A DNA stretch of 64,000 nucleotides, taken from NCBI GenBank assembly GCA_964016885.1, contig OZ024751.1:37076001-37140000 (forward strand). Direction: 5' to 3'. Every line of letters begins with the position of its first letter. Within the stretch, counting starts at the first letter, position 1. Origin of the DNA: Eledone cirrhosa. Lineage: Eukaryota. The notes below the pieces were generated by a model. The model had not been told where the DNA came from. It was given only the letters and a program-made list of their open reading frames with translations, and searched no databases. The translations under genes and the position numbers were made by a program. This document shows positions 1 to 64,000 of this stretch, piece by piece.

Positions 1-966
1 GAGTGGTTAAAGGAATACCTCACAAACGTTTAGTGAACTAAACCCAATATTCAATTTTTATTCATGTCGATGGCTATACTCGATTTGTCAATGACTATAC
101 TCCAGCCAACTGTATTTCCGATAGAAATAGAACTCAATTTAACTAGCTAATGTAATCTTGGAGAAAATTTATAATTCATCTCTCTATGTTCCCAGTATTT
201 TAATATCTATTTCAACTAGTTTTCTGTTGAGAGTCTCACACTTTCGCCGCGGATTCCATGCAATTTTCCTGACAGTATACTGTACTTCTGTCCATTTAAC
301 TATCGATACTGTCTACCTCACCTCGCTTAGTGAATCAAATCCAGTATGTTAGTCATTTTACGATGTCCATTTTATCGACTCGGATAGCTTTTGAATTTAG
401 AACAAGCTGGTCTTAAACTGCACTAATTTAGCTCGGTATTGTGTCGATTATGAACAAATATAAAAAAAAGACGTCTCACAAATTATAAAAATGCAAGAAA
501 AAGCAACAACAAATATTTGTGTCTAATAATAATAACTTGTGTGAGAGGAAGACGAGTACGAGGGTGAAAGGGGGTTTTGAATTTAAAATATTAACGGTCT
601 AGCCGTTGAGATCAAACATAAAGGAAATGGTAATTGCAAGGCATATCAAAAGTAAAATTAAGGGTAGTTTGAATTGTAATGCCTCAAATATCAATAAGAA
701 TTTCGATCGGTGGTTTTTTTTCCTACAATTTTTTCCCCTTCAATATCAGTTATTAACCGCTTCGTAAAAAAAAAAAAAAAAAGAAGAAAAAAGAAAAAAG
801 AAAACATTACGTTTTTCATTTTTATTTTTTGACTTTCGATGTTTGCAATTAAGACAATGAAAGATTTTTACCAAATAAAATCCATCTTTTCGCTAAGGTT
901 CGATCTCATATGCAAAACATGTTGGAAGAGAAAAGCGGTGGTTATGAGAAAAAAAAAAATTTTATT

Positions 967-1022
<56 letters not shown>

Positions 1023-1276
1023 AATGAATAATATTAAAAAAAAAATTATTTGAAAGCAAAAAGTAAATGGACATCGTTATAGTAATTTTTCAATTATTGA
1101 TAACTTGTAACAACGGGTTTTGAAAACGCAATATGACCAAAAAGATTCGCCCATATACATGTCTCTCTCTCCCACCCTCTCTCTCTTCTCTCTCTCTCTC
1201 TCTCACGCATATATAGGTATGCACAAAACATCCCCCACCTATATATATATATATATATTTATTCGTGTGTGTGTAT

Positions 1277-1312
<36 letters not shown>

Positions 1313-1774
1313 TCATGAAATGTTGTATGACCTTTGCAAATTGCTATAGAAAATATCAAAATACCAAATTAGTATACAATTTATAATAAATGCAGACATA
1401 TTTTCACACGTTGATAACGTAGAAATTGTTTTCAAATAAATAAATATAAATAAATTATTGGTTTTTTATTCTTTTGTTGCCACCATAAGAAAGTCGTGTA
1501 TTTTGTGGGGGAGCAGGAAAGAGAGACGTGGAAAAAGGTGACAACAAGAACGTTAGGTGCGAACGTGAAATGTAATATTGAATCTACATTGTGGTATTAT
1601 GTCTGATGATGCATTCATTAGTACTAACGCTGCAACTCTCATTAAAGTTGCTTATTCATTATCGGTAACATGATTTATGAAAAAATAATCAATCCTGTGT
1701 AATATTTGGGGAGGAGAGAATAAGGTACATGAGTAATTGTCCAGAACGCCGTTGGAAATACTTTGCAATATAAT

Positions 1775-1777
<3 letters not shown>

Positions 1778-1852
<75 letters not shown>

Positions 1853-1854
1853 TA

Positions 1855-1910
<56 letters not shown>

Positions 1911-1997
1911 AATATATATATATAAATATAATATATATATATAAATATAAATATATATATATAAATATAAATATATATATAAATATATATATATATT

Positions 1998-2033
<36 letters not shown>

Positions 2034-2042
2034 TAAATATAT

Positions 2043-2111
<69 letters not shown>

Positions 2112-2160
2112 AATATATATATAAATATATATATAAATATATATATAAATATATATATAA

Positions 2161-2243
<83 letters not shown>

Positions 2244-2279
2244 GTGAGACTTAGTTCCACAACAACTTACCAAACCAGA

Positions 2280-2352
<73 letters not shown>
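1778..2352. repeat. Compound (TA)n/(GA)n/(CA)n microsatellite, representative of dozens in the window (e.g. 14120-14790, 21565-22170, 35270-35895, 62385-62660)
   Basis: Direct inspection. Confidence 0.95.
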
Positions 2353-2643
<291 letters not shown>

Positions 2644-2714
2644 GAGAGAGACTCACTTCCACAACGACTTAACAACTGAGCAAACCACACACACATTTAC
2701 ATATATATTATATA

Positions 2715-2746
<32 letters not shown>

Positions 2747-3037
2747 GACTGTTCTTATTGTGGAGTTTCACCTATTTACTCAAACTAACATCGGACAAGA
2801 CCCTTCACCAGTTCACTTCCCTTTCGGGGATCAACAAATTCAAATCAGTGTCAGTCAAAATCTGGGTTCAATTTAAACTCCTGCAACAACCCATAATATG
2901 TCTGGTCTGATACTAATTACCTGAATCAATTGTTGTATCTTAAAACGCAAAGGAGCTCAATATGTCAGAAAAATTTCGTCCGACGCTCTCACGATTCATA
3001 TAATCCAACCTTTTTGTATATTTACATATTTAAAATA

Positions 3038-3214
3038 ATTGTTTCTACTTTTGGCACAAGGCCAGCAATTATCCCAGTGTATTACTGGTACTTTATTTTA
3101 CTGACCCCGTACGGATGAAAGGCAAAGTTAATCTCGGTGGGATTTGACCTCAATCCGTAAAGGGACGTAACTGTGCTGCAAAGCATGGCGTCCGACCCTC
3201 TACCGATACTGCCA
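3038..3214 (-). mobile_element. tRNA-derived SINE (dominant family; Nin-like central domain by recollection)
   Basis: A-box TGGCAGTATCGG, B-box-like TCAAATCC, central GGGGTCnnTAAAATAAAGTACCAG, 3' GGCCTTGTGCC..AGAAACAAT. Confidence 0.85.
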
Positions 3215-3599
3215 AAAATAATGTACAACGAATATAATCATCAAGGGATGATTAAAACCTCATTTGGAATAATCTTGATGTAATTAAATGCATTTTAAAT
3301 ATAATATTTGACGTTGAAATGAGAAAGTTATTCTGACTGGGATCGTTTATGAATTATTTCGTAACATAATACCATTTCGAGCAGTTTCAATAATTCTAAA
3401 GGTTCTCCTCATTTAATTTCTCTCTTCGTCAGTGTTTTTGACACGTGAGACACATAAGTGTGGTACGAAATAAGAAAACTGAATTGTGAACACTAGTGTC
3501 GTCGGTTGTTGGTTTCCAAAGAGCCAATTATTCCAATACTGCTTTTATATTAATGATTGTCATACTAACAAATGTCGCTTTCTCACTTTCTATATGTCC

Positions 3600-3713
<114 letters not shown>

Positions 3714-3806
3714 CACAGTAATGGTAGTTAAGACGGGATTAAAATCCATAATTATTTATTGCATTAAATATAATTCTGTTACATGGTTATTCATGTGACT
3801 TGTAAT

Positions 3807-3913
<107 letters not shown>

Positions 3914-3916
3914 ATT

Positions 3917-3969
<53 letters not shown>

Positions 3970-3982
3970 ATATATTTATATA

Positions 3983-4111
<129 letters not shown>

Positions 4112-4209
4112 TCCTTAAAATGTATACACACTTCAACAGCATTCTAATAAATATTGCCTGTGCAGCTAATCAAAGTGTGTTTGGGACACCCTGTGTGTAA
4201 GTGTGTGTG

Positions 4210-4292
<83 letters not shown>

Positions 4293-4745
4293 CTGTGTGT
4301 GTGTGTGTGTATGTGTCTTCATTTGAGTGTCCAGCTGCTTCAGCTTGGAGAGTTCTCGAATATCTCTGCAAGGCATGACACATACGTCCCGTGAATGACA
4401 TTCAAACTAAACAATACTGGGTACAATAGTGTTGGATATGAGACAAGTCGGCTGGCATTCGCATGAATGTTTTAAACCTCACTGTTGCCCCCTCAGTTGT
4501 TGTGGAATTATTTGTCCCCTTCACATTCACTCTTTTGCCAATGAACCTATTGGTGATTGTGATACTCACTGGTAACTTAAACGACTACCAAACTGATGGA
4601 TGTGTAGGATCAGTCTTATATTTTGTAACTCTGATAAGGATCACTGCATATGTGTACCACAAGAAGAATTCATTGAACAACAGCCAGGTTCTATTTACAC
4701 GGAGTTTAAACTATTTGGTACTGCACCACCCATGAATATAGCCCG

Positions 4746-4803
<58 letters not shown>

Positions 4804-4921
4804 TGTTATACTTTGGGAGGGTCATGTTGCCAATAAGAAACACACGCACCAGTTGCTTTCACTCCAGTTTATTATAAATTAAATTTATAAATTTAAGAAT
4901 TTATAAATTTCCGGTTCGGCC

Positions 4922-5380
4922 CTAGACAAACTTAAACTAAATTTTAAGACAGTAGAAAGACCAGGTACCTCCATAAAAAACACTTATTAGTAATACATAC
5001 CCTTTTCAAAGACCTCCCTGTATAGATAAGAAATGCATAATCTGTAAACTAAACCCCCATATTAACTGTAAAACTAGAAACATAGTATATAGCATAATAT
5101 GTACTGAAGGACAATGTAAAGATAAGAATATAGTGTACATAAGTAAGACAGCTCGTAGAATAGGAGAACGATTAAATGAACACTGGCGAGAGCTTCAAGA
5201 TAGAAAAGATTCATCAGTACTCCACCAATATGCTAAAATAGAACATAAGGGCAAATTAGAGAACATAGAAATAAAAATAAAATCTACACACAGAAAAGAC
5301 GCAATGTTTAGACAAATCACAGAGGCAATACACATAAATGTTCTCCAACCAAATTAAATAGAAAACATGAATGGAATAGC
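4922..5380 (+). pseudogene. Penelope-like GIY-YIG endonuclease remnant with Cys-rich linker
   Basis: Reads VERPGTSIK..PCIDKKCIICKLNPHINCKTRNIVYSIICTEGQCKDKNIVYISKTARRIGERLNEH...RQITEAIHI...LNRKHEW with frameshifts. Confidence 0.8.
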
Positions 5381-5597
5381 AACATCACAACTTACAATTA
5401 AATACAAAATGGAAACACACACACATAGAACAAACAACCAGACGGTAACATGTAAATAAACAAATAAATAAACAAATAAAAACACACACAGACACCCGGA
5501 TGTAACACATGCGCAAACGAAACACACAATACACACAAAAACAAGATGGCGTAGGACAGAAAAAAGGAGAAGCACAAAACAAAGAGAAGAATCCCCA

Positions 5598-5640
5598 GTC
5601 ACTGAAGAGGTCACATAATGTGTGGCGAAAGAACTTTGAC
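5598..5640 (+). ncRNA. Minimal type-I hammerhead ribozyme (PLE pseudo-LTR)
   Basis: GTCA-CTGAAGA-G-GTCACAT(AAT)GTGTGGC-GAA-AG(AA)CT-T-TGAC: stem I, core, stem II, short stem III, UH. Confidence 0.78.
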
Positions 5641-5846
5641 AATATATGAACAACCATCCGGTTGTGGAACCAACCAACCGGAAATTTATAAATTCTTAAA
5701 TATATAAATTTAGTTTATAATAAATTGGAGTGGAAGCAACTGGTGCGTGTGTTTGTTATTGGCAACATGACCCTCCCAAAGTATAACAATATCGGTTTCA
5801 ACACACGTTTTCTGATAAAGAATCTTGCTAAACAAATTTAGAAACG

Positions 5847-5889
<43 letters not shown>

Positions 5890-5890
<1 letters not shown>

Positions 5891-6047
5891 CGAACCAAAG
5901 TATAAACTTCCTGCTTTCCTTCGGTTGCAACGTTTTTCGAAATATTTACTTCTGCGTTCACAGATTGATTTTTTTAGTTTCAGAAGATCCCGTTAAGGGT
6001 GAAAACAGCGATTCTTTGCTTAAACTTTAACCTGATATTTTAACATA
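5890..6047 (+). mobile_element. Family B fragment
   Basis: CAGAAGATCCCGTTAAGGGTGAAA...GATTCTTTGCTTAAACTTTAA, homologous to 19957-20150. Confidence 0.7.
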
Positions 6048-6053
6048 TGTATA

Positions 6054-6086
<33 letters not shown>

Positions 6087-6969
6087 GTGTGTGTGTGCAA
6101 CCTATATAATCATCTAATTTTCTGTAAAGAGAAATTGTAACTATTATTATTATTATTCATTTATGTTCAACTAAAATAAGCGCAAATGAAATACATGAAT
6201 AAATAAAATTATAATGGCCCGTATTTTGGTTCATGAATTTACAAATATGAACAATGTTCGTGTGTATATAGAGTTTCAGAGAAGCTAAACTACACATTTA
6301 AATGGATTCCTATCTAAATTACAATCTTCCAACAAAATATGTATAAGAACCAGATGCTTAATAATGAAATAACTAAGAATTTAGTACATTCTTCAAAAGT
6401 CTTCTTTAATTATATGTAATAAAGTGTAATTTCATTAAAATATTTACGAAAGGCTTAATAGTACAATATATCAATTTGGTTTCAAATGCACTCCTCGAGA
6501 AATAAATAAATTATGAAATGTTCCTAGTTTGGGAGATGAAGTTAAACATTTTGGTGGACTTTTTTTCTCCCTTCGACTGACTGAACACTTGATGATTTTA
6601 TGATAAAAGTAGAATATTTAAATTTGTTCAAATGTACCTCTCGAGTTCATATTAATATTCCACAACACTCAAAAGACTTTCATATTACTAATAGAAGAAA
6701 GGAAAAAGAAAAATGAAATATAAAGAATCATTGGTGTGCCTGTTCTATATCCATCTCGAGGTCTTGACTATTTTATTAGCATCATTTTTCTATATTTTTT
6801 TTTAATGAGTTCCGTGAGAAATAATAAAATTATAAAGGGTTGGATTTTTTTTTTTTTATTAGTAGAATTACGGTTATGAATGGATTAAACGAACGCCATG
6901 AGGAAACAATTTAAATGATAATAGCTTGGAAGTTTGGAGAATTTTTATTATAATTATGGCCATAAATGG

Positions 6970-7230
6970 TGAAGGCGCTAGGTATAATCGTTGAAGTGTT
7001 TGAATTATGACCATAAGGACGTGAGCTCGATTCCTGGGTAGATTTTGCATTGTGTTCTTGAACAAAATACATCATTTCTCGCTGCACAAGAATATTCACC
7101 TTAAAATGAGTATCAACTGTAGCTGGGAGTATGATGGCCTGGCATTCGGTTCAGCGGAGATATTGTACTTTTAGTCACTTAACGTCAAGGAAAGCATGAT
7201 AAACCCACTCTAATGAGCCCTAGGGTTAGA
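6970..7230 (+). mobile_element. Degenerate tRNA-derived SINE of another family
   Basis: B-box-like GAGCTCGATTCC followed by TTGTGTTCTTGAACAAAATAC core; similar minus-strand copy at about 33940-34088. Confidence 0.5.
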
Positions 7231-7776
7231 ATCAAGCTATATAGGTTTTAGACACGAATGGGTTAGAAGTAAAATTTAGAGTTCTACAAGGAATATATAA
7301 ATGTATAAACTTTAAGAAACTTTGGACGCTTTATTCTGTTTTCTACTGACTAAAACTCTTGACTATTTTAATAGTACAAATTTTCTCATTTTCTACTTTT
7401 CTAATGTACTTCTCAAGTTTGTATTCATATTCAACAAAATTTAAACCACTCTCAAATTACTAATATAATAATAAGAAGACGAACGAATTATTGATATTAA
7501 TTTTTTTTTCTATATTGTCTAATGAGTTGGCTGCTATCAATCTCCCCCACCAATGAAGGTAGCTTTTGATATGTTAATGATTGAGTGAAAAAATCTATAA
7601 TTTCCATATTCTATTTAATTAACAACTCAAAGGGAGCGGCTTTAGACTAAAAAGAACATAATTTAGCTGAATATTAAAAAATTATTTTCCACTCGATAAA
7701 TCTTCTTTCTTTCTCTCTGTGTAGTTAGTAGTTGGTTGAAATGTTAAAAATGGCACAAACGTAGCAGTAGCAGCAA

Positions 7777-7820
<44 letters not shown>

Positions 7821-7927
7821 AGGTCTGGAATGATTGCAAGAAATGTTCTTCTCCACCCCTCCATAGCTCGACTGTGTGGGTGTAAATAATTGAAAGATTC
7901 GAAAAAACGCGAATGAACGGTAAGTGC

Positions 7928-7976
<49 letters not shown>

Positions 7977-8103
7977 TCGTATAAGTTTCTTTCTTTCCCA
8001 AACGTCCAGCCTCTACTTTTTCCGAGGTTTACTCGTTCTCGATAAGCGACTAACGGCCGATAATTTTCCTTTTCCAACAACCGTGAAACTAATAAAACTT
8101 TAT

Positions 8104-8178
<75 letters not shown>

Positions 8179-8548
8179 CACTCGAGAATCATTGTCAAAA
8201 GATCTACCAAAACCTGGAACAGATCAGGCGACTATAAACGATTCTTCTTTAACTGTGTTTTATGATCTAGACTAGCCAGTAATTAATCATTTTAAGACAA
8301 GTAAAAAAAAAATGTTTATCGATCTGTGATTGACAAAGCACTATGTTTCCGGATATAAACACCAAACCTTGAAAATTATAGGAAACACACACTCGCATTG
8401 TATATATATATAGTTAGTAAGAGAATATTCGCCATGATGGCCCACGGTGGCCTAATACATTCCTCCTAAGTATAAAAAATCTGCAACCCATTATGCCTCG
8501 AGTACTACATTGGTTACTGGTCTTTCTGAACTCAGCACCACAGACACT

Positions 8549-8691
<143 letters not shown>

Positions 8692-8801
8692 GAGAATGGA
8701 AGAAAGAGTATAAGAGATAGGAAGAGAAACTATAATAGTCAGAGACAGCATTTAATGAGTGTATATCTGTGAAAGTGAGAGCTAGATATATAGACGGAGA
8801 A

Positions 8802-8852
<51 letters not shown>

Positions 8853-8853
<1 letters not shown>

Positions 8854-9089
8854 GGAAAAAGTATGACCCCGACGGCAGAGCTCAAGCCGTTTCGACGGCT
8901 ATTTCTGGACTAAATTAGAATTTTTTGCCTGGCTAAAAATTCTAATTTAGTCCAGAAATAGTCGTCGAAACGGTTTGAACTCTGCCGTCGGGGTCATACT
9001 TTTTTCCCAATTCCCACTCTACTACTCTAAGTATTGAGTACTCTGGTGTGATAAGGTCCTTCTGGTTCCTTACCACATTTCCTTTGTTA
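8853..9089 (+). mobile_element. Palindromic TA-embedded element with 3' half of a hammerhead (family C)
   Basis: Arms 8853-9007; GAAACGGT-TTGAACTCT-GCCGTC-GGGGTC; ~80-nt tail; homologous to 59610-59825, 11366-11428 and 19771-19836. Confidence 0.7.
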
Positions 9090-9103
9090 TAATATATAAT
9101 ATA

Positions 9104-9212
<109 letters not shown>

Positions 9213-9487
9213 GTGAGGCATGAAAGAAAGTGTGGGAAAGACGGAATCACACGTGGAAAGATGTGTGGGGTTAGACTTTTGAATGAGCTTTCGTAAATTA
9301 GAAGTCTGCAAGAGCCGGAAGAGTTTGGAATCTAGGAGAAGCCATTCCAGTTGGCTCAAGCATCTGTTTCTAATCAAAGAGGGATTATTTATGCTTGTAG
9401 AACAAAATATCCATTATACATTACTCTTGTCAACCTCTTACACACACACTTTACAGGCACACACACATACACACATTTATATATATG

Positions 9488-9521
<34 letters not shown>

Positions 9522-9912
9522 CGAGTATATAATGCGTATGTATATGTATAAATACATATATTTGTGTGTATAAACAAGGATATATATATACACACACACA
9601 TATATATATATATATATACATATCTATATATATACATATATACATACATATACATATGTATATATATATATACATATATATGTATATGTATACATATATA
9701 TATATATATACACACTCAAATCCATATGCATTAAATTTATACAGAGTAAGTGAGCAGATAGAACGCTCCACGCATGCTCCGTCTGCAAATGTATGGGTAT
9801 TTGGAATATAAGAATTTCGTGTTAGATTTCTGGTCTATTATCGTGTCAACACTCTGAAACGCTTGTGTGAATATGTGTATAATTATGTATGAATGCGTAG
9901 ATATGCACACAC

Positions 9913-9960
<48 letters not shown>

Positions 9961-9984
9961 CATATATTGAGAATGTGAGCGGGG

Positions 9985-10012
9985 GACGTTTCGGCCATAA
10001 GCCCTTCATCAA
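9985..10012 (-). ncRNA. Degenerate minimal hammerhead (fragment about 9968-10127)
   Basis: TTGATGA-A-GGGC(TTAT)GGCC-GAAACGTC. Confidence 0.5.
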
Positions 10013-10335
10013 AAGAAAAGTGAGCAGGAAAAGGGTTCCGGGGATGTGAGTAGAAGTGGTGGAAAGACATTAAAAAGATGGAAGGGGCGGGAGTAAAAAA
10101 TTAAAAAGAGGGTAAACAAATTAAAATTATATATATATACATATACACACAGACACATAAATTTTAAGTAAATACATCTATCGTTTTAGAATATACCCGA
10201 ATAAAGATAATGGTATAAATATATAAACTGAAAGATTGACAGACAGATGAATATAGTGTTCCAGACATCAGTACGCAGTTACATACATAAAGACAGCCGA
10301 ACCGTCCCCTCAATCTATCTTATTTCTCATTCTTT

Positions 10336-10370
10336 CTTCTGATGAAGGACTAGCGTCCGAAATGTTAAGA
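10336..10370 (+). ncRNA. Degenerate minimal hammerhead within a PLE-like fragment (about 10291-10457)
   Basis: CTGATGA-A-GGAC(TAGC)GTCC-GAAATGTTA-AGA; stem III probably from AACGTT by CpG decay. Confidence 0.6.
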
Positions 10371-10846
10371 CCCTCTTCCTGCTATATCAAGCGTTAACCT
10401 AATATATCACTTCCATATACTGTACCGGCTGTGTTGTTATTTATGTTTACCTTTTACATACATATATATATATATATATAAAGACACATATAATGATATA
10501 TATATATACATATATATTATATATATATGCTTACATTGCCATATTTTGCAGAATCAACGTGTTCTGTTACCAAGCATCCATCTGAGATATATGTCCTATA
10601 TTAACATAAAGACATCTGTATACATTTAAATTCATATTTATTGACTCAAGTAGTTATACTATGCAACATCTCCTGGGGTACAAATCACACAGCCCTCATA
10701 GCTAAATATGCATCTATATATTAGTATATGTGGAAGTGTATTTTGTGTATGTGTGTGTACGAATTCACTGATGCATGTATGATTTTACGAAAACATTACC
10801 AAGGATATGCCGCAAGAAATACATACTAAGATACAGATGGCTTCAA

Positions 10847-10929
<83 letters not shown>

Positions 10930-10931
<2 letters not shown>

Positions 10932-11295
10932 GCAGAAGTTATATTTAATTTGTTGGGATTCCAACAAGCTTAAAGTTTATAACTGATATAAAGTACTCAA
11001 CAATATATTAATAAATGGAAACTATATTTATAAAACTATAATTATTTTATCATATATATTTCAAGGGCAACCAAGGCAATCTTGGTGCGCTTTCATCAGA
11101 TAAAATACAAGATTTGTTTTATAAATATTGACAGAACTGTGGAAAAACAACCTTGACGGTTATGTCAATATTTATAAAAAAATCTTGTATTTTATCTGAT
11201 GAAAACGCACCAAGAATGCCTTGGTTGACTTTGAAATATATATAATAAAATAATTATGGCTTTATAAATATAGTTTCCATTTATTAATATATTGT
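10930..11295 (-). mobile_element. Palindromic TA-embedded element
   Basis: ~135-bp arms 11000-11295; ~70-nt tail on the left containing AGTACTCAA. Confidence 0.62.
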
Positions 11296-11424
11296 ATATT
11301 TATATATATATATTTATCCCGACCCAGGCGCCAAGCGGTTCCGGCTTATATATACATATATATATAAGAAAAGAGTCAGGACCCCGACGACTAAACTCCG
11401 GCCGTTTCGACAGCTAGATCCGAA

Positions 11425-11463
<39 letters not shown>

Positions 11464-11711
11464 AATGTAACGTCTTGTAACTGTAGCTTAACCAGAGTGA
11501 GCACTCGATGCGGAGTTTCCAGTCAGTATAGCGATGTAGAACTAAGCAGATTGTAATTATAATCCTTCCCACCACCTATCATACACACCAAAACATTCAT
11601 TATAGCAAAAGCACCAATCAAAACGAACATTAACTGACCACCAAAAATGAATGTGAATCGTTATAGACCTCTCTAAGCCCACCAGCTTTGTTCTGTCATT
11701 AGCACAGCAGA

Positions 11712-11805
11712 GGTCCGACGAGCGTTTGATTCCTAGTAGGACTAGATCGATACAGATCGATACAGATTGAACCTTGAGCTGATCACTAGCGAAACGCGCG
11801 TCACT
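11712..11805 (+). ncRNA. Hammerhead-like motif with long stem II loop (fragment about 11461-11853)
   Basis: GT-CCGACGA-GC...(~65 nt)...GC-GAA-ACGCGCGT-C-AC; core has U4>C. Confidence 0.5.
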
Positions 11806-11848
11806 ACTCAATAAACATAATGAAGACATCAAAAATCGTCTTTTTTAT

Positions 11849-11896
<48 letters not shown>

Positions 11897-11936
11897 TGAA
11901 TTCACAAGAATCAAAGCTATGTTCAAAGCATTTATT

Positions 11937-11983
11937 CACTTACAATTGTTTCATCCAAACCTAGGCTTGGAATCTTCAGAGCA
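11937..11983 (-). ncRNA. Minimal hammerhead ribozyme with palindromic stem III
   Basis: TGCT-CTGAAGA-T-TCCAAGC(CTAG)GTTTGGA-T-GAA-ACAATTGT-A-AGTG; GUA cleavage triplet. Confidence 0.8.
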
Positions 11984-12520
11984 TTTTTCAATGCTTGTAC
12001 ATATAATTGACCTCCTATCCAACGCAAGAGACATACAGATACATATATGTATATTGATGTACAGTGGAGTGACATATATTATACTATACTATATTTGTAC
12101 ACCAATTCCAATTTAAAATCAAAATTAAAATACATGCGGCAGATAACACTGATAATGCAAGAGGATAGTTCGATAATCAGATCTAGTAGATAGTGTATGC
12201 GTTAGTCATACATGGTGCATACAAGTGTGTCTCATTTATATAGGAGTATTGTGTGGCAAGGTGTTACATGTAATGCATGCACTTTAAGCGGGTAAGCAAG
12301 AGTATTATGGAGAGTATTTTTTGTATAGATCAAAAAAGTATGTGTGCTGAAAAAGAAAAAGAAAAAGAAAGTTATAGTTTTCGCATCCACCACCATTTTC
12401 ACATAACTATAACTTCCTTTTTCTGAATGTAGTAAATGACGTTTTTTCCGTTCTTTTTTTCAGCTCATCGGAACTTCAAAATGAATATGAATTAAAGTAA
12501 ATAAAAAAGGTATATATATA

Positions 12521-13150
12521 TTGTTATACTTTGGGAGGGTCATGTTGCCAATAAGAATAAGAAATACACGCACCAGTTTCTTTCACTCCAATTTATTATA
12601 AAGGAACTCCAACCAAAATTAAATAGAAAACATGAATGGAATAGCAACATCACAACTTACAATTAGGGACAAAATGAAAACACACACACATAGAACAAAC
12701 GACTAATCAGTAACATGTAAATAAACAAATAAATAAACAAATAAAAACACACACAAATAAATAAACAAATAAAAACACACACAGACACCCGGATGTAACA
12801 CATGCGCAAACTAAGCACACAACACACACAAAAACAAGGTGCCGTAGGGCAGAACAAAGCAGAGGCACAAAACAAAGTAAATAATCCCCAGTCACTGAAG
12901 AGGTCACAGAATGTGTGGCGAAAGAACTTTGACAATATATGAACAACCGTCCGGTTGTGGAACCAACCAACCAACAAACCGGATATTTATAAATTTTTTA
13001 AATTTATAAATTTAATTTATAATAAATTGGAGTGGAAGCAACTGGTGCGTGTGTTTCTTATTGGCAACATGACCCTCCCAAAGTATAACAATATCGGTTT
13101 CATCACACGTTTTCAGATAAAGAATCTTGCTAAACAAATTCAGAAACGAA
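12521..13150 (+). mobile_element. Second copy of the same PLE 3' end, with inverted pLTR piece
   Basis: Homologous to about 5343-5849; 12521-12602 is an inverted copy of its own 3' part; TA-flanked. Confidence 0.88.
12891..12933 (+). ncRNA. Minimal hammerhead ribozyme
   Basis: GTCA-CTGAAGA-G-GTCACA(GAATG)TGTGGC-GAAAGAACTT-TGAC. Confidence 0.75.
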
Positions 13151-13170
13151 ATATATATATATATATACAT

Positions 13171-13412
13171 ATATTTATTAAAATAACAGATTAAAGTTTA
13201 AGCAAAGAATCGGTTCTTTCACCCTTAACGGGATCTTCTGAAACTAAACTGGTTAGTTTTAGAAAATCCCGTTAAGGGTGAAAGCACCGATTCTTTGCTT
13301 AAATTTTAATTTGTTATTTTAATAAATATTTGCTCCACGGTTCTTATATACTTGATATTTATTTAACCTTATCGAGCCCTCTTTCGATTTTAGTCTTCAA
13401 ATTTATTATTAT

Positions 13413-13416
<4 letters not shown>
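13171..13416 (+). mobile_element. Palindromic TA-embedded element, family B
   Basis: Arms 13171-13329 containing ATCCCGTTAAGGGTGAAAG; tail shared with 20878-20965. Confidence 0.7.
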
Positions 13417-13486
<70 letters not shown>

Positions 13487-13509
13487 TGTATATATATATA
13501 TATACACAT

Positions 13510-13544
<35 letters not shown>

Positions 13545-13546
<2 letters not shown>

Positions 13547-13852
13547 GTTATATAATAAACAACATAAAGCAATTATTCCATTTACCAGTGGTTTCTTGAA
13601 AGCAAACAAATTTTGCTTTCAATCATCAGAATGAAAAAAATCCTGGTGTATTTATTGGCATTGGATTTTAATGTCAATAAATACACCAGGATTTTTTCAT
13701 TCTGATGATTGAAAGCTAAGTTTGTTTGCTTTCAAGAAACCACTGGTAAATGAAATAATTGCCTTATGTTGTTTATTAAATAACTATTAAGTTCTGTAAC
13801 CTACATAGAGCACTCGTTTATCTTGGACCTTTCCGGCGGAATTACTTCATTC
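13545..13852 (+). mobile_element. Palindromic TA-embedded element
   Basis: Arms 13545-13786 around TTTC...GAAAGC; tail containing GAGCACTC. Confidence 0.62.
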
Positions 13853-13858
13853 ACACAC

Positions 13859-13918
<60 letters not shown>

Positions 13919-14211
13919 TGGTATTCAGTGTCTGTTTTCATTGTGATGCTGTATATACTTTAACCATCGATTCTCTTAAATCCTAATAATTATGTTATTC
14001 TAACTTAGCCAGTTTATTTTATCCGTACAAACTTTCAGTTGATGTATTTATGGTACTTAAGCCAACGGTCAGTCAAATGCCAGAACTAACGTTTATATGT
14101 TTTTACTAATTTGTCTGGACACATATACATGTAAACACATATGCACACACACACACACACACACATATATATACATACACACAAACACGCATATAAATAT
14201 ACATACAAACA

Positions 14212-14311
<100 letters not shown>

Positions 14312-14425
14312 TATATATATATATATATAAATAAATATATATATATATATATATAAATAAATATATATACATATGTATATACATATATATATACATATGT
14401 ATATACATATATATATATACATATG

Positions 14426-14478
<53 letters not shown>

Positions 14479-14541
14479 GTATATACATATATATATATAT
14501 ACATATGTATATACATATATATATATATATACATATGTATA

Positions 14542-14792
<251 letters not shown>

Positions 14793-15159
14793 TGCTTAAT
14801 TTTCACTAAATCATTACATTCATGTTTTCTTACGAATGAGTGTATATCTGCACTTTTTAAAAACTTATTTTCTTTGCAAATGAATTGAAGAAGATAATAA
14901 AATATATATAAATATATATTTAAAAGCATAGTTGTTTTATTTCTTTCTCATATTCTAATCCATATTTTAATTTAGTATCATTATTATATCTGGAATTTTT
15001 CCAGCAGCAGAATTGAGAAATCGTCTGAACGCCAGACTATATGCCGCTCATTAATTAAGTATGCAACTATGTGTGTTAAATAAACACCTACGCTAACTTA
15101 TCATATTTTCTGCTAAACTGTTCCACGTACAACGTTATAGAGATATATGCATGTATGGG

Positions 15160-15370
15160 GATTCGTAGGGAAGCCGTATCGAAAGGAAGTGAGAAAGACA
15201 TAGAGAAAGGATCGACCATAGTGTATGACTGGTGCTTTATTTATAGACCTTGAAATGATTAAAAGCACAGTCGACCTCGACGGGATTTGAGGTCAAAGGT
15301 CAGAGAGGCAAAAAGTATACGGCAAATTATTCTATCCGACGTTTTAACGACTCCGACAATTCGCTGCCTT
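15160..15370 (-). mobile_element. Older related SINE with a different 3' tail (another at about 32120-32340)
   Basis: Degenerate central domain and B-box; both copies share ATAGAGAAAGGATCGACC. Confidence 0.6.
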
Positions 15371-15741
15371 CACATTGATAGAATTGGTATACAAATACGT
15401 AAGTATATATTGTTCGAAAAGTCGGTAAATATATGGCCGGTCCGGACCCTTCACCAAGAAGACTGGGTTAATCCCCCCCCCCCCCCCCGCCTGGATATAA
15501 TTATAAGCACTACAGAAAAAGATATTTCGTAGTTTCCTAATTTAAGGCATTAGTATGTGATACGATTACTATTTACAACGGGTGTGTTAGTAGAAGTATG
15601 CAAGGAGATGAATTAACTCTACCATCTTGACTTCAGCGTATATGTCAGTACTGTTAATAGCTTAATACATTAAGGTCCAGCGCCTTCACGACACAAAAGA
15701 ATATGGCTAGTATATGTGTTTTATTATTTTGGTCCGGGGAC

Positions 15742-16035
15742 AAATTCTGTCATGGTTAGCTTTGCTTTCATCCTTAAGGGGTCGATAAAATAAAGTATCA
15801 GTAATGAACTGGTGTCGATTTAATTGACTATCCCCTTCCCTTCAAATTGTTGGCCTTATGCCTAAATCAGAAACCATTATTTTGGTCTGGTGAAAAATCC
15901 CGCCGTGGTTAGCTTTGCCTTTCATCGTTAAGGGGTGGATAAAATAAAGCACCAGTAATGCACTGGGGTCGATTTAATCGACGTTCCTCTCCCCCAAATT
16001 GTTGGCCTTGTGCCTAAATCAGAAACCTTTATTAT
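15742..16035 (+). mobile_element. Two tandem 3' halves of the SINE (long variant)
   Basis: Two CTTTCATC..GGGGTCGATAAAATAAAG..CCCAAATTGTTGGCCTTGTGCCTAAATCAGAAACC units. Confidence 0.8.
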
Positions 16036-16949
16036 AATTATTATTCACTTCATTATAAACAAACTAATCAGAGGATATAACTCTTTCGAAATTGGTTGCG
16101 TTTCATTTCAATCATTCGGTTTCTCTTCCATGTCGTGATTTATTAAATTCTTGTATTCCTCTAATTCTTCCTTCACAGCAGAGAGAGTATCTAAGCTGAA
16201 GAATATGTTGCTGCCACCATTGATCAGGTGAACTCCTCTCTACTACATTAACCAGAATATTTCATTTAATTTGATTGAAGTAAATATTTGATTAAATTTC
16301 ATATTTCTTGCTTAATTAATGAATGAGCCACTTTCGTGCACCGCATCGCTGCTCCTCAAGATTTTGGTGTATAAACTATTTAAATATTTCACCTAAAATA
16401 TTTCAGTATGAAACAAACGAAAAATAATAATAAAAATCTTGCCAAGTCGCAATAAATTAGAGTAAACAAATTATCAAATCTAAAAAAAATTATTAAAAGA
16501 AAATTGAATCTATTAATTATTTTTTTTTAATCTATAAAAATTGTCATTTAAATTATTGAGTAAGTTGTAAGACATTTTGGCTGAGATATATCTTTCTGGA
16601 ATTTCTGTGATACACTCACAGCATCTTATAATAGTGGGAGGAGAGAGAGAGAGCTGGGTGGAGAAGACTTACTGATTATGAGGGAGGAAGGATGTGTGTA
16701 AGAGAGAGAGAGAGAGAGAGAAAGAGGGAGAGGGGGAGAGGGAGGAGAGAGAAAGTGGCAGGCGGAGAGGGAGGGAGAGAGATAGTGGACACACACATCC
16801 AGACAAGGGAAGTGTGTGTGGTAGAGATATAGAGTGAGTGGGGAGATAGATGGAAGGAACGAAAAATAACTTTATAGATTTTACTTACTATTGTATTAAT
16901 GTCAATCTAGAATTTAAATTTTCAGGCCAGTACAAACAACACACATACA

Positions 16950-17086
16950 TGCAGCAAAGAGTTACAGCCCTTTATGGCCTGAGTTCAAATCCCGCCAAGG
17001 TTTGCCTTTCATCCATACGGGGTCGATAAAATAAAGTACAAGTAATACACTGGGATAATTGCTGGCCTTGTGCCAAAAGTAGAAAC

Positions 17087-17090
<4 letters not shown>
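16950..17090 (+). mobile_element. SINE copy, 5'-truncated
   Basis: GAGTTCAAATCC B-box; ends GGCCTTGTGCCAAAAGTAGAAACAATT. Confidence 0.85.
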
Positions 17091-17115
<25 letters not shown>

Positions 17116-17122
<7 letters not shown>

Positions 17123-17460
17123 AAAAAAAGCTGAAATCGAAAATGCAACTGGAGTCTTATTTTTAAAAATATATATATATTTATTTGGTTCCTTTACCGG
17201 TTTCGCAGTTCTTCTGCTTTTCAAAAATAGAGTTGAGATGGAGGGTTTGTGGTTTTTCTCACATCAGATGTGAGAAAAACCACAGACCCTCCATCTCAAC
17301 TCTATTTTTGAAAAGCAGAAGAACTGCGAAACCGGTAAAGGAACCAAATAAATATATATATATTTTTAAAAATAAGACTCCAGTTGCATTTTCGATTTCA
17401 GCTTTTTTTCTTTATACATTCACTCGTGTATTTTTCATTTTGTAAAAAAAAACCCACTTT

Positions 17461-17463
<3 letters not shown>
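17116..17463 (+). mobile_element. Palindromic PLE pLTR remnant
   Basis: ~150-bp near-perfect arms centred on 17266, plus ~47-nt unpaired tail, inside (TA)n. Confidence 0.75.
17305..17340 (+). ncRNA. Hammerhead variant with U3-A8 core (mirror copy at about 17192-17227, minus strand)
   Basis: TTT-TTGAAAA-GCAG(AAGAA)CTGC-GAA-ACCGGT-A-AAG. Confidence 0.6.
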
Positions 17464-17549
<86 letters not shown>

Positions 17550-18491
17550 TACACAGTCACTATGAATGTTGTTAGAAATAGCAACCAACATTACTTTTAC
17601 ATAATAAATATTTTCACTTTATCTCAGATATTGAGTGCTTTTTCTTCATTTTAATAATATTCTTTCGTTCTTTCATTATTTTTCTCTCCGTTTCTTGTAT
17701 TCCTGCTTTTTCAATATCTTTCATTCTTTCTCTTATGAAATTCCTTCATTATTTTCTCACCATCGCTCTTTAAATATCATCAATAAACTTATTTATTGTT
17801 TTGTTTCCTTCTTTTCCTTCAATTTTTTATTATTATTATTTCTTTCATCTTTGATAATCAGTCTGTTTATATAATTAGGCCCTTCTTTCTAGCTTTCTTT
17901 CTTTCATTTTTTCTTTCTATCTATTTTGCTTTCCTTCTTTTTCATCAGTCTGTATGCCTCCCCCCTTTAATCGTCTCAAAATATCTTTCTCGCTTTCTTC
18001 TCTATTTCGTTATAAATTCAATTCTTTTATTCATGCTTCTTCCTTCATATCAATCCTCTCCAACCACTCCAACCATCACCACCACCATAGCAAAACCACT
18101 CCAGCCAACACCACCATCACCAACAACACAACCACTACTCTACATATTTTCTGCATTGTTCTGGAGACTTGGTTCTGTTCACTGATTCTACCTTGACATG
18201 ACCCGTCATATACTCGGTGGAGCGCACACCTTAACGTTATTTCAATACACAAGACGGCAATATGGAAGAATTGAATAATAATAAGAGGAAGAAGAAAAAG
18301 AAGAAAAAGAAGAAGAAAAGGAAGAAAAAGAACCAGAAAAAAAATAATAAGAAGAAGAATGATGAAGATGATGATTATCTTTAAATTGGGGAACTGATAA
18401 TGATAAACATTAATAATATTAACTACTTTGTTCAATGATAGCAAAAATAAAAATAATGATATCAGTAACAGCAATACCAATAATAATAATA

Positions 18492-18867
18492 ATTGTTTCT
18501 ACTTTAGGCACAAGGCCAGCAATTACTCAGTTCATTACTGGTACTTTATTTTATCGACCCTGTAAGGATGAAAGGCAAAGTCAACCTCGGCGGGATTTGA
18601 ACTCAGATCGTAAAGGGACGTAACTATGCTGGAAAGCATGGCGTCCGACCCTCTACCAATACTGCCAATCCAGGCACAAGGCCAGCAATTTTTGGTGGAG
18701 GGAAAGTCGACTAAATCGACCCCAGTGTGTGACTGGTACTTTATTTTATCGACCCCGCAAGGATGAAAGGCAAAGTTAACCACAGCGGGGATTTGAACTC
18801 AGAACATGAAGGAGCGTAACTCTGTGCTGCAAGCATGGCGTCCAACGTTCTACCGATACTGCCAATC
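18492..18867 (-). mobile_element. Two tandem SINE copies (18492-18671, 18672-18867)
   Basis: Family consensus twice, in a (TAA)n tract. Confidence 0.85.
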
Positions 18868-19005
18868 AATAATAATAATAATAATAATAACAATGATGAT
18901 TTCATTTATTGGACACAAGGGCCGACATGTAGGGGACAATAAAAAGACACGGACAGTGGGGGTTTCAATAAGCTCGAGTAAAAGTGAAAAATGGCAAGAC
19001 GAAAA
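18868..19005 (-). mobile_element. 5'-truncated, diverged 3'-end fragment of the same LINE family
   Basis: Reverse complement AAACCCCCACTGTCC...GTCCCCTACATGTCGGCCCTTGTGTCCAATAAATGAAATCAT+(ATT)n matches the array 3'UTR; sits in a (TAA/TAC)n tract. Confidence 0.85.
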
Positions 19006-19064
19006 TACTACTACTACTAATACTACTGCTACTACTAATAATAATAATGATGATAATAATAATA

Positions 19065-19249
19065 ATTGTTTCTACTTTGGGCACAAGGCCAGCAATTACC
19101 AGTGCATTACTGGTACTTTATTTTATCGACCCCGTAAGGATGAAAGGCAAAGTCAACCTCGGCGGGATTTGAACTCAGATCGTAAAGGGACGTAACTATG
19201 CTGGAAAGCAAGGCGTTCGACCCTCTACCGATACTGCCAATCCACCGCC
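19065..19249 (-). mobile_element. SINE copy, full-length
   Basis: GGCGGTGGATTGGCAGTATCGG...AGAAACAAT+(TAT)n. Confidence 0.88.
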
Positions 19250-19724
19250 ATGATAATAATAATAATAATGTAACAATAAAAAATAGTTACACATTTAATT
19301 TACAATAAGAAAAAGAAAATCGTAAATCTGTATCGAAAATGGAAGCCGTATCTTACGTATGTTCAATATGTGCCGGCAAAATGAACAGCAAAACCCCAGG
19401 CGTTTCACTAATATTTATTTTAAATCGAAGCCTCTAGAGAAAAACCGAGACAATTTTATTTCATCTTCTCAACAAATGAGGAGATGTTAAAAACAAAAAC
19501 TGATCAATAAACTAAAATATATCTATTTTTTAAATTTAACATTTGTATGTATTGCGGACATCTTTTTTGAAATACGTAATATTTTACTTTGGTTTTTAAT
19601 TTTGTCTTGCACTCACGAAGAAAATATAACAGATAATTTAACACAAAAGAATTAGAACTTTCCTTAGGCTTATTGTGTTCTAGTTTTCAAATATCCCCCC
19701 TCTCTTTCTCTCTCACCCCTCCCC

Positions 19725-19773
<49 letters not shown>

Positions 19774-19899
19774 AAGAGAGTCATGACCCCGAAGGCTGAG
19801 CTCCGAGCGTTTCGACAGCTAGATCATTAAATCATGAATATATATATAGGCATACGTATATTATACTTTATACTTACACACCCACACCCACATACACAG

Positions 19900-19956
<57 letters not shown>

Positions 19957-19959
<3 letters not shown>

Positions 19960-20150
19960 GTTTTTTCCCGTTCTTTGCCAGGGAACGTTTCCACGAACCA
20001 AAGTATCGTCTTCCTGTCTTCCTCCGGTTGCAACGTTTTTTAAATATCCACTTCTGCGTTTACAGATTGACTTTCTTAGTTTCAGAAGATCCCGTTAAGG
20101 GTGAAAGCAGCGATTCTTTGCTTAAACTTTAATCTGTTATTTTAATAAAT
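19957..20150 (+). mobile_element. Family B fragment
   Basis: Inverted near-identical match to about 20965-21160; TA-flanked. Confidence 0.72.
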
Positions 20151-20616
20151 ATATATATATATATATATATAAACTCATGGATTATTTGTAACAAATTATT
20201 TTACTAGAAACTTAGATCGTCAAAAACACATTTTTCAAAGCATTTTATTTGGCAAGGGACCTAATTTAAAGTTCTGTGGCATAACGTAGAGTTCTGAGTT
20301 CAATTAAACCTTTGGGTCAAACAGGACATTTGAGGTTCTCACTTTAAAAACAAGGTTAGCAGATTTTTGGAGACAGGCAAAGTTGATATCAACCCCAGTA
20401 CTTGACTGGTACTTAATTATATAGACCTCGGAAGGATAAAAGACGAAATTAATCTCCTTAAGATTTGTATCCAGAAAGTTAAGAGTCAGGAAAAATCCCG
20501 CAACGTCATTTCATGCTCCACCAATTCATGCAACAACAACCCCTACCAAATACATAAATAAGTAAATAAATATAATAAAAAAAAAAAAATAATTATATTG
20601 GTTTCTAACTTAATAA

Positions 20617-20804
20617 CTGTTTCTACTTTAGGCACAAGGCCAGCAATTACCCAGTGTATTACTGGTACTTTTTTTTATCGACCCCGTAAGGATGAAAGGC
20701 AAAGTTAACATCGGCGGGATTTGAACTCAGAATGGCAAGGGCCGTAACTCTATGCGCCAAAGCATGGCATCCGACACTCTACCAATACTGCCAACCCACC
20801 GCCT
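20617..20804 (-). mobile_element. SINE copy (degenerate relative at about 20345-20520)
   Basis: Family consensus; flanked by a CTAACTTAATAAC direct repeat (TSD-like). Confidence 0.85.
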
Positions 20805-20877
20805 AACTTAATAACAAGGACGAACATGTGAGGCAGGCGAAAGCCGAGTATATATATATATATATATACATATATAT

Positions 20878-21758
<881 letters not shown>

Positions 21759-21765
21759 TATATAC

Positions 21766-21796
<31 letters not shown>

Positions 21797-21849
21797 CATA
21801 TATATATACATATATATATATATACATATATATTTATATATACATATAC

Positions 21850-21952
<103 letters not shown>

Positions 21953-22059
21953 CATATACATATATATATACATATACATATATATATACATATGAATATA
22001 TATATACATATACATATATATATATACATATATATATACATATACATATATACATATAC

Positions 22060-22091
<32 letters not shown>

Positions 22092-22396
22092 ATACATACA
22101 TATACATATAAATATACACACACACACACACACTATATATATGTATATATAAGTATATATATATATATATATCATTGCTCAAAGGTAAGTAGCATTTATT
22201 ATACATATTTCAACTTTAAATTGAATTATATAAAAACTAAAAATATGCTTTTTGGATAACCAGAAACCTGTCACCAGGTGTCATTTTATTATAGCATAAA
22301 AAACGGTTTCCTTTTTTTAAAGATGGAAATATGACATGCCTACAATCACCAACACACACACACACACACACACTCGCGCGCGCACCCTCCCAACAC

Positions 22397-22427
<31 letters not shown>

Positions 22428-22469
22428 CATGTATGTATATATGTAAGTGCCTATGCAAGCATGTTAGTA

Positions 22470-23070
22470 TGTATGTGTATTTGTATGCACGTGTGTACGT
22501 ATGCATGTATATATGTATATTTGTATACACGCCTGTACGTATGTATGTATATATGTGTATTTATATGCACGCGTGTACGTATGTATGTATATATGTATAT
22601 TTGTATGCACGTGTTTACGTATGTATGTATATATGCATATCTATATGCACGCCTGTACGTATGTATGTATATATGAACATTTGTATGCACGTGTGTACGT
22701 ATGTATCTATATATGTATATTTGTATGCACGCGTGTACGTATGTATGCATATATATGTATATTTGTATGCACGTGTTTACGTGTGTATATATATATGCAT
22801 ATCTATATGCACGCGTGTACGTATGTATGTATATATGAACATTTGTATGCACGTGTGTACGTATGTATCTATATATGTATATTTGTATGCACGCGTGTAC
22901 GTATGTATGCATATATATGTATATTTGTATGCACGTGTTTACGTGTGTATATATATATGCATATCTATATGCACGCGTGTACGTATGTATGTATATATGA
23001 ACATTTGTATGCACGTGTGTACGTATGTATCTATATATGTATATTTGTATGCACGTGTGTACGTATATAT
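22470..23070. repeat. ~40-bp minisatellite with 162-bp higher-order period
   Basis: Unit TATGCACGTGTGTACGTATGTATGTATATATGTATATTTG; identical variant blocks at 22681, 22843 and 23005. Confidence 0.85.
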
Positions 23071-23371
23071 GTTTTGTATGTATGCCGATATACTGAGTAT
23101 ATTTTCTCTTTTTAACAGCAATGTATTTTAGTACAGATAATCTATTTTCCTTGTTCATCGCCTGGAGAGAAGGAAAATCACGACACAAAAAGATTTATTG
23201 AGCTAACCTTACAGCAATGAAGTAAAACAAAAAGAGCTCTGAATTGGTAGAATCATTAGAGCCGTGGATTAAAAGACTTCTCATATTAATTCCGGATCTC
23301 TGCATTCTGATTTCAAATCCTGCCGAGGTTAACGTAGCCTTTCATCTATTCATGGCAGACAAATAATGATA

Positions 23372-23548
23372 ATTGTTTCTATTTTAGGCACAAGGCTAGC
23401 AATTATCCAGTGTATTACTGGTACTTTATTTTATCGACCCCGTAAGGATGAAAGGCAAAGTTAACCTTGGCAGGATTTGAACTCAGATCATAAAGGGACG
23501 TAACTCTATGCGTCAAAGCATTGTGTCCGACCCTCTACCGATACTGCC
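23372..23548 (-). mobile_element. SINE copy (older plus-strand head at about 23240-23360)
   Basis: Family consensus. Confidence 0.82.
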
Positions 23549-23939
23549 GAGTCACGTGGTTGATTCCTGGAATTGGTAGGAAGACCGACATGATGCCTTG
23601 TGGTATTTCATTCAATTCTAGTATCATATTCCTTCAATTCTAGTAGCAACTTTCTGTCACCAGAATCATATTGAAATGATGATTCTACGGATTTCATGCT
23701 TAAACACAGGCCGAAGAAACAACCCACGTGATGGTGTGCATAAATATCTATTGTTCACTTAATGACAAGAGTAAATTAAATAGGATATATCATCAGCTAG
23801 ATTCCTCTCCATGATTGATATAATTGGTGCTAGATTCGAACCGATTGTAACTGTTTAAATCTTCGAGTTGAGCCGTTGTAAAATACGTATCACGCATAAT
23901 TATGAATAAATAGTATTGCGTTGAAACCTCGATCAATTT

Positions 23940-23981
<42 letters not shown>

Positions 23982-24852
23982 TATGCATTTATACACAAAC
24001 TAATCTACATGTATTTATATGTGTATTTATCAAAGTCTATATATTTCTGTTAGTGTAAATAATATTTATGTTACTAACAACCACCAAGTCAGAAGCGAAC
24101 CAGCTGCCTATATGATCTCATCTTTATGAATAAACGCGAAACCAATAGAATACGTTCATTTGTATATTTTTAGTTCATTCACTCTGGTCAATTTCATATA
24201 ATTGTCTTCCCAAGACGCGAACTTTTACAACTGGCATTTCCGTTTCTGACTATCTAATTCTGCAACTTTTTTAATGGCGTTACTCGTTTATTCACCCCAG
24301 TAACCGAGTCTAATTTTCTGACTTATTTCTTTCTCAGACCTTCACAATAGCGCAATATTCACCCCGTAACCGTATCATTTGTTATTTAACTCAAAGGCAA
24401 GCAAAGGCTGGTTTTCTGACTTTCTTGTTATTGCTGTGAAATGTATTGTTCCTTCTATAGTTCCTAGCGGTTAATGACCTTAAAATTCTCTTAACTGTGT
24501 TGTAGGATGTTCATTACATTCCTGTCTCTAGTATTATTGCCGTCAGTAGATTTTGTCCTATAATTCATGTGTCGTATTATGGCTTAAATTCTTTTGTGCA
24601 ATTTAGCATTCTTTTTAACTTCTGTTACTGGAGAAGCAAGAATATTTCCAATTACATTGTCATCAAGATTGAGATATTTTCCTGTGTTATTTCAGTGTTA
24701 GTGGGATTCCTTCCAGAATTAAACATTTTATAACAATTTATCTTTTTAATGTTTAAAGCCTATAGGTGATCTCAGCAATCATTAAAAAAATATTTCTCAT
24801 TTTAAATTGTGGTTTTTTGTGTGTTTAAGTAGGAAAGTTTAAAATGTAGAAT

Positions 24853-24909
<57 letters not shown>

Positions 24910-26275
24910 CATCGTTAAACATATGAGCAAAACCACGAACAATTGATCGCAACATTACACACACTTGAAGATTTTCTATAAAGCTAGCAAAAGATATTTC
25001 AACATACGTGATACGAATTTTGCATACGTTTTGCAATAACATTTTACACGTTTATATATGCACAAACTAATAACAGAAAGCAATTATTTATCATAGATAA
25101 ATATTATTTATTAAGAGAAAATGTAACAAGTATAATGACAGCTAGAACCAAAAAAACATGCATGAATTAAATTGAGAACTAAGAAACGATAACAACACAT
25201 ATATACATGGGGCGCAATAATTAGCTTCAGGATGACAGGAGAACATGACACTGGTAGGATTTCATTAACGCAAATTCACAGCTTTTCGAAAATTTAATAT
25301 AACTAATTGTATATACCGGCATGAATTGCCTATGAATTCCATATAGAATAATATTTAATATAATTACAGTTTAATTTTTATTCTTATTTCTTATCAGTAA
25401 GCTGATTATGACTTGTATATAATTGATTCAGGCTTTAGAATGAAGACAACATAAAGAGGACCAAACTGCCATAAACCACGACATACCATGTAACGGATGT
25501 AAGTAGCAATATGCAATATGGTCCACATTTAGACGGATGCATGCAATATCTAGTGAAATGAATGTACATATCACACTAGAGGGTCCGACTGAAAACTATC
25601 AAGCCATAGGTTTGCTCCCGTATAGCGGTCCTATGGCTACAGAAAGAAGACAAATATAACAAGTAACATGAGATCTTATATACTATGAGAAGAAAGAATG
25701 ATCGACATTCACGATAGCAATGTCTTTCTCCAAGGATATTAACAAGGTTAGTGAAGTGAGACAACTTCAAACGAAATTTGAAATTATGTTGCAGCCTAAG
25801 ACTGCCGGAAGCTTAAATCTTGTAGGAAAGACGTAAGCTCCCGGCAATGAGGAATACATTAAGTGATCAACCAACTAGCTAAAGATTGTAGCCAATTCTT
25901 CCTCAAATCAAACAGAACACCATCGTCTGAAACTAGAAGATATTATATAACGTTGTCCAAGATAAAATGATGACATGGCTGGAATGCAATTAATCATAGA
26001 TTAAGTTGACTTGGGGCTAAACAACAACAGTAACAGCGACAAAAACATTAGGGAAGCTAGTTATTACTTATCTCTTACATTTGAAATGATTGACTTGACC
26101 ATGGAACACCGCATTAGGCATAAAATATTTCATGCCTAATAGAAATAAATAATTCCTCTTTTGAACCTCTGAACATTTCTATGATTCCATGTCGTTGAAC
26201 CAAATTAAAGAATGGTTAGTCTACAGAAAGACGATAAAATATAAAATATAATACATACATATATATATATGTGTA

Positions 26276-26318
<43 letters not shown>

Positions 26319-26484
26319 GCATATGTGTGTGTATTTATATATATATTCATGTATATATATACGTATGTGTGTATATATAAAGGTTTTCCATTTAATTTGA
26401 TAAATTGCTAAAAAGTTTCAAAGAAATCTTATCTTGCTTGGAACCAATTGCTAATTTATCGCTTCACTACAAATGATTATTAAC

Positions 26485-26519
<35 letters not shown>

Positions 26520-26573
26520 GAGTATGTGTGTGTATGTATATATATATGTGTGTGTAGATATATCTATATATAA

Positions 26574-26611
<38 letters not shown>

Positions 26612-26681
26612 GAGTATGTGTGTGTATGTATATATATATGTGTGTGTAGATATATCTATATATAAGTATATCTATATATAA

Positions 26682-26735
<54 letters not shown>

Positions 26736-26876
26736 CATGTACACACATACACGTATAGACTTATATCAATATATAAACGAGTGTGCATATATGTATATAT
26801 AGCTATGTATATAGACAATTACATAAGTCTCCGTATCTTCATGTTTGTGTATGATCACTTGTGTCAGTATATATAT

Positions 26877-26918
<42 letters not shown>

Positions 26919-27569
26919 ATGTGTGTTTATACATACAGTCAGATCAATATATTGAAATAATTCATACACACATGCATGCACAAACACATACATTCTACAC
27001 ATTAAAAAAAACATCCGCACAAACCAATAATTCATGTTCAGACATAAACATATACCTAAACATACACACACACACACACACACACAAATGCGTAAATTTA
27101 CGCATGATTTCTCTCTTCCATACATGCATGAATTAATGTACATGTTTCATATAAATGGATTTATAGATTTCAGATCGTGTGTATATGTAATTAGCTATGA
27201 CTAGTAATTATGTTATGTAAATGTATATCAAGCAGAGATATTGTGTAAATTAATTCAACACTATATACTTATATATATATATATATATATATATATAAGT
27301 ATATGCTACTAGATTATTCCAGTATAAATATATATATATTTATATATATATATATGTGTGTGTGTGTGTGGGTGTGTGTGTGTGCGTGTGTATGTGCGTG
27401 TGTATGTGCGTGTGTGTGTGTGTGTATATATATACATAAATATATATATATATATATTTATGTATATATATACACACACACACACGCACGCACATACACA
27501 CGCACATACACACGCACATACACACGCACAAACACACACACACACACATCCACATACACACACACACAT

Positions 27570-27606
<37 letters not shown>

Positions 27607-27892
27607 TATATATTTATATTAGAATCATCTAGTAGCATGCAACATCATGAAATGTACTTTTAAATATCTGGGGGGAAAAGTGACAAAATAAATGTATATT
27701 AGTAGCAAAATCCACGTTAAACTTTTTCGAATTATGTACATGCGAAAATATTTTAATATTAATTTCCAGCAATATACGTTATTAACACTTACTTTACTGT
27801 ATTATTAATGAAAGACAAAGTCTATATATTTTTAAATCGTTTTGAAATTAATCAAGTGTTTGGAGGGTTATCATGTTTATACCAGAACAAAT

Positions 27893-28320
27893 TTCTTACA
27901 TAAAATTAGAATGAACATTTTTTAAATGAATAAAAATATTTTAAATTATACGTTGATCCCCAAAGATATATTTAAATAAAGAGCTACACCACCACCACAA
28001 CCACCACAGTCACCACACCACCATCACCACCTCAACACTACCACCACCAAACCACCACCACCACCACCACCACAGACACCCCCCAACACCACCACAACAT
28101 GCTTAATTTAATCTTATACCATTGTTGAGACACCATAGCGCCCTCTGTCGGCCAGGAATTGAAACTATTGTGTTGCCGGAAGTTACCGGAAGTCTTTATA
28201 ACACTCTTCAGAAGAAGTTAGAAAGTTCTTACATAAAATTAGAATGAAATATTTTTAAATGAATAAAAATATTTTAAATTATACGTAGATCCTCAAAGAT
28301 ACGTTTAAATAAAGAGCTAC
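27893..28320 (+). repeat. ~95-bp direct repeat (27893-27987, 28226-28320) enclosing a 240-bp insert
   Basis: TTCTTACATAAAATTAGAATGAA...TAAATAAAGAGCTAC occurs twice. Confidence 0.85.
28136..28193. promoter_or_regulatory. CTCF-like site plus two tandem ETS (CCGGAAGT) motifs
   Basis: Minus strand TGGCCGACAGAGGGCGCTA; CCGGAAGT at 28176 and 28186. Confidence 0.4.
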
Positions 28321-28417
28321 CAATATATATGAAGGATTTAGGCAGAGAAATATTTAGTGTATGAAAATACATTTGTATCTCTCTCTTACTACTACTAATA
28401 CGAGTACGAAGAGGAAT

Positions 28418-28590
28418 AATGGTTTCTGTTTTAAGCACAAGGCCAGTAATTTTGGGGAGAGGAAAGTCGATTAAATTGACCCCAGTGTGTGACTGGTACT
28501 TTATTTTATCGACCCGGTAAGGATAAAGGTAAAGCTAACTTAGGAGGAATTTTAAATCAGATATGTAAAGTGACGCAACTCTATGCCGCA
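28418..28590 (-). mobile_element. SINE copy (long variant)
   Basis: GCACAAGGCCAG..GTCGATTAAATTGACCCCAGT..GGTACTTTATTTTATCGACCC. Confidence 0.8.
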
Positions 28591-28771
28591 AACATAATAA
28601 TAATAAAAATAATAATGATAATTCTAACAGCATAAATACACATTCCTCCTCAGATATCCCATCACCACCATTGCTATATGATATTGATCGTCATCATGAT
28701 CATCATCATCAAAGTTTTCATCATCATAAGTACCATAAGCATCTTTTTACATGTCTATAAGCGACGCTTCC

Positions 28772-28833
<62 letters not shown>

Positions 28834-28844
28834 AGAAGAGAGAA

Positions 28845-28877
<33 letters not shown>

Positions 28878-28891
28878 TTAAGAAATAGTGG

Positions 28892-28923
<32 letters not shown>

Positions 28924-29182
28924 CAGAGCGAGAGGTTAAAAGAGAAGCAATGTCTGTTTAAGAAAAGAACAGACGGTTTTAGGAATGTAGCGAGCGCGTT
29001 ATTTAAAATGTTACACACTTTGTGAACTTGAGGCAATTTATATTGGCAAAATTTGACATTTAATTAATCAAAAGTAAGAAAAATAGCCAAGCTGAACACT
29101 GAAAGACATAACAGTTCAATTGTGGTCGGACATCTTACGTCTGAATGCTAATAATCTTGTCAGACTATATATATATACATAT

Positions 29183-29235
<53 letters not shown>

Positions 29236-29239
29236 TAAT

Positions 29240-29315
<76 letters not shown>

Positions 29316-29326
29316 TCATACATACT

Positions 29327-29364
<38 letters not shown>

Positions 29365-29389
29365 AATATGTACTCGTACATACTTGCAT

Positions 29390-29449
<60 letters not shown>

Positions 29450-29464
29450 GTATTTATGTATGCA

Positions 29465-29603
<139 letters not shown>

Positions 29604-29850
29604 TGCATACATAAATACATGCACATATGTAGGTATAAATGTATGTATATTTTGGCATATTAATGATGGATTTTAGACAAGCAATGGATTTTATTATTAT
29701 TGTTATTTTTTATGTTTTCTTACGAACCTTAACGAATTCTCTCATTTATCCTTTGATGAAATATCTGCAGTAGACTATATAATGAAAATATGGAGAACTT
29801 TTATGTAGTGTTGTTGTTTGTTTTGAAATCTTGTCTATATGTTTGTGTGT

Positions 29851-29904
<54 letters not shown>

Positions 29905-29931
29905 GTGTCTGTGTGTGTGTGTGACAGATAG

Positions 29932-29963
<32 letters not shown>

Positions 29964-30079
29964 TGTCTGTGTGTCTGTGTGTTTGTGTGTGAGAGAGAGA
30001 ATGTGCGTGTGTCTGTGTCTGTGTGAGAGAGAGAGAGAGTGTGTGTGTGTGCGTGAGAGAGAGAGTGTGTGTGTGTCTG

Positions 30080-30143
<64 letters not shown>

Positions 30144-30204
30144 AGCGAGAGAGAGAATGTGTGTGTGTGTGTTCGTCTGTTTAGTATTAACTTCAAGGTG
30201 ACTC

Positions 30205-30470
30205 AGCACGCCCTCATGGTTGAGTTTGCTCCGTAATTCTTTGGCCCCGGGTTCGATCCAATGTGTGTTCTTTAGAGCAAGTGTTACTTATCATAACCTT
30301 CGATCGCCTCAAGTTTTTTGAGTGAATTTAATTAGATGAGAATTGTTTGAACCGTATTGACTTCATTGTATTTCCCCGCGAAATATTTTAAGGTTAAACG
30401 TGTCTTTGCTGTGCCCAGCATCTCTTAAACGGTTCTTTCCTGAGCTGGTTAACCCGTTGATAAAAAAAAA
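30205..30470 (+). mobile_element. Degenerate tRNA-derived SINE
   Basis: GGGTTCGATCC B-box, GCAAGTGT core, A-rich tail. Confidence 0.45.
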
Positions 30471-31388
30471 AATAGGAATCGTCGAAACCGATGGAAGCCC
30501 ATTTCATTATTGACAAAATAGAATGAATGAATAGCTGTTATTTTCAATACGAGTTTCATTTTGTAAACGACCGATTGCATGGTCAGTAAATGTCACTCAT
30601 TTATGTAAAATATATCATATTTATCTTCTCTAACTCTAGAGTCTTTACATTCAGATGTGTGTAGCCTGTAAAACATACACGATATGTTTTATAACAACTA
30701 CACACACACACACACAGACTGTATATAAGAATATATATATATATAAACTACTTTACATGTATAATTTCTTTCGGTCAGTAATCTTACAGACATTCGACAT
30801 AGAGTCTTGGCCAGTTGCAGCCTTTGTCTGACAGGTATTGAATTCATCTTAATTAGTAAACATCCATAAAACGGATTTATTCTTTAATTCAACTTTTTCA
30901 CCGACTATGTCGCAGAACATTTTTGGAACTGCTTTTTTTAATTCATTTTTTCGCTTTCTTTTTCACTGATTTTTTTCTTCTTTTTTTTCTTTTTGTTTTG
31001 TCTCTAAGGTTTATTTCACGCTTCTCCAAACAGAGAAAACTATTTCTCTACGGTGCAGTTGATTTGACGTAAATCAGTCGAGGTTATTTCTTTTGTTAAT
31101 GTTGGTATTGTTGTTGTGGTTGTTGTGTTGTTATTTCCTTACAGTAACCCCTCCACCTGCCATTCCACCTATCCACCATTACAGCAACTCTCTCTCCTGC
31201 TCCTGTTTCTATTACGGATGGCAATTTATAATGTAGATTGTGTTATTTTCAGTCTCCAACTCACAACCACATTTACTTCTACAATTCTAATTCATTGAAA
31301 AGAAAATGAAAAATAATATTAAAACTAATCAAAGAAAGAATAACAGGTAAGAAAAAAATATTTGGACAATAAAAAATGTGGAAAACAT

Positions 31389-31425
<37 letters not shown>

Positions 31426-31435
31426 AAAAACACAA

Positions 31436-31467
<32 letters not shown>

Positions 31468-31548
31468 TTTATAGTTAAAAGAGAAAACAAAAACAATAGC
31501 GAAGAGTGCAGTACAAAGTGTTAGTATTAGGTTCACGCTTGAGAGTGG

Positions 31549-31599
<51 letters not shown>

Positions 31600-31856
31600 A
31601 TGTATATATCTATATAGATATATATATGTATATATATACACACAGACACACTCTCACACATACATACATACATACACACTCACACACACACACACATATA
31701 TATATATATACACAGACACACAGACACACACACATATATATATATATATATACATACGCACACACACATACGATGACACGCCCCAACACAAAACAATCCT
31801 AACTTAAATAATAGCATGGAGAAGTATTCAGTTGAAAGAGAGAGAGAGAGAGAGAG

Positions 31857-31908
<52 letters not shown>

Positions 31909-33640
31909 AGAGAGAGAGAGAGAATCTCAAAGAGAAGGGAGAGTGTTTTGGAGAAACAGTTTGAGTGACTATACAAAGGACACACATAAATATATCTATC
32001 TATCTATTTATATATGTATATATATGTTTGTGTGTGTGTGTTTCAGTATATATGTATATATATAAATATACACAGGCATATATACATGTGTGTGTGTATA
32101 TACACTCTCTCCAGCTTTGATCAAAGCTATTTTCTTCCAGAAGAAGAGAGAAATGAAGAGAGGAAACGATATAGAGAAAGGATCGACCTCAGTTATTAGA
32201 CTGGTACTTTTATATCAACCTCGAAATTCTGAAAGGCAAATTTGATCTCGACAGGATTCGAACTCAGAGGTTAGAGAGTCTGAATGAACATGCAAACATA
32301 TTATTGAACGTTCTAAGGACTCTATCAATTCCCCGCCTAAATTTAATTAAACAATTACTACAAACATCTCAAAGATTATAGCAAAAGATATAACAATTTG
32401 AAAACTGCAAACATACGAAGCTCGGGGTGTATCGTCGTCTAGAGATTATAGCTAAATTTATTTCAACTTACTCTCTTGTAAATGAAGCGACTCAATAGAG
32501 AGCTGGAACGAACTCCTACAAAATATTCTATCCGACATTCTAACGACTCTACATATATATACAGTGGTATGGCAGAGTAGAAACCGATAAAAAAAAACAG
32601 GTATTCTTAGTGGTGAAAAATAAAAAAATGTATATATTGTGAATTTTTTTTATTGAATTTTATTCCTGATTTAAATTTCATTTAAAATATTTTTTTTCAT
32701 TCAGTTTCCTTCATTGTTTCGATTTCAGAAATGAACTAATTTAAATCATTAGTAAACATTCAAATATTCAAATCGAAAAAGAAATAAACTTAAAAACAAA
32801 TAAATAGATGAATGTACAAATTAAAAAAAAAAAAGAAATTCAAAACAATAATCCCAATACTACAGCAACGACACGAACAAGAATATCAACACCACCACAA
32901 CCAGCACAAACACCATCATCATCAGCATCATCACGAACAACAGACGTTAATTATTTCTCTATTCATCTGTCTATTGGGTAATAATTTCAACCATGTTTCT
33001 TGTTTGTTTGTCTTCTGATTGTTTGGTAATATTATTCAACCTCAATCTTTTATATTTTACTATTTCTAACTTATTCATTCGGAACATCTTATAGATTCGC
33101 TGCAATAATCAGTATTCTTTTGAAATTAATTGAAATTTTAATTGAAATAGCAGGAACGGAAAGCGTTCGATGCTAAAAATTCTGAGATTGGTGTAAATAT
33201 TCATGAAATTTTAGCTAAATCTCTTCCAGGACAGGACAGGACGCATCTTTATTTCTCACTCGCTATTATCAGTTTTAAATGGCAATTTTGAGACATTTCA
33301 GATATTCACACAAATAGCTACTTAATTTCATTTTAACTTTTTATCAAATCCATTATTTACACGATACCATTTTGTGGCAAAAAATATTTAAATACAATCC
33401 ACTCAAGACAACATAGCTTGGAAATTTCTACACCTCTACCATTGTTATAGACAATGAAATTCATTCAAAATGAATGATTCAAACAATTGCTATGTTAACT
33501 ATTTTGTCCTGGCACTTCTGTCCTTGGTCAATTTTCAGGCGTGTCACGAAATTAAATGTGGTCTGATGAATATTGTTTTTTTTTTTTTCGAAATATTTGG
33601 ATGTGAAAAATATTTGAGATGATATAACTCTGATGATGAA

Positions 33641-33850
33641 TTGGCAGTAACGGTAGAGCGTCGGACAACGTTTTGCAGCTTATAGTTATGTCCCTTAACT
33701 TTCTGAGTTCAAAACCGCTGAGCCTAATTTTGCCTACCTTCCTTGCAGGATCGATAAAATAAAGTACCAGTAACGCACAGGGGTCGTTTTAATCGACTTC
33801 GTCCACCCAGAAAAATTATTGGCCTTCTGCCTATATCAGAAACCATTATT
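33641..33850 (+). mobile_element. SINE copy (long variant)
   Basis: TTGGCAGTAACGGTAGAG, GAGTTCAAAA, ends AGAAACCATTATT. Confidence 0.8.
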
Positions 33851-34877
33851 TGGGATTACCGTAGAGCGTCGAATAAAATGCTTATCCTGGTTCCACTGAT
33901 GATAAACAACTGACTGTAAAAAACTGTTCTGAAACAGCTCCGCTGATACTCATTCTTTCCCTGCTGCTTTCACTGGAGCAGCGTAAAATAAAGTCTCTTG
34001 CTGAAGTAAACAACATACTACCTAGTCCGGGAATCGAACCAGCAACCGTACAACCGTAAGACTCATAGTCACCACAATACTGAGCACATTTTCTGTATAT
34101 GCCAATTCGAATACATTTCGTGATCCACTCATATTGTTTCTCTTTATACATGCCTGAATGTGCTTTGACTATTTAATGTTTTTCGTGTCTAAATGTGATT
34201 TTACTTGGATAGTTTTTCTGATTGTTTTGCAAATGACGCTGTTTAATATTTTGCCAGTATATATAGCTATTATCTTATAAGTATTCATTGCAGAACATTT
34301 CTATTTCTCGATTGGTATTTCTTTTATTTTCTGAATGTCTTCATGATGGATTGGTGTCTATTTGCTTTTTAAATATCTACTTGATGGATTGCTACCTCCT
34401 TACTTTCTAAATATCTTTTTGATGGATCGGTTATTTCCATACACTCTAAATGTGTTCTTGATGGCATAAAATTCTCTTTTATTTCAGAGATAGTAGAAAC
34501 TTTTATTAATGCCATTAAGTAGTGAGACTACTTTTCATTATATCCCTACCGTTAGCCTTTACTCTCAGACTCCTCATTCATTCTGGCTCTCTTGGTTCAG
34601 TCAATATACGTATTTTCTAAGAATCAGTGACGATGATCCATTCATGAGCTCGTGGTACTAGAGTTGATACTAAGATAATTTTATTCATTTTATGTTACCT
34701 CTGATACTGTCGGGGTTTATAAATAATCGCTCAAAAGTAACTTGGTCATCCAATGAAAATAACCAGGCTAACTACAGACTAACTTTAAACATTTCTTTCT
34801 AGTATTCTCACGTTATATATACGCAGAGAGAGAGAGAGAGAGATAGAGAGAGAGTGTGTGAGAGAGAGTGAGAGAGA

Positions 34878-34946
<69 letters not shown>

Positions 34947-35267
34947 GGCGAAATGAAGACCTCTACGCGGTGGTGATGCGCAGAATTATTAAAAAGGTTT
35001 TATTGGTTCCTGACGACCATCTGTTAAACAACATCCTGTTTTGTGTATCATAAAAGCAAGAATGGTAACTCTTCTTTACTAAGAAATTTTCTGAATGATT
35101 TCCCTCACCACACATATATATAAGAAAAAAACATTCGATTTGTATATATGGACTATTTCGTATTTCGTCTACATATAGAGTAAACTATGTTAATCATTGA
35201 TTCAGAAATTAAGACGAAAAAATAGTGATAAAAATTTCATTATATGAGCTCTAAGTATAGTTGGCAC

Positions 35268-35384
<117 letters not shown>

Positions 35385-35670
35385 ATATATATATGTATAT
35401 ATGTATATATATATAACGTGCCAACTATACTTATAATGAAATTTTTATCACTATTTTTTTGTCTTAACTTTTGTCTTAATATATATATGTATGTATATAT
35501 GTGTATATATATATATACATACATATATATACACATATATATATATACATATATATATATATACACACATATATATATATACACACATACATATATATAT
35601 ACACACATACATATATATATACACACATACATATATATACACATATATATATACATATATATATATATAT

Positions 35671-35719
<49 letters not shown>

Positions 35720-35775
35720 TATATATATATTTACATATACATATATATATATATATACATACACATATATACATT

Positions 35776-35896
<121 letters not shown>

Positions 35897-36349
35897 TGTT
35901 CAGTTATAACATTTCCAGGCTGGGATCTAAGTTTACCTATTGACCTATATTCAAAAAGGAAGAAGAAATTTGCATAAATTTGCCACGTATTTACTCAATT
36001 CTTCTTCGTTTGACTACATTTAACATGTTAAGTTTCATGTTTTATTTTCTATACTCTTTTGTCTATATGTCGTTTGTAGATTCTATGTACGTATGATTCA
36101 GTATGTATTTTTGCCTCTTTGTAAATGAGACAGGTGTTTCAATCTGAAGCAGTATCAGAGGAAATGAAAGAAGAAGAGAAAATTACTCTATGGGGAAAGA
36201 AAAATGTATATAAATAAAAAGAAAGTTAGAAAATAATAATAAATAAATGAAATAAATGATTGTTATAGAAACAGACGGGGTGGATGGGATGAAGGAAAGA
36301 CTTAAGATAGAATGACAAAAATAAAAGAAAATCATATATATATACACAT

Positions 36350-36382
<33 letters not shown>

Positions 36383-36538
36383 CATACACACATATATAAA
36401 TACACAAACACGCATACATACATATACACACACACGCACATATATATATATACACATACAGATACATAAATATATATATATATATGTATACATGTGTTTA
36501 TATATATATACTATATATATATATGTATGTATGCATGT

Positions 36539-36583
<45 letters not shown>

Positions 36584-37415
36584 TGTGTTTATATATATAT
36601 ATAATATATATATACATATTATATATATATATATTTGAGTTAGTTTATATATACATATACTAAATAACGAGATTAAGACAAAAAAGAAAAAAAAAACATA
36701 TATATGTGTGTGTGTGTGTGTGTGTATGACCGTCTGTGAGTGTGTGCATGCATGTGTATGTATGCATATGATGTATCTGTATATTCAAGAACGAGATTAA
36801 AGGAAATACGAAGATAGCAATAATCAAAGAAATGTAACAGCACAGGATGGTAAATGCCTCTTGCAAAGAAAAAGAACATTTAGAAAATAAATAACAAAAA
36901 CAAAAATAACAATAAAGCACAATAAAGAAAGGCGAGGTTACTTTAAATTCGTAGAAATCAGTCTAGGTTGGCGCCAGATCTTTAATTATGCTGAATCATG
37001 GAATCGTAAAATAACAAATTGTACCAAAGACCATATTGTAATTCTATCGACTAGTTCTCTACTACTGCGGCGGTTGTGTTTCTCTGTGTTCTATATGAGA
37101 ATGAAACTCTACAACTTTACATCTATTTCCTTATGATTCTCGTCCTATATGGCGCTGCCTGTTTCCTATCCTTTTAACTTTCTTTTTCTATCATCTTGAT
37201 CACGATCATCATCATCATCATCTTGATCAACTTCATTATAATAATCATCTTCAACATCTGTACTGCGATCATCATAAGGGCCATTGTGAACTTCTTAACC
37301 ATCATAGTCATTATTATTAACAATATTTCATTTTGGCTGTTATTGTTATTATACGTGAATAAAGTTCTTAACTACCATTACTACTATTACTATTATTATT
37401 AGTATTATTATTATT

Positions 37416-38733
37416 GTTCTTTGAGTCTCAGTCATTGATGATAGTTAACTGGAAAGTTTGTTGAAATGAATATCAAGCCACTACCTGCAGCCTCAGATAT
37501 TCAGGACCTATCTGAGGGTTCTTGCTGTTCCAAGCAAGCATGCCTTTTGAAGCGTTCCAAAAAGCGTGGCGGGGCCAATTTTCTTTAACCATCCCTGGAA
37601 ACTTTTTGAGATAGTACCTAGTGTGCCTATGACAATCGGGACCACTTTGACTTCATGGCAGTTCCAAATCCTTTTACCTCCCTCTTTAAGTCCTGGTATC
37701 GGTTAATTTTCTCCCTCTCCTTCTCTTGGACTCTTGGGTCGAATGGGCAGGCCACATCCACAATCAGGCACGATCTTTTTTCCTTGTCCAAAACCACCAG
37801 GTCAGGTCTATTCTGTTCCAGTTTCTTGTCCGTCTGTATCCTAAAATCCCACAGCACCTTCACCTGATCGTTTTCTGTCACCGACTCTGGCTTATGCTCA
37901 TACCACTTCTCAGAATGTGGTAAATTGTTTACCTTGCATAGGTGCCAGTGGATCACCCTGCCCATCATATCATGTCTCCAGCCCTTATAGTGAGTCTGGG
38001 CTAGGTGTTTACACTCGGATACAATGTGAGGCACAGTCTCCTCTCTCTCTCCACAGATCCTGCACGGTGGGATAGCCTCCTCCTTGTAAATATGGTGTTT
38101 CAACGACTTCGTTTTGAGGGCCTGCTCTTGCGCAGCCATTAGCATTCCTTCTGTAGCTTTTTAAGGTCTCCTCTTTTCAACCAGTTCCATGTCTGTGGAT
38201 CTCTGAATTCAGTTTTCTCAAAGAAGGTACTATGAAGGAATTTTTCAGTAAGGCTGCTCTTTCTCCTTGTTGATATTTCCTCCTTGGACATCCCCTGGTA
38301 TATTGTCCTCTCCTTAAGTACAATTCTGAACATTGGCTCCTTACCCTCAGTAACGTATTTGTGTAGGTTGTTTTTCTCCATCTGAACACAGTCCTCTATG
38401 CTGATAAGACCTCTTCCACCTTCAGATCTCCTTAAGTAGCGTCTATCGACATCACTCCTCTCGTAGAACATGTAGTAGATAGTCAATAGCTTCCTAGTCT
38501 TCCTATCTATTTCTTTTTGTTCAGCAACATTCCATTTCAGAATTCCCGCACTGTACCTAATAATAGACACAGCTCGGGAATTTACTGCACTTATGGCATT
38601 CCTACTGTTCAGATGTGACTTTAATACGCTCCTTACTCTCCGAATGTATTCAGATCTTATCAATTCCTTCATTTTTTTGTTCTAGATGTCATCAGCCACC
38701 AGAACACCCAAATACTTGTATCCTTCTTCAGTG

Positions 38734-38735
<2 letters not shown>
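37416..38735 (-). mobile_element. 5'-truncated R4/Dong-type non-LTR retrotransposon (RT thumb, CCHC, restriction-like endonuclease), frameshifted
   Basis: YKYLG, GGRGLISIED, CRICG..ETVPHIVSEC, RHD, LWDFRIQTD, RPDLVVLDK, IVDVACPFD, EKI.RYQDL (PD..D RLE); (AAT)n on the sense strand at both ends. Confidence 0.88.
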
Positions 38736-38821
<86 letters not shown>

Positions 38822-38860
38822 CAGTAGTAGCAATATTAATTATCATTATTATTTTTGCAA

Positions 38861-39056
38861 AGGGTGGGGAAGTGGCAGTATCGGTAGAGGGTCGGACGCC
38901 ATGCTTTGACGCATAGAGTTACGGCTCTTGCCATTCTGAGTTCAAATCCCGCCTAGGTTGACTTTGCCTTTCATCCTTACGGGTTCAATAAAATAAAGTA
39001 CCAGTAATGCACTGGGTAATTGCTGGCCTTGTGCCTAAAGTAGAAACAATTATTAT
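38861..39056 (+). mobile_element. SINE copy, full-length
   Basis: A and B boxes, family consensus, (ATT)n tail. Confidence 0.88.
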
Positions 39057-39215
39057 TTCTGCTAAGTAAATCGTATGGTATTAATATATTAGCTTACCTC
39101 TCAACTAACCATATCACATTTTCTGTTCCTCCACCCCATAACCCAACATACTTTAATCTATTATACTAAACTAATTTCCGATCGATTTCGTTACTATTAC
39201 GATTATGATCATCAT

Positions 39216-39247
<32 letters not shown>

Positions 39248-39392
39248 TTACTAGTAGTAGTAGCAGTAGTAGTAGTAAGTAATAGTAGTAGTAGTAAGTA
39301 GTAGTAGTAGTGGTAGTAGTAGTAGTAAGTAGTAGTAGTAGTGGCAGAAGTAGTAGTAGTAGTAGTAGTAAGTAATAGTAGTAGTAAGTAGT

Positions 39393-39436
<44 letters not shown>

Positions 39437-40225
39437 TAGGAGGAGGAGGAGGGGGAGGAAAAGTATATAATCAGAATTATCATCATTGTTGTCATTACTA
39501 TCAATATTACTATCAATATTATTATTATTATTATTATTATTACTACCTTTCTGATAGTTGTTATTGTTATTGTTGTCTTCGTTGTTGTGGTTTTTATTTT
39601 AAACTTATTTTACTTTAAATTCTAAATTTAAAAAAAAATTCTTTCATTTGTAATTCTTCATCTGGACACAAAGATATCAAAGACTTTTCTTGTCGTTGTC
39701 ATTTTTTATTTATTTCTCTATGTTTTATATATTGTTTACTCAATAGTCCCTGGATCGCTTTCTTCAAACAATTAGCATAAAATTCAAGAAAGTGAAAAAA
39801 GATTTCTCTACGACAGAAAATAAAAATAAAAGAAAAATCAACTTAAAAATCAACATAAAAATAAAAAAAAACAGAATACATGTGTGAGACTTTCATTAAT
39901 TTTATGTCTACTTATTTATTTACTACTACTATTACTACTACTACTATCATTATTATTACTTGTAGTAGTAGTAGTAGTAGTTGTTGTGTTAATGTTATTA
40001 TTATTATTATTATTGACGAAAGTGGATGTACGTTTTTTGAAGCTCCGTGAGTAAGCAATTTTTTGAGGATTAATTGTAGAGAATTGTTTATTTTTTGTAC
40101 CGCTGAAGCATTATAAGACATTAATTTGTATCCTGTGAAGGAATAACTCATAATATTTGGGCCTTTTGGCCCAAATATTTGAACTTTATTTTGAAAAAAA
40201 ATAATAATTTTTTTCTCAAAAAAAC

Positions 40226-42088
40226 ATGGCGGAGCCACGCCCCCTAGAGGCGGGTCTGCTGTCGTGCAACGGCGACTTGAGCGTTGAGAGGAGAGGTGAG
40301 GCGAGGAGCGCCACCAGCACGAATGTGAGCAGCGACAGTGCCAGCACCAACGGGCCGAGCGGCGCGGAAGGTGGTAACAGCGACAACACCAACACCAACA
40401 AGCCGAACAGCGCAGAAGGTGGTAATAGCGAGAGCACCAACAAGGCCAACAGCACAGAAGGTAACCACGACACAGGGGAGAACAACAACAGCAATAGCAG
40501 CAGCAACACCAACAAGAACAACAACAGTGACAACACCAACAAGAACACTTTCGCTGCTGTGGCAGCGGCTAAAAGGAGACCATGCTACAGCATCGACTTA
40601 ACCAACAGAGAGGAAAAGTTGGCCCAGGCCTGGAAAATCATAAATCAAGAGCAGACCTGGGCAAACTTAACTGTCCCGGCAGAAGCCATTGAGGCAGTGG
40701 AAAAAAGAACGGTGCATTTCAGATGCATCTCAGTAGAGACAAAGAGGGCAGCGATAATCGCCCAAGCTGACATAGAAGCCGCACTGAAATACATCAGAGA
40801 GGACACAGACTTCATAGAGAGGGGCAGGCAATACGGCACCGTTTCGGTGCTGTTCAAGTCTGAAGCCCTCGCTGTGAAGCATTCAATGACCCCTTGCAAA
40901 ACCAGCAAGGTCATAATGTACCCCTCCCACATGGGAAAACGAATAGCACGTGTGCGCATTCCCAGGATTCCACCAGGACTTGATATGTGGTGGCTCCTGG
41001 GTTGCGTAATCGTGGAAGGAACGGATACAGTCCCGGTAGAGGCAACGAGAACTGCCAGGGACGACTGGTCCGGGGTTGATCTGGAGATACTGCTCCAAAT
41101 CAGACCCGAAAACGTAAAAACAATCCCGGACCACATCCGCCTCCAAAACGGGAGGGTGTTGCATATAATGACTGAGGGCAAAAGGCCGCATTGTTTCCTT
41201 TGTGGGGAAACGACACACTTGCGAGCCTTCTGCCCTCAACTGCCGAAAAGCGCAAGGGGTCGAAAGATTCCACTGCTGGCGACGCCGGGACAAGGACCAC
41301 CAGCAACACCGTCAACAATGGAACCACCAAAATTGCACACCCAGGGGGGAAACGAGGAAAGCTCTCCCATTCCCCCTCCCCCCCAAAATACACACACGAA
41401 CAAGAACATAAACACTCACTCAGACACAAACACGCTCACAGCCACAGACCCCTCATCCTCCAGCAGTGAAGATGAGGGAAAACCAAAGTCCCCCAAAATA
41501 CAAAAAACAAAACACAAAAAAAAAAGAAATCCACAAAGCACAAACACCCCCACAAAAAAAAATACACACACCACCCACACAAACATTTTCCCCACAGCAT
41601 CACCAACACAACCACCAAAATCCCCCAAACGCAAACAAGCTAAACAGACACGAGAACAAATAGACACACAAACATCAGAAACTACAGACACCCCACCCAC
41701 AACAAACGCAGACACAATAGAAACAACACTAACAAAGCTATCACCACCACAATCACACGAACAAATAAAACCCGAGCAACAAAACATTAAAAACTTCGTG
41801 CTTGCCAGAAGGGCCAACAAGGAATTGATGGCCCATGTAGCACGAAGCACAAACATCGAAAAAGACGGGGAAACATTTGAAGCGAGCACATTTCGCGTAC
41901 CAGATAATTTGCTTCTGATGCGAATGTCGCTCGCTTCATACAAAGAAATTCGAAAGAGCTTTCCTCGGGATGTGGGAACCCCGAACGTAAAACCCACGTC
42001 AAGACTATTAAAGGGGTTCCCAAAAGAAACCCCACAAACCATGGAGGTCGAACCACCCGACCTTCACAAGACCCCGGAAGGTAAGTAA
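40226..42088 (+). CDS. LINE ORF1, gag-like nucleic-acid-binding protein with CCHC zinc knuckle (copy 1)
   Basis: 620 aa; CX2CX4HX4C knuckle CFLCGETTHLRAFC; N/S/T-rich N-terminus; basic low-complexity C-terminal part; lies upstream of APE-RT ORF. Confidence 0.9.
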   Translation: MAEPRPLEAGLLSCNGDLSVERRGEARSATSTNVSSDSASTNGPSGAEGGNSDNTNTNKPNSAEGGNSESTNKANSTEGNHDTGENNNSNSSSNTNKNNNSDNTNKNTFAAVAAAKRRPCYSIDLTNREEKLAQAWKIINQEQTWANLTVPAEAIEAVEKRTVHFRCISVETKRAAIIAQADIEAALKYIREDTDFIERGRQYGTVSVLFKSEALAVKHSMTPCKTSKVIMYPSHMGKRIARVRIPRIPPGLDMWWLLGCVIVEGTDTVPVEATRTARDDWSGVDLEILLQIRPENVKTIPDHIRLQNGRVLHIMTEGKRPHCFLCGETTHLRAFCPQLPKSARGRKIPLLATPGQGPPATPSTMEPPKLHTQGGNEESSPIPPPPQNTHTNKNINTHSDTNTLTATDPSSSSSEDEGKPKSPKIQKTKHKKKRNPQSTNTPTKKNTHTTHTNIFPTASPTQPPKSPKRKQAKQTREQIDTQTSETTDTPPTTNADTIETTLTKLSPPQSHEQIKPEQQNIKNFVLARRANKELMAHVARSTNIEKDGETFEASTFRVPDNLLLMRMSLASYKEIRKSFPRDVGTPNVKPTSRLLKGFPKETPQTMEVEPPDLHKTPEGK

Positions 42089-42117
42089 ACCTTTCCTCTC
42101 CCATTCATCCTGCCAGC

Positions 42118-45100
42118 ATGGCCATAAGAGTAGGAAGTTTAAATGTTCGTGGCCTGGGGTCGCCCTGGAAGCAAGGTCACTTGCTCAACGACCTCAGGTC
42201 ACTAGGAATGGATGTAATTGCCATCAGCGAGACCAGAATTTCCGACACACGCGCACTGGCGCCGATTTTCGACGATTATCAGATCTTTGCATCTGTTAGT
42301 CGGCCGGGAATGGGAGGTGGAGTGGCTGTGCTGTTTAGGAAATGTCTGGATCTCGAGGTAAGGTCAATCTTCCGGGATCCTGACGGAAAGTTGGTGGTCC
42401 TGGACGTGAGCAATAGCGAAGGTGGTGCCTTTAGACTGGTGGCCGTCTACGCCCCTACTGGGGCCGGTCGGCCGGACTTCTTTAGGCGCCTGGAAAACTT
42501 TCTGCTTACGTCTCGCCCTTTACTGTTAATAGGGGATTGGAATGGCATCTTAGAAGCACGCTGGGATTGTGTGGGAGTATCTGATAGGAGCGGGGGGTGC
42601 AAAAGCCTCAAGTACCTGATCAGCCAGTTTCAACTGTCTGACAGGTACCGACTAGATTTCCCTAATGCGCCAGTATGGACCTGGACCAATCGCATAGGGT
42701 CATCTAGATCGTACATAGATAGGATTTTCATTAGGAAAAGAGATAGAAATAGTGTAGGATGTCCACATTTTAAAACGGTTGCCTATTCAGATCACAAGCT
42801 TGTGATCTGTATGGTCGACCTAGATAAGACACGTAGGTTAGGACCTAGCTACTGGAAGCTAAACATGTCGTTTCCGGCACGTAAAGCTTACAGGGACCGG
42901 GTCAACAACTTAGTTAAGCAAAAGTTGACAGGGGGGGGTTGTCAACAACAGGTGGTGGGGGGCACTCAAAAGAGAGATTAGAGCAACCTCGATAGGATTT
43001 AGCAAAGAAGTAGCAATAGAGAAAAATAGAAAAGAGGAGGGGCTGATAGCTAAGTTAGACGAGGCTATTTGTAGTGGCATTGCAACAGACGTGCTAGCGG
43101 CGAGAATGGCACTAGACCATTTCTTCAATGCGAAACACGAAGGTTGCATTGTCAGAGCTAAGGCGCGTGCTCTGAGGAACGAGGGAACCAAAGCTGCCCG
43201 ATGGGCTCGCTTTGCAGAGACGCAGCGTGGAAATAAAACCACAATTCGGTCTTTGACGGATCGAGATGGACACGAACTGAGCGATTCCAAGCAGATGTGT
43301 GAGGCCTTTCGCCAGCACTTTGCTCGATTGTTCGGGAGGATGGGTGAGTCGGAGACGGCGGCGGACTTCAGTCCCTACCTCGACGGCTTGCCACGCCTCT
43401 CGACGGCCGACGCTGAGCGCTGCGAAGAGCCGATAACATCAGCCGAAATTCAGGACGCCCTTGTCGGCTGCTCGAGTCGCAAGTCACCCGGTTTGGATGG
43501 TCTGCCCTACGAGCTTTACGTAAATATGCCAGACTTGTTCTCCGATCTCCTCGAAGCGCTCTACTGCAACTGGCAGCAGAACGGGAGCATTCCCAGTTCT
43601 GTGAGCCGTGGCGTAGTGACGCTGATAAGGAAAGACGAGAACAAGAGGGACACACTAGATAATTTCAGGCCCATAACCCTGCTCAACACAGAGTTTAAGA
43701 TTTTGGCCAAGGTGTTAGCGAAAAGGTTGGCGCTTGTCGTCAAAGATTTGGTTGGGGAGGCGCAAACTTGCGCAATCCCGACCAGGTCCATACACGACAA
43801 CCTCCACCTCATGCGATACATCATAGAGAGGGTTGGGTGCAAACCTGGCTTCGGTGGGGCTCTGATCAATTTAGATCAATCGAAAGCATTCGATAGGGTC
43901 GACCATCGGTACTTGGAGGCTGTCCTCGAGGCGGCTGGCTTCGGCCCCGTCTTCAGAAGCTGGATCGCTGCAATGTACAGCGGCATCCGCTCGGTGGTCA
44001 AAGTTAATGGCCACCTCTCGGAACCGTTTCAGATCTCTCGATCGGTCCGTCAAGGGTGCCCTCTCTCCTCACTTCTGTACGTATTGACTCTTGAGCCTCT
44101 ACTGCGGAAGCTGGAGTTGTTGCAGGGCATCCCGCTCGAACCGGGACGTAGAAAGGCTGCGTCCGCTTATGCGGACGACATCACCGTGATGGTGTCGGAC
44201 ACCTGGGAAATCGAGGTGATCCGCACCCATTTGGAGGAATATGAAAGGTTGACGGGAGCAAAACTTAACCCGGAAAAGTCGGTGGGCTTGCAGCTCGGCA
44301 CCTGGAGAGGCAAGTCCATGCCGTCCAACAGCGTCGTTGGGCGCTGGACAGACGGACCGGTAAAGTTGCTCGGGGTTTGGTTCGGACCAGACCTCCAGGT
44401 GGATAAGAATTGGGACGAGGTGACGAGCAGGATAGCCAACCTCACCCAGAAATGGGCTGAGAGAAAGCTATCACTGAAAGGGCGGGCGGAGGTGGCGAAC
44501 GCGTACATCGCGTCCGTCATCTACTACCGCCTGACCGTCGTGCCTTGCCCCCGTCCACGCCTCGCCAATTTGGAACGGCTCCTTTTCAAATTTTTGTGGA
44601 GGGGACGGGTCCCGTTGGTGAGGCGGTCCATCTGCTGCCAGCACCCTCTTCGTGGAGGGCTGGGCATGCCGTGGCTAATGATGCGCAGACATGCGCTGAG
44701 GCTGCGACATCTCCAGATATTTTGCCTAAACGGTGAACAGGTGTGGTCGCCGTTTGTTAGACGGGCCTTTCCGCAGCTCATCTCTTTGACTGAGCTGCAG
44801 TCCTGGGTCAAGAAGAGACCGAGACTGGGCGACTGGCATCTGGAATGTTGCCAGGCGCTCACTGCACTCTGCAAGGTGGGCAATGCGGTCAGTGGAACTT
44901 CCACTCAAGATTTCTATAGAGGATTAGTGGAGGGCAAGTGCGATGACGTACTAGGAGAGGCTCTGGGCGTCAACGAAGTAGAACTGACCAGTATGTTCCG
45001 GAGGACTTTCGAGCCGGGGACGATGGATAACTTCCAGAAATCCCTCGCTTGGCAGTGCTACCGGGGGGCGCTGCCGGTTCGGGATAAACTCTACAGGCAC

Positions 45101-45538
45101 GGAAGTGCTGTCAGACGAACCTGCCCGAGATGCGCGCAGAGCGACGAAACCGTTCTGCACGCACTCGTCCAGTGTCCGTGCATTGCTGACTTGTGGGGTT
45201 ATGTCGAACAGCTATTGTCGCGTGTAGAACGGATCCGGCTATCGTCCGAGTCCATAGTGAAGATTGACCCGCCGCCTTCTTTTGGTCAGGAAGGGCAGGC
45301 AATTTTCCTCTGCCTGGTGGCAGTAGCGAAAGAGGTTGCATGGTGGACCAGGTTGAAAGGACTGAAGACAGACACTTTTCTCTTCGGCCAATCCCTCATC
45401 AACTTCTTCAAGTTTCACTTGGAAAGGAAGGTGAGGGTGGAGAGAGAAGTGCTGCCCCCCAGTACATTTACTGAAAGGTGGGTGAATGTGGCGAGAATGG
45501 CCCGCGTGAGTGGGCCTACTCTGATCATGCGCCTGTAG
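42118..45538 (+). pseudogene. LINE ORF2 (APE endonuclease, reverse transcriptase, CCHC) split by a +1 G frameshift (copy 1)
   Basis: G8 run at 42931-42938 versus G7 in copies 2 and 3 splits ORF2 into 287-aa and 815-aa pieces. Confidence 0.85.
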
Positions 45539-46021
45539 GCTGGTGAATTCGAGAAGGAGAGGGGTGCCCTTCCCGGGTGCCCTAGGAGCGTCGGGTGGCT
45601 CAGGACTGGTGGGGTGCTTGAGTCAACCCTGGGTGGTGATCCCTCTTATTGGGGAACTTTCATTGTTGTATTTTTATTGTTATTTTGTTTTTTTGGTTAT
45701 TTATACTTACTCGATCTCTATGTAAACCCCCACTGTCCCTGTCTATTGTGTTGTCCCCTATATGTCGGCCCTTGTGGCCAATAAATGAAATCATTATTAT
45801 TATTATTATTGACGAAAGTGGATGTACGTTTTTTGAAGCTCCGTGAGTAAGCAATTTTTTGAGGATTAATTGTAGAGAATTGTTTATTTTTTGTACCGCT
45901 GAAGCATTATAAGACATTAATTTGTATCCTGTGAAGGAATAACTCATAATATTTGGGCCTTTTGGCCCAAATATTTGAACTTTATTTTGAAAAAAAATAA
46001 TAATTTTTTTCTCAAAAAAAC

Positions 46022-47884
46022 ATGGCGGAGCCACGCCCCCTAGAGGCGGGTCTGCTGTCGTGCAACGGCGACTTGAGCGTTGAGAGGAGAGGTGAGGCGA
46101 GGAGCGCCACCAGCACGAATGTGAGCAGCGACAGTGCCAGCACCAACGGGCCGAGCGGCGCGGAAGGTGGTAACAGCGACAACACCAACACCAACAAGCC
46201 GAACAGCGCAGAAGGTGGTAATAGCGAGAGCACCAACAAGGCCAACAGCACAGAAGGTAACCACGACACAGGGGAGAACAACAACAGCAATAGCAGCAGC
46301 AACACCAACAAGAACAACAACAGTGACAACACCAACAAGAACACTTTCGCTGCTGTGGCAGCGGCTAAAAGGAGACCATGCTACAGCATCGACTTAACCA
46401 ACAGAGAGGAAAAGTTGGCCCAGGCCTGGAAAATCATAAATCAAGAGCAGACCTGGGCAAACTTAACTGTCCCGGCAGAAGCCATTGAGGCAGTGGAAAA
46501 AAGAACGGTGCATTTCAGATGCATCTCAGTAGAGACAAAGAGGGCAGCGATAATCGCCCAAGCTGACATAGAAGCCGCACTGAAATACATCAGAGAGGAC
46601 ACAGACTTCATAGAGAGGGGCAGGCAATACGGCACCGTTTCGGTGCTGTTCAAGTCTGAAGCCCTCGCTGTGAAGCATTCAATGACCCCTTGCAAAACCA
46701 GCAAGGTCATAATGTACCCCTCCCACATGGGAAAACGAATAGCACGTGTGCGCATTCCCAGGATTCCACCAGGACTTGATATGTGGTGGCTCCTGGGTTG
46801 CGTAATCGTGGAAGGAACGGATACAGTCCCGGTAGAGGCAACGAGAACTGCCAGGGACGACTGGTCCGGGGTTGATCTGGAGATACTGCTCCAAATCAGA
46901 CCCGAAAACGTAAAAACAATCCCGGACCACATCCGCCTCCAAAACGGGAGGGTGTTGCATATAATGACTGAGGGCAAAAGGCCGCATTGTTTCCTTTGTG
47001 GGGAAACGACACACTTGCGAGCCTTCTGCCCTCAACTGCCGAAAAGCGCAAGGGGTCGAAAGATTCCACTGCTGGCGACGCCGGGACAAGGACCACCAGC
47101 AACACCGTCAACAATGGAACCACCAAAATTGCACACCCAGGGGGGAAACGAGGAAAGCTCTCCCATTCCCCCTCCCCCCCAAAATACACACACGAACAAG
47201 AACATAAACACTCACTCAGACACAAACACGCTCACAGCCACAGACCCCTCATCCTCCAGCAGTGAAGATGAGGGAAAACCAAAGTCCCCCAAAATACAAA
47301 AAACAAAACACAAAAAAAAAAGAAATCCACAAAGCACAAACACCCCCACAAAAAAAAATACACACACCACCCACACAAACATTTTCCCCACAGCATCACC
47401 AACACAACCACCACAATCCCCCAAACGCAAACAAGCTAAACAGACACAAGAACAAATAGACACACAAACATCAGAAACTACAGACACCCCACCCACAACA
47501 AACGCAGACACAATAGAAACAACACTAACAAAGCTATCACCACCACAATCACACGAACAAATAAAACCCGAGCAACAAAACATTAAAAACTTCGTGCTTG
47601 CCAGAAGGGCCAACAAGGAATTGATGGCCCATGTAGCACGAAGCACAAACATCGAAAAAGACGGGGAAACATTTGAAGCGAGCACATTTCGCGTACCAGA
47701 TAATTTGCTTCTGATGCGAATGTCGCTCGCTTCATACAAAGAAATTCGAAAGAGCTTTCCTCGGGATGTGGGAACCCCGAACGTAAAACCCACGTCAAGA
47801 CTATTAAAGGGGTTCCCAAAAGAAACCCCACAAACCATGGAGGTCGAACCACCCGACCTTCACAAGACCCCGGAAGGTAAGTAA
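46022..47884 (+). CDS. LINE ORF1 (copy 2)
   Basis: 620 aa, zinc knuckle; differs from copy 1 at about 2 residues. Confidence 0.9.
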   Translation: MAEPRPLEAGLLSCNGDLSVERRGEARSATSTNVSSDSASTNGPSGAEGGNSDNTNTNKPNSAEGGNSESTNKANSTEGNHDTGENNNSNSSSNTNKNNNSDNTNKNTFAAVAAAKRRPCYSIDLTNREEKLAQAWKIINQEQTWANLTVPAEAIEAVEKRTVHFRCISVETKRAAIIAQADIEAALKYIREDTDFIERGRQYGTVSVLFKSEALAVKHSMTPCKTSKVIMYPSHMGKRIARVRIPRIPPGLDMWWLLGCVIVEGTDTVPVEATRTARDDWSGVDLEILLQIRPENVKTIPDHIRLQNGRVLHIMTEGKRPHCFLCGETTHLRAFCPQLPKSARGRKIPLLATPGQGPPATPSTMEPPKLHTQGGNEESSPIPPPPQNTHTNKNINTHSDTNTLTATDPSSSSSEDEGKPKSPKIQKTKHKKKRNPQSTNTPTKKNTHTTHTNIFPTASPTQPPQSPKRKQAKQTQEQIDTQTSETTDTPPTTNADTIETTLTKLSPPQSHEQIKPEQQNIKNFVLARRANKELMAHVARSTNIEKDGETFEASTFRVPDNLLLMRMSLASYKEIRKSFPRDVGTPNVKPTSRLLKGFPKETPQTMEVEPPDLHKTPEGK

Positions 47885-47913
47885 ACCTTTCCTCTCCCAT
47901 TCATCCTGCCAGC

Positions 47914-50900
47914 ATGGCCATAAGAGTAGGAAGTTTAAATGTTCGTGGCCTGGGGTCGCCCTGGAAGCAAGGTCACTTGCTCAACGACCTCAGGTCACTA
48001 GGAATGGATGTAATTGCCATCAGCGAGACCAGAATTTCCGACACACGCGCACTGGCGCCGATTTTCGACGATTATCAGATCTTTGCATCTGTTAGTCGGC
48101 CGGGAATGGGAGGTGGAGTGGCTGTGCTGTTTAGGAAATGTCTGGATCTCGAGGTAAGGTCAATCTTCCGGGATCCTGACGGAAAGTTGGTGGTCCTGGA
48201 CGTGAGCAATAGCGAAGGTGGTGCCTTTAGACTGGTGGCCGTCTACGCCCCTACTGGGGCCGGTCGGCCGGACTTCTTTAGGCGCCTGGAAAACTTTCTG
48301 CTTACGTCTCGCCCTTTACTGTTAATAGGGGATTGGAATGGCATCTTAGAAGCACGCTGGGATTGTGTGGGAGTATCTGATAGGAGCGGGGGGTGCAAAA
48401 GCCTCAAGTACCTGATCAGCCAGTTTCAACTGTCTGACAGGTACCGACTAGATTTCCCTAATGCGCCAGTATGGACCTGGACCAATCGCATAGGGTCATC
48501 TAGATCGTACATAGATAGGATTTTCATTAGGAAAAGAGATAGAAATAGTGTAGGATGTCCACATTTTAAAACGGTTGCCTATTCAGATCACAAGCTTGTG
48601 ATCTGTATGGTCGACCTAGATAAGACACGTAGGTTAGGACCTAGCTACTGGAAGCTAAACATGTCGTTTCCGGCACGTAAAGCTTACAGGGACCGGGTCA
48701 ACAACTTAGTTAAGCAAAAGTTGACAGGGGGGGTTGTCAACAACAGGTGGTGGGGGGCACTCAAAAGAGAGATTAGAGCAACCTCGATAGGATTTAGCAA
48801 AGAAGTAGCAATAGAGAAAAATAGAAAGGAGGAGGGGCTGATAGCTAAGTTAGACGAGGCTATTTGTAGTGGCATTGCAACAGACGTGCTAGCGGCGAGA
48901 ATGGCACTAGACCATTTCTTCAATGCGAAACACGAAGGTTGCATTGTCAGAGCTAAGGCGCGTGCTCTGAGGAACGAGGGAACCAAAGCTGCCCGATGGG
49001 CTCGCTTTGCAGAGACGCAGCGTGGAAATAAAACCACAATTCGGTCTTTGACGGATCGAGATGGACACGAACTGAGCGATTCCAAGCAGATGTGTGAGGC
49101 CTTTCGCCAGCACTTTGCTCGATTGTTCGGGAGGATGGGTGAGTCGGAGACGGCGGCGGACTTCAGTCCCTACCTCGACGGCTTGCCACGCCTCTCGACG
49201 GCCGACGCTGAGCGCTGCGAAGAGCCGATAACATCAGCCGAAATTCAGGACGCCCTTGTCGGCTGCTCGAGTCGCAAGTCACCCGGTTTGGATGGTCTGC
49301 CCTACGAGCTTTACGTAAATATGCCAGACTTGTTCTCCGATCTCCTCGAAGCGCTCTACTGCAACTGGCAGCAGAACGGGAGCATTCCCAGTTCTGTGAG
49401 CCGTGGCGTAGTGACGCTGATAAGGAAAGACGAGAACAAGAGGGACACACTAGATAATTTCAGGCCCATAACCCTGCTCAACACAGAGTTTAAGATTTTG
49501 GCCAAGGTGTTAGCGAAAAGGTTGGCGCTTGTCGTCAAAGATTTGGTTGGGGAGGCGCAAACTTGCGCAATCCCGACCAGGTCCATACACGACAACCTCC
49601 ACCTCATGCGATACATCATAGAGAGGGTTGGGTGCAAACCTGGCTTCGGTGGGGCTCTGATCAATTTAGATCAATCGAAAGCATTCGATAGGGTCGACCA
49701 TCGGTACTTGGAGGCTGTCCTCGAGGCGGCTGGCTTCGGCCCCGTCTTCAGAAGCTGGATCGCTGCAATGTACAGCGGCATCCGCTCGGTGGTCAAAGTT
49801 AATGGCCACCTCTCGGAACCGTTTCAGATCTCTCGATCGGTCCGTCAAGGGTGCCCTCTCTCCTCACTTCTGTACGTATTGACTCTTGAGCCTCTACTGC
49901 GGAAGCTGGAGTTGTTGCAGGGCATCCCGCTCGAACCGGGACGTAGAAAGGCTGCGTCCGCTTATGCGGACGACATCACCGTGATGGTGTCGGACACCTG
50001 GGAAATCGAGGTGATCCGCACCCATTTGGAGGAATATGAAAGGTTGACGGGAGCAAAACTTAACCCGGAAAAGTCGGTGGGCTTGCAGCTCGGCACCTGG
50101 AGAGGCAAGTCCATGCCGTCCAACAGCGTCGTTGGGCGCTGGACAGACGGACCGGTAAAGTTGCTCGGGGTTTGGTTCGGACCAGACCTCCAGGTGGATA
50201 AGAATTGGGACGAGGTGACGAGCAGGATAGCCAACCTCACCCAGAAATGGGCTGAGAGAAAGCTATCACTGAAAGGGCGGGCGGAGGTGGCGAACGCGTA
50301 CATCGCGTCCGTCATCTACTACCGCCTGACCGTCGTGCCTTGCCCCCGTCCACGCCTCGCCAATTTGGAACGGCTCCTTTTCAAATTTTTGTGGAGGGGA
50401 CGGGTCCCGTTGGTGAGGCGGTCCATCTGCTGCCAGCACCCTCTTCGTGGAGGGCTGGGCATGCCGTGGCTAATGATGCGCAGACATGCGCTGAGGCTGC
50501 GACATCTCCAGATATTTTGCCTAAACGGTGAACAGGTGTGGTCGCCGTTTGTTAGACGGGCCTTTCCGCAGCTCATCTCTTTGACTGAGCTGCAGTCCTG
50601 GGTCAAGAAGAGACCGAGACTGGGCGACTGGCATCTGGAATGTTGCCAGGCGCTCACTGCACTCTGCAAGGTGGGCAATGCGGTCAGTGGAACTTCCACT
50701 CAAGATTTCTATAGAGGATTAGTGGAGGGCAAGTGCGATGACGTACTAGGAGAGGCTCTGGGCGTCAACGAAGTAGAACTGACCAGTATGTTCCGGAGGA
50801 CTTTCGAGCCGGGGACGATGGATAACTTCCAGAAATCCCTCGCTTGGCAGTGCTACCGGGGGGCGCTGCCGGTTCGGGATAAACTCTACAGGCACGGAAG

Positions 50901-51333
50901 TGCTGTCAGACGAACCTGCCCGAGATGCGCGCAGAGCGACGAAACCGTTCTGCACGCACTCGTCCAGTGTCCGTGCATTGCTGACTTGTGGGGTTATGTC
51001 GAACAGCTATTGTCGCGTGTAGAACGGATCCGGCTATCGTCCGAGTCCATAGTGAAGATTGACCCGCCGCCTTCTTTTGGTCAGGAAGGGCAGGCAATTT
51101 TCCTCTGCCTGGTGGCAGTAGCGAAAGAGGTTGCATGGTGGACCAGGTTGAAAGGACTGAAGACAGACACTTTTCTCTTCGGCCAATCCCTCATCAACTT
51201 CTTCAAGTTTCACTTGGAAAGGAAGGTGAGGGTGGAGAGAGAAGTGCTGCCCCCCAGTACATTTACTGAAAGGTGGGTGAATGTGGCGAGAATGGCCCGC
51301 GTGAGTGGGCCTACTCTGATCATGCGCCTGTAG
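47914..51333 (+). CDS. LINE ORF2: APE endonuclease + reverse transcriptase + C-terminal CCHC (copy 2)
   Basis: APE motifs LNVRGL, ISET, VYAP, GDWN, IDRIF, SDH; RT motifs SPGLDG, FRPITLLN, LDQSKAFDRV, RQGCPLS, YADD, GGLG; CPRC...HALVQC. Confidence 0.97.
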   Translation: MAIRVGSLNVRGLGSPWKQGHLLNDLRSLGMDVIAISETRISDTRALAPIFDDYQIFASVSRPGMGGGVAVLFRKCLDLEVRSIFRDPDGKLVVLDVSNSEGGAFRLVAVYAPTGAGRPDFFRRLENFLLTSRPLLLIGDWNGILEARWDCVGVSDRSGGCKSLKYLISQFQLSDRYRLDFPNAPVWTWTNRIGSSRSYIDRIFIRKRDRNSVGCPHFKTVAYSDHKLVICMVDLDKTRRLGPSYWKLNMSFPARKAYRDRVNNLVKQKLTGGVVNNRWWGALKREIRATSIGFSKEVAIEKNRKEEGLIAKLDEAICSGIATDVLAARMALDHFFNAKHEGCIVRAKARALRNEGTKAARWARFAETQRGNKTTIRSLTDRDGHELSDSKQMCEAFRQHFARLFGRMGESETAADFSPYLDGLPRLSTADAERCEEPITSAEIQDALVGCSSRKSPGLDGLPYELYVNMPDLFSDLLEALYCNWQQNGSIPSSVSRGVVTLIRKDENKRDTLDNFRPITLLNTEFKILAKVLAKRLALVVKDLVGEAQTCAIPTRSIHDNLHLMRYIIERVGCKPGFGGALINLDQSKAFDRVDHRYLEAVLEAAGFGPVFRSWIAAMYSGIRSVVKVNGHLSEPFQISRSVRQGCPLSSLLYVLTLEPLLRKLELLQGIPLEPGRRKAASAYADDITVMVSDTWEIEVIRTHLEEYERLTGAKLNPEKSVGLQLGTWRGKSMPSNSVVGRWTDGPVKLLGVWFGPDLQVDKNWDEVTSRIANLTQKWAERKLSLKGRAEVANAYIASVIYYRLTVVPCPRPRLANLERLLFKFLWRGRVPLVRRSICCQHPLRGGLGMPWLMMRRHALRLRHLQIFCLNGEQVWSPFVRRAFPQLISLTELQSWVKKRPRLGDWHLECCQALTALCKVGNAVSGTSTQDFYRGLVEGKCDDVLGEALGVNEVELTSMFRRTFEPGTMDNFQKSLAWQCYRGALPVRDKLYRHGSAVRRTCPRCAQSDETVLHALVQCPCIADLWGYVEQLLSRVERIRLSSESIVKIDPPPSFGQEGQAIFLCLVAVAKEVAWWTRLKGLKTDTFLFGQSLINFFKFHLERKVRVEREVLPPSTFTERWVNVARMARVSGPTLIMRL

Positions 51334-51816
51334 GCTGGTGAATTCGAGAAGGAGAGGGGTGCCCTTCCCGGGTGCCCTAGGAGCGTCGGGTGGCTCAGGA
51401 CTGGTGGGGTGCTTGAGTCAACCCTGGGTGGTGATCCCTCTTATTGGGGAACTTTCATTGTTGTATTTTTATTGTTATTTTGTTTTTTTGGTTATTTATA
51501 CTTACTCGATCTCTATGTAAACCCCCACTGTCCCTGTCTATTGTGTTGTCCCCTATATGTCGGCCCTTGTGGCCAATAAATGAAATCATTATTATTATTA
51601 TTATTGACGAAAGTGGATGTACGTTTTTTGAAGCTCCGTGAGTAAGCAATTTTTTGAGGATTAATTGTAGAGAATTGTTTATTTTTTGTACCGCTGAAGC
51701 ATTATAAGACATTAATTTGTATCCTGTGAAGGAATAACTCATAATATTTGGGCCTTTTGGCCCAAATATTTGAACTTTATTTTGAAAAAAAATAATAATT
51801 TTTTTCTCAAAAAAAC

Positions 51817-53679
51817 ATGGCGGAGCCACGCCCCCTAGAGGCGGGTCTGCTGTCGTGCAACGGCGACTTGAGCGTTGAGAGGAGAGGTGAGGCGAGGAGC
51901 GCCACCAGCACGAATGTGAGCAGCGACAGTGCCAGCACCAACGGGCCGAGCGGCGCGGAAGGTGGTAACAGCGACAACACCAACACCAACAAGCCGAACA
52001 GCGCAGAAGGTGGTAATAGCGAGAGCACCAACAAGGCCAACAGCACAGAAGGTAACCACGACACAGGGGAGAACAACAACAGCAATAGCAGCAGCAACAC
52101 CAACAAGAACAACAACAGTGACAACACCAACAAGAACACTTTCGCTGCTGTGGCAGCGGCTAAAAGGAGACCATGCTACAGCATCGACTTAACCAACAGA
52201 GAGGAAAAGTTGGCCCAGGCCTGGAAAATCATAAATCAAGAGCAGACCTGGGCAAACTTAACTGTCCCGGCAGAAGCCATTGAGGCAGTGGAAAAAAGAA
52301 CGGTGCATTTCAGATGCATCTCAGTAGAGACAAAGAGGGCAGCGATAATCGCCCAAGCTGACATAGAAGCCGCACTGAAATACATCAGAGAGGACACAGA
52401 CTTCATAGAGAGGGGCAGGCAATACGGCACCGTTTCGGTGCTGTTCAAGTCTGAAGCCCTCGCTGTGAAGCATTCAATGACCCCTTGCAAAACCAGCAAG
52501 GTCATAATGTACCCCTCCCACATGGGAAAACGAATAGCACGTGTGCGCATTCCCAGGATTCCACCAGGACTTGATATGTGGTGGCTCCTGGGTTGCGTAA
52601 TCGTGGAAGGAACGGATACAGTCCCGGTAGAGGCAACGAGAACTGCCAGGGACGACTGGTCCGGGGTTGATCTGGAGATACTGCTCCAAATCAGACCCGA
52701 AAACGTAAAAACAATCCCGGACCACATCCGCCTCCAAAACGGGAGGGTGTTGCATATAATGACTGAGGGCAAAAGGCCGCATTGTTTCCTTTGTGGGGAA
52801 ACGACACACTTGCGAGCCTTCTGCCCTCAACTGCCGAAAAGCGCAAGGGGTCGAAAGATTCCACTGCTGGCGACGCCGGGACAAGGACCACCAGCAACAC
52901 CGTCAACAATGGAACCACCAAAATTGCACACCCAGGGGGGAAACGAGGAAAGCTCTCCCATTCCCCCTCCCCCCCAAAATACACACACGAACAAGAACAT
53001 AAACACTCACTCAGACACAAACACGCTCACAGCCACAGACCCCTCATCCTCCAGCAGTGAAGATGAGGGAAAACCAAAGTCCCCCAAAATACAAAAAACA
53101 AAACACAAAAAAAAAAGAAATCCACAAAGCACAAACACCCCCACAAAAAAAAATACACACACCACCCACACAAACATTTTCCCCACAGCATCACCAACAC
53201 AACCACCAAAATCCCCCAAACGCAAACAAGCTAAACAGACACAAGAACAAATAGACACACAAACATCAGAAACTACAGACACCCCACCCACAACAAACGC
53301 AGACACAATAGAAACAACACTAACAAAGCTATCACCACCACAATCACACGAACAAATAAAACCCGAGCAACAAAACATTAAAAACTTCGTGCTTGCCAGA
53401 AGGGCCAACAAGGAATTGATGGCCCATGTAGCACGAAGCACAAACATCGAAAAAGACGGGGAAACATTTGAAGCGAGCACATTTCGCGTACCAGATAATT
53501 TGCTTCTGATGCGAATGTCGCTCGCTTCATACAAAGAAATTCGAAAGAGCTTTCCTCGGGATGTGGGAACCCCGAACGTAAAACCCACGTCAAGACTATT
53601 AAAGGGGTTCCCAAAAGAAACCCCACAAACCATGGAGGTCGAACCACCCGACCTTCACAAGACCCCGGAAGGTAAGTAA
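51817..53679 (+). CDS. LINE ORF1 (copy 3)
   Basis: 620 aa, zinc knuckle CFLCGETTHLRAFC. Confidence 0.9.
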   Translation: MAEPRPLEAGLLSCNGDLSVERRGEARSATSTNVSSDSASTNGPSGAEGGNSDNTNTNKPNSAEGGNSESTNKANSTEGNHDTGENNNSNSSSNTNKNNNSDNTNKNTFAAVAAAKRRPCYSIDLTNREEKLAQAWKIINQEQTWANLTVPAEAIEAVEKRTVHFRCISVETKRAAIIAQADIEAALKYIREDTDFIERGRQYGTVSVLFKSEALAVKHSMTPCKTSKVIMYPSHMGKRIARVRIPRIPPGLDMWWLLGCVIVEGTDTVPVEATRTARDDWSGVDLEILLQIRPENVKTIPDHIRLQNGRVLHIMTEGKRPHCFLCGETTHLRAFCPQLPKSARGRKIPLLATPGQGPPATPSTMEPPKLHTQGGNEESSPIPPPPQNTHTNKNINTHSDTNTLTATDPSSSSSEDEGKPKSPKIQKTKHKKKRNPQSTNTPTKKNTHTTHTNIFPTASPTQPPKSPKRKQAKQTQEQIDTQTSETTDTPPTTNADTIETTLTKLSPPQSHEQIKPEQQNIKNFVLARRANKELMAHVARSTNIEKDGETFEASTFRVPDNLLLMRMSLASYKEIRKSFPRDVGTPNVKPTSRLLKGFPKETPQTMEVEPPDLHKTPEGK

Positions 53680-53708
53680 ACCTTTCCTCTCCCATTCATC
53701 CTGCCAGC

Positions 53709-56700
53709 ATGGCCATAAGAGTAGGAAGTTTAAATGTTCGTGGCCTGGGGTCGCCCTGGAAGCAAGGTCACTTGCTCAACGACCTCAGGTCACTAGGAAT
53801 GGATGTAATTGCCATCAGCGAGACCAGAATTTCCGACACACGCGCACTGGCGCCGATTTTCGACGATTATCAGATCTTTGCATCTGTTAGTCGGCCGGGA
53901 ATGGGAGGTGGAGTGGCTGTGCTGTTTAGGAAATGTCTGGATCTCGAGGTAAGGTCAATCTTCCGGGATCCTGACGGAAAGTTGGTGGTCCTGGACGTGA
54001 GCAATAGCGAAGGTGGTGCCTTTAGACTGGTGGCCGTCTACGCCCCTACTGGGGCCGGTCGGCCGGACTTCTTTAGGCGCCTGGAAAACTTTCTGCTTAC
54101 GTCTCGCCCTTTACTGTTAATAGGGGATTGGAATGGCATCTTAGAAGCACGCTGGGATTGTGTGGGAGTATCTGATAGGAGCGGGGGGTGCAAAAGCCTC
54201 AAGTACCTGATCAGCCAGTTTCAACTGTCTGACAGGTACCGACTAGATTTCCCTAATGCGCCAGTATGGACCTGGACCAATCGCATAGGGTCATCTAGAT
54301 CGTACATAGATAGGATTTTCATTAGGAAAAGAGATAGAAATAGTGTAGGATGTCCACATTTTAAAACGGTTGCCTATTCAGATCACAAGCTTGTGATCTG
54401 TATGGTCGACCTAGATAAGACACGTAGGTTAGGACCTAGCTACTGGAAGCTAAACATGTCGTTTCCGGCACGTAAAGCTTACAGGGACCGGGTCAACAAC
54501 TTAGTTAAGCAAAAGTTGACAGGGGGGGTTGTCAACAACAGGTGGTGGGGGGCACTCAAAAGAGAGATTAGAGCAACCTCGATAGGATTTAGCAAAGAAG
54601 TAGCAATAGAGAAAAATAGAAAGGAGGAGGGGCTGATAGCTAAGTTAGACGAGGCTATTTGTAGTGGCATTGCAACAGACGTGCTAGCGGCGAGAATGGC
54701 ACTAGACCATTTCTTCAATGCGAAACACGAAGGTTGCATTGTCAGAGCTAAGGCGCGTGCTCTGAGGAACGAGGGAACCAAAGCTGCCCGATGGGCTCGC
54801 TTTGCAGAGACGCAGCGTGGAAATAAAACCACAATTCGGTCTTTGATGGATCGAGATGGACACGAACTGAGCGATTCCAAGCAGATGTGTGAGGCCTTTC
54901 GCCAGCACTTTGCTCGATTGTTCGGGAGGATGGGTGAGTCGGAGACGGCGGCGGACTTCAGTCCCTACCTCGACGGCTTGCCACGCCTCTCGACGGCCGA
55001 CGCTGAGCGCTGCGAAGAGCCGATAACATCAGCCGAAATTCAGGACGCCCTTGTCGGCTGCTCGAGTCGCAAGTCACCCGGTTTGGATGGTCTGCCCTAC
55101 GAGCTTTACGTAAATATGCCAGACTTGTTCTCCGATCTCCTCGAAGCGCTCTACTGCAACTGGCAGCAGAACGGGAGCATTCCCAGTTCTGTGAGCCGTG
55201 GCGTAGTGACGCTGATAAGGAAAGACGAGAACAAGAGGGACACACTAGATAATTTCAGGCCCATAACCCTGCTCAACACAGAGTTTAAGATTTTGGCCAA
55301 GGTGTTAGCGAAAAGGTTGGCGCTTGTCGTCAAAGATTTGGTTGGGGAGGCGCAAACTTGCGCAATCCCGACCAGGTCCATACACGACAACCTCCACCTC
55401 ATGCGATACATCATAGAGAGGGTTGGGTGCAAACCTGGCTTCGGTGGGGCTCTGATCAATTTAGATCAATCGAAAGCATTCGATAGGGTCGACCATCGGT
55501 ACTTGGAGGCTGTCCTCGAGGCGGCTGGCTTCGGCCCCGTCTTCAGAAGCTGGATCGCTGCAATGTACAGCGGCATCCGCTCGGTGGTCAAAGTTAATGG
55601 CCACCTCTCGGAACCGTTTCAGATCTCTCGATCGGTCCGTCAAGGGTGCCCTCTCTCCTCACTTCTGTACGTATTGACTCTTGAGCCTCTACTGCGGAAG
55701 CTGGAGTTGTTGCAGGGCATCCCGCTCGAACCGGGACGTAGAAAGGCTGCGTCCGCTTATGCGGACGACATCACCGTGATGGTGTCGGACACCTCGGAAA
55801 TCGAGGTGATCCGCACCCATTTGGAGGAATATGAAAGGTTGACGGGAGCAAAACTTAACCCGGAAAAGTCGGTGGGCTTGCAGCTCGGCACCTGGAGAGG
55901 CAAGTCCATGCCGTCCAACAGCGTCGTTGGGCGCTGGACAGACGGACCGGTAAAGTTGCTCGGGGTTTGGTTCGGACCAGACCTCCAGGTGGATAAGAAT
56001 TGGGACGAGGTGACGAGCAGGATAGCCAACCTCACCCAGAAATGGGCTGAGAGAAAGCTATCACTGAAAGGGCGGGCGGAGGTGGCGAACGCGTACATCG
56101 CGTCCGTCATCTACTACCGCCTGACCGTCGTGCCTTGCCCCCGTCCACGCCTCGCCAATTTGGAACGGCTCCTTTTCAAATTTTTGTGGAGGGGACGGGT
56201 CCCGTTGGTGAGGCGGTCCATCTGCTGCCAGCACCCTCTTCGTGGAGGGCTGGGCATGCCGTGGCTAATGATGCGCAGACATGCGCTGAGGCTGCGACAT
56301 CTCCAGATATTTTGCCTAAACGGTGAACAGGTGTGGTCGCCGTTTGTTAGACGGGCCTTTCCGCAGCTCATCTCTTTGACTGAGCTGCAGTCCTGGGTCA
56401 AGAAGAGACCGAGACTGGGCGACTGGCATCTGGAATGTTGCCAGGCGCTCACTGCACTCTGCAAGGTGGGCAATGCGGTCAGTGGAACTTCCACTCAAGA
56501 TTTCTATAGAGGATTAGTGGAGGGCAAGTGCGATGACGTACTAGGAGAGGCTCTGGGCGTCAACGAAGTAGAACTGACCAGTATGTTCCGGAGGACTTTC
56601 GAGCCGGGGACGATGGATAACTTCCAGAAATCCCTCGCTTGGCAGTGCTACCGGGGGGCGCTGCCGGTTCGGGATAAACTCTACAGGCACGGAAGTGCTG

Positions 56701-57128
56701 TCAGACGAACCTGCCCGAGATGCGCGCAGAGCGACGAAACCGTTCTGCACGCACTCGTCCAGTGTCCGTGCATTGCTGACTTGTGGGGTTATGTCGAACA
56801 GCTATTGTCGCGTGTAGAACGGATCCGGCTATCGTCCGAGTCCATAGTGAAGATTGACCCGCCGCCTTCTTTTGGTCAGGAAGGGCAGGCAATTTTCCTC
56901 TGCCTGGTGGCAGTAGCGAAAGAGGTTGCATGGTGGACCAGGTTGAAAGGACTGAAGACAGACACTTTTCTCTTCGGCCAATCCCTCATCAACTTCTTCA
57001 AGTTTCACTTGGAAAGGAAGGTGAGGGTGGAGAGAGAAGTGCTGCCCCCCAGTACATTTACTGAAAGGTGGGTGAATGTGGCGAGAATGGCCCGCGTGAG
57101 TGGGCCTACTCTGATCATGCGCCTGTAG
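53709..57128 (+). CDS. LINE ORF2 APE-RT-CCHC (copy 3)
   Basis: 1139 aa intact; all catalytic motifs as in copy 2. Confidence 0.97.
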   Translation: MAIRVGSLNVRGLGSPWKQGHLLNDLRSLGMDVIAISETRISDTRALAPIFDDYQIFASVSRPGMGGGVAVLFRKCLDLEVRSIFRDPDGKLVVLDVSNSEGGAFRLVAVYAPTGAGRPDFFRRLENFLLTSRPLLLIGDWNGILEARWDCVGVSDRSGGCKSLKYLISQFQLSDRYRLDFPNAPVWTWTNRIGSSRSYIDRIFIRKRDRNSVGCPHFKTVAYSDHKLVICMVDLDKTRRLGPSYWKLNMSFPARKAYRDRVNNLVKQKLTGGVVNNRWWGALKREIRATSIGFSKEVAIEKNRKEEGLIAKLDEAICSGIATDVLAARMALDHFFNAKHEGCIVRAKARALRNEGTKAARWARFAETQRGNKTTIRSLMDRDGHELSDSKQMCEAFRQHFARLFGRMGESETAADFSPYLDGLPRLSTADAERCEEPITSAEIQDALVGCSSRKSPGLDGLPYELYVNMPDLFSDLLEALYCNWQQNGSIPSSVSRGVVTLIRKDENKRDTLDNFRPITLLNTEFKILAKVLAKRLALVVKDLVGEAQTCAIPTRSIHDNLHLMRYIIERVGCKPGFGGALINLDQSKAFDRVDHRYLEAVLEAAGFGPVFRSWIAAMYSGIRSVVKVNGHLSEPFQISRSVRQGCPLSSLLYVLTLEPLLRKLELLQGIPLEPGRRKAASAYADDITVMVSDTSEIEVIRTHLEEYERLTGAKLNPEKSVGLQLGTWRGKSMPSNSVVGRWTDGPVKLLGVWFGPDLQVDKNWDEVTSRIANLTQKWAERKLSLKGRAEVANAYIASVIYYRLTVVPCPRPRLANLERLLFKFLWRGRVPLVRRSICCQHPLRGGLGMPWLMMRRHALRLRHLQIFCLNGEQVWSPFVRRAFPQLISLTELQSWVKKRPRLGDWHLECCQALTALCKVGNAVSGTSTQDFYRGLVEGKCDDVLGEALGVNEVELTSMFRRTFEPGTMDNFQKSLAWQCYRGALPVRDKLYRHGSAVRRTCPRCAQSDETVLHALVQCPCIADLWGYVEQLLSRVERIRLSSESIVKIDPPPSFGQEGQAIFLCLVAVAKEVAWWTRLKGLKTDTFLFGQSLINFFKFHLERKVRVEREVLPPSTFTERWVNVARMARVSGPTLIMRL

Positions 57129-57518
57129 GCTGGTGAATTCGAGAAGGAGAGGGGTGCCCTTCCCGGGTGCCCTAGGAGCGTCGGGTGACTCAGGACTGGT
57201 GGGGTGCTTGAGTCAACCCTGGGTGGTGATCCCTCTTATTGGGGAACTTTCATTGTTGTATTTTTATTGTTATTTTGTTTTTGTTTTTTTGTTATTTATA
57301 CTTACTCGATCTCTATGTAAACCCCCACTGTCCCTGTCTATTGTGTTGTCCCCTATATGTCGGCCCTTGTGGCCAATAAATGAAATCATTATTATTATTA
57401 TTATTTTTTTTTTGGAGAATAGAAAATTGAGTAAGAATGTCATTATAGATGGAATACGAAAAAAAAAGCTTCAAGGAGAGAGAGAGATAGAGAGAAAGAG
57501 AGAAAGAGAGAAAGAGAG

Positions 57519-57579
<61 letters not shown>

Positions 57580-58062
57580 CTGATTGATTTAATTTTATTG
57601 AATGTTACTGGGTTTTTTTCTTATATACATTTTTTTTTATATTTATGTCTAAATATTTTTATTTCATTTTATTGTTTTCTTTCCGTTAGTGTTATTACTT
57701 TTTTTTTGTATATATTTATTTATTTGTTCAACTATTTTTTTTATTTTCTTCTTATTTTGTTTAAATATCAGATCGGAAATGAAAGTCTCGTGGAGCAGCT
57801 TTAGATTACCTCTAATAAAGTAGACATCAGGTGAGTTGCAATAGAATTGTTAAATGAAACTAAAAGATTAAACTACGTGATTTTGTATGTAATTTAAGGG
57901 TGTGTTTTTCTTATACATATTTTTATCTTTGTTGGTTACTTTTGGTTTTAGTTTACTCTAATAAATTTTAGATTTACTATTTACTTTAGAAACGAACATG
58001 GGAACATAGCAGTGGAAAACAATTGTGTATTGTTGTCATTTGATCATTTTATTCCTGTACGC

Positions 58063-58150
<88 letters not shown>

Positions 58151-58326
58151 TTATGCATACTCCAGTCCCACAAACTGTAGAGTGCTTCTTATCCGATATC
58201 TGCATTGCTTTATTGTACTACAATAAAACTCACCTCCTACATATATATATATATATATATATTAGTTAACTGTGTTACGTATGTGTGTATCTATCTATAT
58301 ATATATATTAGTTAAGCGTGTTAAGC

Positions 58327-58394
<68 letters not shown>

Positions 58395-58576
58395 TTATAC
58401 TTTGGGAGGGTCATGTTGCCAATAAGAAACACACGCATATCATATATATATATATATATTAATAAGAGGAATTCCAACTTTGTCTGATTTACTCGTTTTA
58501 TTTACAATCCTTTAAAATATATATAATGGTATTATAATGAAATAGTATGATAGAATATTAAATTCTAAGTGTTAAT

Positions 58577-58615
58577 TGAACAAGTACTTTCATGCTTTCG
58601 CAATCTTCAGGTTCA
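58577..58615 (-). ncRNA. Minimal hammerhead ribozyme (left arm of palindrome)
   Basis: TGAAC-CTGAAGA-T-TGC(GAAA)GCA-T-GAA-AGTACT-T-GTTCA. Confidence 0.8.
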
Positions 58616-58710
58616 TGATATGTGGTGACAGTCGAGTTTGCAATTTTCAACTGTCAATTTTCACAATTTTCACAGTTGAAAATTGCAAACTCGACTGTCA
58701 CCACATATCA

Positions 58711-58749
58711 TGAACCTGAAGATTGCGAAAGCATGAAAGTAATTGTTCA
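58711..58749 (+). ncRNA. Minimal hammerhead ribozyme (right arm; stem III point mutation)
   Basis: TGAAC-CTGAAGA-TTGCGAAAGCAT-GAAAGTAATT-GTTCA. Confidence 0.7.
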
Positions 58750-58994
58750 ATTAACACTTAGAATTTAATATTCTATCATACTATTTCATTATAATACCAT
58801 TATATATATTTTAAAGGATTGTAAATAAAACGAGTAAATCAGACAAAGTTGGAATTCCTCTTATTAATATAATCTTCTATACACAATCATACACACCCGT
58901 GTATATTTACCTATCTATATCTATATATATATATATATATATATGATATGCGTGTGTTTCTTATTGGCAACATGACCCCCCCAAAGTATAACAA

Positions 58995-59053
<59 letters not shown>

Positions 59054-59114
59054 GCTTAACACGCTTAACTAATATATATATATAGATAGATACACACATA
59101 CGTAGCACAGTTAA

Positions 59115-59198
<84 letters not shown>

Positions 59199-59412
59199 AT
59201 ATATGTTAGTTAAGTGCGTTACAGGCGGTGCACCGTTCGAAGCACTCGGTGCTGCATACGAGGTCCGTTTCACTTGGGTTGTATTCCATTTCTACGTCTA
59301 TAGAGTACAGAATGTAAATAGATTTAAAAGAGACGAAGCCAGAAATGCATCATAGATGTGTCTTTGTACATTTGTTGTAACACTGACTTCGCCTCATCTC
59401 TCTCTATCTCTA

Positions 59413-59494
<82 letters not shown>

Positions 59495-59566
59495 CATATA
59501 TATATTTTAAATTCAAAGGTAGAGGAAATACTGTATATATTTTATGTAATATTTCTTCAAACTTGC

Positions 59567-59609
<43 letters not shown>

Positions 59610-59612
<3 letters not shown>

Positions 59613-59824
59613 CGAAGGAAATGTGGTAAGGAACCAGATGGACCATAACGCACCAAAGTACTCAATACTTAGGGTAGTAGAGTGGGTAATAAGAACGAAA
59701 AGGACCCCGACGGCTGAGCTCAAGCCGTTTCGACGGCTAATTCTGGACTAAAACTAAACTAATTTTAGTCCACAATTAGCCGTCGAAACGGCTTGAGCTC
59801 AGCCGTCGGGGTCCTACTCGTTCC

Positions 59825-59825
<1 letters not shown>
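59610..59825 (-). mobile_element. Palindromic TA-embedded element, family C
   Basis: Arms about 59690-59824 with GAAACGGC-TTGAGCTCA-GCCGTC-GGGGTC; tail 59610-59690 matches the 9010-9089 tail. Confidence 0.7.
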
Positions 59826-59860
<35 letters not shown>

Positions 59861-59979
59861 TTGAGTTTGAATTAATTTTCCCACATCTTACGTTAAGTAT
59901 TTTCCCATTTTGACGCTATAGTCACATATATATTATGGAATACTGTTGGCTTCTTGCTACAATACTTTCTATACCTTTC

Positions 59980-60045
<66 letters not shown>

Positions 60046-60050
<5 letters not shown>

Positions 60051-60220
60051 TCTACTTTTGGCACAAGGCCAGTACTTTACTGGTATTTATTTTATCGACC
60101 TCGTAAGGATGATAGGCAAAGTAAACCACGGCGGCATTTGAACTCAGAACACAAAGGGCCGTAACTCTTTGCTGCAAAGCATGGCGTCCGACCCTCTACT
60201 GATACTCTCAATCCACCGCT
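60046..60220 (-). mobile_element. SINE copy
   Basis: Family consensus. Confidence 0.85.
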
Positions 60221-60370
60221 CTTATATAATATATAATCTGTTTAACTTGATTTAACGTCTAGACGCCCTATTACTAACATAACCATAAACATAATATTCG
60301 ATGCTTTATTTAGTAACTAGAGTTCAATTTCTGCCTCATTATTACAACACAAGACTGTGTTATATAATAA

Positions 60371-60561
60371 GGGCGATGGATTGGCAGTATCGGTAGAGGG
60401 TCGGACGCCATGCTTTCCAGCATAGTTACGTCCCTTTAAGATCTGAGTTCAAATCCCGCCGAGGTTGACTTTGCCTTTCATCCTTACGGGGTCGATAAAA
60501 TAAAGTACCAGTAATGCACTGGGTAATTGCTGGCCTTGTGTCTAAATTAGAAACAATTATT
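60371..60561 (+). mobile_element. SINE copy, full-length
   Basis: Family consensus; TA(C/T)AACACAAGACT repeated on both sides (TSD-like). Confidence 0.88.
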
Positions 60562-62448
60562 ATAACACAAGACTCTGTAAGTCTGGTCTTCCACAACCAT
60601 GCTCATTGCATGTTCTCCTGACCGAATCTATATAACTGGACTGACACGCATGTCGTTTGGGAGAGACATTGAGATATAATATATGCAAGAACCGAATGTG
60701 AAAAACAAATCCAAGCATTCTATGGATGATATGAGACGAGCAGGAGAGTTCATTAGAAATTCAGTGTAGCGTGACACTGGCCATCTCTGAAAGCAATGGA
60801 AGTCTGTGATTTCTCTATTTCTCTATTTCTCTCTGTCATTGCACATAAATTTGCATTACACATTCCATCTTTCTCTAGAGTCAGAAACTCTTAAAACGAA
60901 AACGAAGACGCAAACGAAAACGCAAAGACGCCATCACGAATATTTCTGGAGAAATACTATCCAAAATAAAACCGAAGTAATAATTCACGAAGGAATTATG
61001 GAAAAATTTACGACAATAAGATCTCGGAGGTCATTATACAATGACTGCCCGCCTCATATCATTATTTTTTTCTGTTTTTATTTCTTATTTCATATTTTTA
61101 TTTCCAATTGTATTCATCTATATTGTGCAACTGAACCAAAAGCAATGGTGATTGACAGTGGGGAAGATGGAATATTATGACATGTTAAAGGAAATATTAA
61201 TAGACTTGATAATAAATTCCAAACTTCTACGTGACGTAAAGCAAAGTCTGGAGGCTATGGCAGTTTTCATTCCAAGATTACAACTGCATTCCGAAAATAC
61301 TGTTCAACGCTATGCTCTACAAAATCGGTGCACAACTATAATATATCAAAATGTCTTATCATATTCACGAATGTCATGATTATGATGATGATGATATACA
61401 TATATATATATATCGTCATGACGATCATAACTGAGATCATAATAAGATCAATATCGCTGTTTAACCCACTACTATTTCCATCATCATCATCATCATCACC
61501 ATATTTGTGTAGGCTACGTTCATTGTTTTAATATTCATTTGGTCTTGTCATTGTCGAAAACTTTAGGACAAATCTGGAAGTGTAGCACGCGGTAATATTC
61601 CGAAGTAAAGACACACGCGATCGCACCCACATAGTCACACATTATTATTTAGATACTGCCCTGTGGATAAGCTTAGACCGTTTTCATAGGAAACAATCCC
61701 TATAATAGAATTTACACTATATTTTCATTAAATATAGATTAGTAACATGAATAATTGCCTTACTGCTCTTAACTAGTAACATCTCATCTAACTCTCTTTG
61801 TCTCTCTCTAAATTCGTTTTTTCCATCATAGAAATCATTTACAATCTCTCTCTCTTTCTCTCTCCACACACGCACACACACACAGAGACCTACACACACA
61901 CAGAGAAGCGTGTACACAAATCTATTTAATGTCCTACAAATAATTTCCGATAAGAATTAAGCAATGATGCCAACAAGACAACATTAATAACGCATATAGC
62001 CACCCAAACATTGTGTAACTCGAACACTTAACTACAACAACAACAACAACAACAACACCAATATCGAAATCGAAATAAAAACAATAGCAATAACAATAGG
62101 AACAATAATAACAACAAAAACACCATCCCAAACAATAATAACAACAACAAAACCAACTTCAACAAAAACAACAACAATAACAACAACGTCAGTAACAATA
62201 ACAACAGCAGCAGTAATATCAACAAGGTCAGCACCAACATCAATGATAATAAAACATCATCAGCTACAACAGCAACAACAATAATAGTAAGAAGAACAAT
62301 AGGCATAGCAACAACAACAAAAACAACATAGAAAACATAGAAGAAGAGGAAAGCAAAGATAAAATCAAAAAAATAAAGAAAGATATAGAGAGAGAGACAG
62401 AGATAGATTGAAAGCAGGAAAGAGAGATAGATAGAGAGAGAGAGTGGG

Positions 62449-62524
<76 letters not shown>

Positions 62525-62548
62525 TAGAAGAGAGAGAGAGAGAGTAGT

Positions 62549-62608
<60 letters not shown>

Positions 62609-62609
62609 T

Positions 62610-62660
<51 letters not shown>

Positions 62661-62799
62661 GAGGGGGGAGGGAAGAGAAATTAGGAAAGAGATAGAGAGT
62701 GGGGAAGAGAGAGCGAAGATATTTGAGAGAGAGTTGAGAAAATAGTGAAGAGCAGAGATTGAGGGTAGTTTAGAGAGAATGGGCAGGAGATGGTAGTGG

Positions 62800-62853
<54 letters not shown>

Positions 62854-63457
62854 AGGAGAGAATGAGAGATTGGGATGAGAGAGTAGGAGAAAAAGAGAGA
62901 GTGGGGAAGAGGGAATGATGGTAAGTGAGAGGGCCTTTAAGAGAGAACTGGAGAGGAAGGAGTATAACATTATATTTTGAATGGGATAGTTCACAGACAA
63001 AACTTATCTATGTTTGAGGAAGACAGATAAATATACAAAATAAAATATAAAAAAAAAATACTCAAATAAAAATCAGACAAAACGACGTATATTTCCCTCC
63101 CTCACAAGCATCCATGTTGGAAAGATAAAGAAAAAAAATGTAGCATACAAACAACAACATCAACAACAACAAGAACAACAACAACAACAATAACAACAGC
63201 AACAACAACAGCAGTAACAACAACAGCAACAACAACAACACCAGCAGCTGCAACAACAACAACAGCAACAAAAAAAACAACAAAAAAAAAAACGACAACA
63301 ACAACAACAACAGCAGCAACATATATTTGTTCCTTCCCATCCTAGTGGATATCCACGTCTCTCGATATATTCAAAGACTCATGCAAATTCATTAAAAATA
63401 AATACAATATCAATATATGCTGTAATCAATAACGAATATTAATAGATACAAAAAATA

Positions 63458-63524
<67 letters not shown>

Positions 63525-63891
63525 AAGAAGGGGAATAAAAAATAAGTGAAAAAAACATGGAGGAAATAACACAAAAGAAACAAGAGTAACGAAAGGAAGT
63601 AAAGCGTGTCAAAGGTTAAGCATTTTGGGAGCATTTATTTGCAAGTACGAGAAACTCGGTGAGAACGATTTAACCTTTCAACTTGCTGCTTGTTGAAGCG
63701 CATGCGTATATAACAGACATTGACTGATTGTGTCTGCATGTGTGCAAGTGCTCATACATACACAGCCACAGATAGTATACACGCACAAACACATTATATA
63801 CATACATATATACAAATATATATACATATATATATATATACATTTATATATACAAATATATATACAAATATATATACATTTATATATACAA

Positions 63892-63937
<46 letters not shown>

Positions 63938-64000
63938 ATATGTCTGTTTGAGTCTATACGTGTGTGTATGTGTGTACAACATTTTGCAGTTCGATATATG

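Follow-up and report, generated by a model that had tools for sequence, protein, structure and literature searches.

Three LINE units lie head to tail, as assembled, in the window (the whole 64-kb stretch of DNA analysed here), with an (ATT)6 run at all four joints, and we consider it likely, with a probability of about 55%, that this triplet arose by two successive insertions at one ATT site followed by unequal crossing-over. The perfect (ATT)6 runs are found at 39997-40014, 45793-45810, 51588-51605 and 57388-57405 (plus strand, as for all features of the array). Each of the four is broken by the adjoining letters on both sides, and the last is followed by T8. The left boundary run is likely the original target site or upstream target-site duplication, and the run at the second junction would be a duplicate of that at the first. 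Between them lie copy 1 (40015-45792, 5778 bp), copy 2 (45811-51587, 5777 bp) and copy 3 (51606-57387, 5782 bp), which share their start and end bases; compared with itself by BLAST, the array showed 99.88% identity over 11,614 bp. Poly(A) was looked for at the 3' end of each copy and found at none, and AATAAA is located 7 nt upstream of the end of every copy, before each downstream (ATT)6 run. The coordinates and the self-BLAST bear out the first-pass annotation, which had described three full-length 5.78-kb copies with (ATT)6 at four joints and no poly(A). The junction runs have the same length as both boundary runs, and we infer rather than observe whether they stem from a tail or from a duplication. 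A length of six units was seen in none of the 27 other perfect ATT/AAT runs (three units or more) in the window.

The three copies do not differ at random along the unit. Copy 1, which we take as founder A, is distinguished by three variants, all within unit positions 1638-3019, and copy 3, founder B, by four events, all within unit positions 3243-5686. Copy 2 is a hybrid, copy-3-like in its 5' half and copy-1-like in its 3' half, so that 43034-49051 recurs in register as 48829-54846 with one mismatch in 6,018 bp. An inferred exchange, or a mis-join, would lie in the 223-bp stretch that is identical in the three copies (48829-49051). The copies had been said to carry a few private variants each; few they are, but they are ordered along the unit, and only one is private to copy 2 (unit position 1604, window position 47414), which argues that copy 2 has its own history. 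With all three copy-1 variants 5' of all four copy-3 events, the order has a probability of 1/35 (one-sided; 2/35 two-sided), rising to 1/10 when substitutions only are counted. Since the probability rises in this way, and since two of the ordered events are insertions or deletions within G or T runs, which are error-prone in assemblies, the variant order is a weak test. The ordered variants fit a dimer that later underwent unequal exchange, or else a mis-join in the assembly, better than they fit three insertions.

If two insertions were followed by an exchange, the endonuclease would nick the start of an ATT run, and AATAAA would place RNA cleavage inside the run, giving an AUU-repeat RNA end. 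Paired with the nicked (AAT)n strand, such an end could prime reverse transcription; in this case no poly(A) would be copied, the run would be duplicated and the site would be left open to a second insertion. A single young donor lineage would have given rise to both founders. On separate chromatids, copies B and A would then pair out of register, and an exchange between unit positions 3019 and 3243 would yield a product holding two copies of the tract that runs from the 3' half of A across the junction through the 5' half of B. Under this course of events the number of new (ATT)6 runs to be explained drops from three to two. Recombination between the 18-bp duplications had been offered as an alternative at first: the addition of one copy by recombination does fit better, but the exchange falls inside the elements and not between the 18-bp repeats.

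Comparison with sequencing reads, for which 4 of 24 runs were used and the junction zones 39915-40022 and 45783-45850 were left out, bears on the relation between the founders. The RAD run (X24) was set aside, 72,002 of its 80,837 reads being 90-95% alike. The states of copy 1 at 41652, 42931 and 43033 are in the minority in run X1. Copies 1 and 2 have a G at 45695 that the X1 contig lacks at this position (depth 1500 of 1500) and that therefore looks like a derived mark common to these copies; in run X5 the deletion at 45695 is in no contig (0 of depth 70.9), which counts against this polarity. Between founders A and B, 7-8 events can be counted. Moreover, a 48-bp repeat unit of ORF1, present in contigs of X6 (direct, record 17) and X1 (indirect, record 2), seems to be missing from all three copies, so that the founders appear closer kin than two random members of the family. 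Such close kinship also fits the duplication of a single insertion, and the founders have the same 5' end; distinct truncations, the clearest sign of a double insertion, are thus absent.

A single insertion could have been duplicated through its two 18-bp (ATT)6 repeats, by crossover, slippage or an excised circle, and have diverged before an unequal crossover gave the third copy. The (ATT)6 at the junction would then come automatically, with no second insertion required, and the identical termini and the apparent lack of the 48-bp unit in all copies would follow. We regard this course as improbable. Eighteen base pairs are scant homology, and substitutions acquired before the duplication should be common to A and B; apart from record 2, which is left out of this count, the six long X1 contigs covering ORF1 and early ORF2 are 0-1 letters from copy 1, so that the duplication would need to have followed the insertion almost at once. 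We give about the same small weight to the possibility that the third copy was created in assembly, dimer haplotypes or reads having been chained out of register in a genome that has a dimer or less. The 6,018-bp repeat with one mismatch looks like such a mis-join, and hundreds of near-identical family copies could favour it; against this, variants that tell the copies apart are retained, one base is private to copy 2, and assembly errors in tandem repeats more often take the form of collapse than of expansion.

Less probable still is a dimer made in one event, by a jump of the reverse transcriptase between RNAs or from a read-through RNA of a tandem donor, with recombination adding the third copy. 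It would account for the common donor marks and the full-length 5' ends, and read-through into the next copy is conceivable with AATAAA just 7 nt from the end, but A and B differ by the events counted above, and the junction would have the length of the RNA or donor tail, with no reason to match the local (ATT)6. An (ATT)6 site that renews itself and was hit by three independent insertions, the leading idea at first, would explain the same run at every joint, and three untruncated copies are not improbable when young copies are seemingly mostly full length, yet this idea fits worse than recombination and is the unlikeliest of all, because it requires a third exact 18-bp duplication and predicts neither the ordered variants (1/35) nor the 3' UTR G of copies 1 and 2.

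The founder copies also give the anatomy of the element. Copy 1 had been taken as complete, which holds for its length: its ORF1 (40226-42088) is intact, but its ORF2 (from 42118) is interrupted by an additional G at 42931. In copy 2, ORF1 (46022-47884) and ORF2 (47914-51333) are both open, as are both ORFs of copy 3. The 5' UTR of copy 3 (51606-51816, 211 nt) is predicted to form several hairpins, among them one whose 12-bp stem is perfect (51743-51770); it shows a folding signal (z -3.96; 0 of 200 shuffles) and matched no Rfam family. ORF1 of copy 3 (51817-53679, 620 aa) has low-complexity ends, two predicted RRM-like domains and one CCHC knuckle (52783-52824), matched as such by profile search. 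Its structural model reached a pLDDT of 92 when built from 68 sequences and only 36 from the single sequence; the best structural matches are tandem-RRM proteins, and the RRMs gave a Z of 9.2 across 82 residues at an rmsd of 2.5. A word-indexed sequence search with ORF1 gave no matches. ZCCHC3 is a candidate for derivation from such ORF1s; this origin was not found in the available part of PMC10351740.

ORF2 of copy 3 (53709-57128, 1139 aa) encodes an apurinic-type endonuclease (PF03372, residues 7-226), a reverse transcriptase (PF00078, 509-753; YADD motif at residue 684) and a C-terminal zf-RVT (PF13966, 974-1026). The 3' UTR of this copy (57129-57387) carries a short predicted hairpin (loop CUUGU) and AATAAA (57375), then 7 nt and no poly(A). 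The hairpin is treated as a motif only, since the predicted folding of the LINE end is no stronger than that of shuffles (z 0.03; six ends folded, none notable) and an older relic in the window, described below, breaks it. A self-cleaving ribozyme or other known RNA at the junction was rejected, as Rfam gave two matches, both far under threshold. The 24-nt pattern of the LINE 3' end had no match in prokaryote genomes or in viral contigs. Three distant loci at 25-30% identity from a metagenome scan were set aside.

The sequence places the element in the L1 group of LINEs, with endonuclease, reverse transcriptase and a predicted two-RRM plus CCHC ORF1, and it probably belongs to the Tx1 clade. 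ORF2 has the L1-group layout, with an N-terminal apurinic-type endonuclease, a reverse transcriptase and a C-terminal zinc-binding region. Among solved structures, a coarse comparison as few LINE clades have any, human L1 ORF2p is the best match (E 2.7e-57 over residues 4-854; R2, 2.6e-22). In a tree of 31 reverse transcriptase regions, with no labelled Tx1 reference among them, the element groups with 12 rows at 100/99, one of which is a named cuttlefish protein, and its closest named relatives are cephalopod. Type I ORF1 (RRM plus CCHC knuckle) has been tied to Tx1 in non-mammalian animals (PMC5203782), and the ORF1 model shows this feature, which is found outside Tx1 too. Three other assignments were rejected. 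Kibi and Koshi need a (TC)n or (TTC)n target, whereas the flanks here are (ATT)6; a vertebrate-type L1 does not agree with the lack of poly(A) and with an ORF1 that has no Transposase_22 Pfam match and is predicted to fold as RRM-RRM-CCHC; and Dong/R4 would have a restriction-like endonuclease after the reverse transcriptase, where the element has an N-terminal, apurinic-type one.

That a Tx1-like LINE inserts so as to leave a reusable ATT site, with an 18-bp target duplication, is plausible. Both family loci in the window adjoin ATT runs (n=2). As given in the available text of PMC4494074, a Tx1 family counts as target-specific when one target class makes up >20% of flanks. The second locus is an older, strongly 5'-truncated member of the family (18898-18990, minus strand; 88% over 86 bp of the 3' terminus), which has a degenerate (ATT)n run next to it and lies inside the ATT-rich tail of a SINE. 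The SINEs of the window bear on the target of the LINE only if the LINE mobilises them. Among eight with a recognisable head, four have duplications of 12-23 bp starting right at the SINE 3' end, which begin ATTATT (3) or GTTATT (1); three have no duplication and one has only 8 bp. A fifth duplication, of 12 bp, surrounds the first of two tandem SINEs. In the control, 1 of 56 mismatched pairs scored 15, inside the range of the true pairs (12-17). The long-form SINE end scored 32 against the last 45 nt of the LINE, a score reached by none of 2000 shuffles and none of 379 LINE-body windows, and it is the best non-relic match among 4635 windows, the next scoring 27. The SINEs were chosen by a motif from the LINE end, and the other 10 of 11 SINE ends scored 19-24, within background.

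Contig depth in run X1 suggests about 300-450 young copies of the family, and depth in this run is nearly flat from 5' to 3' along the element. For Octopus vulgaris, the accessible part of PMC13282606 gives 13 recently active L1-Tx1 families and (Table 1) 421 young insertions of at least 90% length and at most 2% divergence, with a mean of ~5.4 kb. The flat depth, the truncated relic in the window and this count weaken the premise of the first-pass annotation that full-length copies are unusual. The octopus families are alike in size and order of abundance to the one described here; their target sites, tails and tandem arrays are not given in that text. Our literature search, mostly without subscription papers and Repbase Reports, found no tandem or ATT-targeting Tx1 in cephalopods.

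None of the proposed mechanisms is new in kind, and double insertion with unequal exchange is already published for R1 and SINEU-3. In Drosophila melanogaster, according to the part of PMC5932611 available, R1 arrays and TE dimers are likewise head-to-tail non-LTR copies that keep the target duplication at their junctions, and they formed as a dimer first and then by unequal exchange, the course proposed for the triplet; R1 differs in its 28S rDNA target, 33-nt duplications and 0.5-1.3-Mb array, whereas the present triplet is L1-group at an ATT run, with three units and a putative exchange interval still readable from variants. The available text of PMC4494074 describes Kibi at (TC)n, Koshi at (TTC)n and crocodilian families at (TTCC)n/(TTTC)n, which are also APE-type L1-group elements with a target preference, in vertebrate hosts and not in an octopod-like mollusc, as well as Tx1-mobilised SINEU-3 tandems made by sequential insertion around one duplication. 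ATT is absent from the Tx1 targets named in that text, whose fig. 3 and supplements list more. Dong (R4 clade) is specific for TAA microsatellites, the same repeat class as in the triplet (PMC3812793, in part), and was recently active in octopus (PMC13282606, same part); R4 elements have a restriction-like endonuclease (PMC4640811), in contrast to the N-terminal apurinic-type enzyme, two ORFs and sense-strand ATT end found here. Human LINE-1, the best structure match, shares the ORF2 layout and differs in its poly(A) and Transposase_22 ORF1, where the present element has no poly(A), an RRM-RRM-CCHC ORF1 and apparently mostly full-length young copies. The duplications of human LINE-1 are of a length similar to 18 bp.

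As a wider and tentative reading, to which we give a one-in-four probability, an octopod L1/Tx1 lineage may have given up poly(A) in favour of an RNA that ends in AUU and carries a short 3' recognition hairpin, be aimed at ATT runs and inserted mostly at full length, and serve as the enzyme source for very abundant tRNA-headed SINEs with the same 3' end. Its target would be renewed by each insertion, LINE/SINE chains would form, and unequal exchange would turn them into nascent LINE satellites, the triplet being the first expansion step with its crossover mapped to 223 bp. If real, the triplet would be a snapshot, outside Drosophila and with a readable exchange point, of the published route from mobile element to satellite; ATT would be added to the known Tx1-type targets, and an octopod-like genome would offer a LINE family that is young, seemingly intact and mostly of full length. 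The more useful lead is the 3' end that the LINE may have in common with a local SINE, a possible LINE-SINE pairing: SINEs make up a large share of octopus genomes according to the available parts of PMC13282606 and PMC8967140, which name no partner LINE for them.

As the first-pass annotation had described, the array consists of three tandem LINE copies with (ATT)6 at all four joints and no poly(A), a description that is borne out at the sequence level. Copies 1, 2 and 3 lie head-to-tail on the plus strand at 40015-45792 (5778 bp), 45811-51587 (5777 bp) and 51606-57387 (5782 bp), and the repeat before, between and after them is perfect in each case. The sequence common to the four joints is exactly 18 nt, the neighbouring letters being GTT or ATC before and GAC or TTT after. 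In each copy, AATAAA ends 7 nt 5' of the downstream (ATT)6. A further 27 perfect ATT/AAT runs of at least three units lie within the window, and not one of them has six.

The copies had also been described as carrying a few private variants each. Variants are indeed few, with eight events in all (the 3' UTR change counted once), but they are ordered along the unit, and only one, at unit position 1604, is private to copy 2. Copy 1 is set apart by three events (unit positions 1638, 2917 and 3019) and copy 3 by four (3243, 4191, 5584 and 5675-5686); copy 2 therefore resembles copy 3 up to 3019 and copy 1 from 3243 onwards. The same pattern can be read as a repeat of 6,018 bp, in which 43034-49051 and 48829-54846 differ by a single mismatch. 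The probability of this variant order by chance is 1/35 one-sided and 2/35 two-sided, or 1/10 without the two indel events. Judged from sequence, the pattern is that expected of a dimer of founders A (copy 1) and B (copy 3) after mispairing and an exchange inside the 223-bp interval 48829-49051. Sequencing run X1 gives some help with polarity. In it, the copy 1 states at 41652, 42931 and 43033 are in the minority, and the G at 45695, common to copies 1 and 2, is lacking in the covering contig (depth 1500 of 1500); run X5 did not show this deletion (0 of depth 70.9). By comparison with homologues, Met380 of copy 3 looks derived, whereas residue 696 shows the opposite polarity, being Trp in copies 1 and 2 and Ser/Thr in the nearest relatives. 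If the rate in PMC13282606, 0.0036 changes per site per million years, is applied to each lineage, the founders would have split roughly 0.17-0.19 My ago and the duplication would be ~0.02 My old.

We favour, with a probability of about 0.55, a history in which one ATT site received two insertions and a single unequal crossover followed. The site would be nicked at putative positions, and an RNA presumed to end in AUU would pair with the nicked strand and prime insertion. A second insertion at the same site would then give the dimer A-B, whose mispairing and exchange within the 223-bp interval would generate the hybrid copy 2. According to the summary in PMC6007223, pairing of a 3' repeat with the target has been reported for the I factor, R1Bm and R2Ol. 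A double insertion followed by unequal exchange is described in the accessible text of McGurk and Barbash (PMC5932611), with R1 as the LINE example, and is exactly the route proposed here. Kojima (PMC4494074) describes tandem SINEU-3 around one duplication as well as Tx1 families targeting TC, TTC, TTCC and TTTC repeats; in the accessible part of PMC3812793, a TAA target is given only for Dong. A cephalopod Tx1 that targets ATT or lies in tandem was not found in the literature searched, and subscription papers, Repbase Reports or the supplements of PMC4494074 may hold one. We regard the triplet as a new and well-preserved case, real by all appearances, of a process that is already known.

An origin of the dimer by duplication of a single insertion, through the 18-bp repeats, is unlikely. 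A contig of run X6 (record 17) has an ORF1 with one 48-bp repeat unit more than the window, made up of 22 unaligned letters and a 26-bp overlap, and X1 record 2 breaks off there too, leaving 20 letters over, consistent with the same longer form. This unit is absent from all three array copies, so A and B derive either from a single sub-lineage or from a single insertion. A third copy created by the assembly is similarly improbable, and an out-of-register join would produce the same variant order as unequal exchange. A dimer written in one event is very doubtful, and three insertions are the least probable of all.

The minus strand carries an old relic of the family at 18898-18990, retaining the last ~90-115 bp only (88% identity over 86 bp); a degenerate (ATT)n run comes after it, and the relic sits inside the ATT-rich tail of a SINE. 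Truncated copies of the family therefore exist, and a 3' end in ATT occurs outside the array as well. The surrounding minus-strand chain, 18479-19270, has one orientation throughout (SINE, ATT-rich tail, LINE relic, (ATT)7, SINE, SINE, (ATT)5) and looks as if elements of two kinds had inserted repeatedly into ATT tails.

The abundant SINE of the window, which we take to be tRNA-headed from its A- and B-box-like motifs, gives about 20 BLAST matches to one copy and has two forms, of which the long one exceeds the short one by ~28 nt ahead of the tail. The SINE 3' end is similar to the LINE 3' end and is followed by ATT. Eleven SINE 3' ends were picked by a motif taken from the LINE end, which makes the LINE-SINE comparison partly circular; NTTAT directly follows ten of them, against 1.1% of window positions. 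Of eight SINEs with a recognisable head, four have 12-23-bp duplications (0-2 mismatches) starting at the SINE end with ATTATT (three) or GTTATT (one), one has an 8-bp duplication and three have none; mismatched control pairs scored as high in 1 of 56 cases. At 15723-16040 (plus strand), two 5'-truncated long-form SINEs stand head-to-tail; a 12-bp duplication that begins with ATTATT (15723, 15876) lies on either side of the first, and the second has the most LINE-like 3' end. The SINE duplications show that the local machinery adds no tail and duplicates 12-23 bp from a short ATT repeat, so that an 18-bp duplication is plausible for the LINE. This suggests a preference for ATTATT rather than long microsatellites. 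One long-form SINE end scored 32 against the LINE 3' end, a value reached in 0 of 2000 shuffles and the best non-relic match among 4635 windows (next 27), while the other ten scored 19-24, inside the background. The putative link to the array's LINE thus rests on a 3'-end likeness that is strong for one end and at background for ten. The partner may instead be an RTE element; RTE-derived parts are reported in squid and cuttlefish SINEs (PMC5786205).

ORF2 (1139 aa) comprises an apurinic-type endonuclease, RT and zf-RVT (Pfam), its closest solved relative being human L1 ORF2p (E 2.7e-57; R2, E 2.6e-22). Named relatives are found in Argonauta hians (59% over 45% of ORF2) and Acanthosepion pharaonis (49%), which points to a probable cephalopod host, likely an octopod. 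The extra G at 42931 breaks ORF2 of copy 1; both frames are open in copies 2 and 3. No Pfam match was found across the whole of ORF1 (620 aa). Its residues 110-350 were modelled from 68 aligned sequences, the query plus 67 of the 150 matches listed, picked for coverage. The model is confident (pLDDT 92) and resembles tandem RRM proteins, and a CCHC knuckle follows the two predicted RRM-like domains. On this predicted fold ORF1 is of type I, which is tied to Tx1 in non-mammalian animals in the accessible text of PMC5203782. The LINE is only likely to belong to Tx1, because none of the 31 regions in the RT tree is a labelled Tx1 reference. The AT-rich 5' UTR (40015-40225 and equivalents) folds far better than shuffles (z -3.96), with three or four predicted hairpins and no Rfam match.

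Other features surround the array. At a distance of 1.3 kb and in opposite orientation (37416-38735, minus strand), the broken 3' part of a different LINE lies between (ATT)4 and (ATT)10; it has a zinc finger and a PD..D-like motif, and its own strand ends in AAT. We presume it to be Dong/R4-like; Pfam gave a weak zf-RVT only, and its Atlas matches are unnamed clusters. At 58455-58871, a 417-bp near-perfect foldback (97% self-complementary, short centre) adjoins (AT)n runs and is possibly a MITE or foldback element. Exon-like AG...GTGAGT signals were seen by eye at ~57770-57835 (plus strand), 370 bp right of the array; every frame has a stop on hand reading, so this is at most a non-coding exon. 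Farther away are a minisatellite (22467-23072; 40-bp unit, 162-bp higher-order period) and a dispersed repeat of ~550 bp (5334-5876 and 12598-13178, 88% identity).

Reads from 4 of 24 runs were compared with the left flank and copy 1, both junction zones being left out. In X1, the left flank matched over 370 bp with no difference at depth 5.22, and seven long LINE contigs had depths of 1760-2173, with depth cells near the LINE ends of ~1680 (5' UTR) and ~2340 (3' UTR). The LINE/flank ratio of 322-448 relies on a single flank contig, and summed depths are not a copy number; on a rough reading, the family has some hundreds of young copies, most extending to the 5' end. This is of the same order as the count for Octopus vulgaris in Table 1 of PMC13282606, where 13 L1-Tx1 families together have 421 young insertions of near-full length. 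The surprise expressed in the first-pass annotation at three untruncated copies is weakened accordingly, since the X1 depth and the octopus count both point to hundreds of near-full-length insertions. Closely similar LINEs occur under the three organism labels of X1 (depth ~2000, flank 5), X5 (thousands) and X6 (6-12). The X5 form, at high depth, is a sister one and shows near-fixed differences at many positions, and X6 has a near-identical form with 2 differences in 1168 bp. The depth contrast and the near-fixed differences of X5 suggest separate recent bursts of the family in related lineages, or transfer.

Follow-up and report, generated by a model that had tools for sequence, protein, structure and literature searches.

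A Tx1-like LINE group as the probable partner of an abundant tRNA-headed SINE of Eledone cirrhosa

Introduction

The closest described systems are the UnaSINE1/UnaL2 pair and its zebrafish counterpart with ZfL2. As set out in passages of PMC4176376 and PMC3747384, a SINE with a tRNA head and a LINE of the L2 type carry a common short 3′ stem-loop, in which the loop is conserved and the stem is variable. Pairs within the L1 clade are represented by maize ZmSINE2 and ZmSINE3 with LINE1-1_ZM and by Chlamydomonas SINEX-3_CR with L1-1_CR (PMC3747384). These L1-type LINEs possess a conserved 3′ hairpin with compensatory stem changes, which the SINE shares. Sharing of this kind is very rare among L1-type LINEs: the relevant passages of this 2013 review count three SINEs, from plants and a green alga, that share 3′ ends with them, and do not settle if strict 3′ recognition is the ancestral state of the L1-type group.

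The crocodilian SINEU elements were assigned to the LINE Tx1-Mar via a common target, and form tandem copies one duplication apart; the duplication of SINEU-3 is 16 nt (passages of PMC4494074). The same passages describe the Tx1 families Kibi, Koshi and those of crocodilians as AP-endonuclease LINEs specific for the microsatellites (TC)n, (TTC)n and (TTCC)n/(TTTC)n, respectively. The Ceph-SINEs (SepiaSINE) and the octopus elements OK, OR1 and OR2 are described as tRNA-derived SINEs.

The window analysed here is a stretch of 64,000 nucleotides from the 3.0-Gb assembly of Eledone cirrhosa (contig OZ024751.1, positions 37,076,001 to 37,140,000). An earlier note on this DNA proposed that the abundant tRNA-derived SINE carries the 3′ end of an L1/Tx1-type LINE found in the window, and that this LINE or a close relative drives it.

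The LINE copies of the window

Three head-to-tail copies of a 5.8-kb LINE, named family A, occupy positions 40015-57387 (+) (Table 1). The copies are 99.8-99.9% identical and have nothing but (ATT)6 between them, a layout that would follow from insertion of each new copy into the duplication made by an earlier one. Trains of one family or of mixed families also occur at loci L068, L160, L162-L164, L061 and L063. Within the 5′ UTR lies a very stable AT-rich hairpin at 45948-45975 (+) (z -5.9), also present near 40152-40179 and 51743-51770. The old LINE end on the minus strand (Table 1) sits among four SINE copies, at about 18490-19240.

A Pfam search with the ORF1 product of copy 2 gave no match at E≤1. 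The solved structure nearest to its ORF2 product is human L1 ORF2p (E 4e-57), followed by R2 proteins (E 5e-24), with no third type matched; the protein is thus closer to L1 than to the other non-LTR proteins recovered by this structure search. Family A has the broad characters of L1/Tx1 LINEs, with two ORFs and an ORF2 comprising AP endonuclease, reverse transcriptase and a C-terminal zinc finger. It also has the target-sequence specificity of the Tx1 clade: at least (ATT)6 flanks both sides of all 21 full-length copies with both flanks visible, from 23 loci that were chosen as top matches and are young for that reason. No Tx1-named match was present among the 120 homologues listed or in the atlas clusters; the designation Tx1-like is accordingly used, on the grounds of structure and target specificity.

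Table 1. Positions of the LINE and SINE features within the window
Feature	Position	Strand	Remarks
Adjacent long-form SINE, 5′-truncated	15721..15875	+	loop variant CTTAT, at 15852
SINE quoted in the earlier note, long form, 5′-truncated	15885..16027	+	hairpin motif 16004-16014
Old 5′-truncated 3′ end of family A lineage	18898..18983	-	88% identical
Full-length short-form SINE	38862..39048	+	tRNA-like head, A- and B-box-like motifs by eye
LINE copy 1	40015..45792	+	5,778 bp, L1/Tx1-type, family A
ORF2 of LINE copy 1	42085-42981 and 42929-45538	+	frameshifted into two pieces
LINE 3′ hairpin	45767..45779	+	4-bp stem and CTTGT loop; repeated at 51562-51574, 57362-57374
AATAAA and last 7 nt of LINE	45780..45792	+	AATAAA at 45780-45785
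(ATT)6 target/duplication between LINE copies 1 and 2	45793..45810	+	same 18 nt at 39997-40014, 51588-51605, 57388-57405
LINE copy 2	45811..51587	+	both ORFs open
ORF1 of LINE copy 2	46022..47884	+	620 aa; CCHC-type knuckle by eye
ORF2 of LINE copy 2	47914..51333	+	1,139 aa; AP-type endonuclease, reverse transcriptase, zf-RVT
LINE copy 3	51606..57387	+	both ORFs open
Full-length short-form SINE	60370..60555	+	ARAGORN tRNA-like fold in head, lowered threshold

The 3′ terminus of the LINE

The LINE end quoted in the earlier note is present at 45754-45798, the element itself ending at 45792. Its hairpin always lies immediately 5′ of AATAAA, and the spacer from stem to target is 13 nt in family A and 12 nt in the sister families. 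The stem pairs with a probability of 0.95-1.0 in predicted folds of the whole 3′ UTR; neither of the two elements' hairpins is more stable than its shuffles (z 0.33 and 0.85). Across 14 LINE family ends, 79% of the stem cells pair. The check for covariation proposed earlier gave, for these LINE ends, eight cells changed on both sides, a number reached by 0/500 shuffles and by none of the slid controls. These changes amount to about 2-3 independent events on few tree branches of related families, and the outer stem pair is broken in six of the 14 ends.

The 132 C-terminal matches provided 46 distinct Tx1-like ends. Poly(A) was found at 0/46 of the LINE ends despite the conserved AATAAA. Copying therefore begins at a set position and, unlike that of mammalian L1, is apparently not primed from poly(A). 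A fixed start point could be explained by hairpin binding or by annealing of AUU to the target. The motif of hairpin plus AATAAA was seen in 0/70 metagenome relatives, which are mostly distant and many of which lack their 3′ end.

The SINE and its hairpin

The SINE is about 190-220 nt in length, interspersed and high in copy number, with target duplications, as is typical of tRNA-derived SINEs. At a lowered threshold, ARAGORN called a tRNA-like head in one of two copies, and Rfam returned no match to the SINE at the gathering score. The exact 27-base tail pattern of the short form occurs 135,115 times genome-wide (reversed control 0). Within the window, a search allowing one mismatch finds 17 occurrences of the 11-base hairpin motif of the SINE, where 0.35 are expected; 14 of these are SINE copies and three lie at the same offset within the LINE units. 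Likeness to MetaSINE was sought by eye in the supplement sequences of PMC4824008 and this identity was dropped. The same comparison found no likeness of the SINE to the central domains of Ceph-SINE, CORE-SINE or MetaSINE in the supplement sequences used, namely SepiaSINE (PMC5786205 supplement) and bivalve Meta and CORE elements (PMC4824008 supplement); among the cephalopod SINEs introduced above, SepiaSINE was the one compared by sequence.

The SINE end reported in the earlier note is found at 15990-16027. The short subfamily was correctly described as deleted upstream of a retained hairpin, about 29 nt being missing (offsets 47 versus 18-19). Long-form copies (for example 15966-15980 +) contain a second small hairpin, with a 6-bp stem and a 3-nt loop, in the stretch deleted from the short form. 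Other SINE-like families have the central core in common and differ in their 3′ sequences, which suggests tail swapping (window about 15200 (-); loci L096, L100, L132, L146, L152; L077, L133, L155). Tandem arrays of SINE tail fragments are present on the same contig as the window at 17564450-17565800, and also at locus L210.

A CTTGT stem-loop had been assigned to both ends. This is firm for the LINE, with 4 bp, and applies in part to the SINE, where the stem has 3 bp and the predicted folds are weak. The fourth pair attributed to the SINE stem holds for part of the copies: the two positions are T-A in 47/110 and T-T in 58/110, the quoted copy itself being T-T. The pairing probability of the 3-bp stem is about 0.5 in the last 60 nt. 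When the whole element is folded, competition from longer helices brings the median down to 0.03-0.04. Essentially no compensatory stem change was seen across the 110 copies. When these are anchored on the hairpin motif, the loop columns vary by 2.7%, the stem by 4.5% and the flanks by 6-8%.

Similarity of the two tails

A SINE-tail profile of 30 columns, with the ATT repeat excluded, was built from 110 of 133 SINE cores. The remaining 23 cores had no ungapped tail, some being from other SINE families, and 14 overlapping loci were also left out. SINE copies reach a median of 47.9 on their own profile. The shuffle control proposed earlier separated the LINE end from chance, with family A at 12.1 and its shuffles at -28.9 ± 8.0 (0/300 reach it). 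None of 2.15 million shuffled genomic positions scored at least 10. Family A attains its score with one gap; a sister family reaches 10.8 ungapped. For nine of 10 Tx1-like ends, at most 3/300 shuffles attain the profile score; the other (L067) failed, at 152/300, and its z in a gapped test was borderline, at 1.7-2.3.

In this gapped test, which used 20 of 35 long tails, family A has a z of 5.5 against 1,098 genomic 42-mers preceding ATTAT sites, after removal of 33 of 1,131 that contained the SINE hairpin. The four null 42-mers still above family A are, by eye, degenerate SINE tails. The median identity of the family A end to the 35 long-form tails is about 65% (53-71%); bivalve SINE/LINE pairs are given as 72-95% in the passages of PMC11481361 concerned. 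Two alignment registers are available, one ungapped on the loop, in which one C-G pair has become G-C, and one in which a single stem pair is deleted. As the short, dominant subfamily is without the upstream pyrimidine stretch, about 30 bases are in common there. The similarity is located exactly at both 3′ ends, with equal spacing. The SINE tail is similar, above chance, to the 3′ end of the whole Tx1-like group, of which the exact end motif occurs 20,768 times genome-wide (reversed control 0).

No LINE carrying the exact hairpin of the SINE was found in the genome searches and sampled sequence. All four matches of a first exact-hairpin search were SINEs. A second search returned 151 matches, and the 30 examined comprised 26 with a SINE core and four that are, by eye, degenerate or tandem SINE pieces. 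In 1.36 Mb of sampled sequence, 244/244 profile matches scoring at least 14 were SINEs or, by eye, SINE remnants. In a blind sample of 360 kb, the LINE ends among the profile matches were all Tx1-like.

Other LINE clades

LINEs were sampled by family searches and blind 10-kb stretches, covering part of the LINE clades of the genome. Seven non-Tx1 families had their ends scored: two CR1-type, one Dong and four RTE-type. The labels CR1, RTE and Dong/R4 are presumed from Pfam domains together with characteristic motifs. A better match from another clade had been named as grounds against the pairing; no clade tested surpasses the Tx1-like end, those of the CR1, Dong/R4 and four RTE types being unmatched. 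The profile score was reached by 203 and 153 of 300 shuffles for the CR1-type ends, 197 for Dong and 21 for RTE-b. The nearest look-alike by eye is RTE-a, for which 15/300 shuffles reached the score in one copy and 148/300 in another. In the gapped test, CR1, Dong, RTE-a and RTE-b have z values of -0.1 to 0.9; RTE-c and RTE-d score -2.3 and -15.8, the 99th percentile of the null being 2.4. A search with PF09004 found no match anywhere and was uninformative.

The Dong/R4-type family was rejected as a partner for its different end and (AAT)n polarity. It inserts in opposite polarity in the ATT/AAT microsatellite, where Tx1-like copies are frequently its tail-to-tail neighbours (window about 37416-38736 (-); loci L016, L034, L036, L046, L052, L066; 45,360 first-look candidates). 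A young CR1-type family (L081-L096) has a 945-aa ORF2, a GTGC/GCAC hairpin, a true (ATT)n tail and many near-identical copies. It was also rejected, its (ATT)n end being accompanied by a different hairpin and by long duplications in 0/8 copies. The four RTE families end in TGAA, CTGAGT, GAT and TAGA repeats, none of which matches the SINE tail. In SINEs mobilised by RTE, the duplication starts with T behind a T-stretch, according to PMC6007223; the duplications of the SINE start with A in 37/41 copies, and no T-stretch was seen about 10 nt upstream in the 41. A second young reverse transcriptase family, in which this domain is short (477-bp matches) and the open reading frames are of about 1,066 aa, is possibly an LTR element.

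Target site and duplications

The (ATT)n following both elements had been regarded as a shared tail. It is instead the insertion target and its duplication, and such an end is not peculiar to family A, as the CR1-type family ends likewise. Duplications of 10 nt or longer flank 37/64 of the full-length SINEs, with a median of 14 nt (permuted pairs have a mean of 5.0 and a maximum of 11). The first of the full-length copies in Table 1 is flanked by an 18-nt imperfect duplication beginning ATTATT.

The comparison of insertion sites suggested earlier supports the pairing. In the 41 of 78 SINE copies with a duplication, C or T occupies position -1 in 36/41 and each letter of ATTAT is present in 37-39/41. 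SINE duplications thus start at Y|ATTAT, and the (ATT)n of family A reads T|ATTAT at this point; the common signature is independent support for the pairing. Family A demands long (ATT)n much more strictly; of the SINE duplications, 1/37 is pure ATT. Among old truncated copies of the ATT-targeting LINE branch, 6/17 possess a duplication that reaches 10 nt, and some old copies have just ATTATT at the junction, like the SINEs. Copies of the TATC-targeting branch have similar duplications (12-21 nt in 7/14). In RTE-b the duplications are mostly short and behind another repeat, with 4/16 reaching 10 nt and two of these within microsatellites.

LINE branches and their age

The ORF2 tree separates an ATT-targeting branch (families A, B and E/F) from a TATC-targeting branch (C and D), with support of 92/81 and 93/91. 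The target of the SINE is that of the ATT branch. The best fits to the SINE tail are about equal and are given by family A with its old subfamilies and by C and D of the TATC branch (mostly 14-22); families B and E/F of the ATT branch mostly fit worse (0-16). As no LINE with the exact hairpin was found and the fits of the families are nearly equal, the donor was probably an ancestor of the families of today and not family A. The sister branch targets (TATC)n/ATAT and has kept the same loop, which amounts to a target switch in one lineage (L240-L253, L065, L072, L125).

Family A copies are mostly more than 99% identical. The SINE copies have a median identity of 90.7% to a central natural copy, with four of 78 at 97% or above, and most of the SINE spread would therefore predate family A. 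Older ATT-branch copies are abundant. Family A being younger than most SINE copies, the bulk of the expansion was likely driven by its older relatives that target ATT.

Discussion

The similarity of the ends and the common ATTAT site make it likely that the Tx1-like group supplies the enzyme that spreads the SINE. It is quite probable that the ATT-targeting branch is the partner. Given this partnership, recognition of the hairpin is a probable step. Taken jointly, mobilisation of the SINE by the ORF2p of the ATT branch through the shared CTTGT hairpin is favoured on balance. The proposal that the LINE of the window or a close relative is the driver is upheld for the group by tail and target. 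The family in the window is not singled out by these data, since sister families score as well (19-22), identity is about 65% and the SINEs are mostly older.

An ancestor of the present families would have supplied the SINE with its end through a template switch. The SINE would then have lost AATAAA, the loop, 3-bp stem and GAAA(C/T) end being retained at the same spacing. ORF2p is proposed to nick the bottom strand at ATAAT/R and then to bind the hairpin. Reverse transcription would begin at a fixed point 12-13 nt behind the hairpin, with no poly(A) copied. The expansion would be mostly the work of older subfamilies of the ATT branch; family A, itself young, may serve only the few young SINEs.

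A different role for the hairpin deserves consideration, in which the same LINE group is the partner and the hairpin of the SINE is a relic. Template choice would then be loose, with the AUUAU end annealing to the nicked ATTAT. This is rather unlikely, and it draws on the low pairing of the SINE stem in whole-element folds and on junctions that all lie at ATTAT, which annealing alone would explain. It also has a precedent in the crocodilian SINEU, assigned to Tx1-Mar by target; passages of PMC4494074 report no LINE with the 3′ end of SINEU-1. Against a relic, the short subfamily lost its 29 or so nucleotides up to the flank of the hairpin, yet kept hairpin and spacer; loop and stem are the least variable columns among the motif-anchored copies; and the LINE stem covaries. 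The conserved, partly covarying hairpin and the junctions without poly(A) would favour stringent recognition, and the weak predicted hairpin of the SINE would count against it. The balance is about even for the wider proposal that the Tx1-like lineage has stringent, hairpin-guided and poly(A)-independent recognition, with CTTGT kept by the ATT and TATC branches and one of the dominant SINEs of the genome driven by the former.

Alternatively, the true donor and driver may be a LINE outside the sample (for example L2, Nimb/I or Hero, or an additional family of CR1 or RTE type), low in copy number or extinct. The modest identity and the missing exact-hairpin LINE would fit such a donor, as would the ratio of seven non-Tx1 ends scored to the 47 recently active LINE families of a related annotation (passages of PMC13282606). 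The profile matches in the 1.36 Mb, all of them SINEs or remnants, the Tx1-like nature of the LINE ends in the blind sample, SINE duplications that depart from the RTE pattern given in PMC6007223 and CR1-type copies without long duplications together render it improbable. Chance or convergence of short AT-rich ends beside an ATT repeat is largely refuted and has very little probability. The match is short, the genome is ATT-rich and neither hairpin surpasses folding shuffles; against this, the repeat was excluded from the score, the shuffles and shuffled positions fell short, and the match occupies precisely the two 3′ termini, at equal spacing. The ATT-targeting Tx1-like branch is thus retained as the preferred partner.

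The SINE and LINE form a credible pair that would work like the stringent pairs and differs by the clade of the partner, the microsatellite target and the missing poly(A). Compared with the UnaL2 and ZfL2 pairs, as described in the passages cited above, the partner is L1/Tx1-type instead of L2, identity is lower, the terminal repeat is a target duplication and not an RNA tail, and the pairing is known from sequence. The contrast with a relaxed mammalian L1 that was drawn earlier is incomplete, since it omits the maize and Chlamydomonas L1-clade pairs with shared ends (passages of PMC3747384). Those have plant and algal hosts, the algal pair being poly(A)-ended, whereas the present host is an animal, the target is a microsatellite and the junctions have no poly(A). 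The SINEU elements, in the passages available, have snRNA heads and poly(A) tails; here the head is of tRNA type and the 3′ end is common with the LINE. The targets found here, (ATT)n for one branch and (TATC)n for its sister, also differ from those of Kibi, Koshi and the crocodilian families in the same source.

In the open literature searched, no cephalopod SINE is given a Tx1- or L1-type partner, and no tRNA-derived SINE with a Tx1-type tail is described; Repbase Reports and Dfam may differ. The question of ancestral stringency becomes testable in animals through a Tx1-like element that is young and intact, possesses a hairpin of 13 nt of which the stem varies naturally, and has a SINE to match. 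The pairing also gives a SINE of over 135,000 copies a likely driver. The passages of PMC13282606 concerned put SINEs at 11.6% of the O. vulgaris genome and name no partner; the pairing described here bears on the expansion of SINEs in octopus-type cephalopods.
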